NCBI GenBank assembly: GCA_965601925.1
Contig: OZ271854.1
Location: 3,712,001 to 3,776,000 of the forward strand
Length of the DNA: 64,000 bases
DNA from: Alkalispirochaeta sp.
GTDB lineage: Bacteria > Spirochaetota > Spirochaetia > DSM-27196 > Alkalispirochaetaceae
Direction of reading: 5' to 3'
Part shown: positions 1-64,000 of the stretch, one piece after another
Layout: each line of letters starts with the position of its first letter
Position numbering within the stretch: position 1 is the first letter of the stretch
Program-made: the position numbers and the translations under genes
The notes under the pieces: generated by a model
The model's input: the letters and a program-made list of their open reading frames with translations, nothing else
What the model was told of the DNA's origin: nothing
Database searches by the model: none

Positions 1-243
1 ATGTAATCGTACTGCGGACCGCGGATCGACTCAGCCTCTCGAACATCGACCGGATACGCGAGCTCGTCGAACCACTCTTTCCCTCGAACAAGGTCTTGGT
101 GCTCGAAGCGGGTGCGGATATCGAACTCTACCAGGGGGAGGGGGGCGTCAAATCGCTATGAGCTCCAGCCCTTTAACCGCGCGTGGTACCTTCGCACACT
201 TTTTTGTCAAAATGAAAACTTTGACTTTCGGGGGCAATCCGTA

Positions 244-708
244 GTGGCCGGCCGCCCTCGCACGCCCACAGCGCTGAAGATTCTCAAGGGCACGCATCGG
301 CCCGATCGGGCCGTCAACGAGCCGAATCCCGACGTCCCCCACGAGATTGTCGCGCCAGCGCTACTCCGCACCAAGCGCGCAAAAGAGCTGTATGTACGGA
401 TCGCCACGGAGTTGGCGCCGTCGGGTTTGTTCACCGTTGCCGACGAGCTTTCTCTTGTCGCACTGGTTCGCGTCGAGATCGTGCTTGATCGCCTGGAGCG
501 GAAGCTTAAACTCGACCTTATGGGCGGCGCGATGGGCGGGCCTGTCGCCGACCCGCGTCTCCCGGCGTACCGCGACCTCTTGAAGATCGCCGCGAATCTG
601 CGGCGAGGCTTTGGTATGGATCCGGCAAGCCGTTCTCGGATTGATTTGCCCGCCGCCAGCGAGGACGAGGGTGACGGCATGGGTGACATTTTGGCGGGGA
701 ACGGCTGA
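244..708 (+). CDS. Phage terminase small subunit (P27-like)
   Basis: GRPRTPTALKILKG N-terminus and FGMDPASRSRI motif; directly before TerL; GTG start at 244 chosen within ORF 112..708. Confidence 0.85.
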   Translation: MAGRPRTPTALKILKGTHRPDRAVNEPNPDVPHEIVAPALLRTKRAKELYVRIATELAPSGLFTVADELSLVALVRVEIVLDRLERKLKLDLMGGAMGGPVADPRLPAYRDLLKIAANLRRGFGMDPASRSRIDLPAASEDEGDGMGDILAGNG

Positions 709-2465
709 TGTGGCGGCGACTGCTTTGCGTGGCTGTCGGGGCGCTCGCGTTGGTTGAGCCGGCGTTTACCTACCACCAGTACGCCGCGGACGTCCGGAGC
801 GGCGAACAGGTAGCGTGTAAATGGGTTCGGCTCGCCGTCGACCGTTGGTACTCCGATCTCGATCGCCAGGGTTCAGACGCCCTTCCTTGGGTGTTCGATG
901 AAGCCCGAGCCAATCGCTATATCTCCTTCACTCGCCGATTGGAGCATACACAGGCGTTCACCGGCACCTTCGAGCCGCAGCCGTGGCAGCAATTTGCCAT
1001 GGCGAACATATTCGGATGGGTCCACCCAGACACAGGATATCGCCGGTTCCGAAAGACGTATCGCGAGGTAGCACGGAAGCAGGGTAAGACGTTCGGAGCC
1101 GCGGCAGAGGGGAACGCGGCGCTTCACCTGGATGGCGAGCGCGGCGCCGAGTTCTTCTGTTTGGCTCGAGACCGCGACCAGGCAATGAAGGCGTACACTT
1201 ATGTACGCGAGCAGAACCAGAACCACCCACTCCTCGCGCGACGCCTGAAGTTCTACAAGGGGCAGGCTCCGAAGATGATGGGGCGGGGCAACACCGGAAG
1301 CGGCGAGCTCGATGCATCCGTTCTCATCCGGCCTGTTACGAAGGATCCGAGGAAACAGGATTCATGGAATCCCCATATCATCCTCGTCGACGAGTATCAC
1401 GCGCACGACACCAACGACCTTATCAACGCCTACGAGTCAGGCACGGGGTCCCGCCCGCAGCCATTGACGCTCATTATCACGACCGCGGGAACGAACTATG
1501 ACGGGCCGGCGTACCAGGAGGAGCGCGCGACGCTGACGCGTATGCTCACCGGCAAGATCCCAATGTTGGAGCGCTTCTGGGGGACCATTTACACGCTGGA
1601 CGACGGCGACGACTACACCGATGAGCGCGTGTGGATAAAGGCCAATCCGAATCTCGGTGTTTCGGTCTACGTCGACTATCTTCGCGATCGCGTGGCTGAG
1701 GCCGCGGTCAGTCCCCGGAAAGCGACCGATGTGCTGACCAAGAACTTTAACGTGTGGCAATCCTCGGAAACGCGGTGGATGACGCCCGAGGTATGGCAGC
1801 GCAACGGGCATGCTGTCGATGAAGAGAGCCTGAAAGGCGCCGGTGCAGCGGGCGGCTTGGACCTGAGTTTGACCACCGATATCACCGCGCTCTGTTGGGC
1901 GTTTCCACTCGTCGATGGCCGCCATCCGATGATTTGGCGGTTCTTCATTCCGACGGATCGCCTTGTAGAGCGGATTCGTCGTGATCGCGTGCCGTACGAC
2001 GCGTGGATCAAACAGGGATGGATCATCCCGTGCGCTGGCGAGACGATCGACTACAGCCTCGTCACGCAGACGATTCTGGACGACGCCGCGACCTTTGGCG
2101 CGTCGCGGCTCGGGTACGATCCGTGGCATGCGGGAGAGGTCGAAGAGGCGGTTGTAGATACTCTCGAACTGGTGAAGTACCGGCAGAGATACGAGGACAT
2201 GGGGCAGCCGTCGTTGATGTTCGAGCATCTTGCAATAAACGGCGCCATTGCTCACGGAGACAACCCGGTCATGGCGTGGATGATGCGTAACACCGAGATC
2301 AAGGAGGATCGCCAAGGGAACATCATGCCCATGAAGCCACGGCGCGACGGGTATGGGAAGCGCATCGACGGGGTTCCGGCTGGCATCATAGCACTCGATC
2401 TCGTTCGAGGCGGAATGCCCGACACCTCCAGTGTCTACGACACAAAGGAGGTGCTGCTCCTATGA
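708..2465 (+). CDS. Phage terminase large subunit
   Basis: Walker A VARKQGKT, Walker B ILVDEYH, ITTAG, W.KANPNLG, GLDLS nuclease motif, KRIDG. Confidence 0.95.
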   Translation: MWRRLLCVAVGALALVEPAFTYHQYAADVRSGEQVACKWVRLAVDRWYSDLDRQGSDALPWVFDEARANRYISFTRRLEHTQAFTGTFEPQPWQQFAMANIFGWVHPDTGYRRFRKTYREVARKQGKTFGAAAEGNAALHLDGERGAEFFCLARDRDQAMKAYTYVREQNQNHPLLARRLKFYKGQAPKMMGRGNTGSGELDASVLIRPVTKDPRKQDSWNPHIILVDEYHAHDTNDLINAYESGTGSRPQPLTLIITTAGTNYDGPAYQEERATLTRMLTGKIPMLERFWGTIYTLDDGDDYTDERVWIKANPNLGVSVYVDYLRDRVAEAAVSPRKATDVLTKNFNVWQSSETRWMTPEVWQRNGHAVDEESLKGAGAAGGLDLSLTTDITALCWAFPLVDGRHPMIWRFFIPTDRLVERIRRDRVPYDAWIKQGWIIPCAGETIDYSLVTQTILDDAATFGASRLGYDPWHAGEVEEAVVDTLELVKYRQRYEDMGQPSLMFEHLAINGAIAHGDNPVMAWMMRNTEIKEDRQGNIMPMKPRRDGYGKRIDGVPAGIIALDLVRGGMPDTSSVYDTKEVLLL

Positions 2466-4072
2466 GCTGGCTCAAGGACATCCGACAAGCGGTGCGTGGG
2501 TTCGCCGCCCTCGCCGAGTCGCGCAGTAGCCTCGAAAACCCCAAGATCCCAATCTCCTCGAAGGAGATCATGGCCTACTTCGAAGGAATGCCGACGTCGA
2601 CCGGCTTGACCGTCAACGAGGACAAGGTCATGGGCGTCGCGGCGATACTCTCGGTCATTCGAGTGCTCGCCGAAGGTATCGCGGCCCTCCCGTTGGAAAC
2701 CTATCGCCGCACCGAGAACGGCGGGCGGGAACGAGCGACGGACCACCCCGCGTATCGCATGCTCAAGCTGAGACCAAACCCGTTCATGAGCGCGATGCGG
2801 TACTACGAGCTTGCTATGAAGCATGTCGTTCTCCGTGGACGGCATTACGCAGAGATACAATTCGATTCTTCCGGTTATCCCGTGGCGTTTTGGCCGCTGA
2901 GCCCGACCGACACCGAGCCGGTCTATACGGAGCGAGAGAGCCTCGTCTATGTGACGACAATCGGTAACGAGCGGGTCGGGCTTCCGGACTATCGTGTACT
3001 GCATATCTCTGCACTCGGCGACGGGATCAAGGGCGGCGGCCTTCTCGACTACAGCCGGGAGACGGCGGGCTACGCGGCGGCACTTGATCAATATCAAGGA
3101 AAGTTCTTTGCGAACGGCGCGCACACAAATGGTTTTCTGAAACATCCGGCAACCCTCACAGACTCCGCTCGCGAACGTCTGAAGAGTGCGTGGAAAATGG
3201 CTCACGGCGGCTTGTCCAACGCTCATCGCACGGCAGTACTCGAGGAGGGTGTCGAGTGGGTGAAGACCGCCGTATCTCCAGAGGAAGCACAGGCGATCGA
3301 AGCACGCAAGCTCACCCGGAGCGAGATAGCTGGCCTCTATCGGGTATCCGCTCATTTCATCAACGATCTTGAGCACGCGACGTTTTCGAACGTCGAAGAG
3401 CTCAACATATCCCACGTCGTACACGCGATACGGCCGTGGGCGGTACGCTTCGAGCAGGAGATGGACTACAAACTCTTCGCGGGAGAGCCGCAGATGTACG
3501 TCAAGTTCAATCTCGACGCTTTGCTCCGAGGAGACAGGAAGAGCCGATCGGAGGCGTTAGAGATTGAGCGGCGGAACGGTGTGCTCACCGCGAACGAGTG
3601 GCGAGAACTCGAAAACCGCAATCCCGTCGCTTCACCGTACGGCGACAGTTTCATGCTCCAGGTAAACAACGCACTCGTCGGAGCAGATGGACGGATAACA
3701 CCGCTATCTACGAGCAATCTGCCCCGCGATCGAAGTGTCGCAAGGAAGATTGCCATGGCGTTTCTCCGGGACTCCCTTCGTCGAGTGGCGTCGCGGGAGA
3801 AACGCGCAATCGAGAAACATCTGAAATCGAGTGAGGCCCAAGCAATGGGGGAGGAGGCGGCCGTTCGTTCGTACTGCATGAGCGCGGACTGGATCGAGGA
3901 AGTCCTGTATCCCGCCATCCGGGCCGCGAACAGTGCAGGGTTATCTCTTGACGCCCGGGGTTACCCGGACCGGTCCATCGAACAGTATCGCAACACAAAG
4001 CTCGACCGCTGGGAGGAACGGCGGATCAACGCAGAGCTGGCCACGGTAGGAGGATTCAATGCCGAGACATGA
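2462..4072 (+). CDS. HK97-family portal protein
   Basis: FFANGA, AVLEEG, ATFSNVEE, TANEWRELEN motifs; position after TerL. Confidence 0.95.
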   Translation: MSWLKDIRQAVRGFAALAESRSSLENPKIPISSKEIMAYFEGMPTSTGLTVNEDKVMGVAAILSVIRVLAEGIAALPLETYRRTENGGRERATDHPAYRMLKLRPNPFMSAMRYYELAMKHVVLRGRHYAEIQFDSSGYPVAFWPLSPTDTEPVYTERESLVYVTTIGNERVGLPDYRVLHISALGDGIKGGGLLDYSRETAGYAAALDQYQGKFFANGAHTNGFLKHPATLTDSARERLKSAWKMAHGGLSNAHRTAVLEEGVEWVKTAVSPEEAQAIEARKLTRSEIAGLYRVSAHFINDLEHATFSNVEELNISHVVHAIRPWAVRFEQEMDYKLFAGEPQMYVKFNLDALLRGDRKSRSEALEIERRNGVLTANEWRELENRNPVASPYGDSFMLQVNNALVGADGRITPLSTSNLPRDRSVARKIAMAFLRDSLRRVASREKRAIEKHLKSSEAQAMGEEAAVRSYCMSADWIEEVLYPAIRAANSAGLSLDARGYPDRSIEQYRNTKLDRWEERRINAELATVGGFNAET

Positions 4073-4766
4073 CATTTTGACATTTCCCGTTGAAGTCCGA
4101 AGCGAGCAAGTCGGCAACACGGAACAACGGAAGATCGTCGGTCGACCCGCGGTGTACAACCAGCTGTCTGACGACCTCGGCGGGTTTCGAGAGCGCATCC
4201 TTCCAGGAGCGTTCACGAAGACACTCCAGGAGAGCAACGTCAAAGCGCTGTGGAACCACGACGACAACTATGTGCTCGGGTCACGCAAGGCGGGCACGCT
4301 CACAATCATCGAAGACGGCGAGGGGCTTTCGTTTGAGGCCGCGCCCCCAGACACGCAATGGGCTCGTGACTTCATGCAGTCCGTCGAGCGCGGCGATGTC
4401 GATCAGATGTCGTTCCGGTTTCGGACCATCCGAGACCGCTGGGTCAAGGATGAGAACGATCAGCTTCTCCGCGAGCTCGTCGAGGTTCAGCTGGTTGAAG
4501 TCTCCCCTGTAACGTTCCCGGCGTACCCGCAAACATCGGTCGATCTCCGAACCATGGGTGTCGAGATCGATCCCGAAGAAATCCAAGAAATTGCGCTCCG
4601 GTCTGCCACCGGTCATCTGACCGATGCTGATCGTGCGCGACTCACCGAAATCCGCACCGCGATCGCACAACTATCCGCGCCGGCCGAGAGCCACCCGGAG
4701 GAGGAGGCGATTGAGGAGGCGGACGACTACCACGATCGCGAACGAGCGATCGAGTTACTCATGTAG
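4059..4766 (+). CDS. HK97-family prohead protease
   Basis: FRERILPGAF, ALWNHD, QMSFRF, EVSPVTFPAY motifs. Confidence 0.95.
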   Translation: MPRHDILTFPVEVRSEQVGNTEQRKIVGRPAVYNQLSDDLGGFRERILPGAFTKTLQESNVKALWNHDDNYVLGSRKAGTLTIIEDGEGLSFEAAPPDTQWARDFMQSVERGDVDQMSFRFRTIRDRWVKDENDQLLRELVEVQLVEVSPVTFPAYPQTSVDLRTMGVEIDPEEIQEIALRSATGHLTDADRARLTEIRTAIAQLSAPAESHPEEEAIEEADDYHDRERAIELLM

Positions 4767-4774
4767 GAGGCACA

Positions 4775-6028
4775 ATGGCCCTGCGATTCGAGAAGATTAT
4801 AGAAATGCGCAAGGAGCGCAAGAAGCTGTGGGAAGAGGCTCGGACGTACCGCGACGAGAAGGAGAAATCGCACGACGATGGCAAGCTCACCGCCGAAGAG
4901 CGCTCGGCATATGACCAGCGCCTCTCCGATGTCGAGGCACTCACACAGAAGATCGAGGACGCGGAGCGCGAGCTGGCGATCGAAGAGCGAATGCTCGAGG
5001 ACGACGCCAAGAGGAAAGACGTCGAACGCACAAAAGGCGACAAAGACGAGCGATCGGTACAATACCGCGCCGCCTTCGACGCTTATCTCCGCCATGGTTT
5101 CTCTGGCCTCGACGCGGAGCAGCGTTCTCTCATGCAGGAGGCGCGCACCGAAGCGCGCGCCATGGGTGTCGCTCCTGACTCGGCGGGCGGGTACACCGTA
5201 CCGAACGAGATGATGTCCGTCATCATCGACGGTCAGAAGGCGTTTAACGGTGTGCGTCGATCTCGGGCTGAGATTATGCCGTCGTCCGATGGCCGCCCGT
5301 GGGACATGCCAACGGGCGACGATACGGGAGTTGAAGGTGAACAGATCGGCGAGAACCAGCCGGCGACCGAGGGTGACATAACACTCGGAACGAAGCCGTT
5401 CCCGGTCTACAAGTACTCGACTCGCATTATCCGCGTATCGATGGAGCTCCTGCAGGATTCGAACACCAACATCGAGAACTACATCTCGCGGAAGATGATG
5501 GAACGGATCGGCCGCGTTACCGAGCGGAAGTTTACGGTGGGGACCGGGACGGCTGAGCCCGAAGGTATCGTAACGGCTTCCGCGCTTGGACACACCGCTG
5601 CCGCGGCAACCGCCATAACTTACGACGACATCATCGATCTGACGGACTCGGTGGATGAAGCTTATTCGGTCAACGCTGAACTGATGTTCAGTAAGCGCGT
5701 CCTCACCGCTCTCAAGAAGCTCAAAGATGCCGACGGTCGACCGCTGTGGGTACCCGGGGTTGCCATGCGAGAACCCGATCGACTCGCTGGCTATCCGTAC
5801 GTCGTCAATATGCACATGGCCGACATCGCGGCGAGCGCGGTCACGATGCTGTTCGGGGATATGAGCTACTTCAAGGTTCGGGATGTGGCTGGCGGCGTCA
5901 TGCTTCGGCTCACCGAACGGTATGCGGAGTTCAACCAAGTCGCGTTTCTCGGATTCTTCCGACACGGATCCGCGTTGCCGGATCCGGGAACGAACCCGAT
6001 TAAGCATATGGTTCAGGCGGCGGTATAG
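4775..6028 (+). CDS. HK97-family major capsid protein
   Basis: N-terminal coiled coil (delta domain), GGYTVP, ELLQDS, KLKDADGRPLW, FGD; AGGAGG RBS. Confidence 0.95.
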   Translation: MALRFEKIIEMRKERKKLWEEARTYRDEKEKSHDDGKLTAEERSAYDQRLSDVEALTQKIEDAERELAIEERMLEDDAKRKDVERTKGDKDERSVQYRAAFDAYLRHGFSGLDAEQRSLMQEARTEARAMGVAPDSAGGYTVPNEMMSVIIDGQKAFNGVRRSRAEIMPSSDGRPWDMPTGDDTGVEGEQIGENQPATEGDITLGTKPFPVYKYSTRIIRVSMELLQDSNTNIENYISRKMMERIGRVTERKFTVGTGTAEPEGIVTASALGHTAAAATAITYDDIIDLTDSVDEAYSVNAELMFSKRVLTALKKLKDADGRPLWVPGVAMREPDRLAGYPYVVNMHMADIAASAVTMLFGDMSYFKVRDVAGGVMLRLTERYAEFNQVAFLGFFRHGSALPDPGTNPIKHMVQAAV

Positions 6029-6070
6029 ACCGCACAGTCCCGGCTCCGGCCGGGACCATTGGGAGGGATC

Positions 6071-6265
6071 GTGAAGAGAATACATGTCAACAAGCCGGTA
6101 GCCGGCGCCTCGTACTCCTACGCGCCGGGTTTCGTTGAGTGCGAAGATGCGGTTGCCGACGATCTCGTTCGCGCGGGACACGCGGAGTACGTAGATGAGA
6201 ACCCACGGAAAGCCAAGTCGGAACGAGCTACGGCCGCCAAAGTCGAGACCGTCGATAGGAGTTGA
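6071..6265 (+). CDS. Small phage hypothetical protein
   Basis: GGGAGG RBS; LVRAGHAEYV motif typical of small post-capsid genes. Confidence 0.6.
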   Translation: MKRIHVNKPVAGASYSYAPGFVECEDAVADDLVRAGHAEYVDENPRKAKSERATAAKVETVDRS

Positions 6266-6267
6266 CC

Positions 6268-6885
6268 ATGGCGTTGTCCGCGAATGCCCTTGTCGATCTG
6301 AACACCGCGAAAGCGTGGCTCCCTCACTTGGTTCAGACGGCAGGGCCAGCGTCTAACTCGCTAACAGACGAGGAGATGGAGCGCTATATCGAAGCTGCAT
6401 CACAAGCCGCCGAGAGAGTATCTCGTCGCAACCTTGCGGCGCGGAACTATATCGATGTCTACAGCGGTCGTGGCCACAACGAGCTCCTACTGATGTATTG
6501 GCCCGTGATCGCCGTGACTGGTGTACGCATCGCTGCCGACGGAATGTTCGACGACGCAGTGGACGAACCATCCGACTCGTATGAGCTCGCCGACCAGTGC
6601 GGTGGTCTCATTCGACGAAGATCGTGGCCGACGGGATACCGGTCGATCAGAGTGAGCTACCGAGCGGGATACGAACTGCCAAGCGTCGGCGGGGTCCACG
6701 TGGTTCCCAGCGACCTTGAACGCGCGGTGTGCGAGGTAATCGATTGGATGAGGCAGCGAGATCTCAATCAAACCATCGGAATCCGCACAACCATCGGCGC
6801 GGATGGTCTCCAGACGAGCTATAGCCTCGATGTGCCGTTGTCGGCGCGCAGGGTGTTCGAGAGCTATCAAGAGGTGCGTATCTAA
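6268..6885 (+). CDS. Head-tail connector/adaptor
   Basis: Synteny; YIEAAS..AE, V.YRAGY...VPSDLERA pattern. Confidence 0.75.
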   Translation: MALSANALVDLNTAKAWLPHLVQTAGPASNSLTDEEMERYIEAASQAAERVSRRNLAARNYIDVYSGRGHNELLLMYWPVIAVTGVRIAADGMFDDAVDEPSDSYELADQCGGLIRRRSWPTGYRSIRVSYRAGYELPSVGGVHVVPSDLERAVCEVIDWMRQRDLNQTIGIRTTIGADGLQTSYSLDVPLSARRVFESYQEVRI

Positions 6886-7271
6886 TGGCGACGCGACGGC
6901 GGAAAAACATCGTCGTAGAAGACCGGTCTCGAGAGGTGTTGAACGAGATTCGCGATACCGAACGACAGGTCATGAACAAACTGCGTCTGGAGGCTCTGGA
7001 GGAGCTTCAGACGCGGGGCCGGAGACACCAAGGGCCAACCGGAAACTATAACGCGGAGTTTTTCGCAGAAGTGGAAGACTCACATATCGGCTTGAGAATG
7101 GGGAACGCCGCCTCGCACGCCCATCTTGTCGAGCTCGGAACTGGGGTTCGTTCGACGGCTACCGGCGCGAATCGCGGCGTGATGCCGGCGTTCGGTGTCA
7201 TTAGAAAATCGGCGCTGGCATTCCGGCGCACGGTTTTCGACGCCGTGGAAAAGGCGCTAAAGCGTGATTAG
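6885..7271 (+). CDS. HK97 gp10-like neck protein
   Basis: AHLVELGT and MPA motifs; synteny. Confidence 0.65.
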   Translation: MATRRRKNIVVEDRSREVLNEIRDTERQVMNKLRLEALEELQTRGRRHQGPTGNYNAEFFAEVEDSHIGLRMGNAASHAHLVELGTGVRSTATGANRGVMPAFGVIRKSALAFRRTVFDAVEKALKRD

Positions 7272-7656
7272 CGACTCTGCTCTCTTGGTCCGCGATCACC
7301 TCGTTACGCTCCCAAAGGTCACCGCTTTGGTTGGCGACCAGGTCTTTGAAGTCGGCGACGCGCCCGACGGTCCGGGATCATGGGGGATTCTGGCTGCGGA
7401 GATCGATGGAGGGTATTCCGAGTCGCTGGTGCTGCGCACGCCGCTGGTACAGGTGACGGCGTTTTCAGCGGATCGATCATGGAGTCGGCGCGTTACCGGG
7501 GCTGTAATCGATACCCTCGGTGCGTTTTGCGGATGGATGGGCTCGGTCTGGGTCGTGTCGACCTATCAGGCCGAAGCGGAAACGAGAGAGGCGATAGGGG
7601 GCGTGTACCGGTGGGCATACTCTGCCGATTTCGCCCTCAAGTACCAAGGAGTATAG
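7264..7656 (+). CDS. Putative tail terminator protein
   Basis: Size and position before the tail tube; VTALVGDQVF, VQV pattern. Confidence 0.55.
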   Translation: MISDSALLVRDHLVTLPKVTALVGDQVFEVGDAPDGPGSWGILAAEIDGGYSESLVLRTPLVQVTAFSADRSWSRRVTGAVIDTLGAFCGWMGSVWVVSTYQAEAETREAIGGVYRWAYSADFALKYQGV

Positions 7657-7657
7657 C

Positions 7658-8455
7658 ATGTCTACAGCAAGGTATGAGGCGATCCATATTCCGAGCGGCT
7701 CGGTTGTGCGCATTGGCGACGACGTCGCCGCGATGATCGAACTCGGGGTTTTGTCCGGCGACTCGAGCGCGAACATCTCCTACGACTCGGTCAGCGTGGT
7801 CGGAAGTCAAGACGAAGACGTCATGGTCTACGTGAAGAACATGCGGGTTGAGGTGAGCTTTACCCTCATGCAGCTAATGACCGCGAACATCCAGCGGCTG
7901 CTCGATGGTGTCGCGACGATGGTAACCACAAGCGGAAATCCTGTGATCGGTGCCCAGCAGACCATTCCGGCGGGCTGGGTTGAGAACCGAATGATCCGCA
8001 TCGCGCGCCAGAATGCTGACGGCTCGAAACCGACAATCAGTAGTGTTGTCGCGGGCGGCCCTGGCACCGAAAACGACGACTATTTCGTCGTCCAAGCTGC
8101 GGACGGAACGTGGTACATCATGCTTCGCACAGACGGCACCGGTCTGTTCTTGACGAGCCAGGAAGTGACCGTCACATACGACTACACCCCGGCAGCATCG
8201 AACACGCTACGGATGGGCAGTCGATCGGCGGAGCTTAAACCCAAGATCGTCGAGGTAGAGAAGATAGTGCAAGGAAAAAAGTTCCGCGTGCGTCTGTGGT
8301 CCGCTCGGAACGAAGGGGGGCTTGAGCTAAGCTTCCCGGCCGCGAACAGTGACGACCCGGCTACGCTCCCGGTGACCGTCACCGGCAAGCTTGATACCAA
8401 TCGAGTTGATGGCGAGCAGCTGATAGACATCTACGACGAAATCGGAGTGGCGTGA
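7658..8455 (+). CDS. Putative major tail (tube) protein
   Basis: Synteny, AAGGAG RBS, beta-rich 265 aa. Confidence 0.65.
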   Translation: MSTARYEAIHIPSGSVVRIGDDVAAMIELGVLSGDSSANISYDSVSVVGSQDEDVMVYVKNMRVEVSFTLMQLMTANIQRLLDGVATMVTTSGNPVIGAQQTIPAGWVENRMIRIARQNADGSKPTISSVVAGGPGTENDDYFVVQAADGTWYIMLRTDGTGLFLTSQEVTVTYDYTPAASNTLRMGSRSAELKPKIVEVEKIVQGKKFRVRLWSARNEGGLELSFPAANSDDPATLPVTVTGKLDTNRVDGEQLIDIYDEIGVA

Positions 8456-8456
8456 C

Positions 8457-8873
8457 GTGCGGACGATAGACCTGAATCAGCGCGACCGGCCCGAGATAGA
8501 GATCTCGCTTTCAGGTCAAACGTGGCGACTTCGGCGCGTAGTGATGGCGACGTACCAGCTCTATCAGCAACTGGTTGCTGGAGCGGACGAGGCGCAGATT
8601 CGGGCCGCGCAGTTACATGATTATCTCGCCGCCGGACTCGCTGATGACGACGATGCGGCCGCGCTCTATCGTGAAATCAACGACGAGATAGAACTGCGTC
8701 AAGAACTCACCTACGACACGATAGAGTCCATTCTTGTCGCAAACGGATACGAGTTCGACCGTCGGTGGTGGGAAGAGAACAGCGATCGGCATGAGCAACA
8801 TGCGTTTATCGCTGCAGCCATGAACAAAGACCTGCAGAACGTGCCAGCCGGTAAAAAAAAAGCGGATGGTTGA
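8457..8873 (+). CDS. Tail assembly chaperone (gpG-like)
   Basis: Between tube and tape measure; ends GKKK over an A9 slippery run. Confidence 0.7.
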   Translation: MRTIDLNQRDRPEIEISLSGQTWRLRRVVMATYQLYQQLVAGADEAQIRAAQLHDYLAAGLADDDDAAALYREINDEIELRQELTYDTIESILVANGYEFDRRWWEENSDRHEQHAFIAAAMNKDLQNVPAGKKKADG

Positions 8874-9070
8874 GCTGGGAGCGAGTAGCGCTCGTCGTGC
8901 GCAAGCACTTCGGCGCGCGGTTTGACGAGTTCTGGTGGGAATGGGATTTCCCACAGATGCGTAGCGCGATGGAGTTGACGAGCAAATCCGAAATCGAGTG
9001 GTGCTACGTCGAGAAATGGCGGAGTCAAGACCTTATGAAGATACCGCAGGTGAAGGTGACACGTGCCTGA
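8870..9070 (+). CDS. Tail assembly chaperone frameshift extension (gpT-like)
   Basis: -1 frame relative to the upstream gene and open from the A run at 8853-8861. Confidence 0.65.
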   Translation: MSWERVALVVRKHFGARFDEFWWEWDFPQMRSAMELTSKSEIEWCYVEKWRSQDLMKIPQVKVTRA

Positions 9071-11384
9071 TCGAATCATCGGCCGCCTCGCCTACAAGAT
9101 CGTCGGCGACGATAGAGAGCTCAGCAGAGCGCTCCGGCGATCGGTGCGAGAGCTCGATAAGACCGCTGATCGATTTCAACAGATCGGTGGTCGCCTGTCG
9201 ACGTTTGTCACCGCCCCAATCGTCGCCGCAGGCGGAGCCGCCGCCAAGGCCGCAAGCGACCTAAATGAATCGCTGAACGCTGTCAATGTGGTGTTCGATG
9301 AGTCTGCTGAACAGATTACTGCATGGGGACAAAACGCCGCAACGCAGGCGGGGCTTGCGCAGTCTGAGTTCAACCAAGCAGCGGTCCGGCTTGGAGCCTC
9401 TCTGAAGAACGCCGGCATCCCTGTTGACGACCTCGCAGATTCAACGATTGAGCTCACGCAGCGCGCCGCCGATCTTGCCTCGGTGTTCAATACCGATGTC
9501 AACGATGCTTTGTCGGCCATCGCGTCGGCGTTACGCGGCGAAGCCGACCCTATCGAGCGTTTCGGCGCCACGGTTAATGCCGCGGCGGTGGAGGCTAAAG
9601 CGCTCGAGCTTGGCCTTGCCGCCACCCGGTCTGAAATCACGGAGCAGATCAAGGTGCAAGCGCGCCTTGCGGTGATCATGGAGCAAACCGCCGAGGTACA
9701 AGGTGACTTCGCGCGTACGGCTGGCGAGGCGGCCAACCAAACGCGGATCGCACGGGCCCAGGTACAAGACCAGGCGGCCGCGCTTGGGCAACAGCTCCTA
9801 CCCATTTGGCAGGCGATCATCTCGGAGGCGCTGGAGCTAATCTCTGCCTTTAACGAGCTGGATGAGTCACAGAAGCGGCTCATTATCCAGATTGCGGCCT
9901 CCGCTGCCGCGATGGGCCCGCTCAGCGTCGCGATTGGTACCACGATCAAAGCGGTAAACACACTTCGTTTAGCCCTTGTTGCTCTCGGCGGTACATCCGG
10001 CTTCGGGTTACTTCTGGTAGCGGCGGCGGCAGTAGCGACCGCAATTCACGCGATCAGCGAGCCATCGCGCGAAGCGCGCGAGTCTCTCGCCGATTTGGCC
10101 GAGCAATCCGGTATAACGGCCCGCGAGTTGGACGGCGTTGCTCGCGCGTTGAGTGAGGCGGAACACTTCGCGCAATCCATCGATGACGCAGAGGAGGCGG
10201 TCCGTCAGATCGCGGACGCATCGGGTCGTACGGTCGCCGAGGTTCTTGAAATTGGCATCGCCTCCTCGCGGATTGGCGACGAGTTTCGCGCGCACCTCGA
10301 GCTTATTCAGGAGCAGAATGCGCTGCATGAGGATCAAGTCGAAGACATGCGGCAGCTTCGCGACCTGCAGCGTCATCGGGCGTTAGCCGCGCGTGACGAG
10401 CGGGTGGAGCAGGAGGCTATCACCGCCGAGCTGGAACGGCAACAGCTCCACCAACAGACATGGGAGGAATACTGGGAAGGCATTAACCAGCAGTGGCGCG
10501 ACTTGGGCGCAAATACCGAGGTGTATCGCCGTAACTTGGAAGCGATCGCCGAGGTGGAAGATCCTGACCAACGTCGCCGACTTCTGCAAGAGATGGAGCG
10601 GATGTTGGACTTGAATGCGGGCATGCTAACCCAAGAGCAGGCGTTCCCGGTCACGGCAGCCGCGCGCCTTGGCTTACTAAAAGAAATCCGCGTACTTCTG
10701 GCGGGCATTACGCAGGAAGGAGAGGCGCAGAAAAAGGTTGCTGACGATCTCAAAGACTCGACCGAGGCGCAACGCAACCTTGTGGCAGACTACAATAAGC
10801 GCTACGGCGAGCTCGCTGAGGTTGTTGTTTCGATTGCTCACGACTCCCAAGACTGGACGGCAGAGTTCGAGAGCCTTGCGTCACAGGCCGGACGGGCGTG
10901 GGGCGGCATCTTTTCCGGTGTTGGTCAGGCAATTATCGACACGGAAGCTGGGCTCGAATCAATCGGCCGCGCAATGGCAAACCTGTTCACTGGCATCCTC
11001 GAAACACTCGGGCAGCAGTTTGCGGCGATGGCCGCCGCCGCGCTGTTCGGCATGCCTCCTACCTTCATCCCGAACCCAGGTCAGGCCGCCGCTTACGGCG
11101 CTGCGTCGGCTGGGTTTTTCGCGGCGAGCGGACTGGCTGGTGCTATATCAGCGTTCGGCGAGGGTGGGTCATTCCTTGCAAACCAACCAACCCTTGCGCT
11201 CTTCGGCGAGAATGGGCCTGAAACGGTCGACATCCAGCCGGTTAAACATCCGGGCGTGCCAGGGGCATACGCGGGTGGGCAGTCGATCCATATCCACGGG
11301 GATGTGTATGGATACGATGATTTCGCCCGAAAGGTCGAACAGGCAGGGCGCCGCTCAAATCGTCTCGGGAGGACCGGTCGATGA
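9063..11384 (+). CDS. Tape measure protein
   Basis: Ala-rich helical 773 aa; GDFART...ANQ.R; C-terminal PTLALFGENGPETV. Confidence 0.9.
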   Translation: MPDRIIGRLAYKIVGDDRELSRALRRSVRELDKTADRFQQIGGRLSTFVTAPIVAAGGAAAKAASDLNESLNAVNVVFDESAEQITAWGQNAATQAGLAQSEFNQAAVRLGASLKNAGIPVDDLADSTIELTQRAADLASVFNTDVNDALSAIASALRGEADPIERFGATVNAAAVEAKALELGLAATRSEITEQIKVQARLAVIMEQTAEVQGDFARTAGEAANQTRIARAQVQDQAAALGQQLLPIWQAIISEALELISAFNELDESQKRLIIQIAASAAAMGPLSVAIGTTIKAVNTLRLALVALGGTSGFGLLLVAAAAVATAIHAISEPSREARESLADLAEQSGITARELDGVARALSEAEHFAQSIDDAEEAVRQIADASGRTVAEVLEIGIASSRIGDEFRAHLELIQEQNALHEDQVEDMRQLRDLQRHRALAARDERVEQEAITAELERQQLHQQTWEEYWEGINQQWRDLGANTEVYRRNLEAIAEVEDPDQRRRLLQEMERMLDLNAGMLTQEQAFPVTAAARLGLLKEIRVLLAGITQEGEAQKKVADDLKDSTEAQRNLVADYNKRYGELAEVVVSIAHDSQDWTAEFESLASQAGRAWGGIFSGVGQAIIDTEAGLESIGRAMANLFTGILETLGQQFAAMAAAALFGMPPTFIPNPGQAAAYGAASAGFFAASGLAGAISAFGEGGSFLANQPTLALFGENGPETVDIQPVKHPGVPGAYAGGQSIHIHGDVYGYDDFARKVEQAGRRSNRLGRTGR

Positions 11385-14300
11385 GTTGGCGCTTTCAGAT
11401 CAACCCCGGAACCGGTTGGGTCGATCTCACGAACTATAACGGCCGCTCGCTGGTCCCGCGCGAATCGATCGAGCTGAAGCGGGATTACCACAACAAGGGC
11501 AGGAGCACGATCGATACGCTATCGTTCGAGCTCATCGGAGTCGACGGACCGCTGGTTCAAGCGCTGTACAATCAAAAGACGTATGAGCCCATTGACATTA
11601 TCGTGGATCGTGACGGCGGTCGCTACTTCACTGGGTATGTGCGTCCTGTAGACGACTACACCGCCCAGGCCGAGGGTGTTGTTGAGACGACAATTGCGCT
11701 TGAGGCGGTCGATAGGTTGTGGGTCCTCCAGCACGCCTTGACCGCCCCGTATCGTCGTACGGATGTCACTGTAGAAACCATGACGCGCGAGCTCCTGGTG
11801 CTTGGCGGGATATCGGCAGGCGACATCCTGTTTTCAAGTCCGCTTCCGCAGAACATCGTGACCGTTGATCTTAAGGCTGGCGACCAAGAGTATCTCGAAA
11901 TCCTTGATGAACTCCTCTACGAGTTTCACCACTGCCTGCGCGCGAGTCAAGACGGCGTGGTAGAAATCGTCAACTGGAAGGACGATCCCGCAATCAACCC
12001 AGTGGGTCAGTTTTCGGAATCCATCGAGGCGATATCATCCGCGAAGACCGATGACGACTACGGGTATGTCAGGGTGAACCACTACCAAGCTACGCAGATC
12101 GGCAGTGATGATAGCACCGGCACGGTGTTGCTGCATGAGTCAAAAGTGTGGGGGCCGTCGGCCAATGGACATTTTGACGATGACGACTCAGCAACCTACG
12201 TAGCACGTCTCAACTTTAACATCGCTGACGACGCTGAAATACTTAACGTCTCGAATCTGCGCGCGACGTTTCGGCACAATAGGCTTGTGAACGGTGGGGC
12301 TGATGACACGGGCGTAGGGACATGGACGCCATTCCAAATACGGAGCTTTGACGGCAGGCTGATTCTCATCGAGTATATCTGGACCAGGAGTCATATCCGC
12401 TTTAGGCTTCGAGCCAGCGTGCGCCTGACGTACAACGATGCTGACAGAACCGTTACGGTTCAGGTCGATTTCGAGCGTAGGATTCGCTGGCAGCCGCGAA
12501 ACACTGGACGTAGAGACGAGTGGGATGAATGGGATTACGGGTTCAAGGTCATTGATTTTTCTGTAGAAATCACGGGATCGGCTACGTATCGCCAATTCTC
12601 TGAGTCCGTCACAAAGAGAACGTCGGGAGCCGGCGCGGCGAACGCGCGCACCGAGATTTATGACGCGGAGTACATCTACGACAGCTCCGACGGTTCATCG
12701 CTTGCGACGGCAATTTTACAACTGCGGCAGTACGGAAGCAAAGAGTGGGCAATTCGCTCCGCTGCCTACGTCCCGGTCGGAGCCGTCGTAACTATCGTAT
12801 CCCTGTGGGGTCTCAGCGTTCGTGCCCGCGTGCGTTCGCTCCGAGATAGTCAATCCAACGCCGGCGATGATGGCTATCAGGAGTACGAATATGTATGCGA
12901 AAGTCTGGAATCCGCTGGCGTTGTCGATGTTCCCGGGGTTTCCAGCTCACCATCAATCCCCGCGTTTCCGGTGCCCCGTGGTAAAGGAGACCAGACTCCT
13001 ACTTACGATGAAATAGTTGGTGGAGTTGACGGCTCGGGAGCCCTTACGAGCTTGCCCACGCCTGTGGTCGCCGCAAGTGCGACGACGAGGGCTGTATCGC
13101 TTGCCATAGCCTACGCCGCCGACATTACAGCCGGTAGTCTTCGAGCGGAACTACAGATAAGCAAAGACCAAGCCAGTTGGTTTGCGCCCGGCCCAGGGGG
13201 AGACGGGATTGATAGCTGGCGCGCCGGAGTCGCCGGCGATTGGCTTGAGATACCGACGCTCTCGTATAACCATGACCGTTTACCGCTTGCCGGCGACGCC
13301 GCGAACCCGCTTCAGACCACCTACTACTATCGAGCGCGGATTCGCACTGCGCCACTTGTGTCTGAGTGGTCGGCGCCGGTCCATGTCGTCGTGTCGCCGT
13401 CTCTGGAAGGCGATATTGGTGCCAAGACAGTAACGGCCGAGAAGATCTCGGTGGAAGATCTCGAGGCATTGGGCGCGGACATCGCGGGCTGGAAGATTCT
13501 CGAACACATGATCGCCTCACCTGACGATACCATGCGGTTCCGCGAAGACAGAAAGCGTGTTGAGATACTCGACGATCTCGGCAACCTGAAGGCGGCGTTG
13601 GGGTATCTTTCGGGTGTCGCAACCTTCGATGCGAATCAGTACGGTCTTTATATCGCCCCTGGCAATGCGGTCCGGCTCGATGGCGGCATTGCCTTGGGCC
13701 AAGGCGATTCAGCCGTCCAAAGCGACGCGTCCATTACAATCCTCGACAGTTTGCAAAACACTGTTGGTCGATTCGGCTCTCTCGGAGAGGGTGAGGTAGG
13801 GCTGTTGTTCGCAAACCGAAATCGGTTATGGCGAATGGTTCTTACTGGCTCGTCGCTCCGTTTTGACTCATTAGGGGGAACGGAATGGCTCACCCAAGGG
13901 AGAATCGGCGGCGACGACGGCGGAATATCCTCAACGGTCGCGTGGCTTAGGGGATTGATATCGCCTGCTGCGGATCTTTCGCAATACGATATCGGTCTTC
14001 CGCCACCCGCCGGCGCTCGCGTGTTTAGCTTCGACAACACGTATACGGATCTCGGCGGCGCCGATCCGTTTACGGTGAAGACGAACCTCATCTTTACCCC
14101 GTCGGAGCGGCGTTTCGGGACACATTCGCTTCGCCACAACGGCTCCGATGGCACGCTTACGGCGCCGGCCCTGGTGCGGAACGATCAGAATTGGAGTCTC
14201 AACGCGTGGGTGCGCCGCGGGCTGTTTGATCTCGAGGCGCAAGCGCGAGCAGAGTTCAGTGTCCAAGCGGTAGGGGATGTGGCGGGCAGCTTACACGAGA

Positions 14301-16363
14301 CAGTGTTTCAATATGAGCGGTTAGCTGGGTTGCCGACACCGGTAGTGGAGTCCGTTGCGGTACAGATGCTGGTGACCGGTTCGTTTATCGTTTCCGATAC
14401 CCCGACGCTGGGAGGGTCCGCGCCGGGCGTCGCGTATTCTCCGGATGGACAGCTCCTGGCGGTCGCCCATTTAGGAGTTCCTTATCTAACCGTTATTGAC
14501 ACCACGACCTGGACCGTCGTTGCTGGTACGCCGACGCTGCCGGGGGCCGGTTACGCCGTTGCGTTTTCCCCGGACGGTCAGTCCCTGGCGGCTGCTCATT
14601 CGGGCCCGCCGGGTCTGACCGTAATCGACACCACGACCTGGACCGTCGTCGCAGGCACACCGGCGGTTGACTTTATAGCGTTCGCTGTCGCGTATTCTCC
14701 CGACGGTCAGTCCCTGGGGGTAGGCCATTTCGCTGCTCCTCGTCTCACAGTAATCAACACCACGACCTGGACCGTTGTAGCTGGTACGCCCTCGCTTCCA
14801 GGGACCGCATCGGGCGTCGCGTATTCTCCTGACGGTCAGTCCCTTGCGATCGCCCACTCAGAGATCCCCTATCTGACCGTAGTTGACACCACGACCTGGA
14901 CCGTTGTATCTGGTACGCCCTCGCTTCCAGGGACCGCATCGGGCGTCGCGTATTCTCCTGACGGTCAGTCCCTTGCGATCGCCCACTCAGAGATCCCCTA
15001 TCTGACCGTAGTTGACACCACGACCTGGACCGTTGTATCTGGTACGCCCTCGCTTCCAGGGACCGCATCGGGCGTCGCGTATTCTCCTGACGGTCAGTCC
15101 CTTGCGATCGCCCACTCAGAGATCCCCTATCTGACCGTAGTTGACACCACGACCTGGACCGTTGTATCTGGTACGCCCTCGCTTCCAGGGACCGGTCGCG
15201 CCGTTGCGTTTTCCCCAGACGGTCAGTCCCTGGCGGCTGCTCATTCGGGTTCGCCGGGTCTGACCGTAATCGATATACGGCGGCCTCCACTGACACCTCC
15301 GGTCGGGTATGACGCAACGATACCCGCGGAAGTCGCTGCGGGCGCCGCGGCAGGCGATGTAGCGATGGCCATTGCGGGCGCATTATCGAGCGATCTCGCC
15401 ATCAACGTGGGTGTCCTCGCTGACACTGTCACGATCACTCAGACCAACGTGGGCGGGCCGTTGTCCGCCGCTGATGTGGATAGTGGGTTTGCGATCAGTA
15501 CCACCCGGCCGGGTTTCTACATGGAAACCGACCCGCCGGTGTTGATGGAAATCGGTTCCGACATCGCGATATCGCACTATGCGGCGGATGGCGAAAGCGG
15601 TCTGTCGCTGTTCGTTTCGGGCCAGTATAGAGGCTTCGTGCCGGTGTTCGCAGATGGGTGGTCGCTGGTGCACGTCGAGCATATTGCCTACGGAGACACC
15701 GTTCTTTGGGTTAACGGCCAAGAGGTTAACGCAGGCAACTCCCTGAGCGGAGGCCCGCAAGACGTGAAATGGCTTCTCGCGTCGGCGCTCGACACTCACA
15801 TCGGTATGATGCTGGTTCTCCCGGAGTCGCTACTCGACCGCATGCTCCTATCGCTCTTTTACAGTTCAGGGGTGCCGTGGGGCGGCGGCATCGACTACCT
15901 GCGTGATCTCCTGTTCGCGCCCGCAGTGGGTGGCAGCGTACATATGGGAGGTGCTCTTAGCGTTGACGGTGCCCTTAGCGCTGATGACGTTGCCACGGAC
16001 ACTGCAACGATAAACGCAGGTCTCGTTGTTGGCGGGACTACGACAGTCGGCCACGTTAGTGGCAGTGGGACGTTTACCGGAAACAGAACGTTCTCGGGCA
16101 TCGTGAACTTCAGGAACAACCCAATTCGCGGATCACATTCCGTGCCTGCGGGTGTTGGATCTGGGGCGTGGACCCCTCCACGCGGCCTGTATAACTTCAC
16201 GACTCGTCTCAGTACGACCTTCAAGTGTGATTTTATCGGTGCGCGCGGCGATGGCGGCGTCATGACCAAAGCCTCGGATCTCGGGACCATGATAGCGACC
16301 GGATCAAACCAGTTGGAAAATACAAGAGGGGCCGCTGTGACTGCGTACTACGAGAGGTACTAA
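11381..16363 (+). CDS. Large tail tip/fibre protein (FN3-like, LamG-like and beta-propeller regions)
   Basis: 1660 aa after tape measure; YYYRARIR...SEWS FN3 motif; seven SPDG repeats. Confidence 0.8.
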   Translation: MSWRFQINPGTGWVDLTNYNGRSLVPRESIELKRDYHNKGRSTIDTLSFELIGVDGPLVQALYNQKTYEPIDIIVDRDGGRYFTGYVRPVDDYTAQAEGVVETTIALEAVDRLWVLQHALTAPYRRTDVTVETMTRELLVLGGISAGDILFSSPLPQNIVTVDLKAGDQEYLEILDELLYEFHHCLRASQDGVVEIVNWKDDPAINPVGQFSESIEAISSAKTDDDYGYVRVNHYQATQIGSDDSTGTVLLHESKVWGPSANGHFDDDDSATYVARLNFNIADDAEILNVSNLRATFRHNRLVNGGADDTGVGTWTPFQIRSFDGRLILIEYIWTRSHIRFRLRASVRLTYNDADRTVTVQVDFERRIRWQPRNTGRRDEWDEWDYGFKVIDFSVEITGSATYRQFSESVTKRTSGAGAANARTEIYDAEYIYDSSDGSSLATAILQLRQYGSKEWAIRSAAYVPVGAVVTIVSLWGLSVRARVRSLRDSQSNAGDDGYQEYEYVCESLESAGVVDVPGVSSSPSIPAFPVPRGKGDQTPTYDEIVGGVDGSGALTSLPTPVVAASATTRAVSLAIAYAADITAGSLRAELQISKDQASWFAPGPGGDGIDSWRAGVAGDWLEIPTLSYNHDRLPLAGDAANPLQTTYYYRARIRTAPLVSEWSAPVHVVVSPSLEGDIGAKTVTAEKISVEDLEALGADIAGWKILEHMIASPDDTMRFREDRKRVEILDDLGNLKAALGYLSGVATFDANQYGLYIAPGNAVRLDGGIALGQGDSAVQSDASITILDSLQNTVGRFGSLGEGEVGLLFANRNRLWRMVLTGSSLRFDSLGGTEWLTQGRIGGDDGGISSTVAWLRGLISPAADLSQYDIGLPPPAGARVFSFDNTYTDLGGADPFTVKTNLIFTPSERRFGTHSLRHNGSDGTLTAPALVRNDQNWSLNAWVRRGLFDLEAQARAEFSVQAVGDVAGSLHETVFQYERLAGLPTPVVESVAVQMLVTGSFIVSDTPTLGGSAPGVAYSPDGQLLAVAHLGVPYLTVIDTTTWTVVAGTPTLPGAGYAVAFSPDGQSLAAAHSGPPGLTVIDTTTWTVVAGTPAVDFIAFAVAYSPDGQSLGVGHFAAPRLTVINTTTWTVVAGTPSLPGTASGVAYSPDGQSLAIAHSEIPYLTVVDTTTWTVVSGTPSLPGTASGVAYSPDGQSLAIAHSEIPYLTVVDTTTWTVVSGTPSLPGTASGVAYSPDGQSLAIAHSEIPYLTVVDTTTWTVVSGTPSLPGTGRAVAFSPDGQSLAAAHSGSPGLTVIDIRRPPLTPPVGYDATIPAEVAAGAAAGDVAMAIAGALSSDLAINVGVLADTVTITQTNVGGPLSAADVDSGFAISTTRPGFYMETDPPVLMEIGSDIAISHYAADGESGLSLFVSGQYRGFVPVFADGWSLVHVEHIAYGDTVLWVNGQEVNAGNSLSGGPQDVKWLLASALDTHIGMMLVLPESLLDRMLLSLFYSSGVPWGGGIDYLRDLLFAPAVGGSVHMGGALSVDGALSADDVATDTATINAGLVVGGTTTVGHVSGSGTFTGNRTFSGIVNFRNNPIRGSHSVPAGVGSGAWTPPRGLYNFTTRLSTTFKCDFIGARGDGGVMTKASDLGTMIATGSNQLENTRGAAVTAYYERY
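14781..15194 (+). repeat. Perfect 129-bp tandem repeat (~3.2 copies) inside a 7 x 43-aa propeller array (~14400-15275)
   Basis: cgggcgtcgcgtattctcc recurs at 14811, 14940 and 15069. Confidence 0.95.
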
Positions 16364-16373
16364 AGGAGGGTAC

Positions 16374-16832
16374 ATGGCACTAACGCTCACCGAGGGCACA
16401 CGACCATCGACGCTGGATTTGATGTCCCGCGTCATCGGCGCCCCGATCGGGTATGCACGAATCGTGAGTTGGCACGTCAGCAGGAGTGACCCATCATTTG
16501 TCGCGACCTTCGATCTTTTCCTGTCGGCCGCGCATGCCGCGCAGTGCGATGAGAGTAGCCAGCAGACACCTATGAACTATGAATGGGGATGTACCCTCCG
16601 CGCGCCCGAGGATCTTGCGACCCTCGCTCAGACTGACGATCGAGAGGTGCTTTATAGGCACGTAGAGTATCTCCTCCACTATCAGGACGCCGAACGTCGC
16701 TATCGCGAGAGCCCTGCCGACTTCGACACGGAGGTTGAAGAGGCTGTGTTGGTGGACCTTGAGACGGCTTTAGGCATTCAGTCCTTGTTTCACACCGCGT
16801 CTTTCGTCCGGGCTCATGGAGTCGTCCAGTAG
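16374..16832 (+). CDS. Phage hypothetical protein (possible fibre chaperone)
   Basis: AAGGAGG RBS; immediately after the tail protein. Confidence 0.6.
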   Translation: MALTLTEGTRPSTLDLMSRVIGAPIGYARIVSWHVSRSDPSFVATFDLFLSAAHAAQCDESSQQTPMNYEWGCTLRAPEDLATLAQTDDREVLYRHVEYLLHYQDAERRYRESPADFDTEVEEAVLVDLETALGIQSLFHTASFVRAHGVVQ

Positions 16833-17257
16833 TGGCAATCCAGCCTCGCCGTTGCGCGACGCGCCATGCGGCCATGTGGATCTGGCAGCTGCCGCAGCAC
16901 ATCCTTGGCTTGATCGTTTTGACCGTGGTCCGGCGACACTATCAGGCTCTCGTCCGCAGAGCGTTACCGTACGACGCGCGTCTATATCGATTCGACCCCC
17001 GCAGTCATGAATGGGGCGTTTCGCTCGGGAACTACGTGTTTCTTTCGACCGGATATGACCACGTAACGATTCGACACGAATATGGTCATTGTCGGCAATC
17101 GAGATTGCTGGGCCCGCTTTATCTCATCGTTGTCGGTGTTCCCTCGATTATCCGGGCGACGTATTGGTGGATCCGGCGACTTCCAGCGCGCGACTACTAT
17201 CGAGGATACCCGGAAGCGTGGGCCGATCGCTTGGCAGGGGTGCGTCGTGACGATTGA
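16832..17257 (+). CDS. Membrane protein with HExxH motif
   Basis: IWQLPQHILG, GVSLG, HEYGH, LGPLYL.VVG.PS, E.WAD. Confidence 0.7.
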   Translation: MAIQPRRCATRHAAMWIWQLPQHILGLIVLTVVRRHYQALVRRALPYDARLYRFDPRSHEWGVSLGNYVFLSTGYDHVTIRHEYGHCRQSRLLGPLYLIVVGVPSIIRATYWWIRRLPARDYYRGYPEAWADRLAGVRRDD

Positions 17258-17561
17258 GATGGACGTGCTAAACACACTCCTCCGAGCGGCCCTCGCTGTC
17301 ATCGGCACCGCGCTCGGCGGCCTACTCATCGCCCATATCAGGCGTGTAGCTGCGCTCTTCCGCGCGATCCAGCAGTTGAGCGCACAAAGCCGTGTGCAGT
17401 TCGATGTAACGTTGCATCTAGTTCGAGCGCAGCGCGACCACCTCCGAGTCTCATCACGGACTGCCACCAACGGCGAGTTGCAGCATGCGGACGGCGAGCT
17501 CGACGCGGCGGAGCGGAAACTGAACGAGCACGCCGGTAGAGCGGCGTGGGGATGCGAATGA
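17247..17561 (+). CDS. Putative holin (one TM helix)
   Basis: Hydrophobic N-terminal helix plus NGE motif; coupled to the amidase. Confidence 0.5.
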   Translation: MTIEMDVLNTLLRAALAVIGTALGGLLIAHIRRVAALFRAIQQLSAQSRVQFDVTLHLVRAQRDHLRVSSRTATNGELQHADGELDAAERKLNEHAGRAAWGCE

Positions 17562-18094
17562 CGATCGACGCGCGCGTCATCGCGGTAGACTCTCATACCC
17601 GTTCAGGACAACCGCTCCGACGCGTAGAAGGCGTCGTGATTCACTACGTACAGTGGCCCGGGGCAACGGCACAACGCATTCGGGACTACTTCCATGCATT
17701 ACCGAGAACCGAGCCGGGGCGCTATGCGTCGGCACACTACGCCGTCGGCCTTGAGGGAGAAGTCATTCAAATGGTCCCCGAGGACGAGGTCGCGTGGCAC
17801 GCCGGACCTTCGAGCAAAACACGACGAGAGGTTGAGACGCGGCTGGGCGGTAAGCCCAATTGGCGCACGATCGGTATCGAGTTATGCCACCCCGATACGT
17901 CGGGCGCCTTCCTCCGTGCCACCTGGCGATCGGCGATCGAACTCGCCGTCGATATCATGCACCGGCACGGTATTTCGAAGGAGGCGCATATTCTCCGTCA
18001 CTACGACTGTACCGGAAAACTATGTCCACTATGGATGGTCAACAATAGCACGGATTGGACGGAGTTCGTACGCGAGGTAGGAGCGGGCTTATGA
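17558..18094 (+). CDS. Endolysin, N-acetylmuramoyl-L-alanine amidase (Amidase_2)
   Basis: VVIHY, SAHY, VAWHAG, IGIELC, RHYD.TGK.CP. Confidence 0.92.
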   Translation: MTIDARVIAVDSHTRSGQPLRRVEGVVIHYVQWPGATAQRIRDYFHALPRTEPGRYASAHYAVGLEGEVIQMVPEDEVAWHAGPSSKTRREVETRLGGKPNWRTIGIELCHPDTSGAFLRATWRSAIELAVDIMHRHGISKEAHILRHYDCTGKLCPLWMVNNSTDWTEFVREVGAGL

Positions 18095-18651
18095 GGAGGC
18101 GAGGATGCAGACGAAGTGGATGGTCGCGGCCCTGGTACTGGCTTGTGGTGTCGGTATTGGTATTGGGTGGGCCGTCTGGGGCCGTCCCGCTGAGCGCGCA
18201 GTCTACGACGACACCGCCGCCGATCGAGCCGCCGCCGGGCTACGTGCTGATACCCACCGATCAGTGGGAGAGACTGACGACGCTCTCGATCGCGTTGGAG
18301 ATGCGGTTGACCGGGCGGGTCGAGCAGGTGACGACGTTGCAGACGCAGCTCGACGAGTCGACCAGGCACAACGCCGAGCTGCAGCGCTCGCAGGCGCGGT
18401 TGCGGACGGAGTTAGCGGCGATCTCGACCTCGCTCGTGAGCTCCGAGGACTCGTTGAGGAAGGAGAGGTCGGCTCGTCAGTTAGAGCGGGAGGGTCTGAC
18501 GATGCAGATCGTGACGGCTCGTGACCAGCGGGACGTCGAGGCCGAGCGGGCCAACGCGGCCGAGCGACGCGCCGATCGGAATAGGCTCGTGTGGCAAATC
18601 GGAATACCGGTTATAGGCATTCTTGGTGTGATCGCAGGGAGTCAGTTATGA
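18091..18651 (+). CDS. Spanin-like protein: signal peptide, coiled coil, C-terminal TM
   Basis: ATGA overlap with amidase, AGGAG RBS; hydrophobic segments at both ends. Confidence 0.6.
   Translation: MRRRGCRRSGWSRPWYWLVVSVLVLGGPSGAVPLSAQSTTTPPPIEPPPGYVLIPTDQWERLTTLSIALEMRLTGRVEQVTTLQTQLDESTRHNAELQRSQARLRTELAAISTSLVSSEDSLRKERSARQLEREGLTMQIVTARDQRDVEAERANAAERRADRNRLVWQIGIPVIGILGVIAGSQL
18105..18524 (+). CDS. Embedded spanin-like membrane/lipoprotein
   Basis: Own GAGGAGG RBS; N-terminal hydrophobic segment containing VLAC; Ala/Asp helical tail. Confidence 0.55.
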   Translation: MQTKWMVAALVLACGVGIGIGWAVWGRPAERAVYDDTAADRAAAGLRADTHRSVGETDDALDRVGDAVDRAGRAGDDVADAARRVDQAQRRAAALAGAVADGVSGDLDLARELRGLVEEGEVGSSVRAGGSDDADRDGS

Positions 18652-18959
18652 GCGGCCGGGCGCTCCTCGAATCGCGGGTGATCCGTGTGTACCTGATAGC
18701 CGTCGCGGCGATTCTGGCCGCGTCATTTCTGAGTCATGGGGTAGCTATCTGGATTACGCAGCGAGCGGTAGAGCTCGCGCGGTCCGACATTGAGGTACCG
18801 GAAGTGCTCAACACGCTCGCGGCGGGGATCGGCGTCGGCGCCGCTGCTGGTGTCTCGCTCGCTACCATCACGACCGCGCTCATTGCCCGGTATGGCGCAC
18901 GAGAGGCGATGCGAAACCTGGGCTCCAACTCACGTGTGGACGGGGCAGACACACACTGA
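18648..18959 (+). CDS. Two-TM membrane protein, possible holin
   Basis: ATGA coupling; two hydrophobic helices. Confidence 0.55.
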   Translation: MSGRALLESRVIRVYLIAVAAILAASFLSHGVAIWITQRAVELARSDIEVPEVLNTLAAGIGVGAAAGVSLATITTALIARYGAREAMRNLGSNSRVDGADTH

Positions 18960-19027
18960 GGTGGTCAATTAGGCCAAATGGTGGGAATAATGGACCCCCA
19001 TACCGCTACCTATGGAGACGATTGACT

Positions 19028-19801
19028 ATGGATCGGCAGCTTAGACGAAACGTAGTATTGATTCTGACAGTGTTTTTAGCGCTCTCCTCATGCGTGTCCG
19101 TTGATACCGGCCGTCAGCAGCGTTTACGGTCGATCACAATCACGTTTGAGAACGGTGACGTTAGCGTACGTGAGTTCCATTATACGAACGGCCGATTGCA
19201 CAAGATACAGTGGGACCAGGATATGTCTGGATATCCGTTGAGTAGTGATCTCATTACGGTCGGCTACGACCAACAAGGGCGTGTGTCAGTCTGGGATTAC
19301 TCCGGCCTCATCTCCGACCCGGAGACATCGGAGCCCGTTCAGTCTGGGTATGTACTGGAGTACGACCGAGATGGAGACGATATCGCCATCACTATAACCA
19401 GCAACTCGGGAAGAGAAACTCTATCGAGCCCACGATCGAGTCGTTTTATCTTTATTCTGTATGAAAGGCCGTTTCCGGATGGAATCATGGTGCCCGCGGC
19501 GATTGAAAACAGGACAGCCCTGACAGAGCAGGGAATCTTTGACGACGACGGGCGTGTCATCGTTTATGAACATCGGCCGTTTGGAATCGCTCTTGCGGAG
19601 CCAACCGCGACTTCTGGCTCTGGAGTCATTGAGATTGAAAACGCAGACGGAGATCCCGTGGGTTCCCTGAGTTGGTACTTGCGGGGTCGTCGAACAAACG
19701 TCGAGGTGGCCGATCTATCCGGGCGCGTACTGTACACAGTGGTGCTCACTTACGAACGAGGGGCCACGAATCTCGCGTACACCTTCGGGTCAGTTGAATA
19801 G
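19028..19801 (+). CDS. Lipoprotein (prophage moron)
   Basis: RR-hydrophobic-LSS|C lipobox; GGAGA RBS. Confidence 0.7.
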   Translation: MDRQLRRNVVLILTVFLALSSCVSVDTGRQQRLRSITITFENGDVSVREFHYTNGRLHKIQWDQDMSGYPLSSDLITVGYDQQGRVSVWDYSGLISDPETSEPVQSGYVLEYDRDGDDIAITITSNSGRETLSSPRSSRFIFILYERPFPDGIMVPAAIENRTALTEQGIFDDDGRVIVYEHRPFGIALAEPTATSGSGVIEIENADGDPVGSLSWYLRGRRTNVEVADLSGRVLYTVVLTYERGATNLAYTFGSVE

Positions 19802-19816
19802 AGTTCGTAGTCATGA

Positions 19817-20134
19817 CTAACGACGTTGGTTCTGAGCTGCGCCTTCTCGCCACACCTGCGAACGCTCCTCGGGATCCCAATAATGCCCGGGCATATGATA
19901 TCTATGCAGCACCGCTGCGGCTCGAGCGGCGTCGGTGATCAATTCCCATCGATGGTCCAACGTTCCGGATCGGGACATAGTGAGTGGTGACTCCAACGGC
20001 TTCCCGCGCCACTCCCTACGTGTGAACGATACGGTGATAGGGCACGCATGCGGTATGCGTTCGTCGCCTCTGGTCTCTTCAAATGTCCAGCCTCGCGACT
20101 CCATGATCCTGATAACTTCTTTAGATGATGTCAT
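19817..20134 (-). CDS. Hypothetical protein with HicA-like N-terminus
   Basis: SSKEVIRIMESRGW.....RG resembles the HicA start but lacks the GSH His. Confidence 0.4.
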   Translation of the reverse strand: MTSSKEVIRIMESRGWTFEETRGDERIPHACPITVSFTRREWRGKPLESPLTMSRSGTLDHRWELITDAARAAAVLHRYHMPGHYWDPEERSQVWREGAAQNQRR

Positions 20135-20664
20135 ACACTATAACTTATCATATGTATAGTAAAATCCATGACGCTCTGTCCAGGGATTCAGTACGACTCG
20201 TACCAAACATAGCCCAGCAGTATGGCGCGCTATCGGAATTGATGCCCTAAAATGTCAAATAAGCAGTAATAGAACGGGCAATCGTCGCGGAAAGTCGGGA
20301 ATGTGGTTCCCCTTGCCGCTATCGGGTGATAGGCTGGGTTAGCAAGGGCGGATCGGGCTGTGAATCCGCGGGGCGAAAATGGTACCGACGGTACCAAAAT
20401 TACCCCGAGCAATGACCGCGTCAGGCGATTTACTACCCCAAAATGTCAAATAAGCGTTTATAACACGGCGAAATATCGCTATCTCGGTACATTTTGTTTC
20501 CGACAGGTGGCTTTGTAAAGTTTATTCCTTTTGTCTGATGCCCCAAATCAGCAACACTATCCAGCTTCCGCTACCGAGTGTCGGCGATCGGTCCCGGTGC
20601 GGGATTATTTTCGTGCGATCTACTGTGGCGTTGTACCACATGTAGCGGAGATCGGAGGTGGTGC

Positions 20665-21183
20665 ATGGAACACGTGATGCGAGAAGCGAGCATTCGAGAT
20701 CTCGATACCGTCGTTGACCTGGGGAGAACGACATACTACGAGACGTTTGGTGATCTTGCCCCGCCTGAGATCATGACCCAGTACTTGGATGCTGCATTTG
20801 ATCCGAAAAAGATCAGGAGAGAGATGCTCTGTAAGCAGTCGCAGTTTTGGATATTGGAACTCGAGGAACAGTGTGCCGGCTACCTGAAACTTAACTGGGA
20901 CGGCGCACAAACGGATCTTCGGGAGTCGGACGGTCTCGAAATCGAACGGATCTATCTGCTTCGAGCGTTTCAGGGAATGGGTTTTGGTCGAATCTTGTTT
21001 GAAAGGGCAAGGGATGTCGCCTATGAGTTGGGAAAGCGATATTTATGGCTCGGAGTGTGGCGTAAAAATTGGAATGCGCTTCGCTTTTACGAGTCGCTCG
21101 GTTTCGTCACCATCGGGACGCACGAGTTCCATATGGGAGATGAACACCAGACCGACTACTTGATGAAAAAAGAACTGGCATAG
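20665..21183 (+). CDS. GNAT N-acetyltransferase (PaiA-like)
   Basis: EIERIY, QGMGFG, WLGVW..N..A..FY; GGAGG RBS. Confidence 0.9.
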   Translation: MEHVMREASIRDLDTVVDLGRTTYYETFGDLAPPEIMTQYLDAAFDPKKIRREMLCKQSQFWILELEEQCAGYLKLNWDGAQTDLRESDGLEIERIYLLRAFQGMGFGRILFERARDVAYELGKRYLWLGVWRKNWNALRFYESLGFVTIGTHEFHMGDEHQTDYLMKKELA

Positions 21184-21405
21184 GTGATGAACCTACGGCG
21201 TCGGATAGTCTCTCCGCCGCGTACCGGCGGTGCGGCGCCCGCGACGTGCCGCACACCCGGAAAGCGCTCCAAGACGGTTGGGAATAGAATCGGCTCGGAG
21301 CGTGACCGTCGGAACTCGAGGGCCTGATTCCTTCGCACTTTCCAAACTTTTCAGTAGAACAAGTATTCTTAGCGTTGTTTACGGGAAAACCGGTGAGGGG
21401 AATAT

Positions 21406-21414
21406 GTTATCTGC
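21406..21414 (+). other. Cassette 5' core site GTTATCTGC (attI-like or secondary site)
   Basis: Exact reverse complement of GCAGATAAC (22239-22247), which opens attC1. Confidence 0.7.
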
Positions 21415-21482
21415 CATCAAGCTTTTTTCGAGAAGAAAAGGGGCTTTGTTTGTAAGGGAACAGTCAGAGTATACTTGGAACC

Positions 21483-21779
21483 ATGAATATCGCCGGATTA
21501 TCTCCCGAAATCGAAAAGGATCTGGATATCGCAATCGACTATCTCAAGTCTGTCGGTTGCACCGAGATATTTATATTTGGATCCGTGGCAACGGGAGAAG
21601 CAACAAGCGAATCAGACCTGGATATCGCCGTCCGAGGAATCAAGCCGGCGGAATTCTTTTTCGTATATGGTGAATTACTTACACGACTCACGCGATCGGC
21701 TGACCTTATTGATCTCAATATCCAGAAGAAATTCGGACAACAATTGATGGATAGCGCAAGCCTCAAACGCGTTGCATGA
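21483..21779 (+). CDS. Minimal nucleotidyltransferase (MNT) antitoxin
   Basis: FGS-X10-DLD motif; 98 aa. Confidence 0.9.
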   Translation: MNIAGLSPEIEKDLDIAIDYLKSVGCTEIFIFGSVATGEATSESDLDIAVRGIKPAEFFFVYGELLTRLTRSADLIDLNIQKKFGQQLMDSASLKRVA

Positions 21780-22236
21780 CATGGATTATCGTACGTCCGT
21801 TCTTCATGAAATTGAGAACATCGAAACAGAATTGGATTTCATCAACACGTTACTGAAAAAGCGGCAGGCGATAGAACTCGATGACATCGAAATCCGGGCC
21901 GCGGCACTCTCTCTTTCAACTATCTACAACGGAATCGAAAAGGTTCTTCTCCACATTCTTCGGGAACGTGATAACGAAAAAATCGAAGGATCGAATTGGC
22001 ATGCTGCGTTGTTAGAGCGGTCCAATCGAGCACGCCTCATCTCGGAAGAAACAAGAGATGAACTCAAAGGATTTATGGCCTTTCGTCACTTCGTGCGACA
22101 CGCCTATAGCTTTGAGATTGACGCGACTGCGATTCACAAAATCATTGAGCAATGTCCAGCGCTTGTTATGCGACTCAAACGAGAAATAGTGAACGCCATC
22201 GAAGAAAGAGAACCGGAACCCAACGGCGAAGGTTGA
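21772..22236 (+). CDS. HEPN (HepT-like) RNase toxin
   Basis: R-X4-H motif RHFVRH followed by AY; WH..LL; overlaps MNT. Confidence 0.88.
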   Translation: MHDMDYRTSVLHEIENIETELDFINTLLKKRQAIELDDIEIRAAALSLSTIYNGIEKVLLHILRERDNEKIEGSNWHAALLERSNRARLISEETRDELKGFMAFRHFVRHAYSFEIDATAIHKIIEQCPALVMRLKREIVNAIEEREPEPNGEG

Positions 22237-22240
22237 CAGC

Positions 22241-22361
22241 AGATAACATAACGCTGGACCAGTCAAGCTGCTTTGTCACGGCTTTTGCGTGCGCAAAACC
22301 CGCGCCAATCCCTCCGCCTGCGGCTCCGGGCCGCATCTTGCAGGTCAGCTCGGTGTTATGC
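22241..22361 (+). repeat. Integron attC site 1
   Basis: R'' AGATAAC, 5 nt, L'' GCTGGACC ... L' GGTCAGC, 5 nt, R' GTTATGC; one extrahelical G; near copy at 26604-26718. Confidence 0.85.
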
Positions 22362-22499
22362 GGCCATTCACATAATAGAAGCAAAAGATCGATAGATAAA
22401 TGAAATCAGCACTTTTTTGGGCATTTTTAAGCTACAATAGTTTCTGAAGGTCAAAACAAGAAATGGTCACCTCACTAGTAAGCATAGGGGACTAATAAA

Positions 22500-24893
22500 A
22501 TGATAACAAAAATAAAATCAATCGATAGAATGGCTGTGTTCCATAGATTTGTTTGGGATTCTTCAGTAAAAGCCCGTAATGGTAAGACTGTTCAATTTAA
22601 GAAGGTCAACATTTTGTATGGTCGCAACTATTCAGGAAAAACCACTTTGTCTAGGCTTGTGCGAGCATTTGAAACGGGATATATCTCGGAGAAATTCGAA
22701 TCTCCAAAATTCGATATTGAACTTTCAGACGGCTCAGTTGTAACCGAAACCAACTTGTCCTCTCATTCCCTCTGTGTCCGAGTCTTCAACGATGATTTTG
22801 TACGCGAACATCTACGATTTATTTTTAATCCAAGTGAAGATATTGAGTCGTTCGCTATTTTAGGTAGAGATAACAATGAAATAGAGAAAGAAATTGAACA
22901 ACTAATTAGTAAGTTGGGCTCTCGAGAAGAAGGGTTAGAAACCGGCTTATACAAGCGGCTAAAAGATTCGGAGGAGGAACTGAATTCTGAAAAGAATCGA
23001 TATACAGATATCCAAAATGCTTTGGAATCGAAAGTCAAAAACAAAGCCTTAGATAGAAACGCTGGGATAAAGTACAAGTCGGAAAGGTTTGGAGATCAAA
23101 ACTACACGTCAAGAAAGTTATTCATTGAATTGGAAGTTGTAGCTGAAGATAGTTACTCCGTGCCATCTATAGAGGAGCTCACTCAAACAGAAAGGGTTTT
23201 GTCGGAGACAACTAAAGAAAAGTTAGCCTCGTTTTCGTTTCCCACAATAAACTTCAAAAAAATTAGCGAATCGGCACGAGAACTTGTTGAGCGAAAAATA
23301 ACAGAATCGGAACGGATAGAAGAACTAATCCGAGAAGCTGTTTTAAACCGTTGGGTCAATGCGGGAAGAGCTCTTCACAAAGACAAGAGAGACAAATGTG
23401 CATTCTGCGGAAATCCAATAACAGCCGATAGATGGTCAAAGTTAGAGAAGCATTTTGACAAAGAGTCGGAAGAGCTAAAAGATGAAATTGAAGATCTGCT
23501 TATTCGTATAGACGAAGAAAAACAGTCAATCGCAACGGGTTTGTCTCTTGAAATCTCTGACTTTTATTCCGCTTTTCATCATCGGCTAAACACACTTAGC
23601 ACTCAATATGAGGAAGCTTGTGGAAAGTACATAGAAAACTTGGCAGGAATTGCAAGTCAGTTAAAGCAACGACTGGATCAAATCCTGAGTCCAGTTGTTT
23701 TCGAAGTGTATAACGATACATCGCATGAAATAGAAGTCGTATTCAACGAGCTGATCAGCATACGTGAGGAATCAAACGATTACTCTACGCAGTTGTCAAC
23801 CAAACAAGCAAACGCACAAGAAAAGCTACGCCTAAAAGAAGTTTTCGATTTTGGAGTAACGATTGGTTATTCGAGCGAGAAGGCAGGACTCGAGCAGATA
23901 AAGACATTGATATCTCAGAAAGAGCAAAAAAGAAATGAAGTAGCACTTGAAATACATGACTTGGAAATACAACTGGAAGACGCAAGTAGCCGCCTAAACG
24001 ATGAAGAAGAAGGTGCCAGAAAGGTCAACGAGTATCTGAACGATTACTTTGGACATCAATTCCTTTCATTGAAAGCCGTTGAAACACCCATATCTGAAGA
24101 GGGAGATATAAAAGCGATACGATTCGAAATAATGCGTGATGGTTCCAAAGCACATCACCTCAGTGAAGGTGAGTGTAGTTTGATCTCATTCTGTTACTTT
24201 GTGGCTAAGCTGGAAGACACAAAAACAAGAGGTCAGAAACCGATTATCTGGATTGACGATCCGATTTCTAGCTTGGACAACAACCACATATTCTTCTTAT
24301 TCAGCATTATCAAATCGAAAATTGTTGATACTAATTCGTTTGAGCAACTCTTTATTTCTACTCATAGTCTCGAGTTCTTGAAGTATCTAAAACGTTTGGG
24401 CGGAGGGACGGTTTCGTTAACTAATAAATTCAAATCATTCGAGAGATCATACTTCTTAATCGAACGTCAAGATCGAAGTACCAGCTTGCAGGTGATGCCG
24501 AAATATCTCAAGGAATATGTCACTGAGTTCAACTACTTATTCAAACAAATATACGATTGCGCGACAATTTCTCAAATTACGGACAAGAACTATATCACTT
24601 TCTATAATTTTGGAAATAACGCACGAAAGTTCTTGGAAATCTACTTGTATTACCGATATCCGGATGCAACGACTGAATCTCAGAAGCTCGAAAGGTTCTT
24701 CGAAGATAAACCGGTACCAGCAATCCTCACCGAAAGAATGAACAACGAATACTCTCACCTCGCCGCAAGTTTCGAGAGAGGCGCGACCCCGGTCGAAGCG
24801 CCAGAGATGCAATCCGCAGCGAGAATGATCATTGAGACAGTTAAATCTAACGACAAAGATCAGTACGATGCTTTGTTGAACAGCTTGGCGTGA
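22500..24893 (+). CDS. RloC-like AAA family (Rad50/SMC-like ATPase with HEPN-like C-terminus) defence protein
   Basis: GRNYSGKT, coiled coil with CAFC zinc hook, LSEGE, IWIDDP, STH, RMNNEYSH; AT-rich. Confidence 0.8.
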   Translation: MITKIKSIDRMAVFHRFVWDSSVKARNGKTVQFKKVNILYGRNYSGKTTLSRLVRAFETGYISEKFESPKFDIELSDGSVVTETNLSSHSLCVRVFNDDFVREHLRFIFNPSEDIESFAILGRDNNEIEKEIEQLISKLGSREEGLETGLYKRLKDSEEELNSEKNRYTDIQNALESKVKNKALDRNAGIKYKSERFGDQNYTSRKLFIELEVVAEDSYSVPSIEELTQTERVLSETTKEKLASFSFPTINFKKISESARELVERKITESERIEELIREAVLNRWVNAGRALHKDKRDKCAFCGNPITADRWSKLEKHFDKESEELKDEIEDLLIRIDEEKQSIATGLSLEISDFYSAFHHRLNTLSTQYEEACGKYIENLAGIASQLKQRLDQILSPVVFEVYNDTSHEIEVVFNELISIREESNDYSTQLSTKQANAQEKLRLKEVFDFGVTIGYSSEKAGLEQIKTLISQKEQKRNEVALEIHDLEIQLEDASSRLNDEEEGARKVNEYLNDYFGHQFLSLKAVETPISEEGDIKAIRFEIMRDGSKAHHLSEGECSLISFCYFVAKLEDTKTRGQKPIIWIDDPISSLDNNHIFFLFSIIKSKIVDTNSFEQLFISTHSLEFLKYLKRLGGGTVSLTNKFKSFERSYFLIERQDRSTSLQVMPKYLKEYVTEFNYLFKQIYDCATISQITDKNYITFYNFGNNARKFLEIYLYYRYPDATTESQKLERFFEDKPVPAILTERMNNEYSHLAASFERGATPVEAPEMQSAARMIIETVKSNDKDQYDALLNSLA

Positions 24894-24941
24894 AAACCGG
24901 GATAGAAGAAGTTCATCCTCGAACACGCGGGGACGCATAAC

Positions 24942-26603
24942 GAGGCTGTCGCACAACGCGTGGGAACCCACGCGGAGCGAGTAGTTCACGGCCAGTGATC
25001 GTGGCCAGGCATTCTTCAACCCGCCACCCACCCGGATCAAACTCCGACTAACCGATGAATCAGCCCGGTGGTGGCGATCTTTTCGATGTTGTGCACCAGC
25101 GTGTACAGGAGCCATTGAATGCGGACCTTCGCCCGGCCTCGGAGCGTGAATCGTCGCATGCCCTTGGTGGCGGTGATGTTCGCAAAGACCGGCTCCACGA
25201 TACCCATGCGTCTGGCGTACATCCGTCGACCCCGTTCGGTGTCGATCCGATCACGCATCTGTTGGGCATAGGTCCCGGCTGGACCGTCACCGCGGAAGAG
25301 TCTACGCCGGGTTGCAGTACGGATCAGACAGCGGGAGGTGAGATCGCATGCACTGCAGTCTGATTGCTTCGCTTCATAGCGCGTACCACGACGCCCGGCA
25401 ACCACCTCCCGGGTGCGCCGTCGCAACGTCTTGCCGGCCGGACAACGATAGCTGTCGGTGTCGCTCTGGTAGAGGAAATCGGCTTGGGTGAAGCGCCGGT
25501 GTGCCGCCCGGCGCGATCGACTCCGATCCGCGAATCGCATGTCCCGATTCCGGAACTGATGGTCGGGGATATAGCCGTCGAGATCAGAGTCGATCAGGAA
25601 CCGGGCGTTGGATTCGGTGAAATAGTTGGTATCAGCGAGGATGGTCGGTGTGCAGGCCTGGGGATGTGCGAACCTGCGCAGTGTATGCAGTGACCGGCGC
25701 ACCATCCGTGGCAGCAGCGGTGCCTCATGGATCTGACCGACCGGTTCAGCGTGTAGCACGATCTGGTGCTTCGCATCCACCATCGCCAGCGCGTTATAGC
25801 CCTGGATGTAGCCACTCCCGGTTTTCAGTGTGGCACTCTGATTGTCGGTGATGTTGGATTTCACCTCGCGTCCGCTGGTGCCGGTGCGGGGTGGATGGGC
25901 GTCGAGGAATCCTTTGATGCGGTCGATCTGCGCCCGGTAGCGATCAGCTGTCCCTGAACCGGGTCTGCCCTGTTGATCGTCGTTATCGGAGGTGCATGCC
26001 TCATCTGCGCCGCGATGAGTGAGCAGTATCGCCTCAAGACGTGCTTCAAGCTTCGCTCTCTTCTTCTCCAGTTCCCGTCGCGTCCCCGCGTGCTCTCGGG
26101 CGGCGTTCGAGCTGATCTTGCAGCCGTCCAGTGCAAACACGTCCCCACCGATCAGATCGCCCTGTGCCGCAATCATCAGCACATCCCGGAACACACGACG
26201 AACCGCCGCGGGATGGCCGGTAACGAACCGGGCGATCGTGGCGTGGTCGGGCCGGATATCACCACTGAGGGCCATGAACACGATGTTGGTCCGGCAGGCT
26301 TCCTCGATCTTCCGTGAGGAGAGGATGCCCCGGGAGTAGGCGAACAAGATGATCTTCACCAGCGCGGCCGGATCACAGGCCGGGCGACCGCCGTGGTCGT
26401 TGTGATAGGCTGCATCGAACACCGACGTATCGATCTCGTGGTCGACGATCCAGGTGATGGCGTGTTCGATGGTACCCGGCACCAGCTGATCATCCAGGCA
26501 CACCGGAATCATGAGATCCTGCCCCTCGTTTCCTCGGTAGTTCGGCATTGGCTCCTCCCAGGCACGATGCTAGCAGACCACGACTGCGTTGTGCGACAGT
26601 CTC
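24942..26603 (-). mobile_element. IS1182-family element
   Basis: 18-bp TIRs gaggctgtcgcacaacgc / gcgttgtgcgacagtctc (1 mismatch); AAC on both flanks. Confidence 0.9.
25037..26548 (-). CDS. IS1182-family DDE transposase
   Basis: SSRKIE, PDHATIARF, ALDGCKI, R...VEPVF, F.LRG..KV. Confidence 0.93.
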   Translation of the reverse strand: MPNYRGNEGQDLMIPVCLDDQLVPGTIEHAITWIVDHEIDTSVFDAAYHNDHGGRPACDPAALVKIILFAYSRGILSSRKIEEACRTNIVFMALSGDIRPDHATIARFVTGHPAAVRRVFRDVLMIAAQGDLIGGDVFALDGCKISSNAAREHAGTRRELEKKRAKLEARLEAILLTHRGADEACTSDNDDQQGRPGSGTADRYRAQIDRIKGFLDAHPPRTGTSGREVKSNITDNQSATLKTGSGYIQGYNALAMVDAKHQIVLHAEPVGQIHEAPLLPRMVRRSLHTLRRFAHPQACTPTILADTNYFTESNARFLIDSDLDGYIPDHQFRNRDMRFADRSRSRRAAHRRFTQADFLYQSDTDSYRCPAGKTLRRRTREVVAGRRGTRYEAKQSDCSACDLTSRCLIRTATRRRLFRGDGPAGTYAQQMRDRIDTERGRRMYARRMGIVEPVFANITATKGMRRFTLRGRAKVRIQWLLYTLVHNIEKIATTGLIHRLVGV

Positions 26604-26718
26604 AACATAACGCTGGACCAGTCAATCTGCTTTGTCACGACTTCTGCGTACGCAAAAGTCGCGCCAATCCCTCCGCTGCGCTCCGGGCCGCATCTTGCAG
26701 GTCAGCTCGGTGTTAGAC
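26604..26718 (+). repeat. Integron attC site 2 (original R'' GCATAAC at 24935-24941 displaced by the IS)
   Basis: Near-identical to attC1; R' GTTAGAC at 26712. Confidence 0.85.
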
Positions 26719-26776
26719 ATACATACCCAAAGCTAAGGCCTCAACACGAGGCTATGATGAATGGATCGGAGTGTAA

Positions 26777-27390
26777 TCATCCCACCTTTAGAGCAGGCGA
26801 TTTCTTAGCCCTTTGCCTGAGGTGAGCTGCACGGTAGTCCAGCGGAGTTTGCCTACCGAGCGCTCGATGGGGACGCTCCCCATTGTACTGAGAGATCCAC
26901 CGCTGAGTCAGGGTTCGGACCTCATCCAACGTTGCAAACAGGTATGCATCGAGAACTTCCTCCCGATAGGTGCGGTTGAACCGCTCTACGCAGGAGTTCT
27001 GGGTAGGTTTACCGGGTTTGATGAACTCCAAACGGATGCGGTGATGTTCTGACCAGTCGGCCATTGCCACGCTGACAAACTCAGGTCCGTTGTCGACACG
27101 GATCTGCCGCGGACAACCGTGTCGTGCTACCAAGCGGTCGAGAACACGAACCACGCGCGGCGCCGGGAGACCGAAATCGACCGCGATGGCCAGCGCTTCC
27201 CGATTGAAGTCGTCGATTACATTCAGCGTTCGGAATCGCCTGCCGTCGGACAGCACATCGCTCATGAAGTCCATTGACCATGACCGATTCGGTGCTGCGG
27301 GAGCCGCCAGAGGCTGTGGATACCGAGACGGCAGTCGCTTCTTACCCTTGCGGCGCAGGTTGAGGTTCAACTGCGTATAGATGCGATGAA
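26777..27390 (-). pseudogene. IS3 orfB C-terminal part (rve/DDE)
   Basis: WSMDF, DNGPEF, PGKP.QN..VERFN. Confidence 0.9.
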
Positions 27391-28470
27391 GGTACATTCC
27401 AGGGACATCGTTTACAAAACTCTAAGGACATCCTTTACACTCGCACCGGCCTACAGTGGACTCCGGAGGAGTCTATGCCATGGAGGCAGATGTCAGTAAT
27501 GGAACAAAAAGAGGAGTTTATCCTGCTGTTCAAGAGCGGGAAGTACACGGTGAGTACCCTGGCACAGATGTTCGAAATCTCACGTCCCACCGCCTATAAG
27601 TACATCCATCGGTATCAGGATTTCGGCGTACCGGGGCTGCTGGAGTTGGGACGAGCACCCCACCGGGTGCCGAATAAAACGCCTGATCGGATCGAACAGG
27701 AGATCATTAGACTGAGAACCCGTCACCCCCGCTGGGGCGCACCGAAACTCCGGGTCCTCCTGGAAGACCGCTTCCCCGGTATCGCGCTCCCAGGTGTCTC
27801 GACCATTAGTGCCATTCTGAAACGGAACGGTATGGTCGCGGAACGGAAGCGGCGCAAGCGAGTAGAACCACGGTGTCCTATCTTCGATCCTCTGGTGCCG
27901 AATGAAGTATGGAGCGCCGATTTCAAGGGGAAGTTCAGGATGGGCAACAAGATATACTGCTATCCGTTGACCATCGCAGACTCCTGTAGTCGCTATGTCT
28001 TTGCTGCCAAAGGCATGCATGCAGCCACGACCAAGAACACCAAGAGTGTATTCATCGATGTGTTCAGGAAATACGGGGTACCGCTTCAGATTCATACCGA
28101 TAACGGCGCCCCGTTTGCCCATATGAATGCCCTCGGTCGCCTGTCTAAGCTTGCAACATGGTTCATGGAACTCGGTATCAAACCGGTCTACTCCGATCCC
28201 TCCCACCCCGAACAGAATGGCCGGCATGAACGGATGCACCGGGAGTTGAAGGCCGAAGCGACGAAACCACCGGGGTATTCGCTCCAGCCCCAGCAGTGCA
28301 AACTCAATCGCTTCGTGAAGGAATACAATGAACTCAGGCCCCATGCCGCGTTGGATATGAGAACACCGACATCGGTCCACCAACGATCAGATCGACCGTA
28401 TCCCGAGACGGCAGTCGCTTCTTACCCTTGCGGCGCAGGTTGAGGTTCAACTGCGTATAGATGCGATGAA
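27323..28470 (+). repeat. 68-bp exact direct repeat (27323-27390, 28403-28470) flanking the IS481 fragment
   Basis: ccgagacggcagtcgc...gatgcgatgaa occurs twice. Confidence 0.92.
27475..28443 (+). pseudogene. IS481-family transposase, 3'-truncated at ~28402
   Basis: MPW start, HPRWGAPKL, WSADFKG, DNGAPF, PEQNGRHER; last residues read IS3 sequence. Confidence 0.88.
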
Positions 28471-28727
28471 CCCGCTTGTGATTCCACCGGTAGCCATCTC
28501 GACGCAGCGAATCAAACATCAGGCGAAATCCCCAGCGAGGATGCTCTTCGGCCAGCCTCTGTAGCGCTTCGATTACCGGACGGTCCTTCTGAGTGTCCGG
28601 CTGGTAGGCATAGCTGGTACGACTCACATCGACGATACGACATCCTCGAAGGATGCTCGCTTGGCATTCGTCTCTGAGGTAGTCCACCAACGTGCGCTTC
28701 TCGGCCGGCCTTAGAGCTTTTTTTCAA
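28403..28727 (-). pseudogene. IS3 orfB N-terminal part
   Basis: HPRWGFR, NHKRVHRIY. Confidence 0.85.
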
Positions 28728-28977
28728 CGATGTCCTTCAACAGCTCGTAATCCAGACTCAGCTCGGCATACATGTGCTTCAGGCGACGATTCTCGTCTTC
28801 GAGTTCTTTCAGGCGCTTTACCTGGCTAACTTCCATCCCACCGTATTTCGATCGCCAATTGTAGAACGTGGCATCACTCATACCGTGTTCGCGACAAGCG
28901 TCTTTGACCGACTTCCCGGCTTCGACTTCCCTCAGAATCCTGATGATCTGCGTTTCGCTAAACCGCGATTTCCGCAT
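28711..28977 (-). CDS. IS3 orfA
   Basis: RFSETQII, CREHGMS.ATFYNW, RLKELE.EN.RLK. Confidence 0.93.
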   Translation of the reverse strand: MRKSRFSETQIIRILREVEAGKSVKDACREHGMSDATFYNWRSKYGGMEVSQVKRLKELEDENRRLKHMYAELSLDYELLKDIVEKKL

Positions 28978-29059
28978 GCTGCATACTCCTTGTCCGCCCG
29001 TATTGTATCGGCCTGGACTAAGTTATGCGCTGCACTGTTTACGGGGATGATTACAGTCC

Positions 29060-29108
29060 CTTCGTGCGAGAGGCATACAATCCGTATCGTCGGATAAGCT
29101 GAAGTCCC
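29060..29108 (-). mobile_element. Short IS91-transposase remnant
   Basis: ~50 bp closely matching 42219-42268 (RRYGLYASRT region). Confidence 0.7.
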
Positions 29109-29326
29109 TAGGACCAGTTGTACACCACGAGACGAAACTGAGCGTTACTTCTTGGGGTCGAGAGCCCACGTATTACCGTGAGGCTTGCGGAATCTACCGC
29201 CGCCATACGGCGCAAGGGAGTTCCGAGAAACCGCCTGATGGCGGCGACGCGTCCGGGTCGGCCTATCTGTTCCATCGCACCGATGTTAACGGCTGAGACA
29301 GCGGCACCAAACTCACCGCGTCCTGG

Positions 29327-29857
29327 TCAAGGTCGCAAGAACGCCGCCATCGCATCCTTGAACTGAGTCGCCGCCTCATCCGAGGAAAACACGCTCGTTG
29401 GGATCACGATCGCCATGATCGAGCTGATGTAGTAGTAGAGGTAGCGATCGGTCTGCACCATCCGCGTCGTGAATCCCGGCGCGTACTCCGTCGTTCCGTG
29501 GTCGGTTGTGACAGTCACGGTGTTACCGGTGACGGTAACGACTTGGCGGCCGGTCATGCCCGCGTTCGAGTCTTCGCTCAGTAACTTTGTCACCTGTTTT
29601 CGGAGCGTTGCGTAGTAGACGCCGTTGTAGATCGCAGCGCATACGAAGCCGCCGGCGGTGAAGGCGATCCCAAGCGTGAGGTTCCAGCGTGCCGTCGCGA
29701 CCACAAACAGGACCGCTCCAATGGCAACAAATAACGCGAACACCGCCCACCTCGCGATCGTTCGCGTGCGTCTGGAGGCCTTCGAGTGGCGATGATGGTA
29801 GAGGTTGAAGTTTACGATGTCTTCGTCTTCAAGGACGTATTCAATCGTCGTGCTCAT
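29327..29857 (-). CDS. YcxB-family membrane protein
   Basis: Two TM helices; C-terminal YLYYY....AIVIP..F. Confidence 0.8.
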   Translation of the reverse strand: MSTTIEYVLEDEDIVNFNLYHHRHSKASRRTRTIARWAVFALFVAIGAVLFVVATARWNLTLGIAFTAGGFVCAAIYNGVYYATLRKQVTKLLSEDSNAGMTGRQVVTVTGNTVTVTTDHGTTEYAPGFTTRMVQTDRYLYYYISSIMAIVIPTSVFSSDEAATQFKDAMAAFLRP

Positions 29858-29889
29858 CGTGGTTGCACTCGAAAAGGCTGGACAAACGA

Positions 29890-29937
29890 TGGGCGATACT
29901 GGATTTGAACCAGTGACTTCTACCGTGTGAAGGTAGC
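29890..29937 (-). other. 3' half of tRNA-Val(CAC): attachment-site duplication
   Basis: Minus strand CTACC-TTCACAC-GGTAG anticodon arm, GGTTCAAATCC T-arm, ATCGCCCA acceptor side; no D-arm or 5' acceptor. Confidence 0.85.
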
Positions 29938-30310
29938 AGTCAGGAAAACGCCTGCGTATCTCCAGCGATCAATAACGATCATAAGTATATACCATACAGT
30001 GAGTTGTAGCAATCATGAGCGATCAGTTTGTATCAGCATGTATCAGGCCATATTCAAAAAACAGGTCACAAATTGGGTCACAGTTTTTTGGGGGTGGGGA
30101 GGGACGTTGTCTGCCGATCCGATACAGCCTTTGCCCGGCGCCATGAACGCCGTTGTTCTGTTAGCTCGACTGTAGGTCCAACCAACATCAATGTCGCTTG
30201 CCTGCTCATTCGCGTCTGCCTCGAGGACATTGCCATAGACTCTCAGTAAAGAACATAACATAATTAGTAATGTTACAATCAGCTTTTTAACCAAAAACCC
30301 AAAAAAAAGA

Positions 30311-30339
30311 TTGCAAGATGGGTTAATAATGAATATGAT
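30311..30339 (+). promoter_or_regulatory. Sigma70-type promoter of the RiPP operon
   Basis: TTGCAA-17-TATGAT with upstream A-tracts. Confidence 0.7.
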
Positions 30340-30370
30340 GTAACTAAATCATATTGTGAGGAGGCTAGAG

Positions 30371-30583
30371 ATGAGTAAAGCTAATATCTCTATTCATACG
30401 ATCAAAAACCCCTTGATCGGATCGCAATCAGTGGCTTACGAGGCACCAAAGCTCGCGAGGCTCGACCTCGCCAAGTTTTGCACTGTACTCACGGCATGTG
30501 GTTCCGGACTTCTGACCAACAGGGAGGTCGGGGGTAACTCATGTGACCGCGGAGGGAGCTCCACGGATTCGATCCGTCCGTAG
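30371..30583 (+). CDS. RiPP precursor peptide (70 aa)
   Basis: GAGGAGG RBS; YEAPKL (YxxPxL) leader motif; Gly/Ser/Cys-rich C-terminus; precedes RRE gene. Confidence 0.8.
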   Translation: MSKANISIHTIKNPLIGSQSVAYEAPKLARLDLAKFCTVLTACGSGLLTNREVGGNSCDRGGSSTDSIRP

Positions 30584-30590
30584 TCTGCTC

Positions 30591-30624
30591 AGATGGGTGG
30601 GCTTCAAACGCCTGCCCATCTTTG
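30591..30624 (+). terminator. Stem-loop after the precursor
   Basis: AGATGGGTGGGC / GCCTGCCCATCT 12-bp stem (2 G-U) with short T tail. Confidence 0.65.
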
Positions 30625-30651
30625 TTCGTCTCTTTACCCCGAGGTAAAACA

Positions 30652-30945
30652 ATGCGATACGAGTTTAACTCCCGAGATTACATTGTTCGGCAACTGCTGA
30701 ACGAACAGGTGATCGTGCCTTTAAGTGGCGAGCTTTTAGAGATGGATCAGATGTTGGTCCTCAACGCGACTGCCGCTGCTGTTATCTCGGCTACACAGTC
30801 TGAAACGGAGATTTGCACCTTTGAGCGCATTGTCGAACTGCTGCGCAACGTGCACGAGAACGTCGACAAGAGGCAAGTGCAAAGTGATGCCAAAAAGTTC
30901 ATAGATGAGTGCGTAGCTAATGGAATCATCCTTGAACACACCTGA
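30652..30945 (+). CDS. PqqD-family RiPP recognition element (RRE)
   Basis: VIVP, LNATA, D...FI.E....GII pattern; 97 aa. Confidence 0.85.
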   Translation: MRYEFNSRDYIVRQLLNEQVIVPLSGELLEMDQMLVLNATAAAVISATQSETEICTFERIVELLRNVHENVDKRQVQSDAKKFIDECVANGIILEHT

Positions 30946-32014
30946 CGTCGCGGTAGAGACGGCTGGCGAAGTCGACTCCGACTTCATACGGTTTGTGATA
31001 CGTAACATTGAGGGACGGCAAAGTACGCTTCATTTGTTGGTAGAGATCACGCGCCGTTGCAACTTTCACTGTCTTCACTGCAACGTCGTTCAGCGCCCTG
31101 AAACCGTCACGCTCCCGGAGGCGTCAAAGGATAAGCTTCTATCTCAGATCAGCCGGTATGAGGATCAGGCAGTATTTTTGACTTTGACCGGCGGCGAACC
31201 GCTGATACGCGCGGATTTCAACGAGATCTGGGGCTCCTTGTGGGATCGCAAGCGTTTTGTGATGGGTTTGTCGACAAACTTGTCCGCTTTGGATACTTCC
31301 GCGTTGGAGTTGCTCGAGGCTAAGCCACCTCATACCATCGACGTGACATTGTACTCGTGGTCAAACAAGGTTTTTGAACAAATTTCGGGAAACGATCGGT
31401 ACGACTACCGCACAGTGTATCGAAACATCGACCGAGTCCGCGCGAGGGTCCGTACCAACGTTCGCGCTCGGATCCCAATCATGAAGCAGAACATTCACGA
31501 GGTCCGCACGATCAAGCAGTACTGCATGGAGCACAGGATCCCGTTCTCGTTTCTCTGGGTTTACTATCCGCCAAACTCAACCATGCCGCTTAAACACTTT
31601 CTACCGCCCAAACGACAGATGTTGCGAATGGTTAGTGAGTTAGTGTACGGCAAAATGAAAATTACCGACGCAGTCGATACGGAACTCAAGGCAATCGCAG
31701 CCACGGATCTGCGGCAACACTCGTGTGCCAAGAATCATCAAGTTTGCATCAACCCGGCTGCGGCCTCTTATCGATGTATGCTTTCGCCGGATGGACTAAC
31801 GCCTAGGACGGAAAGCCATCAATCGCGTCGGCGCGCCAAGGGCGGGACCGGAAGGCGGTGGGGCGACACAACGCGATGTCGAAGTTGCGCGGCCAGGGTC
31901 TTATGCTCGCTTTGCGACATCAAGTTTCGTGCGCTTCCCAGTAGCACGCTGCGTTACTATTGTTGGATATTTAAGCGTTTGTACAGCGCAAACCGGTCCC
32001 GTGCTCATGGCTAA
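30920..32014 (+). CDS. Radical SAM/SPASM maturase 1
   Basis: CNFHCLHC, TGGEP, C-terminal CRSC.....CSLC. Confidence 0.9.
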   Translation: MESSLNTPDVAVETAGEVDSDFIRFVIRNIEGRQSTLHLLVEITRRCNFHCLHCNVVQRPETVTLPEASKDKLLSQISRYEDQAVFLTLTGGEPLIRADFNEIWGSLWDRKRFVMGLSTNLSALDTSALELLEAKPPHTIDVTLYSWSNKVFEQISGNDRYDYRTVYRNIDRVRARVRTNVRARIPIMKQNIHEVRTIKQYCMEHRIPFSFLWVYYPPNSTMPLKHFLPPKRQMLRMVSELVYGKMKITDAVDTELKAIAATDLRQHSCAKNHQVCINPAAASYRCMLSPDGLTPRTESHQSRRRAKGGTGRRWGDTTRCRSCAARVLCSLCDIKFRALPSSTLRYYCWIFKRLYSANRSRAHG

Positions 32015-33044
32015 CAGGACCTTGCTATGGGCTCGCTTTGCTCTGACCCCGTTTTGCAACTTTCAATGCGAACACTGCTATGTTGGCGCGCGGTTCCCAA
32101 ATGCGACGGGGCGGCGGCAACTCAGCACGGTTGAAGTTGAAAGTGTATTGACTCAACTGTCAAAGACGAGCTGTTTGTTTGTTTCCATCACCGGCGGCGA
32201 GCCTTTGCTTCATCCGGATTTCGAACGCATCTGGAGGCACGCTTTTCGGTCGGGTCTTCGCCTTAACCTATTTACTAACGGCTCGTTGATCGATGATTCA
32301 CATTTCTCGTTATTTAAGGAGTGTCCGCCTCATTCGATTCAGGTATCTCTATACGGGCATAGCGACGAGGCCTATCGGTTCTTCACGCGTTGTCGGGGAA
32401 TGTCGGAACGCGTGTTGAATGCCATAGAAAGTCTATGCGCCGGCGGATTTTCGGTCACCGCTAGGTTCGTGGCTTCTAATATCACCGCGAAAGAAGCAAA
32501 AGCGTCGCGGAACCATTTTTCCAGACTCCCGGGCGTTCGCTGGCTTCCACATCCAGTTCTGGATCCGTGTATGAGTGGCTGCGGCACTGATCCAAAGAAG
32601 ATCCGGGTAGGTCTGGATGAATCCATTGAGATGCTGTTGGACGACCCCGATGCTCGACAGCAGCTATTGAACGACTATGACAGCCGTTCGCTGCCGAGAA
32701 GCACGGAGTGGTACCATTGCTCCGCGGCCGATTTCTCCGTCGCTATCGATCCATTCGGCGGCTACAGCTTCTGCGATTACTCGATAGGTGACTTGGGTCT
32801 CAATATTCGCGACGTAGATCTGTCGACCGGGTTCAACTCGATCATTCCTGACTGGATCGCGCGCGAGAACGCACGTAATCGAAAACCATCACAGTGTATG
32901 GGTTGTGCCGCACGGGTGTTTTGTAAGAACTGCCCGCAAACTGCCAAGCTTGAATCCGGCCGCGACGGCGTAAATGACTATTACCATCAGTTCGCTTGTG
33001 CTCTTTACGATAGGCTTCGGGCACTGGACACGGCGAATGGCTGA
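32007..33044 (+). CDS. Radical SAM/SPASM maturase 2
   Basis: CNFQCEHC, TGGEPLL, FTNG, C......IDP.G....C, CMGC.....CKNCP. Confidence 0.92.
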   Translation: MANRTLLWARFALTPFCNFQCEHCYVGARFPNATGRRQLSTVEVESVLTQLSKTSCLFVSITGGEPLLHPDFERIWRHAFRSGLRLNLFTNGSLIDDSHFSLFKECPPHSIQVSLYGHSDEAYRFFTRCRGMSERVLNAIESLCAGGFSVTARFVASNITAKEAKASRNHFSRLPGVRWLPHPVLDPCMSGCGTDPKKIRVGLDESIEMLLDDPDARQQLLNDYDSRSLPRSTEWYHCSAADFSVAIDPFGGYSFCDYSIGDLGLNIRDVDLSTGFNSIIPDWIARENARNRKPSQCMGCAARVFCKNCPQTAKLESGRDGVNDYYHQFACALYDRLRALDTANG

Positions 33045-34002
33045 AGGTCAGTGGAAGCTACGGGCACTGCTGCCCGAACCCGAGCCTTCCCTTCGTGCAA
33101 TACTCCAAAGGCGCCCAGAGCGCGTTGTCGTGTTTTCGACAACACAGCGGTTCCGATGGGCGATTCACGACGGAAGCCGCTGGCGAGAGACGAGCTTCTA
33201 CCGCCATAATGACGAGTTGCGTGGCGTGTTGCACCACACGCGGATCGAGGAAGATAAGTGCTCCTGGTGCCTTTTTGAAGGTGTTGTTGGGCCGCAGGTT
33301 CCGGCAGCAGCAGGCCGATGGAGTTCAAATGCGGTCGATTTTATGTCGACCACCACCACGGCCGCCTGGGCAACGTTGGGAAGCGAGCCGGTAAATCTTA
33401 AGCGTCTTCACTTTCGCACGGCCGATCGGATCGGCGGAGCGGTTGGAACGATCCCTCGCGCACTGTCCGACTACTCCAACTTGCGTTTTGTAATCACGAA
33501 CGGAACTACGCACGAGGAGTTTGTAACATCGTCGCTCACGCCGGTCTCGGATCAATGGTTCGCAGACCGTTTGACACCTGATCTGTTCGTCTCGTTATGC
33601 GACTGGAATCTCATGCGACCCAATGAGTTGTCCAGCGATACGATCTGCAGAATCGGCCGCCTCGGGCGAGCGATGAGTGTTGGTGCCGAGTTCGAGTACA
33701 TTGATTGCTTACCTGCCCGTTCGGTGATCCGTGCGTTCTCAAAACACGAGATCTGGGAGTGGTCCGGATCAGATCGATTCGGGCTTGGAACGAGGTGTTG
33801 GATCGCCCTCCGCGAACCCGACTTGATCGCGAGTGTGACACCCGAGCTGCTGGCTGCTGGTGCCCTCACGCCAATCGGCAGTGTGGCGAGATTGTTGGAC
33901 GCGTTGTGCGGTTCGGACGAGTTCCCGGTTGGATTTACGTTAGGCGGTACGGTTGGAGTGATCTTCAGTTTCGATACCATCTTTTCTAGAGATGCGGGGT
34001 GA
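33037..34002 (+). CDS. Unknown protein in RiPP operon
   Basis: Overlaps both neighbours; no motif recognised. Confidence 0.65.
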   Translation: MAEGQWKLRALLPEPEPSLRAILQRRPERVVVFSTTQRFRWAIHDGSRWRETSFYRHNDELRGVLHHTRIEEDKCSWCLFEGVVGPQVPAAAGRWSSNAVDFMSTTTTAAWATLGSEPVNLKRLHFRTADRIGGAVGTIPRALSDYSNLRFVITNGTTHEEFVTSSLTPVSDQWFADRLTPDLFVSLCDWNLMRPNELSSDTICRIGRLGRAMSVGAEFEYIDCLPARSVIRAFSKHEIWEWSGSDRFGLGTRCWIALREPDLIASVTPELLAAGALTPIGSVARLLDALCGSDEFPVGFTLGGTVGVIFSFDTIFSRDAG

Positions 34003-34372
34003 AGACATGAACACGGCGGTCGCCAACTATGAGGAACGTGGGATACGCGAGTACGCGAAGTTACTGCATCAGTGTATTTCTGACTTCGGGCGCGTTCGCA
34101 TGATCGCGTTCGGCAACAGCATGAAGCCGACGATAAGCAATCGTGACATACTCATCATTGAGTCTTGTAAGTTTGATTTTTTGAAAGTTAATGATATAGT
34201 GTTTTTTGTTCAAGCTAATTATAATATTCACAAAATACATAGAATTATACACAAGTATCAAGATTTCTTAATTGCAAAGGGCGACAACTGTGTACAAGAA
34301 GACATTCCAGTTCGACCCAACGAGATCGTTGGTCTTGTTGTCAAGACATACTCGGCAGGGACAAAGACGTGA
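33992..34372 (+). CDS. Soluble S24/S26 (signal peptidase I-like) peptidase
   Basis: GNSMKP, DIV, IHRII, KGDN; no TM; start may be 34007. Confidence 0.85.
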   Translation: MRGEDMNTAVANYEERGIREYAKLLHQCISDFGRVRMIAFGNSMKPTISNRDILIIESCKFDFLKVNDIVFFVQANYNIHKIHRIIHKYQDFLIAKGDNCVQEDIPVRPNEIVGLVVKTYSAGTKT

Positions 34373-35520
34373 TCTTCGCAAGAATTGTCAATCACGCGGA
34401 AGCTCTACCCTTATGGCTTGCGCGTATGCGAAGAAACGATCCGTGCACCGTAATTCACGTTGACAAGCACTCTGACATGAGAGACCCGCTCAGCGAGGGA
34501 ATAAACTGCGGTACTTTTCTGCTAGCTGCGTTGCTCTCCGATCTGCCCATCCGCAAGGTTTGCTGGCTGTACCAGCCGGGCTTCATTCACGAGACATCGC
34601 TTGCCGTTTCGCGCGACGCACAGGACAGGTTCTGCAAACGGCTTTCGTCTCAGTTCGGAGGTGTCTCAGTTTCCACCGCTGGTGAAGCAACAGTGTTTGT
34701 GTTCGGTGGCAAGAAGATCGTCATCTTGCCGGTTTGGCACTTCAGCAGTGTTATGCGTGACGCGGCGTCCGACCCACAAGTCATAGTCGATATAGATTTG
34801 GACACTTTTGTGCGGAGTAACGGCGATCTCATACCAGAGATTGCCGGGCGTTCGCTTCAAGACGTAGTCGATGTCTGTGCTGCGAATCGCGATCAACTCG
34901 ATATTGTAACCCTCTGTACTTCTTCCGACTCTGGTTACTTCCCTTCATACTTTTCGTTTGTATCGGACTATGTGGAGAATGGCATTAAGAACACGACTGA
35001 CGCCCCACCCGGAGATCTTCGGCAAGTCGACTGGGAGTACCGGGCGGTCTCCAACACTGCGTCCGCAGAAGATCTCAGTGACGCGTTATCGCGGGCAGCA
35101 ACGCCACTATCCCACTGCGGGACTCTTATCAAGATCGAGCTTTCGCAATGGCTTCGACACGAGTCAGCACCTATTGAACCTGCGACGCGGCTCTTGGTCC
35201 AAGAACTGCCGCTGGGGTTGCGTCGGACAATGGGCTTTGGGTTTTTTCACGATCGAGAGGGGGGCACGCGGCTTGCCCTTCGAGCAGTCGTTAACAGCCT
35301 CTCAGTGGATCCCAACAACCCTTTCTTGATCCACAAGGCTGCCCAGCTTGCCAATGCGTTACTAGCACAGTTTAAGCAAACACAGTGTCGCGAAGGCACG
35401 AAATACAGTTTGGACGACTTTATTCATGATGGCTGGCAGGAAGACCCAGGGCTTTGGCAGTGGTACTTCGATGAGCTGTTGCAACAAGCCGCAATTGCGG
35501 GGGGACGAAATGCGGGCTGA
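34369..35520 (+). CDS. UPF0489/arginase-fold protein (putative peptide arginase)
   Basis: NHAEAL..W, IHVDKHSD, INCGTF, VDIDLDTF, S.GY. Confidence 0.72.
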   Translation: MIFARIVNHAEALPLWLARMRRNDPCTVIHVDKHSDMRDPLSEGINCGTFLLAALLSDLPIRKVCWLYQPGFIHETSLAVSRDAQDRFCKRLSSQFGGVSVSTAGEATVFVFGGKKIVILPVWHFSSVMRDAASDPQVIVDIDLDTFVRSNGDLIPEIAGRSLQDVVDVCAANRDQLDIVTLCTSSDSGYFPSYFSFVSDYVENGIKNTTDAPPGDLRQVDWEYRAVSNTASAEDLSDALSRAATPLSHCGTLIKIELSQWLRHESAPIEPATRLLVQELPLGLRRTMGFGFFHDREGGTRLALRAVVNSLSVDPNNPFLIHKAAQLANALLAQFKQTQCREGTKYSLDDFIHDGWQEDPGLWQWYFDELLQQAAIAGGRNAG

Positions 35521-37216
35521 TCTAAATGGAGTCCAAGGTGAAAGGCTGTTCTCACTCCTTGAGTTCATACGGAATGCAAAGTCTTTGCGGCTTTTCCTAA
35601 CGGTTAGCCTACAGTTTATGTTTCTTATCGGGGTTTCCGTCGCAGCGTCGATGGTATTCGACTATGCATTTGTGCATGCCAACCGCTCGATGTTACTCCG
35701 CGCCTGCGCTCTCACGCTTGTCTTGTACTTTTGCTATGCTGTTGCGGACTATTTCTACAACCGGGTTGCGTTAACGGCAATCCATGAGTCTTTTGCGTCG
35801 ATCCTGCGGTCGCGTCTGTTGAGCGGCTTCATTAACGCGCCTTCATCGGCCTTTCATCAAATGTCCAGTGCCGAGGTGTCGAAATCGCTGACTACCGAAG
35901 TCAACCAGTACGCCGACTCTGTTCATCTGGTGGTTTCAAGCGCTGGCCAAGCGGTGCCGTTGGTTCTTGGCTTGGTTTACCTGTTGACTATTGCTCCGGT
36001 CTTAACCGTAGCGTATGTAGTAATCGGTCTCTTGCCGATAGTGATTATCGGTTTGTTGGCGAACAAGGAAGCAGAGTTGTCTTCACACCAGATTAAAGAG
36101 TATCGCCAACTCGCCGGTTTCTTGGAAGACGCAGTCGCTGGGTACACGGATATTCATGGTTTGAACCAGGTCGACAGTTTCGTTCGTACATTTGGAACTA
36201 CGAGCCGCAGGTTCGTTGTTCGTCGATTTCTTCGAAAGCAGAACATTGGTTCGGCCATCAACGCAGTTGGCTCGTTTTTCACTCGGATCGTCCCGTTGGT
36301 TGTTGCGGTCTGCTGGGCCCACCTGGAACTGTCAGACGTACAACCGGCGGACCTGGTAGCTTTTGTTTCTCTAACAATGTTGATGCCCTCGCTTACCGTA
36401 CTGGCGATATTGCGTCAGTCGCTTGTACGCTACCGCGTTCACGCAACGCACATCAAAGCTCGTCTAAAACTAGATCGCGAACTCTTCGGCAGTGTGGTAC
36501 CGACAACCGGTTCGGTCGAGTTCGCGGATGTTACGATTCGATCTCGCAACTCGACCATTGTTGCGGGCGTGTCGCTCTCAATTGAGGAGGGTGAAAAAGT
36601 TGCGATCTGCGGCCCGACGGGAGTTGGCAAAAGCCTCTTGCTGAACTGCCTGTACGATCCGGTCAGCGTTGAAGCCGGCGAAGTCCTGCTTGGCGGCGTC
36701 GATGCCAACGACGTCGATTGGAGTCAATTTCGCCGTCTTATCGCGTACGCCAATGACTCGCCGTTGATCCTCGACAGAACCGCGCTTGCCAATCTGTGCT
36801 TGGGCGTCGACATGCCGGCTTCTGAAGTGATCGCACGCATCACATCGATGAACCTCGGTGATGTAACTCGCACGATAATCGATGACGAGCATCAGATCGG
36901 ACAAGACATGCTCTCCACCGGAGAACGGCAAGCTCTCGGAATCTGCAGGGCGCTGCTGCGCAGATCGAAGTTGCTTTTGCTCGACGAAGCAACCGCCGCA
37001 CTGTCCTCCGATCTAGAACATGCACTCATGCATGAGGTACACAAATCTAACTCAACTGTCCTCTGTATCTCACACCGGATTGAAACAATTAGATCAATGG
37101 AAAGGCTCGTGTTGATTGTGGATGGTGGGATCGCGTTCGATGGTGACATGTCCCGCGCTCAAACGGTTCCCGTGGTCAACGAGTTTCTCAACGGAAACCA
37201 GGTGGTGAAATCGTGA
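35510..37216 (+). CDS. ABC exporter, fused permease-ATPase
   Basis: TM domain; GPTGVGKS, LSTGE, LLLDE, SHR. Confidence 0.9.
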   Translation: MRADLNGVQGERLFSLLEFIRNAKSLRLFLTVSLQFMFLIGVSVAASMVFDYAFVHANRSMLLRACALTLVLYFCYAVADYFYNRVALTAIHESFASILRSRLLSGFINAPSSAFHQMSSAEVSKSLTTEVNQYADSVHLVVSSAGQAVPLVLGLVYLLTIAPVLTVAYVVIGLLPIVIIGLLANKEAELSSHQIKEYRQLAGFLEDAVAGYTDIHGLNQVDSFVRTFGTTSRRFVVRRFLRKQNIGSAINAVGSFFTRIVPLVVAVCWAHLELSDVQPADLVAFVSLTMLMPSLTVLAILRQSLVRYRVHATHIKARLKLDRELFGSVVPTTGSVEFADVTIRSRNSTIVAGVSLSIEEGEKVAICGPTGVGKSLLLNCLYDPVSVEAGEVLLGGVDANDVDWSQFRRLIAYANDSPLILDRTALANLCLGVDMPASEVIARITSMNLGDVTRTIIDDEHQIGQDMLSTGERQALGICRALLRRSKLLLLDEATAALSSDLEHALMHEVHKSNSTVLCISHRIETIRSMERLVLIVDGGIAFDGDMSRAQTVPVVNEFLNGNQVVKS

Positions 37217-38907
37217 ACCTGCTTGCGAATACCTTTGGGTTGTACCGAAGCTACTACGTGAAGGATCGTGTGTGGCATGCGCTGTTTTTGGTCTTGATCG
37301 CTGTACGTGCGGCGGCCCTCTATGTCGTTAGTCGGTTGCTATGGGCAGGTACCGACACGCTGACTGATTTAGCGGTCGTTGCCGGCGCGATCGGATGCTA
37401 CTCGGTTTTGTCATTTCTCGGAGACATGGTCGCGTCCAGGTGGCTGATATACATGCCAATGAGTCGCATGATGGAGGCTCGATTCCGGGAAACCATCCGC
37501 ACGGATCACGAACAGTTCATGAACGACGGCCGATTTCGGGCCATATTTGCGACTCTCGAAGAGCCCCAGATGATCATCGAGCACGTTTGGGCCACATTTC
37601 AGTTGATTGGTCATGCCGCGGTTGCGTTGGTGATTACTGTAACGCTGCTGAGAGATTTCCCTTGGGCAACCCTCGCAGTAGCCGCGTTTGCGATAGCCTT
37701 TGAAGCGATGATCTTGCGGCGGACTCGGCAAGGCGAGCGCAAGTGGAGTGAGCTGTCCAGGCGATTTGAGTATTATCAGTCTCGTATCGTCGCTCGAATG
37801 CGAGCGATCCAGTCGATCAAAATCATGGGGTTGTCTCAAGCAGTCACCTCGGAGATTGAAAACGATGCCGGCGCATACACCCAGAGCGTCTCCAGAGCCA
37901 AAGGATTCGATGTGGAAATCAGAATTCTGTACGGTGTCAGGGCGTTCTTGGTTCAGATCTTATTCGTGTTACTCGCCGTGCTCTTTCATGCCAACTCGAT
38001 ACTCACGATTTCCATGGCGATAGCCGCTGTTTTTTTCGTCGACGCGTTTCAATCAAGCCTATCTACTGCGCTCGAATCGGCGCTTACATGGAACCGCACG
38101 CGTGGTGTCGTCAGTGAGTTTGTGACCCACTCTGACCAAGATCGTAAGCGAACGATCATCACACCGCGACCGTGGCAATCTGGGATTTCTGACACGTCGG
38201 TGGAGCTTCTGGATGTAACCGTGGTCGGAGGGCGAGATCAGGAACGAAGCCGTGTACTGGTGAAAGGGCTCAGTCTTTCGGCCAAAAATGGCGAGAACAT
38301 TGCGCTTGTAGGCCCGAATGGCGCCGGTAAGTCCACGCTCCTGCGAACCATCTTTGGCCTGTCAAACCCCGAGTGCGGTACGGTCGCGGCTTATGGTTCG
38401 GTCGGCGTCGGCCATTCGGAAAGTGCTAGTTGGGCTCTTTACATTGGCGATTCACCACATGTTTTCAACACCACGCTTGACGAGAATCTCAGGATGGGTC
38501 TCCCGGCCAGCGAGGGCAAAGTCTCCAATGTACTCCTCGGTCTCGAGCTCGGATCGTTAACCGACGGACTGTCTTCAGTTTCGACAGAGCGACTTGACCG
38601 CGATGCAAAAACGATTTCTGCCGGTGAGCGAGCCCGGGTTGGGTTGGGTCGTTGCCTGCTAAGAAGTAGTCGCTGCCGACTGCTGTTTGTCGATGAGACG
38701 TTGAGAAACTTAGACTCGAGAACTCGAATTCACGTACTCGAGTATCTGCTCTCAGCTTTTAGGGAAAGCACCGTGTTTATTGCCACGCATCAGGAAAACG
38801 TGATCGAGCGACTTGACGTCGTTTGGTACCTCGATCCGAATACCAAAGCGGTCGAGATCATGACGCCTGCCCAATATCTGAGCAGGTCGTTGCAAGCCAA
38901 TACTTAG
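37213..38907 (+). CDS. ABC exporter, fused permease-ATPase
   Basis: TM domain; GPNGAGKS, ISAGE, LFVDE, ATH. Confidence 0.9.
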   Translation: MNLLANTFGLYRSYYVKDRVWHALFLVLIAVRAAALYVVSRLLWAGTDTLTDLAVVAGAIGCYSVLSFLGDMVASRWLIYMPMSRMMEARFRETIRTDHEQFMNDGRFRAIFATLEEPQMIIEHVWATFQLIGHAAVALVITVTLLRDFPWATLAVAAFAIAFEAMILRRTRQGERKWSELSRRFEYYQSRIVARMRAIQSIKIMGLSQAVTSEIENDAGAYTQSVSRAKGFDVEIRILYGVRAFLVQILFVLLAVLFHANSILTISMAIAAVFFVDAFQSSLSTALESALTWNRTRGVVSEFVTHSDQDRKRTIITPRPWQSGISDTSVELLDVTVVGGRDQERSRVLVKGLSLSAKNGENIALVGPNGAGKSTLLRTIFGLSNPECGTVAAYGSVGVGHSESASWALYIGDSPHVFNTTLDENLRMGLPASEGKVSNVLLGLELGSLTDGLSSVSTERLDRDAKTISAGERARVGLGRCLLRSSRCRLLFVDETLRNLDSRTRIHVLEYLLSAFRESTVFIATHQENVIERLDVVWYLDPNTKAVEIMTPAQYLSRSLQANT

Positions 38908-39010
38908 TTAGGCGGCCGGAGGCTCGAAGAGCCGAGAAGCTCCGACTGATATCGGTGTTGATGTTCAGTGTGGACATCAATATCACGGACTTTGTTCCGA
39001 GGAGGCTGAC

Positions 39011-40738
39011 ATGTTGATACAAACCAAAGCAGTGAAGGATGCGTCTCCGGCGGATACACTGAGCCGGATACGCAAGGCGTTGTCCATTCTGAACCTCACG
39101 CCAGTGGAGACCAGTAACATGCTCGATCCAGCTGGCACGAGCTATTCCACTCGCATTGAACTGCCCGGTTTCCCGGTTGGCACCAATGGAAAGGGCGTTA
39201 GCCCCGAGCTGGCGCAGGCGAGTGCGTACGCTGAGTTCATGGAGCGGTTACAGAATCTGGCCTTGGCGTTTGCACCGTATATTGCGAACCCCCAAACCAT
39301 TGTGTTTCCGGATCAAGTGTCGTTGGCAATCGATCAGATTCCTGATTGGTGTTGGCAAGCGATCTCCGGAAGCTTAGATGTGAGAAACGAGCTTTTGACG
39401 ACTCCCGATTCCACGCACCGTGCCTGCGCGGTGCCGTACTACGATGTGTTTGGAAACCAGGTCGTGCACCTTCCTTTGGACTTGCTATTCTATGCTTGTG
39501 GTAGCAACGGGATGTGTGCCGGGAACACACCACAGGAGGCAGTACTTCAGGGGATGTGCGAGGTTCTTGAGCGGCACTGCGTGTCACGCGCGTATGAGCA
39601 ACGACTCCAGGTTCCGACGATCCCCCACAACCGCCTTCGCGGGCTCCATTCCTATGACATGATCAGTAAGATTCAGTCCCAAGGAATGGAAGTATTGGTA
39701 AAAGATCTCTCGCTGGGCGGCCGCTATCCGGTTATAGCCACGTATACCTTCGACTCGCGCACAGGTTTGGGTCGGCTGTGCGCAGGGTCGCACCCCTACC
39801 TCGATATTGCATTGCAGCGTTGCATCACCGAGACTTTTCAAGGCTCTGATGCGCCAAGTCAACGCGTCGATTGGGCATTTGAACCAGGCATGTCCCAACT
39901 ACACCTGGCCGAACGAATGAACTTTTTTGTAAATGGCTCTGGGTTTTTCCCTTCGTACCTGGTTCTTGACGACTCAGACGAGGGCCTGCCAGACGGCGCA
40001 TTCTTCGGTGACGCGAACGCAACGAACGCGGAGTTACTATCATGGGTTTCGCGGCGCTTGCAAGCAAGCGGGGCGAGAGTTTTTGTTCGCGACGTGTCGT
40101 TTTTGGGGTTCCCGTCGTACAACGTGTTCATCGATACCATGTCGGTCGTTCAACCCTTGGATACGCCTGGCGCATTTTTGGCATTGAACGGTGCAAGGAT
40201 ACGAGCGTCGATATCCAGGTTGGACGATGCCGACGTCGAGGCACTGTTAAGCGTTCAAAAGGGGCTCCGCCTCATAGCTGATCCTGCGTCAGGCGTTCGG
40301 GCTTTCGAGGATTTTCTTGCTCGGCGAGCAACCGCGGAGCGTCAGCAGACGATCGACTACCATGGACTGTCGGCTTGGACGTCCTTAGCAACCAAGGACT
40401 ATGCGCAGGGGGTTGTCGACCACTCAAGATACATGCAGACATTTGATACCAGCCGCCCGGACTACTTGATGCATCTTGCACTCGGATTGACACTAAAGAT
40501 GCTCGCCGAAGGTGCGTCAGACAAAACGATTCAGAGTTGTTTGCAGCGATACTACGGTGTACCCATCGCATTGTTGTTGTCCAAGTTTACGCGTGAGCCT
40601 CGTGCAGCATTGCGCTCTCTCTTTGTGGATAACCTGCTCCCGTTGGATCCGAAGTGTGAGCAGACGGTCCAGACTATTGTCAGCGCACTGCGCGATAACG
40701 CACTGCAGCAAGAAGACTTAGCAAACATATTCGCATAG
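39011..40738 (+). CDS. YcaO-family ATP-dependent peptide-modifying enzyme
   Basis: NGKG, SAYAEFMER, SNGMCAGN...EA...G..EVLER, RCITE; GAGGAGG RBS. Confidence 0.93.
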   Translation: MLIQTKAVKDASPADTLSRIRKALSILNLTPVETSNMLDPAGTSYSTRIELPGFPVGTNGKGVSPELAQASAYAEFMERLQNLALAFAPYIANPQTIVFPDQVSLAIDQIPDWCWQAISGSLDVRNELLTTPDSTHRACAVPYYDVFGNQVVHLPLDLLFYACGSNGMCAGNTPQEAVLQGMCEVLERHCVSRAYEQRLQVPTIPHNRLRGLHSYDMISKIQSQGMEVLVKDLSLGGRYPVIATYTFDSRTGLGRLCAGSHPYLDIALQRCITETFQGSDAPSQRVDWAFEPGMSQLHLAERMNFFVNGSGFFPSYLVLDDSDEGLPDGAFFGDANATNAELLSWVSRRLQASGARVFVRDVSFLGFPSYNVFIDTMSVVQPLDTPGAFLALNGARIRASISRLDDADVEALLSVQKGLRLIADPASGVRAFEDFLARRATAERQQTIDYHGLSAWTSLATKDYAQGVVDHSRYMQTFDTSRPDYLMHLALGLTLKMLAEGASDKTIQSCLQRYYGVPIALLLSKFTREPRAALRSLFVDNLLPLDPKCEQTVQTIVSALRDNALQQEDLANIFA

Positions 40739-40819
40739 TGTTGTCTCTCGGTTCGGTGAGCATCGGCGAAACGCAATGTACCAAGTGATCGAGGAAATGC
40801 GCGGCTGAAGAGGATAAGT

Positions 40820-41497
40820 ATGAGACCCTCAGACTATGCCGACTACAGCTCAATTTACGACATTGTTGGCGATAGTGCGTTAAATCCGGAAGTATCTTCA
40901 TTCGTGCGGAAACTCGCTGAGTATCTGCCGGCAGGTGCTCGAGTCGCTGATATCGGCGCCGGCACGGGATACTACAGTCGAATGCTGCTATCGCTGCGAG
41001 CCGACATATCCATAACACTCGTCGAGCCGAGTACACACATGATACGCGAGATTGAACGCAATCGTATCCCGCGGATGGATGTGCTGCAGCACACATGGGA
41101 GTCGTTCAGCGACCGCGATTGCCCAGTCTCGGTGATGGTGTTCATGTACTCCCTCTATGCGATCTTTCGCTCTCTTGAGCACTTGTTTGAGTCGTTGCGT
41201 ACCTATCTAAACGAACGAGAGTCCGTCTCTAACATCGCATTCTTCCTCATTGGTGGTCGGAGGGACCTGGCCGCCGCACGAACGAGAGTTGCTTCGGGGC
41301 TTAGGCGTGTCGGATACAGCTCCCAGGAGGTAGCAAAAATCTGGGCTCGTTACGAACGTTTGTTGCTTCTGTTTAATAGGCGCCTTGCTCACGGCGAGTT
41401 TTGCATATTCTCGCCACAAGAAATCACTTCGGTCATGCTACAGCTTGGTTTCAGTCTCTCGTGGATGGATACCCACGGGATGATCTGGTCCCGTTGA
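40820..41497 (+). CDS. Class I SAM-dependent methyltransferase
   Basis: VADIGAGTG, VEPS. Confidence 0.85.
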   Translation: MRPSDYADYSSIYDIVGDSALNPEVSSFVRKLAEYLPAGARVADIGAGTGYYSRMLLSLRADISITLVEPSTHMIREIERNRIPRMDVLQHTWESFSDRDCPVSVMVFMYSLYAIFRSLEHLFESLRTYLNERESVSNIAFFLIGGRRDLAAARTRVASGLRRVGYSSQEVAKIWARYERLLLLFNRRLAHGEFCIFSPQEITSVMLQLGFSLSWMDTHGMIWSR

Positions 41498-41891
41498 CTA
41501 AACCCGTCACGGCCATGTTTTGACCATCTCGAACTTGGCACGTTTTATCGAGCCATCGTCAACGACGGCCTACGATAGTTGTAAGGCAGCCTGGTAATCG
41601 CCGAAGACAACCTGCGGCGGCAAGAGCCAACCTGACGATAGCTGAACTGCATCGTTCAGTTCCACCGCCGAATCATGGGAAAACTTATCTCGGAGCGCAA
41701 CCGCAAAACGGGCGATCAGTGGCGAGATTTCGCAAAATACGGCAACGATCGCATGTAGCAGGCTTTTCGCCTCCCGGTAAGAGGGTGCAGGAGGGAGCCT
41801 GAGTATCTATAGGAGAAACACGAGCGGTTTTGGCACTGTTTGAGCTAAGAAACAGACACACGTTGCCCGAAAAGCGTAACGGAGGAACGTG

Positions 41892-43228
41892 TCAGTTGAG
41901 GCGATCGAGGTCGATCCCAGGTGGTGACCGCCCGATCTTGACCAGATGTTGGAGAATTTTCCTGAGTTCGTCGGGATCCTCGATGATCGCAATAACCTTC
42001 ATCTCAGCGCCGCACTTTGGGCACACCAAGGGGTCAACCTCGTAGACCTTCACGAGAAGTCGTGCCCAGGCGCGTTTGCGCGCGTCGACGGTGACCTCAT
42101 CGGCGTCATCCGACAGCGGTTCGTACCCCAAGTCGTCACTGCCGGCATTGTTTTGATGAGTCGCTTTCCACCCGTCAGGTGCCCGCTCGGTGACCCAAGG
42201 CATCTGTTCCCGTCGCCTCTTCGTGCGCGAGGCATACAGTCCGTATCGTCGGACAAGCTGGAGTCTCCTCGGTGGTATGTGCTGCGTCAACTCAGCTAAA
42301 AAATCCAAGGCGTCGAACAGGTGGACGTTCTGCTTGAAGTACTTCAAGTACGTCGTGTGAAAAAGGACTCGCCCCTTGAACGGTTCGTAGCGGATCTTCT
42401 TCAGCGACAGCGGAGGCCGAGCGGTGTACTCGGCGAGACTTTCCTGGGAGGGGTCGTCGAGGATACGCCCGCTGTTGTCGATGCTGAACCCGGAATGCTT
42501 CCAGGACAGAAGGCTCCGGGCAAAATCTTCATTGAGTAGTTCGCGCTCCAGCAGGAGCTTGATCACCCGACGGCGGAAGACCTCAACCATGGATTGGAGC
42601 CCAGAGAACGGGATGTAAAGAAGGCACCCACTTCATCAAAGCCACCCTCGAGAACGATCGCGTGGAAATGGGGTTTCCACCGCAGCACGTCTCCGAACGT
42701 CTGGGGCGCGACGACTATTCCGGTAAGGAGCTTTCTGCCGGCGGCTTCGTGGTAGAACTCCCGCAGGATGTTGTAGATCATACGAGACACCCCGGCGAAG
42801 AGGCGGCGGTCGCGGCGAAAGAACGGGCGGAGCGCCTTGGGCATCGTGAACACGAGTTGTCGATACGGTAGCCCCAGGAGGACCTCGTTAGTCAGATGCT
42901 CCGCGAAGAGGATCGTTCGCTTCCGGCTGCATGATGGGCAAAGATAGAAACCCTTGCACGAGAATGGCCGGAAATAGTCGTGTCCGCATTCAGGGTTGGT
43001 GCAGCGGATGCGCGCCACGCCCTGGAGATAGTCGCCACACGTGGAGAACCGCTCCCCGACTTGCTGGATGAGCTCAAGGCGGTACATGCCATAGGTGGCG
43101 GCGTACTTCTCATCGTATTGCTCGCGGAAGTCATCGAAATGGCATTCGAAGATGGTATAGAGCTCGTTTCGACCGCGCGGGACGTACCGTTTCGCTCCCG
43201 ATATTGACGAGACAACTGCGGTGCTCAC
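41892..43228 (-). pseudogene. IS91-family (HUH/Y2) transposase, frameshifted near 42617
   Basis: Zn-binding SCK....CPSC, PHFH HUH motif, RRYGLY, CPKCG; split across ORFs 42563..43228 and 41892..42590. Confidence 0.88.
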
Positions 43229-43692
43229 CTGTACTAAGACCAGAAAAAGAACGCGGTTGCTTCAGATGGGGCGCGTATTCATCGAGCGCCACATAACATG
43301 GCGCATGCACCATTCGCCTTCTCGGAGTTTTCGCTCCTGCGAGGGACTGAAGCGACGGTCTCGCGACTGATGCATCCATAGCTAATGCAACGGGCGTTCG
43401 GCTTTGATTCAGAAGGGGGAAAGATGGTTCGGGTTTCATCGGATCAGCCAATAATGGGCTGTAGCAACTTGTAATACGGATTCGCGAAAGCCGGCTGCGA
43501 CAACGAGACGGTTGCTCTGCTGTCTCATTTGTGTATAGCAAACTTCAGAACTGAAACGTAAACCCCATCTTGCGTGGTTACCATGCGTAGAGAGGTTGCC
43601 GAGCGAATATCACGAGGCCATTTCATGCAGACTGGCGGGGGTATCACTGATAGACTTGCCGGTACGTCTCATCGCTTTCGAGGAGAAATCAC

Positions 43693-44148
43693 ATGAAGGT
43701 TCGTGAAGCAACAGTTGACGACGTAAAGCCAATTGTTGGGCTTCTATCAGCCGATGAGTTGGGTTGCGATCGAGAAGACGCGGGCGAGGCTATCTCACGG
43801 GAGTACTACGAGGCGTTTCGGCGCATCGCCGCGGATCCGAATCAGGAGTTGGTTGTAGCGGAGGACGACAGGCACGTCGTCGTCGGAACACTGCAGATTA
43901 GCTACATCCAGTATCTTACGTATCGGGGTGGCCTTAGAGCGCAAATCGAAGGAGTAAGGGTTCGCGAAGACAAACGAGGCGGAGGTTTGGGAAAGCAGTT
44001 GCTCGAATGGGCGATTGGTCGAGCAAAAGAGCAGGGTGCACACGTCGTGCAACTCACGTCTGACAAGAGGCGTCCGGATGCAATTGCTTTCTACGAACGC
44101 CTGGGATTCACGGCTTCTCACGAAGGAATGAAGCTGCACTGTCATTAA
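43693..44148 (+). CDS. GNAT N-acetyltransferase
   Basis: IEGVRV, RGGGLG, QLTSDK.R.DA..FY..LGF. Confidence 0.9.
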   Translation: MKVREATVDDVKPIVGLLSADELGCDREDAGEAISREYYEAFRRIAADPNQELVVAEDDRHVVVGTLQISYIQYLTYRGGLRAQIEGVRVREDKRGGGLGKQLLEWAIGRAKEQGAHVVQLTSDKRRPDAIAFYERLGFTASHEGMKLHCH

Positions 44149-44234
44149 TTGCAGCGCTGGTAAGGGACGGAGAGAATGACCGTCCAGGCGAAGTGATCAA
44201 CGGAATACTGCCTTGACACTTGGTGAGACCCAGA

Positions 44235-44420
44235 GTGACCGGACGGATAGGTCCTTTACAGAAGTCCGAGTAGATACTTTACACGCTACACACCGGTGAT
44301 GATACCGTCACGCTCATCGATACGGCCTAGCAAGGTCGTGTAATAGACGATGTTCCAGATACCATCGTCGACTTCTTCGAGACCGATATGTTCATTGGCG
44401 AGGGCATTCGAAAGAAACCG
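44235..44420 (-). mobile_element. IS481-family 3' remnant with terminal motifs
   Basis: FLSNALANEHIGLEEVDDGIWNIVYY.TLLGRID; paired TTTACA at 44255 and 44278. Confidence 0.7.
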
Positions 44421-44478
44421 TGTATGCATGGCGATCGGTCGTCGTACGCTTGCGTGCTCGATCCCGATGCGCAACAGA

Positions 44479-46137
44479 CTACAACAGCCACCGTCCTCCC
44501 CAGGACAGAATCAGCGCGAACAGGACTGCGAATCCCGCCTGTCGTGCGAGGAGTGTGAACGTTGCCTTCCAGCCCGTCTCACGACCGATCGTCATTGCGG
44601 TCACCAGACACGGCAGAAGTACACCGGCCAGGTAAACCGCCGTGAGCGCTTGTGCCGCCGTCAGCGGAAAAGATGTACCGGCATTCGCCGCCAGTAAGAT
44701 GATTCCGTCTTTGCGCACCGAAGCGAGCACTACGGGCAGGGCTGCGTGCGGGGGAAGGTCGAATAGACCCATCACCGGACCCAGAAATCGAACGGCCAAG
44801 TCGAGGGCGCCGACGTGAGCCAATAGCGATGCAACGATACAGATCGCGATAAAGACCGGCATTGCCAGCAACAGGAACTGTCGAACCGTGCCCCGCACTT
44901 CGCGCCACAACGCCGACATCCCGGGCCATTGCATAAACGGTCGGCTGGGTGTCATCAGGATGTTCAGTGGGCTGCGTGCCTGTGCACTCGAGGTAACACG
45001 CAAGTACATGAGCGTCGTGACGAGCAGGTACGCCATGAACAGCCACGTCAGCAATGCGGCCGACCTTCCCGTTGCTGCCGCAGCCGCGGACAAGACGGCA
45101 AGGGTGGCCGGCAGTTGGTAGCTGCATGCCGACCCGAACGCGACGGCGGCAACGGCGGAGCCTCGCGAACAGGCTGAACAGGACCGCGTACCGATCACCG
45201 CCGGCACGTTGCAACCGAACCCCATCATCACGCGGGCCACATCTCGTCCGCTTAGGCCGAAGGGGCGCACGAGCGGATGGAGCGCGACGTTGATTCGCTC
45301 GATCAATCCGCTCGCCTTGTACGCGCCGAGAATCAACGCGAACAGCAGCACCGTGGGGAGCGCCCACACCAGCAGGAACGGTCCCATATTCAGCAGACCG
45401 TAACCGAACTCACCGTGCCGCGCCGTAAGCACGACGCGCAGCCAGCTCGGCCACGTGGTGTTGACGGTGGCGATAATCGATTCGAACCAACGTGCCACGA
45501 TGGGGTGAAGGAGATCGGCAACGGTATTCGCGCCGAAGATCGTCGCCACGAGGGGCAGGACGAGCAGCATAGTCGCCAGAAGCGGGCCGGCAATGCGATG
45601 TTCCAGCCACCCCGGCGTCGGCTCGATCCGCCACGTCGCCCGGGCCGTCAGCGATTCACGACGGAACGTCGACGGGTTGCGTGTCGCGTGGGCGATTCTC
45701 TGACGATCGCGACCGGAAAGCCTACGAGCGTCGAGGGGAATGAAGTCGACGCCCGCCTCCGCCTCGAGGCGTTCGATCGCATCTTGCGGCGCGTCACCCG
45801 GTTGAACCTTGTCCCAGTGCGTGACGACCACAGCGCCTCGTTTGCCGACAACGAGCGGCAACATATCGCGCAAATCCCGGTCCAAGTGTGTCGCTTGGAC
45901 CACCAAGAGGACGACGTCGTGTGCCGCCAGGGCATCCAGGGCCAGTCGCGTCGTCTCCGTGTCGGAGCTGCGGAGAATCCCCGGTGTATCGATGTACTCG
46001 ATGTCACCGGATCGATAGCGTTCGACCACGACGGTCGAGCCGCGGAAGTTCGCCTCACCTGCCGAGCGGCCCGACAAAGATGAAATTAGTTGCGATTTGC
46101 CCACACTCTCCTTGCCGACAACGAGGATGGTGCGCAT
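44479..46137 (-). CDS. FeoB-like GTPase-membrane transporter
   Basis: GKESVGKS, N..GSTV, DTPG, THWD, MGFGCNVPA, PC gate motifs. Confidence 0.85.
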   Translation of the reverse strand: MRTILVVGKESVGKSQLISSLSGRSAGEANFRGSTVVVERYRSGDIEYIDTPGILRSSDTETTRLALDALAAHDVVLLVVQATHLDRDLRDMLPLVVGKRGAVVVTHWDKVQPGDAPQDAIERLEAEAGVDFIPLDARRLSGRDRQRIAHATRNPSTFRRESLTARATWRIEPTPGWLEHRIAGPLLATMLLVLPLVATIFGANTVADLLHPIVARWFESIIATVNTTWPSWLRVVLTARHGEFGYGLLNMGPFLLVWALPTVLLFALILGAYKASGLIERINVALHPLVRPFGLSGRDVARVMMGFGCNVPAVIGTRSCSACSRGSAVAAVAFGSACSYQLPATLAVLSAAAAATGRSAALLTWLFMAYLLVTTLMYLRVTSSAQARSPLNILMTPSRPFMQWPGMSALWREVRGTVRQFLLLAMPVFIAICIVASLLAHVGALDLAVRFLGPVMGLFDLPPHAALPVVLASVRKDGIILLAANAGTSFPLTAAQALTAVYLAGVLLPCLVTAMTIGRETGWKATFTLLARQAGFAVLFALILSWGGRWLL

Positions 46138-46222
46138 TTGCGACGGCGCGAGTGCGGTACGCCTCACGCGCACTCCGAAAAGAGGTGCTTTCCGGTCGTG
46201 ACCTCGGACGGCGGATGCCGCG

Positions 46223-46438
46223 TCACGCGTCTTCGGAGATTTCCAGCACAACGTTGCTGATATGCGTGACGAACGACCGCTTGGCCGATGTATCGGATAT
46301 AAGCACATACCCACTGCTGACGCAGTACTCGACCGAAGCATTGAGGACTTCCGTCTTAGGGTGTCTGATCGTCGCCTTGGTCACCGATTTTTGCACCGTC
46401 GTGGCAAAGTGCGTCAAAGCGTTTGAGTTGGTCTCCAT
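46223..46438 (-). CDS. Small hypothetical protein
   Basis: AAGGAG RBS; within the operon. Confidence 0.55.
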   Translation of the reverse strand: METNSNALTHFATTVQKSVTKATIRHPKTEVLNASVEYCVSSGYVLISDTSAKRSFVTHISNVVLEISEDA

Positions 46439-46585
46439 GATTCTGATCTCCTTCTAGAAAAGTCTGAATGAGGTTTTGTTTTGCAAATCGGTGATGGTAC
46501 GAAAGCGCATCGGATTCGGCACGAGCCGGTAGCCGGAGGCGCGGTCGCAGCCGCTGCTACGGGGGTGGAGAAGATCTGCAGGTCA

Positions 46586-46795
46586 TTAGAGCTCCTTTCC
46601 CAGGCGATCCAGCCACCTGAGCACCCGCTGTAGATGGTCCGAACCGTAGGATTCCACAAAGCGCTTCGTCTCCGGGAGGTCCGGGTTGCCGAGAGCGGCA
46701 ACTCGTTTCCGAACTGCATCTCTCGTATGTACGCCTCCGCCGGAGCTGATGCACGCTTTCCACTCTTCATAGGTTTGTACCGGTTGCGTCATCAT
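46586..46795 (-). CDS. Small hypothetical protein
   Basis: QTYEEW..CI...RF...YG..H...V..W; coupled to the COG0523 gene. Confidence 0.6.
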   Translation of the reverse strand: MMTQPVQTYEEWKACISSGGGVHTRDAVRKRVAALGNPDLPETKRFVESYGSDHLQRVLRWLDRLGKEL

Positions 46796-47819
46796 GCTCT
46801 CCCTTTCTTCCCGCAATACTTCTCAAAGAAGTCTCGAATGAATCCTTGTCGATGCCGTTGGTGATGAATACAATGCGCGTCCGCATATCGCTATCCGGCC
46901 ATTGCTCCATCCGGTGAAGAGGATAGAAGATGTGCTGGACTCCATGAATGATAATGGGGCCATCGTACCCCTCGATATTCACAAGCCCTTTGATCCGCAG
47001 CATCTTTTCACCCATCAATATCAAGAGGGTGTCGATCCAAGCCATGAACCCTCTTTCCGGTAGGGGATCCTCACGGGTGATGCAGAATGCGGAAATATCC
47101 TCGCCATGCCGGTTCACATCGTGGTGATGGCCGTGGTGATCGTCGTCGTACGCCTCCTCATCGAGCCATTTTTTTACGTCCGCCTCCTTGTCGAGCGTAG
47201 AGAACGGCGGCGTCGCAAAAAGCGTATCGATATCCACGACACCTTTGACCGCATTCACGAGGGGCGCCGACCGGTTCACCGTGCGGACACGTTCTTCGGT
47301 CCGCATCCGTTGCTGCTCGTCAACAAGGTCGGTCTTTGTCACGATCAGGCAGTCGGCCACCGCGGCCTGTTTGCGCGCCTCAAATTGCTCTCGGTGCGTT
47401 TGCGTGAAGCAGGTGGCATCGATCGTCGTGATAATGGAGCGCAGCTCGTAATCACCCGCCAGTTCAGGAGAGGTCATAATCGTATTGATGATTGGTGCCG
47501 GATCGGCAAGGCCCGTCGTCTCGATGATCACACGATCGAATTGGCGTTTTCCCATCCTGGAAAATCGCCATTGTATATCCTTGAGCGTTTTTCTCAGGTC
47601 GCTGCGGATGGTGCAACAGATGCAACCACTGCTCATTTCGAGCACTGTCTCGCCGCTACTCTTTACCAGCAGATGATCCAGCCCGACTTCACCGAACTCG
47701 TTGACGATGACGAAGGTCTTGCTGAACTGCGGAGTGCGTATCAGATAATCGAGCACCGTCGTCTTCCCGCTGCCGAGAAAGCCGGTGAGGATATGGACAG
47801 GTATCGGTTCCTTCGGCAT
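46767..47819 (-). CDS. COG0523/CobW-family metallochaperone GTPase
   Basis: GFLGSGKT, NEFGE, GCICC, ETTGLADP, His-rich linker, R.KG. Confidence 0.93.
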   Translation of the reverse strand: MPKEPIPVHILTGFLGSGKTTVLDYLIRTPQFSKTFVIVNEFGEVGLDHLLVKSSGETVLEMSSGCICCTIRSDLRKTLKDIQWRFSRMGKRQFDRVIIETTGLADPAPIINTIMTSPELAGDYELRSIITTIDATCFTQTHREQFEARKQAAVADCLIVTKTDLVDEQQRMRTEERVRTVNRSAPLVNAVKGVVDIDTLFATPPFSTLDKEADVKKWLDEEAYDDDHHGHHHDVNRHGEDISAFCITREDPLPERGFMAWIDTLLILMGEKMLRIKGLVNIEGYDGPIIIHGVQHIFYPLHRMEQWPDSDMRTRIVFITNGIDKDSFETSLRSIAGRKGEHDDATGTNL

Positions 47820-47886
47820 GACTGGTTCCCTCCGACCGTTGATTCCCAACAAAGGGTCGATTTGTGTTAGAGATGAATCGTCTCAA

Positions 47887-49017
47887 CTAACATGCGCACT
47901 GCTGACCGCAACACGACAGGTCATCGAGATACATGCCCCAGTTGCGATACGCTTCCAGCCTCTCCGCCGGCAACATGAGTGAGCTCGCGACGGCTTTTGC
48001 GACGACGGCAAATCGTTGTCGATACTTATAGATAAAGCAGAAGATGTGATTGTTATGGCGAACCGCGGGACCGCAGAGAAACACTCCGGGTACGACGGTG
48101 GATTCATCATGGTCGCCGAGCAGCGGAAACCCATCGTCGCGTTGCTCGAATAAATGTGACACACTTCCGTATCCCCCTTCAAACCCACCCGCCAAGAGCG
48201 GCGGCGTGGCGGTTTGAAAGCAACGCCCGTCTCGGGTAGTAACCTCATACGCCGCGCCGGCGCGCTCGACCGATTCGACCGGCGCGTGTGGAAACAGTTC
48301 GACGTTCTCAACAAAACGCTCTTCACGCATCCGTTGGAGTGAGTAGGTGGACAGGGCGACGCTCGGATCGGAGCTTTCGCTGTCCCAAGGCAAACCCTTG
48401 TCGAACAACCGCGCGCGTTTCCCTCGATTCGCGAGGTTGTAGGCGGCGTCCACGCCACTCTCGTAGCCACCGATGACGACGAAGTCGGTACCTTGGAGAT
48501 CGTTGTAGTTTGAGATCGTTGCAGTGTGGCGACAGAGGTCGCTGCCGGCGAAGCCGTTCAGTCGAGGATATTGGAACTCTCCCGCGGCCCAGATAAGACG
48601 CCGCGCTCGCAAAACTCCGCGGTTCGTATCGATGCGAAAGCCGTACCGAGCCTCCGTTACCCGCCTCACGTCGGTGTGTTGGCGTATGGGTAGCTCAAAG
48701 AACCGTGCGACTGCACGCAGGTACATCGCGTACTCTTTGCCCGTCGGGTGCTCGACTCCTAAAACGTGCGCGGGCGAGCTTCCGATCGCAACCGCATTCA
48801 AATCGAGCATGCCGATCGAGTTGGTCGGAAACGAGGGCGTGATGAAGCGGGTCTCGGCCGGCCATGAAGCGAACGACGCGCCGACCCCGTGACGCTCGAC
48901 GACGACGAAGTTCTCGACACCGGCGTCCTTCAGAGCCACCGCGACACCCACACCCGCGGCACCACCACCGACGATTACCGCGTCGTGGATCTTCCGTCGC
49001 AACGCGGTACCCCTCAT
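47887..49017 (-). CDS. FAD/NAD(P)-dependent oxidoreductase with Cys-rich tail
   Basis: GGGAAG, IGGYESG, CFIYKYR, ends SCCGQQCAC. Confidence 0.85.
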   Translation of the reverse strand: MRGTALRRKIHDAVIVGGGAAGVGVAVALKDAGVENFVVVERHGVGASFASWPAETRFITPSFPTNSIGMLDLNAVAIGSSPAHVLGVEHPTGKEYAMYLRAVARFFELPIRQHTDVRRVTEARYGFRIDTNRGVLRARRLIWAAGEFQYPRLNGFAGSDLCRHTATISNYNDLQGTDFVVIGGYESGVDAAYNLANRGKRARLFDKGLPWDSESSDPSVALSTYSLQRMREERFVENVELFPHAPVESVERAGAAYEVTTRDGRCFQTATPPLLAGGFEGGYGSVSHLFEQRDDGFPLLGDHDESTVVPGVFLCGPAVRHNNHIFCFIYKYRQRFAVVAKAVASSLMLPAERLEAYRNWGMYLDDLSCCGQQCAC

Positions 49018-49084
49018 GTCGACTCCCTGGTCGCGGAGAGTTTTGCGGACGAGTTCCGCAGCGCTCCGGAAGCCCGGTAATCGG

Positions 49085-49270
49085 GGGAGGCCCGGTGCGT
49101 ATCGAGCAGGTAGGTACCGTCACGTCCCATGAGTGCCGGATCGATGTAGACCTCGCTGATGTTGCGCGTGATTACTGCGACTCGCCGACCGTCCCGGTTG
49201 TCGAGCCCGCGACTGAGCAATGGTGTCTTCCCGGCCCCGAGGAGGCCCGACGGACGGAGATGTCGAGGCG
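49085..49270 (-). pseudogene. Decayed N-terminus of a second COG0523 (YciC/ZigA-like) gene
   Basis: SGLLGAGKTPLL...NRDGRRVAVI....SEV.ID. Confidence 0.65.
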
Positions 49271-49575
49271 CGGACCGTTGGAACTGGACCGTCGATTCAG
49301 GATCATTACGGGTATCCCTTGATTCGTTCATAGATCGATCGCGGCGGGTTCTCGCGGTCAAAGGCGGTGGCCCGGGTTGCATCGGCAGTGGTCTCCACAC
49401 ATGTGGCCGGGACTGCTCTACAGGGTGATCACCTCGGCTCCGTGAAAGTCGCCGTAGAGTCAAGGCAGGATCGTAGTAGCAGGCGTAAACGTGGACGCTA
49501 TGTGGGACCGAAAGGCGTATGCAGCCGTCGCGTGTTTTCTCCTTACCGGTTGCGTGATCGCAAGCACGTCTCTCT

Positions 49576-49639
49576 TGCAAGTTGCTTGCACTAACATACA
49601 TGAAACCGGGTTGCACATGCAAGTGACTTTCGATAGAAT
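49576..49639. promoter_or_regulatory. Fur/Zur-type operators and promoter
   Basis: TGCAAG-N3-CTTGCA at 49576; partial copy at 49618 inside TTGCAC-17-TAGAAT. Confidence 0.65.
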
Positions 49640-49674
49640 CGGCTCGTACGCGTTCCCGGCGGCGGAGATCCATT

Positions 49675-50166
49675 ATGAGCATTGTTAAGCACGAAGCACG
49701 AAAGCTGCTGCACGACAGCGCGCTCCGAGCGACAGCGCCGCGGCTCGCGGTGCTCCGCGTACTCGCAGAGGCCCGTAGTCCGCTCTCCTACACCGAGGTG
49801 CTCGATCGCCTCGGCGAGACGGCCTGGGATCCGTCGACGATCTACCGTAATCTCGTGAAGCTCCGAGACGCCCGTGTCGCCTCAGTGGTCAGCCGTGCGG
49901 AGGGCATCGACCGCTATGTGCTCGCCCAACCACAGAGCGACGGCCACCGTCACCCGCACTTCATCTGCGAGGACTGCGGCCGCGTCGCGTGCCTGCCTGC
50001 GGAGCTTGTCGAGTTGATGTCGATGGAGGGTCCCTGGGCCGCCTCGATAAAAGGGGCTGCGGTCGAGCTTCGTGGGGAGTGCCCGGACTGTCTGAGTCGC
50101 ACCGACGGGACCCGACGATCAGTGGCCGCGTCCGAAAGCGAGTCCCGGTGGCTTACGGATGAATGA
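49675..50166 (+). CDS. Fur-family (Zur-like) regulator
   Basis: LRAT.PR, STIYRNL, H.HF.C..CG, G.CPDC. Confidence 0.9.
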   Translation: MSIVKHEARKLLHDSALRATAPRLAVLRVLAEARSPLSYTEVLDRLGETAWDPSTIYRNLVKLRDARVASVVSRAEGIDRYVLAQPQSDGHRHPHFICEDCGRVACLPAELVELMSMEGPWAASIKGAAVELRGECPDCLSRTDGTRRSVAASESESRWLTDE

Positions 50167-50300
50167 TCAGGCGTTGTTCTTCTCGGGAGAGATGGTGATA
50201 CGTCCTCACGCGCGCCAAGTTTCATATAAGAACGTGAGCGCGTGCCGGATCACCGCTCGCCAATGTATTAGCCGGAACCTCACATACGGCAGGATTTCCC

Positions 50301-51152
50301 GTGCACCCGCAAGATGATTCCACCACCGCCGACGGATGGGACGCGCATGCAGCGCAGTACGCGCGCCTCTTCGCGCCCCTTACCGGCCACATCGCTCGCT
50401 CGATGCTGTGTTTGGTGCAGGGTCGTTTACCGTCCGCACCGCGTATCCTCGACATCGCCTGCGGGCCGGGCGATCTCTCCGTTGCCGCAGCGAACCTTTG
50501 CGCCTATCGTGGCGGCGGTTCGGTCCTCGCTACCGATATTTCTCTTGAGATGGTAGCGCTCACCGAGCGAGCATTAGCCTCGATAGACGCCGATACCCGC
50601 TGCGAGGTGCGCGACGGCCAAGCGCTCGCGCCGGACGACGGAGCCTTCGATGCGGCTTTCTCGTGCTTCGGTATCTTTCTCTTCCCGGATCGGCGCGCCG
50701 CGTGGCGGGCGGCAGCCGACGCACTGCAGCCCGGTGGATATCTGGCGACCTCCGTCTGGCGACGACCCGAGTACAATGAACTTTCGCGGGCTCAGATAGA
50801 ACCGCTCATGGCCGCTTTGCCCACGCGCCTGACCGATCCACCTCCGCGACCTCGATGGGCCGAGATCACAACGGCCGACGGCTTGGTGCATGAGGTGACT
50901 CAGTCGGCGCCTGTGGCGGACGCCGAAATTCACGTCATCGACGCGACGCTCGCCTTGCCTACGCCGCGCGCGATGTGGTGCGGTATGGTCGGAAATCCTA
51001 TCACGGGCGCCCTCATTGCTCAGTGCGATCCGGTTGAGCGAGAAACGGTTGAGCGCGCCGTCTTGGCGGCTTTCGAGCGTCGTAGCGGTGGTGCCGACCG
51101 GCCACTACTTCTGGATGCTTCATGCAACGTGCTTGTCGCGCGCCGGGTGTGA
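50301..51152 (+). CDS. Class I SAM-dependent methyltransferase
   Basis: LDIACGPG, FDAAFS.FG, L.PGG. Confidence 0.88.
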   Translation: MHPQDDSTTADGWDAHAAQYARLFAPLTGHIARSMLCLVQGRLPSAPRILDIACGPGDLSVAAANLCAYRGGGSVLATDISLEMVALTERALASIDADTRCEVRDGQALAPDDGAFDAAFSCFGIFLFPDRRAAWRAAADALQPGGYLATSVWRRPEYNELSRAQIEPLMAALPTRLTDPPPRPRWAEITTADGLVHEVTQSAPVADAEIHVIDATLALPTPRAMWCGMVGNPITGALIAQCDPVERETVERAVLAAFERRSGGADRPLLLDASCNVLVARRV

Positions 51153-51456
51153 TCCGATGCTACCGCGAGCCATAAGGACTTCAGCCTCGCTTCTCGCTTC
51201 GCATACTCTAAAACGGCGGAGGAAAATCTCGAGCCGATACCTTCCCTCGGGATACACACGCCGAGTTTTCCATTCTTCGCCCCCCGGACGTCGTACGCAT
51301 CCGACAAAACCCATGCATCGATCACTTTTATCCCGGACGAACGCGGTATCCGCTCCTCGTTGATCGCGGAAAGCACGGCTTCGTCCGTGTAGGATACTCA
51401 TTTTATCTCGGCCGGCCCGTCTATTTCGGTGCCGATTGAATGAGTGAGATATCCCC

Positions 51457-52197
51457 GTGACCGGCGTCCGCGCTGGGCTTGGGAGTTCCGGAACTCACCG
51501 TGTTGTTAGAAGATCGATTGCCCGACATGAAGGTGTCGAAGGATCTGGGGTACACCACCGGTACGTGACGTCGTCCCGCTTCGATGGTTACATTGTGATA
51601 ATTATCGGTACGCACGAAATCCATCCTACTTTTTGCCGCGTCGCCGCCGTCGAGTTGGGTCTCACGGACCACGAGATCACGTACCTATGGTCTTGTGGCG
51701 AATCCCGCCATTTTGCGGGACGAGAACACCTCATACGACCAAACGTTGCACCGGATGGCTTTCATGTCGTGTTGGACGGCGTCGTGCGTGAGTACGTAAT
51801 CGACGACGGCCGTCTCATAACCGTCTACTTTTGCCCGGAGGGTGATCTCACCGGTACCGAAGCGATCATTGCGAGCGACGCCGCGCCGGTGGCCGCGGAG
51901 GCGATTGTGCCGGTAGTTAGTCGTTTTTTTCACCGGTCGCGGATCGACAAGCTGAAACGGACGTTCGCACCGTGGCCCTCGATCGCGCACCGTGTCGCCG
52001 AGCTGTCGTACCTCGCCGTACAGCGTCGCGTTCGACTGCTTCAAACACGACCGGCACGCCGCCGAGTCGAAGCATTTCTTGCGTCGCGGCCGTCGGTTAT
52101 CGCGCGCGTCCCGCAACACTTAGTTGCCGAGTACTTGAACGTCGAGCCGGAGACCTTGTCGCGGATTCGTGCCGCCGCCAACCGTTCTGTGGATTGA
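51457..52197 (+). CDS. Crp/Fnr-family regulator (true start probably downstream)
   Basis: G.VREY, F..EG, RVPQHLVAEYL.V.PETLSRIR. Confidence 0.8.
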   Translation: MTGVRAGLGSSGTHRVVRRSIARHEGVEGSGVHHRYVTSSRFDGYIVIIIGTHEIHPTFCRVAAVELGLTDHEITYLWSCGESRHFAGREHLIRPNVAPDGFHVVLDGVVREYVIDDGRLITVYFCPEGDLTGTEAIIASDAAPVAAEAIVPVVSRFFHRSRIDKLKRTFAPWPSIAHRVAELSYLAVQRRVRLLQTRPARRRVEAFLASRPSVIARVPQHLVAEYLNVEPETLSRIRAAANRSVD

Positions 52198-52229
52198 GAC
52201 CCGACGCGCGCAACCGTTGACAATTATCA

Positions 52230-53687
52230 ATGATCGCTGTGACCCATGCCGCTACCTTGGCGGCTATGTGTCGACTTAAGACGCGCACCAAAGTCGGATA
52301 CGGGATCGGCGAGCTCGGCGTGAGCATGATGTTCACGATGATCGGAACGTTTCTGCTGACCTACCTAACCACAGTCGTCGGGATAACCACCGCAGTTGCC
52401 GGAATCGTCTTAGGTGTCGGAAGGATCTGGGACGTGTTAATGGACCCCATGGTGGGTCATCTGTCGGATCAGACCCGCTCGCGGTGGGGGAGGCGACGCC
52501 CGTGGCTTTTCGGCGGGTCCTGGCTCGCGTTCGGAGCGATCGTATTGATGTTTTCTCCGCCCCCGATCGGGCTGCTCGAGGCACTCGGCATGTCGACTAT
52601 AGCCTGGGTCGTTGTTACCACGTGCCTACTAAACAGCGGGTTCTCCGCGGTCGTCATACCCTACGGCGCATTGACGCCGGAACTCACCGACGACTTCGAA
52701 GAACGTACGTCGGTGAACGGGTGGCGCATGTCGTTTTCGATCGTTGGAACGTTGGTCGGGGCCGGGGCGGTAGTGCAGCTGGTCGGCTGGTTCGGAGGGG
52801 GAGCGTCCGGTTGGCAACGCATGGCGATCGCGGCGGGTGCGATCGCGGCGGCCACCGCATTGACGGCGTTTGCGTCGGTTCGCGAGCGTCCGGCGTCCGT
52901 CTCTCACACCCGAACGGGGGCGTTCCGTTCGTACGCGCACGCGCTCAACCTCAGACCGTTTCTTCTGGTTTTGATTCCATGGACGCTCCACGTAACCGGG
53001 ATCTCTATCATTCAGGCAAACCTCTTGTTCGCATTCACCGCGATCTACGGCAGACCCCATGCGTTTTCGTTTGGATTTCTGGTGCTGTTGGCCGGCGCGA
53101 TCGTTGCGACGCCGGTGTGGGTTCGTCTGGCCGGCCGTGTCGGTAAGCGCGAGGGCTACAACATCGGTATGGTGTTGCTCGCGATCACGATGCTGCTCTT
53201 CTTTCTATTCGGTCCGGGTGAAAGCGTGTTCGCTATGTACATAACGATGTTCGCCGCCGGTTTCGGAGTCGCGGCTAACGACGTGCTTCCCGCCTCGATG
53301 CTACCCGACGTGGTTGAGTACGACTTTGCCGAAAGCGGTGTACGGCGCGAGGGCGTATTCTACAGCCTGTGGTCGCTCGCCGCAAAGCTTGGCCAAGGGG
53401 TCGGCTTGACGATATCGGGATTGATGCTCGGTTGGTTCGGGTTCGTCGAGGGCGCCGACGGTATCTTGCCGGCACAACCGGCACGTGCACTGTTTGGAAT
53501 CCGACTCTTGCTCGGACCGATCGCTGCGTTATTCTTCGTCGCGGGAGCCGTGGTCCTGCGCCACTATCCGATCACCCGCGATGCGTACGCGGCGATTCAA
53601 CACAGAGTTCGGGCCAAGAGGTCGACGGCCGCATCGGGCGGCGGGACCGCTGGCGGCTTTCAGCCCTCGAGGGGAGACAACGTATGA
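52230..53687 (+). CDS. MFS transporter, GPH (MelB-like) family
   Basis: D...DP.VG.LSD.TRSRWGRRRPW, RREG.FY. Confidence 0.92.
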   Translation: MIAVTHAATLAAMCRLKTRTKVGYGIGELGVSMMFTMIGTFLLTYLTTVVGITTAVAGIVLGVGRIWDVLMDPMVGHLSDQTRSRWGRRRPWLFGGSWLAFGAIVLMFSPPPIGLLEALGMSTIAWVVVTTCLLNSGFSAVVIPYGALTPELTDDFEERTSVNGWRMSFSIVGTLVGAGAVVQLVGWFGGGASGWQRMAIAAGAIAAATALTAFASVRERPASVSHTRTGAFRSYAHALNLRPFLLVLIPWTLHVTGISIIQANLLFAFTAIYGRPHAFSFGFLVLLAGAIVATPVWVRLAGRVGKREGYNIGMVLLAITMLLFFLFGPGESVFAMYITMFAAGFGVAANDVLPASMLPDVVEYDFAESGVRREGVFYSLWSLAAKLGQGVGLTISGLMLGWFGFVEGADGILPAQPARALFGIRLLLGPIAALFFVAGAVVLRHYPITRDAYAAIQHRVRAKRSTAASGGGTAGGFQPSRGDNV

Positions 53688-54553
53688 GTTGGGACATTGC
53701 GACGTTGGATACGATCGGTCCTGGGCCGGTGCGCGTCGGTCGGTTCAGCACCGCCGAATCGAACGCAACGGGAGCGACCGTGCTCTTTGTACCGGGGCGA
53801 GGTGACAGTCTTGAGTTACGTACTCCGGTCGCTGAGCAACTAACCACGCGCGGAATGACCGTCGTGATGGCCGAACACCACGGGCAAGGAGGGTCCGGAC
53901 ACCTTGGCGTTCATACCGACGCCGTCCATATCGGCGACTTTGCGATACATCTCGCCGTAGTCGACGCGTTGGTCGACCACATCGAAGGTCCGCTCATCCT
54001 CATGGGACACTCGATGGGAAGCCTGATCGCGACGCACCTTTTAACACGTCGCCCCCATCGATTTCGGGCGGCGATCCTCATCAGTCCGATGTGGGGCTTT
54101 CCCCCGGGTTCACCGGCACGCGTGGTGCGGTTGGTGGCGCGCGGTGCGACGTGGCTCGGGGCGGGGCGCACCTTCGCGGCCGGTGAACGTCCCTTCAATA
54201 TCGAGACGTGTGTCGACATGCGTACGGGCGACGCGGCGGCCGGTAGGCGTTTGGAACACTTCGCCTCCGAACACCGTGACCTGGTGCGCGGAGGGTCCAC
54301 GTGGGGCTGGGCGGCCGCGGCAGCCGACGCGATCGTTGCACTCGACCGGCTGCCGTTGGATGCCGTGTCGTGCCCGGTACTGGTCGTCACATGCAGCGGC
54401 GACACAACCGTTTCACTCAAAGCGCACACGCGCTTCACTCCTCGTTTTGGAGAAGGGCGATTGTTACGGCTCCCGGGGCACCATGACGCGCTCTCGGAGG
54501 GACCGGAGATTACCAGTGTGCTGTGGCACGGTATCGATGCACTGTTAGGTTGA
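53684..54553 (+). CDS. Alpha/beta hydrolase (PldB-like)
   Basis: PGR, GQGGS, GHSMG, D..V, HD. Confidence 0.85.
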   Translation: MSWDIATLDTIGPGPVRVGRFSTAESNATGATVLFVPGRGDSLELRTPVAEQLTTRGMTVVMAEHHGQGGSGHLGVHTDAVHIGDFAIHLAVVDALVDHIEGPLILMGHSMGSLIATHLLTRRPHRFRAAILISPMWGFPPGSPARVVRLVARGATWLGAGRTFAAGERPFNIETCVDMRTGDAAAGRRLEHFASEHRDLVRGGSTWGWAAAAADAIVALDRLPLDAVSCPVLVVTCSGDTTVSLKAHTRFTPRFGEGRLLRLPGHHDALSEGPEITSVLWHGIDALLG

Positions 54554-54967
54554 TGGACGTGAGCCAAGATGAAGCGCACCCCGAGGGAGCGATGATATGA
54601 TTCGTTTTCACCGTCCGGCATCGGTGACGCCGAGTCGCCTACCGCTATCAAGGAGGCTACAGAAATTTCGCTTGAGCCGACGCGTTCTCGACGCCCGTCG
54701 TCGGATAACTCGGCCGGGCCTCGTATCGGCTACGACACACGTCCGAACGCGGTGCACCGTGCACCAAGCACGCCTGTGATGGCTCAGCTCGGCGTCGTAT
54801 TGCGCAACTAAGAACCGAAGCCGTTACGCGACGTGGTACTATGTCGGTGCCCGCCGGCTCGATGTCGCGAGGTCGAAAAGGTGAAGTGCAGAGGCGTGCG
54901 ACGGCGCCGGCATGGGAGGACGGTCGTTGTCGAACGGGTCGTTCGGGCAAGGGACGCAGGACCGATC

Positions 54968-55825
54968 ATGGATCACGCGGAACGGATAAACGCCGCCTTA
55001 CGGTATATCGAGAATCACCTGGGAGACGCCGTCGATTTGGATTCGTTGGCGAGACAGGCGGCGCTGTCGCGCTTTCATTTCGACCGCATATTTCGCGCCC
55101 TTGTCGGACAGTCGCCCATGAAATATCTCCTGAGGCGACGGTTAGCTTTGTCTATCGACAAGCTTTCCAACACATCACTTCGTGTATTGGATATTGCGTT
55201 ACACTGTGGGTTCAACTCGCACGAGTCGTTCGATCGGGCGTTTCGGCGCGAGTTTGGACTTACCCCTTCGGCGCTACGGCATGGGGTCGCACCACCGGAA
55301 ACCCAGCCTCGCGTCATGGTCGGCCCCCTCGACACCAAGCTTTCCGACGGGCGGGTCGTCCCCGATCCACCTATTGTCGACCTTCCCAAGTGTACGATTG
55401 GAGCATACCGGTATCACGGACGAGACACTCAAGCCATCGGCCGCGTATGGGATCTCTTTTGGCAATATGCGAGTGAATCGGACCCCTTTCGAGATAGGTC
55501 CGAGTTCTTCGGCGTGTGTCGGCACGACGTCGAATCCGACGGCGAGCACGGGTTTGACTACTACGCGGGAGCGGTGCTGCATGGAGACCGCAACGTTCCG
55601 AAAGGAATGACGATGACGACACTTCCTTCGTCGTCCTACTTTCTGTTTTCCCATCGAGGAGGGCCCTCGACGATCGGCAACACGTACGAGAAGATCTATG
55701 GTTGGTGGCTGCCCCGTGCCGATCAGATACCAAGCGCGGCCTACGATGTATTGCGTGTCGACTCCAGGTTCCGTGGAGCGGACGACGCCGGAACACTCGA
55801 AATTCTCGTTCCCGTGTGCGTATAA
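54968..55825 (+). CDS. AraC-family regulator with GyrI-like domain
   Basis: SRFHF.RIF, GF.SHESF.RAF, C-terminal IY..WLP. Confidence 0.9.
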   Translation: MDHAERINAALRYIENHLGDAVDLDSLARQAALSRFHFDRIFRALVGQSPMKYLLRRRLALSIDKLSNTSLRVLDIALHCGFNSHESFDRAFRREFGLTPSALRHGVAPPETQPRVMVGPLDTKLSDGRVVPDPPIVDLPKCTIGAYRYHGRDTQAIGRVWDLFWQYASESDPFRDRSEFFGVCRHDVESDGEHGFDYYAGAVLHGDRNVPKGMTMTTLPSSSYFLFSHRGGPSTIGNTYEKIYGWWLPRADQIPSAAYDVLRVDSRFRGADDAGTLEILVPVCV

Positions 55826-55909
55826 AAAAAGCAAAAGCTGTCAAGAACTCTTCACTCGGGTCCCGATATCCTTCAGTCGGTCCACCACATGACAAGGAGG
55901 AGCGGGAGC

Positions 55910-56773
55910 ATGACGGACACGAAAAGGAGGGTCGCACTGGTGACCGGCGCCAGCAGAGGGGTCGGGAGGGGCATCGCACTCGGATTAGGCGAGGCCGGTT
56001 TCTCGGTGTACGTGACCGGTAGGACCTTGATCGCCGACGGCTCGGAGGGCATTCCCGGATCACTTGAGCGGACCGTTTCGGAGATCGCGGAGTTGGGCGG
56101 TATCGGCGTAGCCGTCAGGTGTGATCACACCGACGACCGACACGTTACGAACCTTTTTGGACGAATCGAACGCGAGTCCGGGCGGCTGGATCTTCTGGTA
56201 AACGCCGCTTGGGGCGGGTACGAGCACATGTTCGACAGCGGGGAAGGGTACATCTGGGAGCGACCGTTTTGGCGGCAGAACTCGGCGCAGTGGGACGGGA
56301 TGTTCGACGCGGGTGTGCGGGCGGCGTATGTAGCCAGCTCGCTGGCGGCGAAACGAATGACTCGAAGTCGCAGCGGCATCATTCTCAACCTCTCACACCC
56401 AGCTGCTCGGACACCCAGCGCGAATGTCGCATACGGCGTATCCAAGGCGGCGACGGACAAGCTGACCGAGGAGTGTGCGAGACATCTACACCCCTTTACC
56501 GTGGCGGTGCTTTCCCTCTATCCGGGACTGGTACGAACCGAACGCGTTATGCTCGCCGCTCAGGCGCTCGATCTCACGAACTCTGAGTCGCCGCAGTTCG
56601 TCGGGAGGGTCGTGGCCGCACTGGCCGGGGATCCGCGGGTGATGGAAAAAAGCGGTAAGGCTCACGTTATCGCTCACCTCGCGCGCGAGTACGGTGTTTT
56701 GGACACCGATGGATCCGGTCCGTCGCCGGTATTCGACGTGACCGGGCAACGTTCAGACAGTCGCGACAACTGA
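55910..56773 (+). CDS. SDR oxidoreductase
   Basis: TGASRGVG, YGVSK. Confidence 0.9.
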   Translation: MTDTKRRVALVTGASRGVGRGIALGLGEAGFSVYVTGRTLIADGSEGIPGSLERTVSEIAELGGIGVAVRCDHTDDRHVTNLFGRIERESGRLDLLVNAAWGGYEHMFDSGEGYIWERPFWRQNSAQWDGMFDAGVRAAYVASSLAAKRMTRSRSGIILNLSHPAARTPSANVAYGVSKAATDKLTEECARHLHPFTVAVLSLYPGLVRTERVMLAAQALDLTNSESPQFVGRVVAALAGDPRVMEKSGKAHVIAHLAREYGVLDTDGSGPSPVFDVTGQRSDSRDN

Positions 56774-56964
56774 AGCTCGCAGTGCTTTTTGCGGCGCCGC
56801 ACATCGCACGCATCGGGCCGCCGTCGTCACGTAGCGATTTTCGCGCGGTTGAGGTTACCAAAAGCGGGTGTTTCGCCGTCGTCGTGCCGGAACGCCGCGT
56901 GGAGCGCCGACGCCGGTGCGCGAGATCGGGTGCGACGCGAACTGAGTTCAAGAGTACTGAGATA

Positions 56965-57840
56965 TCATCTATCCAAAAATTCGATATGGAGTCGTTGTAA
57001 GCGCTTCCGATCGGCAATCAACTCAATATCGACGATACGATCATCTCGAAAGGTGAAGCTGAAGGCGACGCGAAGCTTCCCGTTGGGAGCCCATGCCGCC
57101 GCTGCGACGCCGTTTATCGTCGCGCGGCGCGCATCATCGGCGCCCCCATTAAAGAAGTCGGCCACATTTGTACCGCCCGCGATCTCCTTCGGCGCTCCGA
57201 TCAAGGCGGCAAACTCGTCGGCCCGGAGGCGACATTCGGGATGCAGCACGCCGAGGAGTGTCTCGAGATCACCTTCGCGTGCCGCTTTGAGAAAAGCGTC
57301 GACGAGTCGTCGGTCCTGCCGTTGTCCGGTATCCGTTTTGTCGGCGAGCGCGCCGCGAAGGCGGCGACGGGCTCTGCTTGCAAGCTGTCGGGACGCCGTA
57401 GCCGTGCATCCGATGATGGCGGCAATCTCCTTGAAGGGCACGCCGAACATATCGTGCAGTACCAAAGCGACGCGCTCCGACGGACTGAGTGTGTCGAGCA
57501 CGATCAGGAGCGCCGGGCCGATTGAGTCTGCAAGAATTGCCGCCTCCTCGGGGTCGGCCGTGTCGGCATCGACCATTCGGTCGGATCCGCGTAGGTCTAA
57601 CGACTCCTCCCGTCGTGTCGTGCGCGAGCGGAGCATATCCAGGCAGATACGCGCCACCACCGTTGTGAGCCAGCCCGCGAGGTTGTCGATTCTCTCGGCA
57701 TCGATTCGGCTCAGACGAAGCCAGGTCTCCTGTACCGCATCATCGGCGTCCGCTTCGGAGCCGAGCATCCGAAACGCGATCTTCCTAAGACGGGGCCGAC
57801 TCTCTTCGAAACGCTGGGCCAGTCGGTGTTGCTCGTCCAC
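56965..57840 (-). CDS. ECF sigma factor, SigJ/ECF41-like with SnoaL extension
   Basis: A.RMLGS..DADDAVQE.WLR, ER...VLHD.F, RQLASRARR, INGV. Confidence 0.9.
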   Translation of the reverse strand: MDEQHRLAQRFEESRPRLRKIAFRMLGSEADADDAVQETWLRLSRIDAERIDNLAGWLTTVVARICLDMLRSRTTRREESLDLRGSDRMVDADTADPEEAAILADSIGPALLIVLDTLSPSERVALVLHDMFGVPFKEIAAIIGCTATASRQLASRARRRLRGALADKTDTGQRQDRRLVDAFLKAAREGDLETLLGVLHPECRLRADEFAALIGAPKEIAGGTNVADFFNGGADDARRATINGVAAAAWAPNGKLRVAFSFTFRDDRIVDIELIADRKRLQRLHIEFLDR

Positions 57841-57901
57841 CTATCGTACTCCTCTCGTTCGTTCCGGTATGGGGAGTCGCACGCCGAGGCGGGATTGACT
57901 C

Positions 57902-58237
57902 TCACCGCGCCTCGGCGACGGCGCCTGCCGCCGCGCGGAACGACGCGCGAAAGATACGGATCCCCCACAGGATGCTCCATCCCCAGACTGCAAAGATGAG
58001 AGGGGCGGGCCAGGAGACCGCCGAGGTGTAGACGAGCGCGACCGCGCCGAGATCGGCCGCGACGTGAGCAACGCCCACGCTAAGAGTGCCGTAGTGCTTC
58101 GCCTTGATACCGATGAGGACGCTGCCGAGTCCCGCGACGGGTACGATATTGAGTACGAGACCCGCAATGCCCCACGGGAGGCGCGGAACGGACGGTACGG
58201 CAAAAAAGCGTGCTGTGCCGTATAGCATATTGACCAT
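57902..58237 (-). CDS. Small membrane protein
   Basis: Three hydrophobic segments; AAGGAGA RBS. Confidence 0.65.
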   Translation of the reverse strand: MVNMLYGTARFFAVPSVPRLPWGIAGLVLNIVPVAGLGSVLIGIKAKHYGTLSVGVAHVAADLGAVALVYTSAVSWPAPLIFAVWGWSILWGIRIFRASFRAAAGAVAEAR

Positions 58238-58247
58238 ACTCTCTCCT

Positions 58248-58310
58248 TGTCACGATACATTGATTTGGTTCGTCACTCTATATGACGAATAAACAGCGAG
58301 GAGTGTGACC
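58248..58310. promoter_or_regulatory. Two opposed ECF41-type promoters
   Basis: TGTCACG-16-CGTC (+, 58248-58274) and GGTCACA-16-CGTC (-, 58310-58284). Confidence 0.7.
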
Positions 58311-58311
58311 G

Positions 58312-60747
58312 ATGCATGATGGGAATGCGGAGAGCCGGTACGTACGAGACGTCGCCGGTGCGGAGATGGACGTACCGAACAGTTCCTCAAACGGGCACCC
58401 AGCGGACAGCCACGATGCGATTCACGTCCAAGGTGCCCGGGAGAACAATCTGAAAGACGTCACCCTCAAGATCCCTAAGCGGCGGCTCACGGTGTTCACC
58501 GGCGTCTCCGGCTCCGGCAAAAGTTCGCTCGTCTTCGGTACGATCGCCACCGAATCGCAGCGCCTGATTAACGAAACCTACAGCGCCTTCCTGCAGGGCT
58601 TCATGCCGACCGTGGCGCGGCCCAACGTCGACGTTCTCGACGGGATTACGACGGTGATTATCGTCGATCAGGAACGAATGGGTGCCAATGCCCGCTCGAC
58701 GGTCGGCACGGCCACCGATGCCGCCGCCATGCTCCGTGTGCTTTGGAGTCGTCTCGGCCGACCCGCCATCGGTCCGCCGAAGGCGTTCGCCTTCAACGTC
58801 CCGTCGGTACGCGGTGTAGGACAGATCTCGATCACGCAACGAGACGGGACGACAAAGAGAGAGAAACGAGCATTCTCAGTCGCCGGCGGCATGTGTCCGC
58901 GCTGCGATGGGATGGGCGCGGTAACCGACATCGATCGAACCCAGCTCTATGACGAGAACAAGTCGCTCAACGACGGACCGTTCACCATTCCCGGTTACAA
59001 AGCCGGGGGGTGGGAGGTCCGTATCTTCTCCGACTCCGGCTTCTTCGATCCGGACAAGCCGATTCGGGACTACACCGAGAGTGAGCTCCACGATTTTCTC
59101 CACAGGGAGCCGATCAAGGTGAAGATAAACGGTACAAACATTACCTATGAGGGGTTGATCCCACGGATTCAGAGAGCCTTCCTCTCCAAAGACAAGGAGG
59201 CGATGCAGCCCCACATCCGCGCTTTTGTGGAACGGGCCGTTACCTTCACGACCTGCCCGGACTGCCGCGGTACCCGTCTCAACGAGGCGGCCCGCTCTTC
59301 GAAGGTCAAAGGCATAAGTATCGCCGACGCGTGCGCCATGCAGATCAGCGATTTGTCGCTGTGGATGCGGGAACTTGATGAGCCGTCCGTCGCGCCCCTT
59401 GTCGACTCCCTTCGCCGTACCCTCGGCTCCTTCGACGAGATCGGACTCGGATATCTTACACTCGATCGACCGTCCGGGACGCTCTCAGGCGGCGAGGCGC
59501 AACGTACGAAGATGATCCGCCACCTCGGTTCCGCACTCACCGACGTCACCTACGTCTTCGACGAGCCGACGATCGGGTTGCATCCCCACGATGTCAGGCG
59601 CATGAACGAACTACTGGTCAGACTTCGCGACAAGGGCAATACCGTCCTCGTAGTCGAGCACAAACCTGAGGTAATCGCAATCGCCGACCACGTCGTTGAT
59701 CTCGGTCCCGGGGCGGGAACGGCGGGCGGCGAGGTCGTTTTCGAGGGGTCCGTCGAGCGCTTGCGGACGAGCGGTACTCTCACCGGGCGGCATCTGTCGG
59801 ACCGAGCTTCGGTGAAGAGAGTGGTGCGAAGACCCACCGGCGCGATCGAGATACGGGGCGCGGCGACCAACAATCTGCAGAACGTCGACGTCGACATTCC
59901 TCTCGGCGTGCTCGTCGTATTGACCGGCGTCGCCGGGTCGGGAAAGAGCTCGCTCGTCGACGGCTCCATTGTCGGTAAAGACGGCGTGGTGACCGTTGAT
60001 CAAACGGCGATTCGCGGCTCGCGGAGAAGTAACCCGGCGACCTACACGGGCCTCCTCGATCCGGTACGCAAGGCCTTCGCGAAGGCAAACGGCGTGAAGC
60101 CGGCGCTCTTCAGCGCGAACTCCGAAGGGGCGTGTCCGACCTGCAACGGAGCCGGAGTTATTTACGCCGACCTCGGAATGGTGGCCGGCGTTGCGACGGT
60201 CTGCGAGGATTGCGGGGGGCGGCGCTTCGACTCATCGGTTCTCGAATACCGTTTTGGAGGTCGCACTATCGCGGACGTCTTCGATATGCCCGTGGAGGAT
60301 GCGGTGCGCTTCTTCGGCGAGGGAGAGGGCAAGATCACCGCAGCCCACGCCATTGTCGAACGAATGGCCGACGTGGGGCTGAGCTACCTGCGTCTCGGTC
60401 AGCCCCTCACGACGCTTTCCGGCGGCGAGCGGCAACGCCTGAAACTCGCGACACACATGGGCGAGGAGGGCGGTATCTATGTTCTCGACGAGCCGACTAC
60501 CGGACTGCACCTAGCGGACCTCGTGCAACTCCTCGGGCTCCTGGACGGGCTCGTGGACTCCGGCAAGTCGGTTATCGTGATCGAACACCATCTGTCGGTG
60601 ATGGCTCACGCCGATTGGATCATCGACCTCGGGCCCGGGGCGGGCCATGACGGCGGACGGGTCGTGTTCGAGGGCACCCCGGCGGATCTCGTGGCGGCGA
60701 AATCGACGGTGACCGGAGAGCATTTGGCGGCATTCGTCGAGAGTTGA
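58312..60747 (+). CDS. UvrA-like protein, short class II (DrrC/UvrA2-type)
   Basis: GAR.NNL, two Walker A, two LSGGE, CxxC fingers; ~800 aa. Confidence 0.9.
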
Positions 60748-60830
60748 TCGAACGCCGTTCGATCGTCTTGAGGGACCGGATGTGCGGCCTATAGGAGTGC
60801 TGCTTGCAATAGTTACGATATGTAATTATA

Positions 60831-61304
60831 GTGACGGATAGTAAATTCCGGAGGATGGCATCTATGAAAGTCCGTGCATTTCAACGTTTCGCGCGATTCG
60901 GCGGCTTGTTCAACATCATCGCCGCGGTTCCCTTGGCGACACCGTGGACGATGGATGTGTATCTGCGACTCATCGGCGGCTTGAATCGGTCACTCGGCCT
61001 CGGGGGAACGCTTTGGCTCGATGTAAACCATCCGGTTCACCGCTTTCTGGTGATGACCGCGGGCATCGACTTGGTACTCGTGGGTGTCTTGGTGCTCTGG
61101 GCGGCGCACGTGCCGGTCCAACGCAAGAGCTTGTTCGTGTACAACGCCGCGGCGCGTCTGATATGGACCGCGTTCATGATCTACTTTGTCGTCGTGTTCA
61201 ACTTGTGGCCGATCTTTTTGGTGTTCGGGTTGACGGATATCGTCATTAGTATCGTGTTCTTGCGCTTCGCATGCTCCGGCCGAAGACGTATCGCGCCCGT
61301 GTAG
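60831..61304 (+). CDS. Membrane protein
   Basis: About four TM segments. Confidence 0.65.
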   Translation: MTDSKFRRMASMKVRAFQRFARFGGLFNIIAAVPLATPWTMDVYLRLIGGLNRSLGLGGTLWLDVNHPVHRFLVMTAGIDLVLVGVLVLWAAHVPVQRKSLFVYNAAARLIWTAFMIYFVVVFNLWPIFLVFGLTDIVISIVFLRFACSGRRRIAPV

Positions 61305-61342
61305 AACGGTCCGGGCCGTGGTATGCTCCGGTAGATTGGTGA

Positions 61343-61924
61343 ATGGATTCGATGTCTACAGCGGATGAGTTGAAGCGACGGCGGAAACGCCACCGTATCG
61401 AGCGCATACTGGAGGCTACGTGGGCCGTAGTGCAGGACCACGGAGCGCGCTATCCCGCTCTGTTCGAAGAGGTCGCCGCGCGGATAGCGGTAACGAGGCC
61501 GGCGCTGTATCGCTATTTTCGCGATCGCGAGAGTTTGCTCCGTGGGGTCGTCGAGTGGAAGAGCAGCGAGTTGACCGCGATGTTACGCGCCGCGGTTGCT
61601 CCACACGGCGACGTCACCGCTCGTGTCGGCGCGGTCGTCCGCGAGGCGTTGGCGTTTCAAATCGCCAATCCATCGTATGCGGAGCTCTTGTTGAGTGGGA
61701 GTCAATTGAGGTACCCGCGCGATGAGCACCCCTTCAGACCGATCGTGGATTTAGTGGCCGAACAGTTCTTTCCGAACGATACGAGCGCCGGTCGAGATCA
61801 TGCGGTAATGTTTCTCAGCATACTGTTCTCTCCCTCGTTTCGCAGCCGGATGCACCCCGAACTGGATGTCTCGGTAACGGACGAGGACGCGTTGCGAAGC
61901 TTTGTGCTTCGACTGATAGATTGA
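61343..61924 (+). CDS. TetR-family regulator
   Basis: EEVA......RPALYRYF. Confidence 0.85.
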   Translation: MDSMSTADELKRRRKRHRIERILEATWAVVQDHGARYPALFEEVAARIAVTRPALYRYFRDRESLLRGVVEWKSSELTAMLRAAVAPHGDVTARVGAVVREALAFQIANPSYAELLLSGSQLRYPRDEHPFRPIVDLVAEQFFPNDTSAGRDHAVMFLSILFSPSFRSRMHPELDVSVTDEDALRSFVLRLID

Positions 61925-61980
61925 TATCGGTAGGCGTTGCCTTCGAGTCGGCGAGGGGCATCGCGTTCTCCACCGCCCGG

Positions 61981-62928
61981 CTACGCCGCACCGCCGCCAC
62001 GGTTCGAGGTGCGGCCCGTCGGCGACTCGTCGACATCCGCGGCGAGGACGTCCCGATACCGCCCCGGGGGCAGTCCGTACTTGCGTTTAAAGAGACGTAT
62101 GAACTGCGAGACGTTTTCATATCCCAAGTCGAGGGCGATCGAGGAGACCTCGGCACTTCTTGATCGCAGTAGACGTTCGGCATGGGTGAGCTTGCGATCG
62201 ATGAGCCATTGCTTGGGCGACGTAGCGTATCGCAACCGAAACTCCCGATTGAACGAGGTCTTGCTCTTGCCGCTTAGGGCGATATAGTCGTTAACGGTAA
62301 GGTCCGTATCGAAGAGGAGATCCATGATCTTCACAGGGTCGCGCGTCTGATTGGCGCGCGGACCGGCAAGCCAGCGTGAGAGACTCGGCGCGTCGTCGTA
62401 AAGGCGTACCAGCTGGAGGAACTCCATGAGTTGTAGCTCCATGAGGTGGTACGCACCGTCCGGCACCGCATCGAGAAGAGCTTTCGCGTTGCTGCAGAAT
62501 ATCCGGATCGCGTGAGACGTCGGGAGTACGAGAGGTGCGAATGCTCCATCGTCCTCGCTCGATCGACTCGCGCCGCCGCCGTCGCGAACGGCTCGTCCGG
62601 CGCGCGGGAGCCGAAAGAGTAGATCCTCGTGTAAGAAGAAAACATAACTTTCGAAGGGCGCGCCGGAGCCGGCAAAAAGGTCGCTGATCCAAAAGATATC
62701 CCGGGGGAGGAGAAGCATTTCGCCGGCAGTCGCCCGGTACTCCCGCCCGTCCATATCCCGTACGATCTTGGCACCCTGCACCACAACGCTGGCCGACGCC
62801 GTCGTTGCCCGGATGCGCTGTTCCAAGAGGGGACGAGCCAGGCGTTTGTAGACGATGGCGTTGCCCTTCCAGACCGATAGCGCGGTCGCGTTGGGATCGT
62901 TTTTCAGTGCTCGCGGTACCGTTTTCAT
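61981..62928 (-). CDS. AraC-family regulator
   Basis: SGKS.TSF.REF, LGYENVS.F.R.FK..YG..P. Confidence 0.88.
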   Translation of the reverse strand: MKTVPRALKNDPNATALSVWKGNAIVYKRLARPLLEQRIRATTASASVVVQGAKIVRDMDGREYRATAGEMLLLPRDIFWISDLFAGSGAPFESYVFFLHEDLLFRLPRAGRAVRDGGGASRSSEDDGAFAPLVLPTSHAIRIFCSNAKALLDAVPDGAYHLMELQLMEFLQLVRLYDDAPSLSRWLAGPRANQTRDPVKIMDLLFDTDLTVNDYIALSGKSKTSFNREFRLRYATSPKQWLIDRKLTHAERLLRSRSAEVSSIALDLGYENVSQFIRLFKRKYGLPPGRYRDVLAADVDESPTGRTSNRGGGAA

Positions 62929-62997
62929 ACACGTCGTCTCACGAATGTCGATATCGAAGCGACGTCGGCGTCGCCTCGAAAAAGGTAGCTCCTGTCG

Positions 62998-63711
62998 TCA
63001 CATCGAGGCAAATTGTCTCTCTACGGCCTTGTGATCGGCCCTCCATTGGGCGTACACCGACTGTGACATCGGGTCCGGAAATACGTCGGCCTCTTCCGAC
63101 TCTATTCCGCGAAGAATACCGGCGGCGACGTCCCCTGGGCTCGTCTTCGGAGCATCGACGCCGGCGAGCATGTCGGTGTCCACACCGCCGGGGAATACGT
63201 TTTTCACGGTGATACCATATTCTTCCACGGTTCCTCGCAGCGACAAAGCGAGCGACCATGCGGCCGCCTTGGACGCACAGTAGGCGGCCATGCCCGGCGC
63301 GCTCACGAGGGAAACGAGGGTAAGAATGTTTACCACCGTGCCGCGATTCTCGCGCAATACGGGCGTGAAGGTACGCACCATACGCAGCAAGCCGTAGAAG
63401 TTCACGTCCATGTCCCGTCGAATCGACTCCTCATCGACGGTGAGAATGTCTCCAAAGGTGAGCACGCCTGCGTTGTTGACCAGAAGGGTGACGTCGCGGG
63501 CCGACTCGGCGGCCCGCCGTACGTCATCCGGTGAGGTGATGTCGAGGCGTAGCGGGACAATCCGGCCGTCCGACGCCCACGACGGATCCGCTGCGTTGCG
63601 ATATCCGGCGTATATCTTACCGGCCCTCGACGCGGTAAGCGCCTCGACCAACGCTTTGCCGATACCTCGATTCGCTCCGCTCACCAGTACCACTGAATCC
63701 TTGATCGTCAT
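62998..63711 (-). CDS. SDR oxidoreductase
   Basis: GANRGIG, NNAG, YCASK, PG.VDT. Confidence 0.92.
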   Translation of the reverse strand: MTIKDSVVLVSGANRGIGKALVEALTASRAGKIYAGYRNAADPSWASDGRIVPLRLDITSPDDVRRAAESARDVTLLVNNAGVLTFGDILTVDEESIRRDMDVNFYGLLRMVRTFTPVLRENRGTVVNILTLVSLVSAPGMAAYCASKAAAWSLALSLRGTVEEYGITVKNVFPGGVDTDMLAGVDAPKTSPGDVAAGILRGIESEEADVFPDPMSQSVYAQWRADHKAVERQFASM

Positions 63712-64000
63712 ACCGACTCCTCTCTCAGGTTTTTGTGCAGTATGGGCATTATGACGGGCGGGCGTTGCCGTAAACGGTCCGGCGTTAGCAGAAACGGCCC
63801 GGAATGATAGAAAGGGAGTCGTTGAACGGTCGAAAGGAGACGTGCGCGCGTTGAGCCGAACGCGCGTTCGACAACGCTCTTTGTGTCATACCCGATGTGA
63901 GAAACGCCAAACTCGCGGAGGCTCTCGCGATCGCCGCACGCAACCCATACATTTTGAGTGCCGCTCCTGCGAGAACTCCGACGTTGCCCGAGACTGGCGT

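Follow-up and report, generated by a model that had tools for sequence, protein, structure and literature searches.

What kind of peptide product is encoded by a compact gene cluster of Alkalispirochaeta sp., and does this cluster represent a class of its own? In the analyzed window, a DNA stretch of 64,000 nucleotides, eleven open reading frames (A to K) occupy 30371..41497 on the forward strand without internal stop codons, and a 13.7-kb read contig from the same sample covers 29909-43500 with zero differences. These intact frames bear out the initial annotation of eleven co-directional genes headed by a 70-aa peptide, and its enzyme families were all matched by profile, namely PqqD (B), two Radical_SAM (C and D), S24/S26 (F), two ABC proteins with TMD+NBD (H and I), YcaO (J), methyltransferase (K) and, weakly, arginase (G). 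The orphan gene E was left out of that list. The genes had been described as mostly overlapping, which is possible for seven of the ten junctions with plausible starts, whereas A/B, I/J and J/K are separated by gaps of 68, 103 and 81 bp, respectively. The assumption of one promoter found no support: the sigma-70-like candidate (TTGCAA-17-TATGAT, 30311..30339, forward strand, 9/12 matches) lies in an AT-rich leader region (43% GC), but six such -35/-10-like sites occur around it versus 7.4 +/- 2.4 in shuffled sequence, a count at chance. As claimed, lasso cyclase, Lan enzymes, TfuA, E1 and dehydrogenase are absent from the eleven genes, as are the macrolactam cyclase and B2 protease that define lasso peptides. 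The genome has a single copy each of genes A, B, F, G and J, all at this locus. It is highly probable (about 0.93) that this gene set is a RiPP cluster for a modified, exported small peptide.

Conserved synteny and a homologous precursor, proposed earlier as a check, were both found in one further genome from this phylum. On this Brachyspira MAG contig (L001), the first ten genes follow in the same order with 17-40% identity, and both synteny and precursor homology hold despite a very different base composition. Searches with the precursor profile and with G returned two proteins each, and among 400 genomes of the phylum the precursor had one true match besides that in its own genome. Below its two inputs, the profile of the second radical SAM enzyme (rSAM2) gave a best E-value of 1e-49 or worse at 25-34% identity, and no full-length rSAM2 orthologue was found in 40 relatives. 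A metagenome scan yielded 34 loci, none with a YcaO gene. The full-length arginase profile matched mostly TPR noise, with four candidates scored per genome; its catalytic domain was detected in 8/301, 12/301 and 0/121 genomes of three other phyla, with no YcaO near these matches within the stretch examined. The cluster type is known from two examples only, so residue conservation within it rests on n = 2.

Sequence comparison shows that the leader of A together with B, D, F and G derive from a widespread relative of the LPP pathway (PMC13381572) that carries rSAM genes. Members of this scaffold include metagenome loci (L096, L107, L111) and genomes (G560, G526, G624, G568, G618 and others), and the SynChlorMet and GeoRSP models are its named relatives; no characterization of an rSAM/RRE/S26/HprK/NTP-transferase scaffold was found in the literature. 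The usual scaffold encodes an HprK kinase together with an NTP transferase, and most of its precursors end in Ser/Thr (27/31). The Alkalispirochaeta and Brachyspira clusters share its homologous leader, RRE, rSAM2 and S26 peptidase, as well as the arginase-TPR protein present in some of its loci, but both lack the kinase, the NTP transferase and the terminal Ser/Thr and have gained a stand-alone YcaO, the orphan E and a second ABC half. Fourteen other scaffold loci showed no YcaO; an HprK profile search of the genome returned nothing, and the PF14907 NTP transferase was found in neither cluster-bearing genome (0/2). It appears that YcaO and E took over the place of the kinase/NTP-transferase module. 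Because the phosphorylation enzymes of the scaffold were exchanged in this way, the cluster probably makes a novel type of molecule. The claim that no characterized class has this combination stands insofar as we found no published description of the same gene set, but the cluster belongs, as a variant, to a larger and unstudied family rather than forming a free-standing class, since most of its parts come as a block from the scaffold. Similar to the LPP system of Bacillota (LppA/B/K/S/N/D), it has a YxxP leader, a discrete RRE, a soluble SipW-like leader peptidase with Ser/His/Asp and an MsbA-like exporter, and no lasso cyclase; however, the HprK kinase and NTP transferase of LPP are missing here, and two rSAM-SPASM enzymes, arginase, YcaO, orphan E and a Cys core occur only here. 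The terms rSAM, YcaO and arginase do not occur in the main text of the LPP paper (PMC13381572). By eye, A departs from the LPP leader consensus YxxPxVLxHQxIxFET and agrees only in YxxP and in the Thr before the core.

The precursor gene A (30371..30583, forward strand) has a strong ribosome-binding site and encodes the only such precursor peptide in the genome, matching the Brachyspira precursor with E 6e-8. Its leader carries the motif Y23-E-A-P, and its core, which is rich in S/T/C and likely 28-29 residues long, holds C43, R51 and C58; cleavage is predicted after T41 (or A42). The two precursors share 23 invariant columns, including C43-G-S-G-L-L-T49, R51, C58 and G61, and they differ at their C-termini, with tails of unequal length after G61. 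Across 16 scaffold precursors P26 and C43 are invariant, and the P..C leader register of A agrees with theirs. Downstream of A, a 12-bp hairpin with a T-run (30591..30621, forward strand), matched by a 13-bp inverted repeat at the same place in the Brachyspira cluster, may act as an attenuator or an mRNA stabilizer. Gene B (30652..30945, forward strand) encodes a discrete RRE of the PqqD family (PF05402, 33 bits, over the cut-off; E 7e-8) that aligns with the RREs of the scaffold loci. A modeled B-A complex scored 0.42 against 0.02 for the best control, lending weak support to their pairing; the model runs share 91% of contacts, with a partner pLDDT of 51. In calibration the mark was reached by 51/78 solved and 2/108 mismatched pairs, and scores of 0.60 or lower comprised only 5/78 solved pairs and all four passing mismatches; the score may also reflect memory, because similar complexes are already solved. 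Gene F (33992..34372, forward strand) encodes a SipW/LppS-like S26 peptidase without a TM helix (TIGR02228, 3e-12, under the cut-off of that model). Its G41-x-S43-M-x-P, H83-R84 and G97 are invariant in eight homologues and D98 is present in most, so that the Ser/His/Asp of LppS (S29/H68/D93; PMC13381572) are kept. We predict that F is an RRE-dependent leader peptidase.

Both radical SAM enzymes match the Radical_SAM profile (E-values for the two genes, 4e-17 and 2e-21). The first, C (30920..32014, forward strand), has an intact CX3CX2C motif and seven SPASM-region cysteines at 269, 286, 320, 323, 329, 332 and 348; like its Brachyspira homologue, it lacks the Gly of the GX4C motif. The second, D (32007..33044, forward strand), is of the scaffold type CX2CX5CX2CP, and it and its homologue have His in place of the last SPASM Cys. 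Both SPASM domains deviate in these respects, which counts against the chemical scheme proposed below. In a quick tree D falls inside the scaffold-rSAM clade with 98% support, and C adjoins another scaffold rSAM. No characterized rSAM is close to either enzyme: the best NCBIfam scores are about 65 bits versus cut-offs of 230-650, ranthipeptide/sactipeptide maturase models reach 33-53 bits versus 340-850, ScmE and ScmF score 46-53 and 61 bits versus 400 with no match to ScmC or ScmD, GeoRSP models are likewise far under cut-off, and the best PDB match, SkfB (1e-14), covers the core only. A thioether is for this reason the default assignment.

Gene G (34369..35520, forward strand) encodes a PF12640-like peptide arginase with a helical TPR-like tail. 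The earlier arginase-like assignment is sustained by the metal ligands H9, D32, H34, D36, D143 and D145, invariant in six sequences amid divergent flanking residues, but single-sequence profile matches are weak (PF00491, 0.012; NF052474, 6e-5) and the Pfam score for the PF12640 type is under cut-off. A profile of five G-type sequences matched OspR (8BRP) with E 1e-19, and 8BRP was the top Foldseek match of a structure model (E 3e-4, pLDDT 55). With its six Mn ligands and a conserved Arg in the precursor, G is a putative peptide arginase. A core Arg occurs in 6/6 precursors from three arginase-bearing scaffold loci versus 9/25 elsewhere, these loci being few, non-independent and partly truncated; 18 arginase-like loci contain no scaffold genes in the stretch examined. 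The two expected ABC exporter genes, H (35510..37216, forward strand; no C39 domain) and I (37213..38907, forward strand), each encode TMD+NBD and probably form a heterodimer.

Gene J (39011..40738, forward strand; PF02624, 8e-49), preceded by its own strong ribosome-binding site, encodes a stand-alone YcaO much nearer to E. coli YcaO (4Q84, E 3e-41, full length) than to TruD/LynD (1e-8) or MusD. Its relatives are about 30% identical, many of them from Bacteroidota, and it keeps the same place in the Brachyspira cluster at 30% identity. The class I SAM methyltransferase K (40820..41497, forward strand; profile 2e-8) is indeed encoded at the locus, but it is accessory: no counterpart lies in the 1,040 bp after the Brachyspira YcaO, and that genome has elsewhere only a weak 42-residue match. 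The orphan gene E (33037..34002, forward strand) encodes a soluble 321-aa protein without TM segments, found at the same position in the Brachyspira cluster (19% identity, BLASTP E 2e-5). A search of 1.84 billion representatives gave two matches for E, and searches of Pfam, NCBIfam, PHROGs and Atlas gave no match; its AlphaFold model has pLDDT 29. Its position suggested a dead HprK/ScmC kinase, a candidate rejected at hhalign probabilities of 0.1 (5 sequences) and 0.3 (24 sequences). E may carry a defining reaction of the pathway.

Among known systems, the itf cluster of the anaerobe Bacteroides thetaiotaomicron likewise combines a stand-alone YcaO, an rSAM-SPASM and an ABC exporter; its ItfB forms a backbone amidine from ammonium and ItfD a Trp-Ile link. 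Likened by description rather than alignment, itf differs in its GG leader, C39-PCAT and C-terminal Ile-Thr-Phe target, and has no reported discrete RRE, S26 or arginase; because the C-termini of our two precursors differ, no ItfB-like target is visible in them. With enteropeptins (kgr), biphenomycin-like pbs clusters and landornamide OspR, taken together, the cluster shares a peptide arginase alongside rSAM in one RiPP pathway and PF12640 metal motifs. However, kgr has a PF00491 arginase and an Fe-S methyltransferase, and pbs an MNIO and a B12-rSAM acting on aromatic residues, the accessible parts of their descriptions reporting no YcaO or S26. As in ranthi-/sactipeptides (CteB, PapB, SkfB, AlbA), RRE-dependent rSAM-SPASM enzymes with CX3CX2C and auxiliary Cys meet a Cys-containing core, but the maturase scores are far below cut-off and additional enzymes are present here.

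We propose, at slightly better than even odds for the whole scheme, a product with two Cys-derived radical cross-links, an Arg51-derived ornithine and a YcaO amidine. B would bind the YxxP leader of A and present A to the enzymes; C and D would use radical chemistry to cross-link C43 and C58 to other positions, most probably closing one thioether ring apiece; and G would hydrolyze R51 to ornithine (-42 Da). Like LppS, F would work in the cytoplasm, cutting off the leader after T41 (or A42). J would O-phosphorylate one backbone amide, the oxygen then being displaced by nitrogen from ammonia, from the freed N-terminus or from the ornithine made by G, to give the amidine. K would provide optional methylation and H/I export, the product being most likely an antimicrobial or a signal.

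Other chemistries were considered for J. Azoline formation from Cys/Ser/Thr, with the rSAMs acting elsewhere or oxidizing rings and E as a divergent partner, is unlikely: the S/T/C-rich core, the His for the last SPASM Cys in D and the precedent of SbtM, an rSAM-SPASM that turns Cys into thio-oxazole (PMC11002830), would suit it, but J is of the E. coli type, scaffold loci that lack YcaO share the invariant Cys, and neither genome has the cyclodehydratase partner TIGR03603. Azol(in)e RiPPs (LAP/TOMM) have an E1-like/RRE partner, an optional dehydrogenase and a Pro-rich YcaO C-terminal tail, the latter a mark of azol(in)e-forming YcaOs, none of which was found here. YcaOs are also known as thioamide synthases and ATP-dependent peptidases, and thioamide formation without TfuA exists; J as such a synthase, or as a peptidase trimming the tail after G61, is nevertheless very improbable, the unequal tails being set against weak matches to thioamide YcaOs (TIGR03266, 56 bits; 6PE3, 1e-15) and the absence of TfuA, the thioamitide partner, from both cluster-bearing genomes (0/2; the control matched). 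The ornithine amine could instead attack the YcaO-activated carbonyl, arginase and YcaO working in series toward a cyclic amidine that links side chain and backbone, with E as a possible partner of YcaO. R51, G, J and E are kept together in both clusters, J lacks TfuA or E1 partners, and other RiPPs modify ornithine further (PMC12703449). This series is quite improbable: the arginase-TPR protein occurs in scaffold loci (L107, L111, L185, L199) with no YcaO in view and is missing from all 79 other YcaO loci, so that each enzyme works alone elsewhere. A new RiPP class, in which such a cyclic amidine lies in a doubly cross-linked core and E is a new YcaO partner or a new kind of modifying enzyme, is likewise unlikely.

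The genomic setting raises the question of whether the pathway is still functional. An att-like 52-bp 3' remnant of tRNA-Val(CAC) (29890..29941, reverse strand) lies 370 bp before the promoter-like site and shares 94% identity with the complete tRNA-Val(CAC) found at genome positions 3456233-3456284 (Rfam tRNA, 31 bits; no ARAGORN call). The left flank carries nested IS elements (25037..28977, no strand assigned; DDE/DUF772 transposase), which we take to be an IS3-like element interrupted by an IS481-like one, and the right flank an IS91-like transposase in two ORFs (41892..43228, reverse strand; PF04986, PF14319). The GC content is 53% versus 60%. Horizontal acquisition is the explanation we favor. 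The IS elements, the tRNA remnant, the GC content, the gaps before J and K and the failure to find the cluster in 40 relatives would fit a decaying cargo island, a cluster that once worked and has since fallen silent or died in part, J and K being loosely attached passengers. Such decay is highly improbable given the intact frames, the kept catalytic residues and the equal placement of J in the Brachyspira cluster; its passenger part is true only for K.

The locus records a module swap in which kinase, NTP transferase and terminal Ser target were lost together and YcaO and an orphan were gained. Its weight is limited by its rarity, two genomes, and by a chemistry read from sequence. It exists in two natural forms whose codon bias differs strongly, which offers two chances at expression. 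As a compact single-precursor system, the cluster opens a way to ask for the product of the rSAM/RRE/S26 scaffold that is widespread in anaerobes, for the action of stand-alone YcaOs of the E. coli type on peptides, and for proof or disproof that arginase-TPR proteins act as peptide arginases.

The candidate RiPP cluster of Alkalispirochaeta sp. (30371-41497) comprises, by ORF calling in the window, 11 intact and co-directional genes, A-K, encoding a 70-aa precursor (A), an RRE protein (B), two rSAM-SPASM enzymes (C and D), an orphan protein of 321 aa (E), an S26 peptidase (F), an arginase-like protein (G), two ABC halves (H and I), a YcaO (J) and a methyltransferase (K). We consider it a RiPP pathway with a probability of about 0.93. 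The initial annotation had described 11 co-directional, mostly overlapping genes behind one promoter. The gene set and its orientation were recovered, and overlap is possible at seven of the ten junctions, with intergenic gaps at A/B (68 bp), I/J (103 bp) and J/K (81 bp), but matches to the promoter-like site at 30311 do not exceed chance (6 found vs 7.4 expected). A 12-bp hairpin lies directly 3' of A.

A second member, for which synteny and a homologous precursor had been proposed as a check, was found on the Brachyspira MAG contig L001. In a YcaO scan of genome contigs, it was the only one among the best 80 of 99 loci with other cluster genes. L001 carries A-J in identical order at 17–40% identity, with an inverted repeat at the position equivalent to the post-A hairpin, and its genome is listed under the same phylum as Alkalispirochaeta; K is absent within 1,040 bp past its YcaO. 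Both precursors share the leader motif, the C43-G-S-G-L-L-T49 run, R51, C58 and G61, whereas their C-termini are not alike. No third member was found in protein, genome and metagenome searches, which were bounded by limits on words, candidates and sampling. L001 also contains, immediately 5' of the Brachyspira precursor, an apparently truncated C39-peptidase-like ORF of 104 aa (62-376; FapD model, E 6e-6), to which nothing in the window corresponds.

The cluster block has a GC content of 53% vs 60% for the genome and a GC3 near the 5th genomic percentile, carries IS elements on both flanks and begins right past a tRNA-Val 3' remnant, which together point to a horizontally acquired island. A same-sample read contig covers the whole block with 0 differences. 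Relative to the intact tRNA-Val(CAC) gene, the remnant (29890-29941) has the same orientation and is placed 285 kb upstream instead of downstream, an arrangement suggestive of island rearrangement, with the cluster located immediately inside the island's end. As read from ORFs, a prophage late region (11381-18651) encodes a 1660-aa tail-like protein with tandem repeats and amidase-like and spanin-like proteins; it is followed by low-GC cargo, e.g., a 797-aa AAA-type ATPase (22500-24893). The minus-strand gene at 44479-46341 encodes what we take, from its translation, to be a FeoB-like GTPase/membrane protein.

The peptidase F, in which S43, H83 and D98 are retained and no membrane helix is present, matches LppS, the SipW-like leader peptidase of the Bacillota LPP pathway. 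According to PMC13381572, the S29/H68/D93 triad of LppS requires the RRE for leader cleavage, which takes place after a Thr. By register, F is predicted to cut after T41 or A42, so that the unmodified core would span 29 residues (2865 Da) or 28 residues (2794 Da), respectively. The RRE-precursor model (0.42 vs 0.02) weakly supports a complex and may reflect solved look-alikes. C has seven Cys in its SPASM region; in both genomes, C lacks the usual Gly and D has His in place of the last SPASM Cys. Neither scores anywhere near the cut-off of a characterised family.

The G sequence alone does not point to OspR; a five-sequence profile does, as does a low-confidence structure model. All six metal-ligand positions of OspR, which bind Mn (PMC10028609), are kept in G. 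A core Arg occurs in 6/6 precursors from three arginase-bearing loci vs 9/25 others, a hint that it may be linked with the arginase. On the opposing side, 18 arginase-like loci have no scaffold gene in view. Elsewhere, a gut metagenome locus (L117, 3301-14119) combines an arginase with a B12-rSAM, an S8/TIGR04066 fusion, an RRE, an rSAM and two ABC halves, and the short contig L200 (1067-4280) carries a divergent pair of genes for long arginase-like proteins, of 604 and 767 aa.

Under the proposed scheme, which we slightly favour as a whole, the single precursor would be modified under RRE guidance, acquiring two radical links from Cys residues, ornithine at Arg51 and one amidine by YcaO, with optional methylation, leader removal in the cytoplasm and export through H/I. 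Amidine formation is the likeliest job of J, since it resembles E. coli YcaO across its full length and lacks a Pro-rich tail, and neither focal genome (Alkalispirochaeta or L001) has a TfuA or cyclodehydratase partner. The Bacteroides thetaiotaomicron YcaO ItfB is a precedent for this chemistry (PMC10352776, PMC11002830). Azoline or thio-oxazole chemistry is improbable, if the best placed of the alternatives; slightly less probable is attack of the ornithine amine to give a backbone amidine, and a thioamide synthase or peptidase role of J is more doubtful still. That the intact genes are decaying cargo seems least likely. The protein E is soluble, with homologues only in the two focal clusters; a kinase assignment was rejected for lack of detectable likeness. 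YcaO relatives occur in varied rSAM clusters of gut anaerobes (L033, L047, L075, L012, L027, L065), with up to three tandem rSAMs, every cluster encoding a separate small precursor of the Cys or GG-leader kind; the stand-alone YcaOs of such clusters are a large unstudied group.

Scanning metagenomes for rSAM2, and searching 201 genomes from the phylum of the Desulfocapsaceae genome with HprK as guide, revealed a recurring scaffold, an uncharacterised rSAM-bearing cousin of the LPP pathway, with an RRE, one to four rSAMs, an S24/S26 peptidase, an HprK/ScmC-like kinase, a PF14907 NTP transferase, an ABC exporter and small Cys precursors; L107, L111, L185 and L199 add a PF12640-like arginase with TPRs. 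Scaffold leaders are alignable with A, P26 and C43 being invariant in 16 sequences. In a quick tree of 92 rSAM sequences (320–520 aa, seven duplicate loci omitted), D falls inside the scaffold-enzyme clade (98% support) and C pairs with another scaffold rSAM (96%). RRE, rSAM and S26 co-occur in 14 non-focal loci, some near-copies and many incomplete, none of which shows a YcaO, and no scaffold genes were found at the remaining YcaO loci from the best 80 of 99. Loci L111 (4584-14875), L107 (226-14137) and L096 (6448-16478), which are presumably Omnitrophota judging from Atlas taxa, have three or four rSAMs, interleaved glycosyltransferases, and at most four precursors that share a single leader and differ widely in their cores.

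A Ser/Thr C-terminus is found in 27/31 non-focal precursors, the exceptions being one cut by a locus edge and three of one genome that end otherwise; the focal precursors end in Pro and Lys. HprK was not found in the Alkalispirochaeta genome, nor PF14907 in either focal genome. These differences suggest a joint loss of the kinase, the transferase and the likely target of both; J, E and the second ABC half would have been gained. The cluster belongs to none of the characterised families tested, and no published account of the A-K set was found in the literature covered, subscription journals, supplements and MIBiG lying outside that scope. The proposed new RiPP class is partly supported, and is qualified by the LPP-like RRE/S26 scaffold underlying the cluster, which would act like an LPP-type RRE/S26 pathway with added radical-SAM, arginase and YcaO tailoring.
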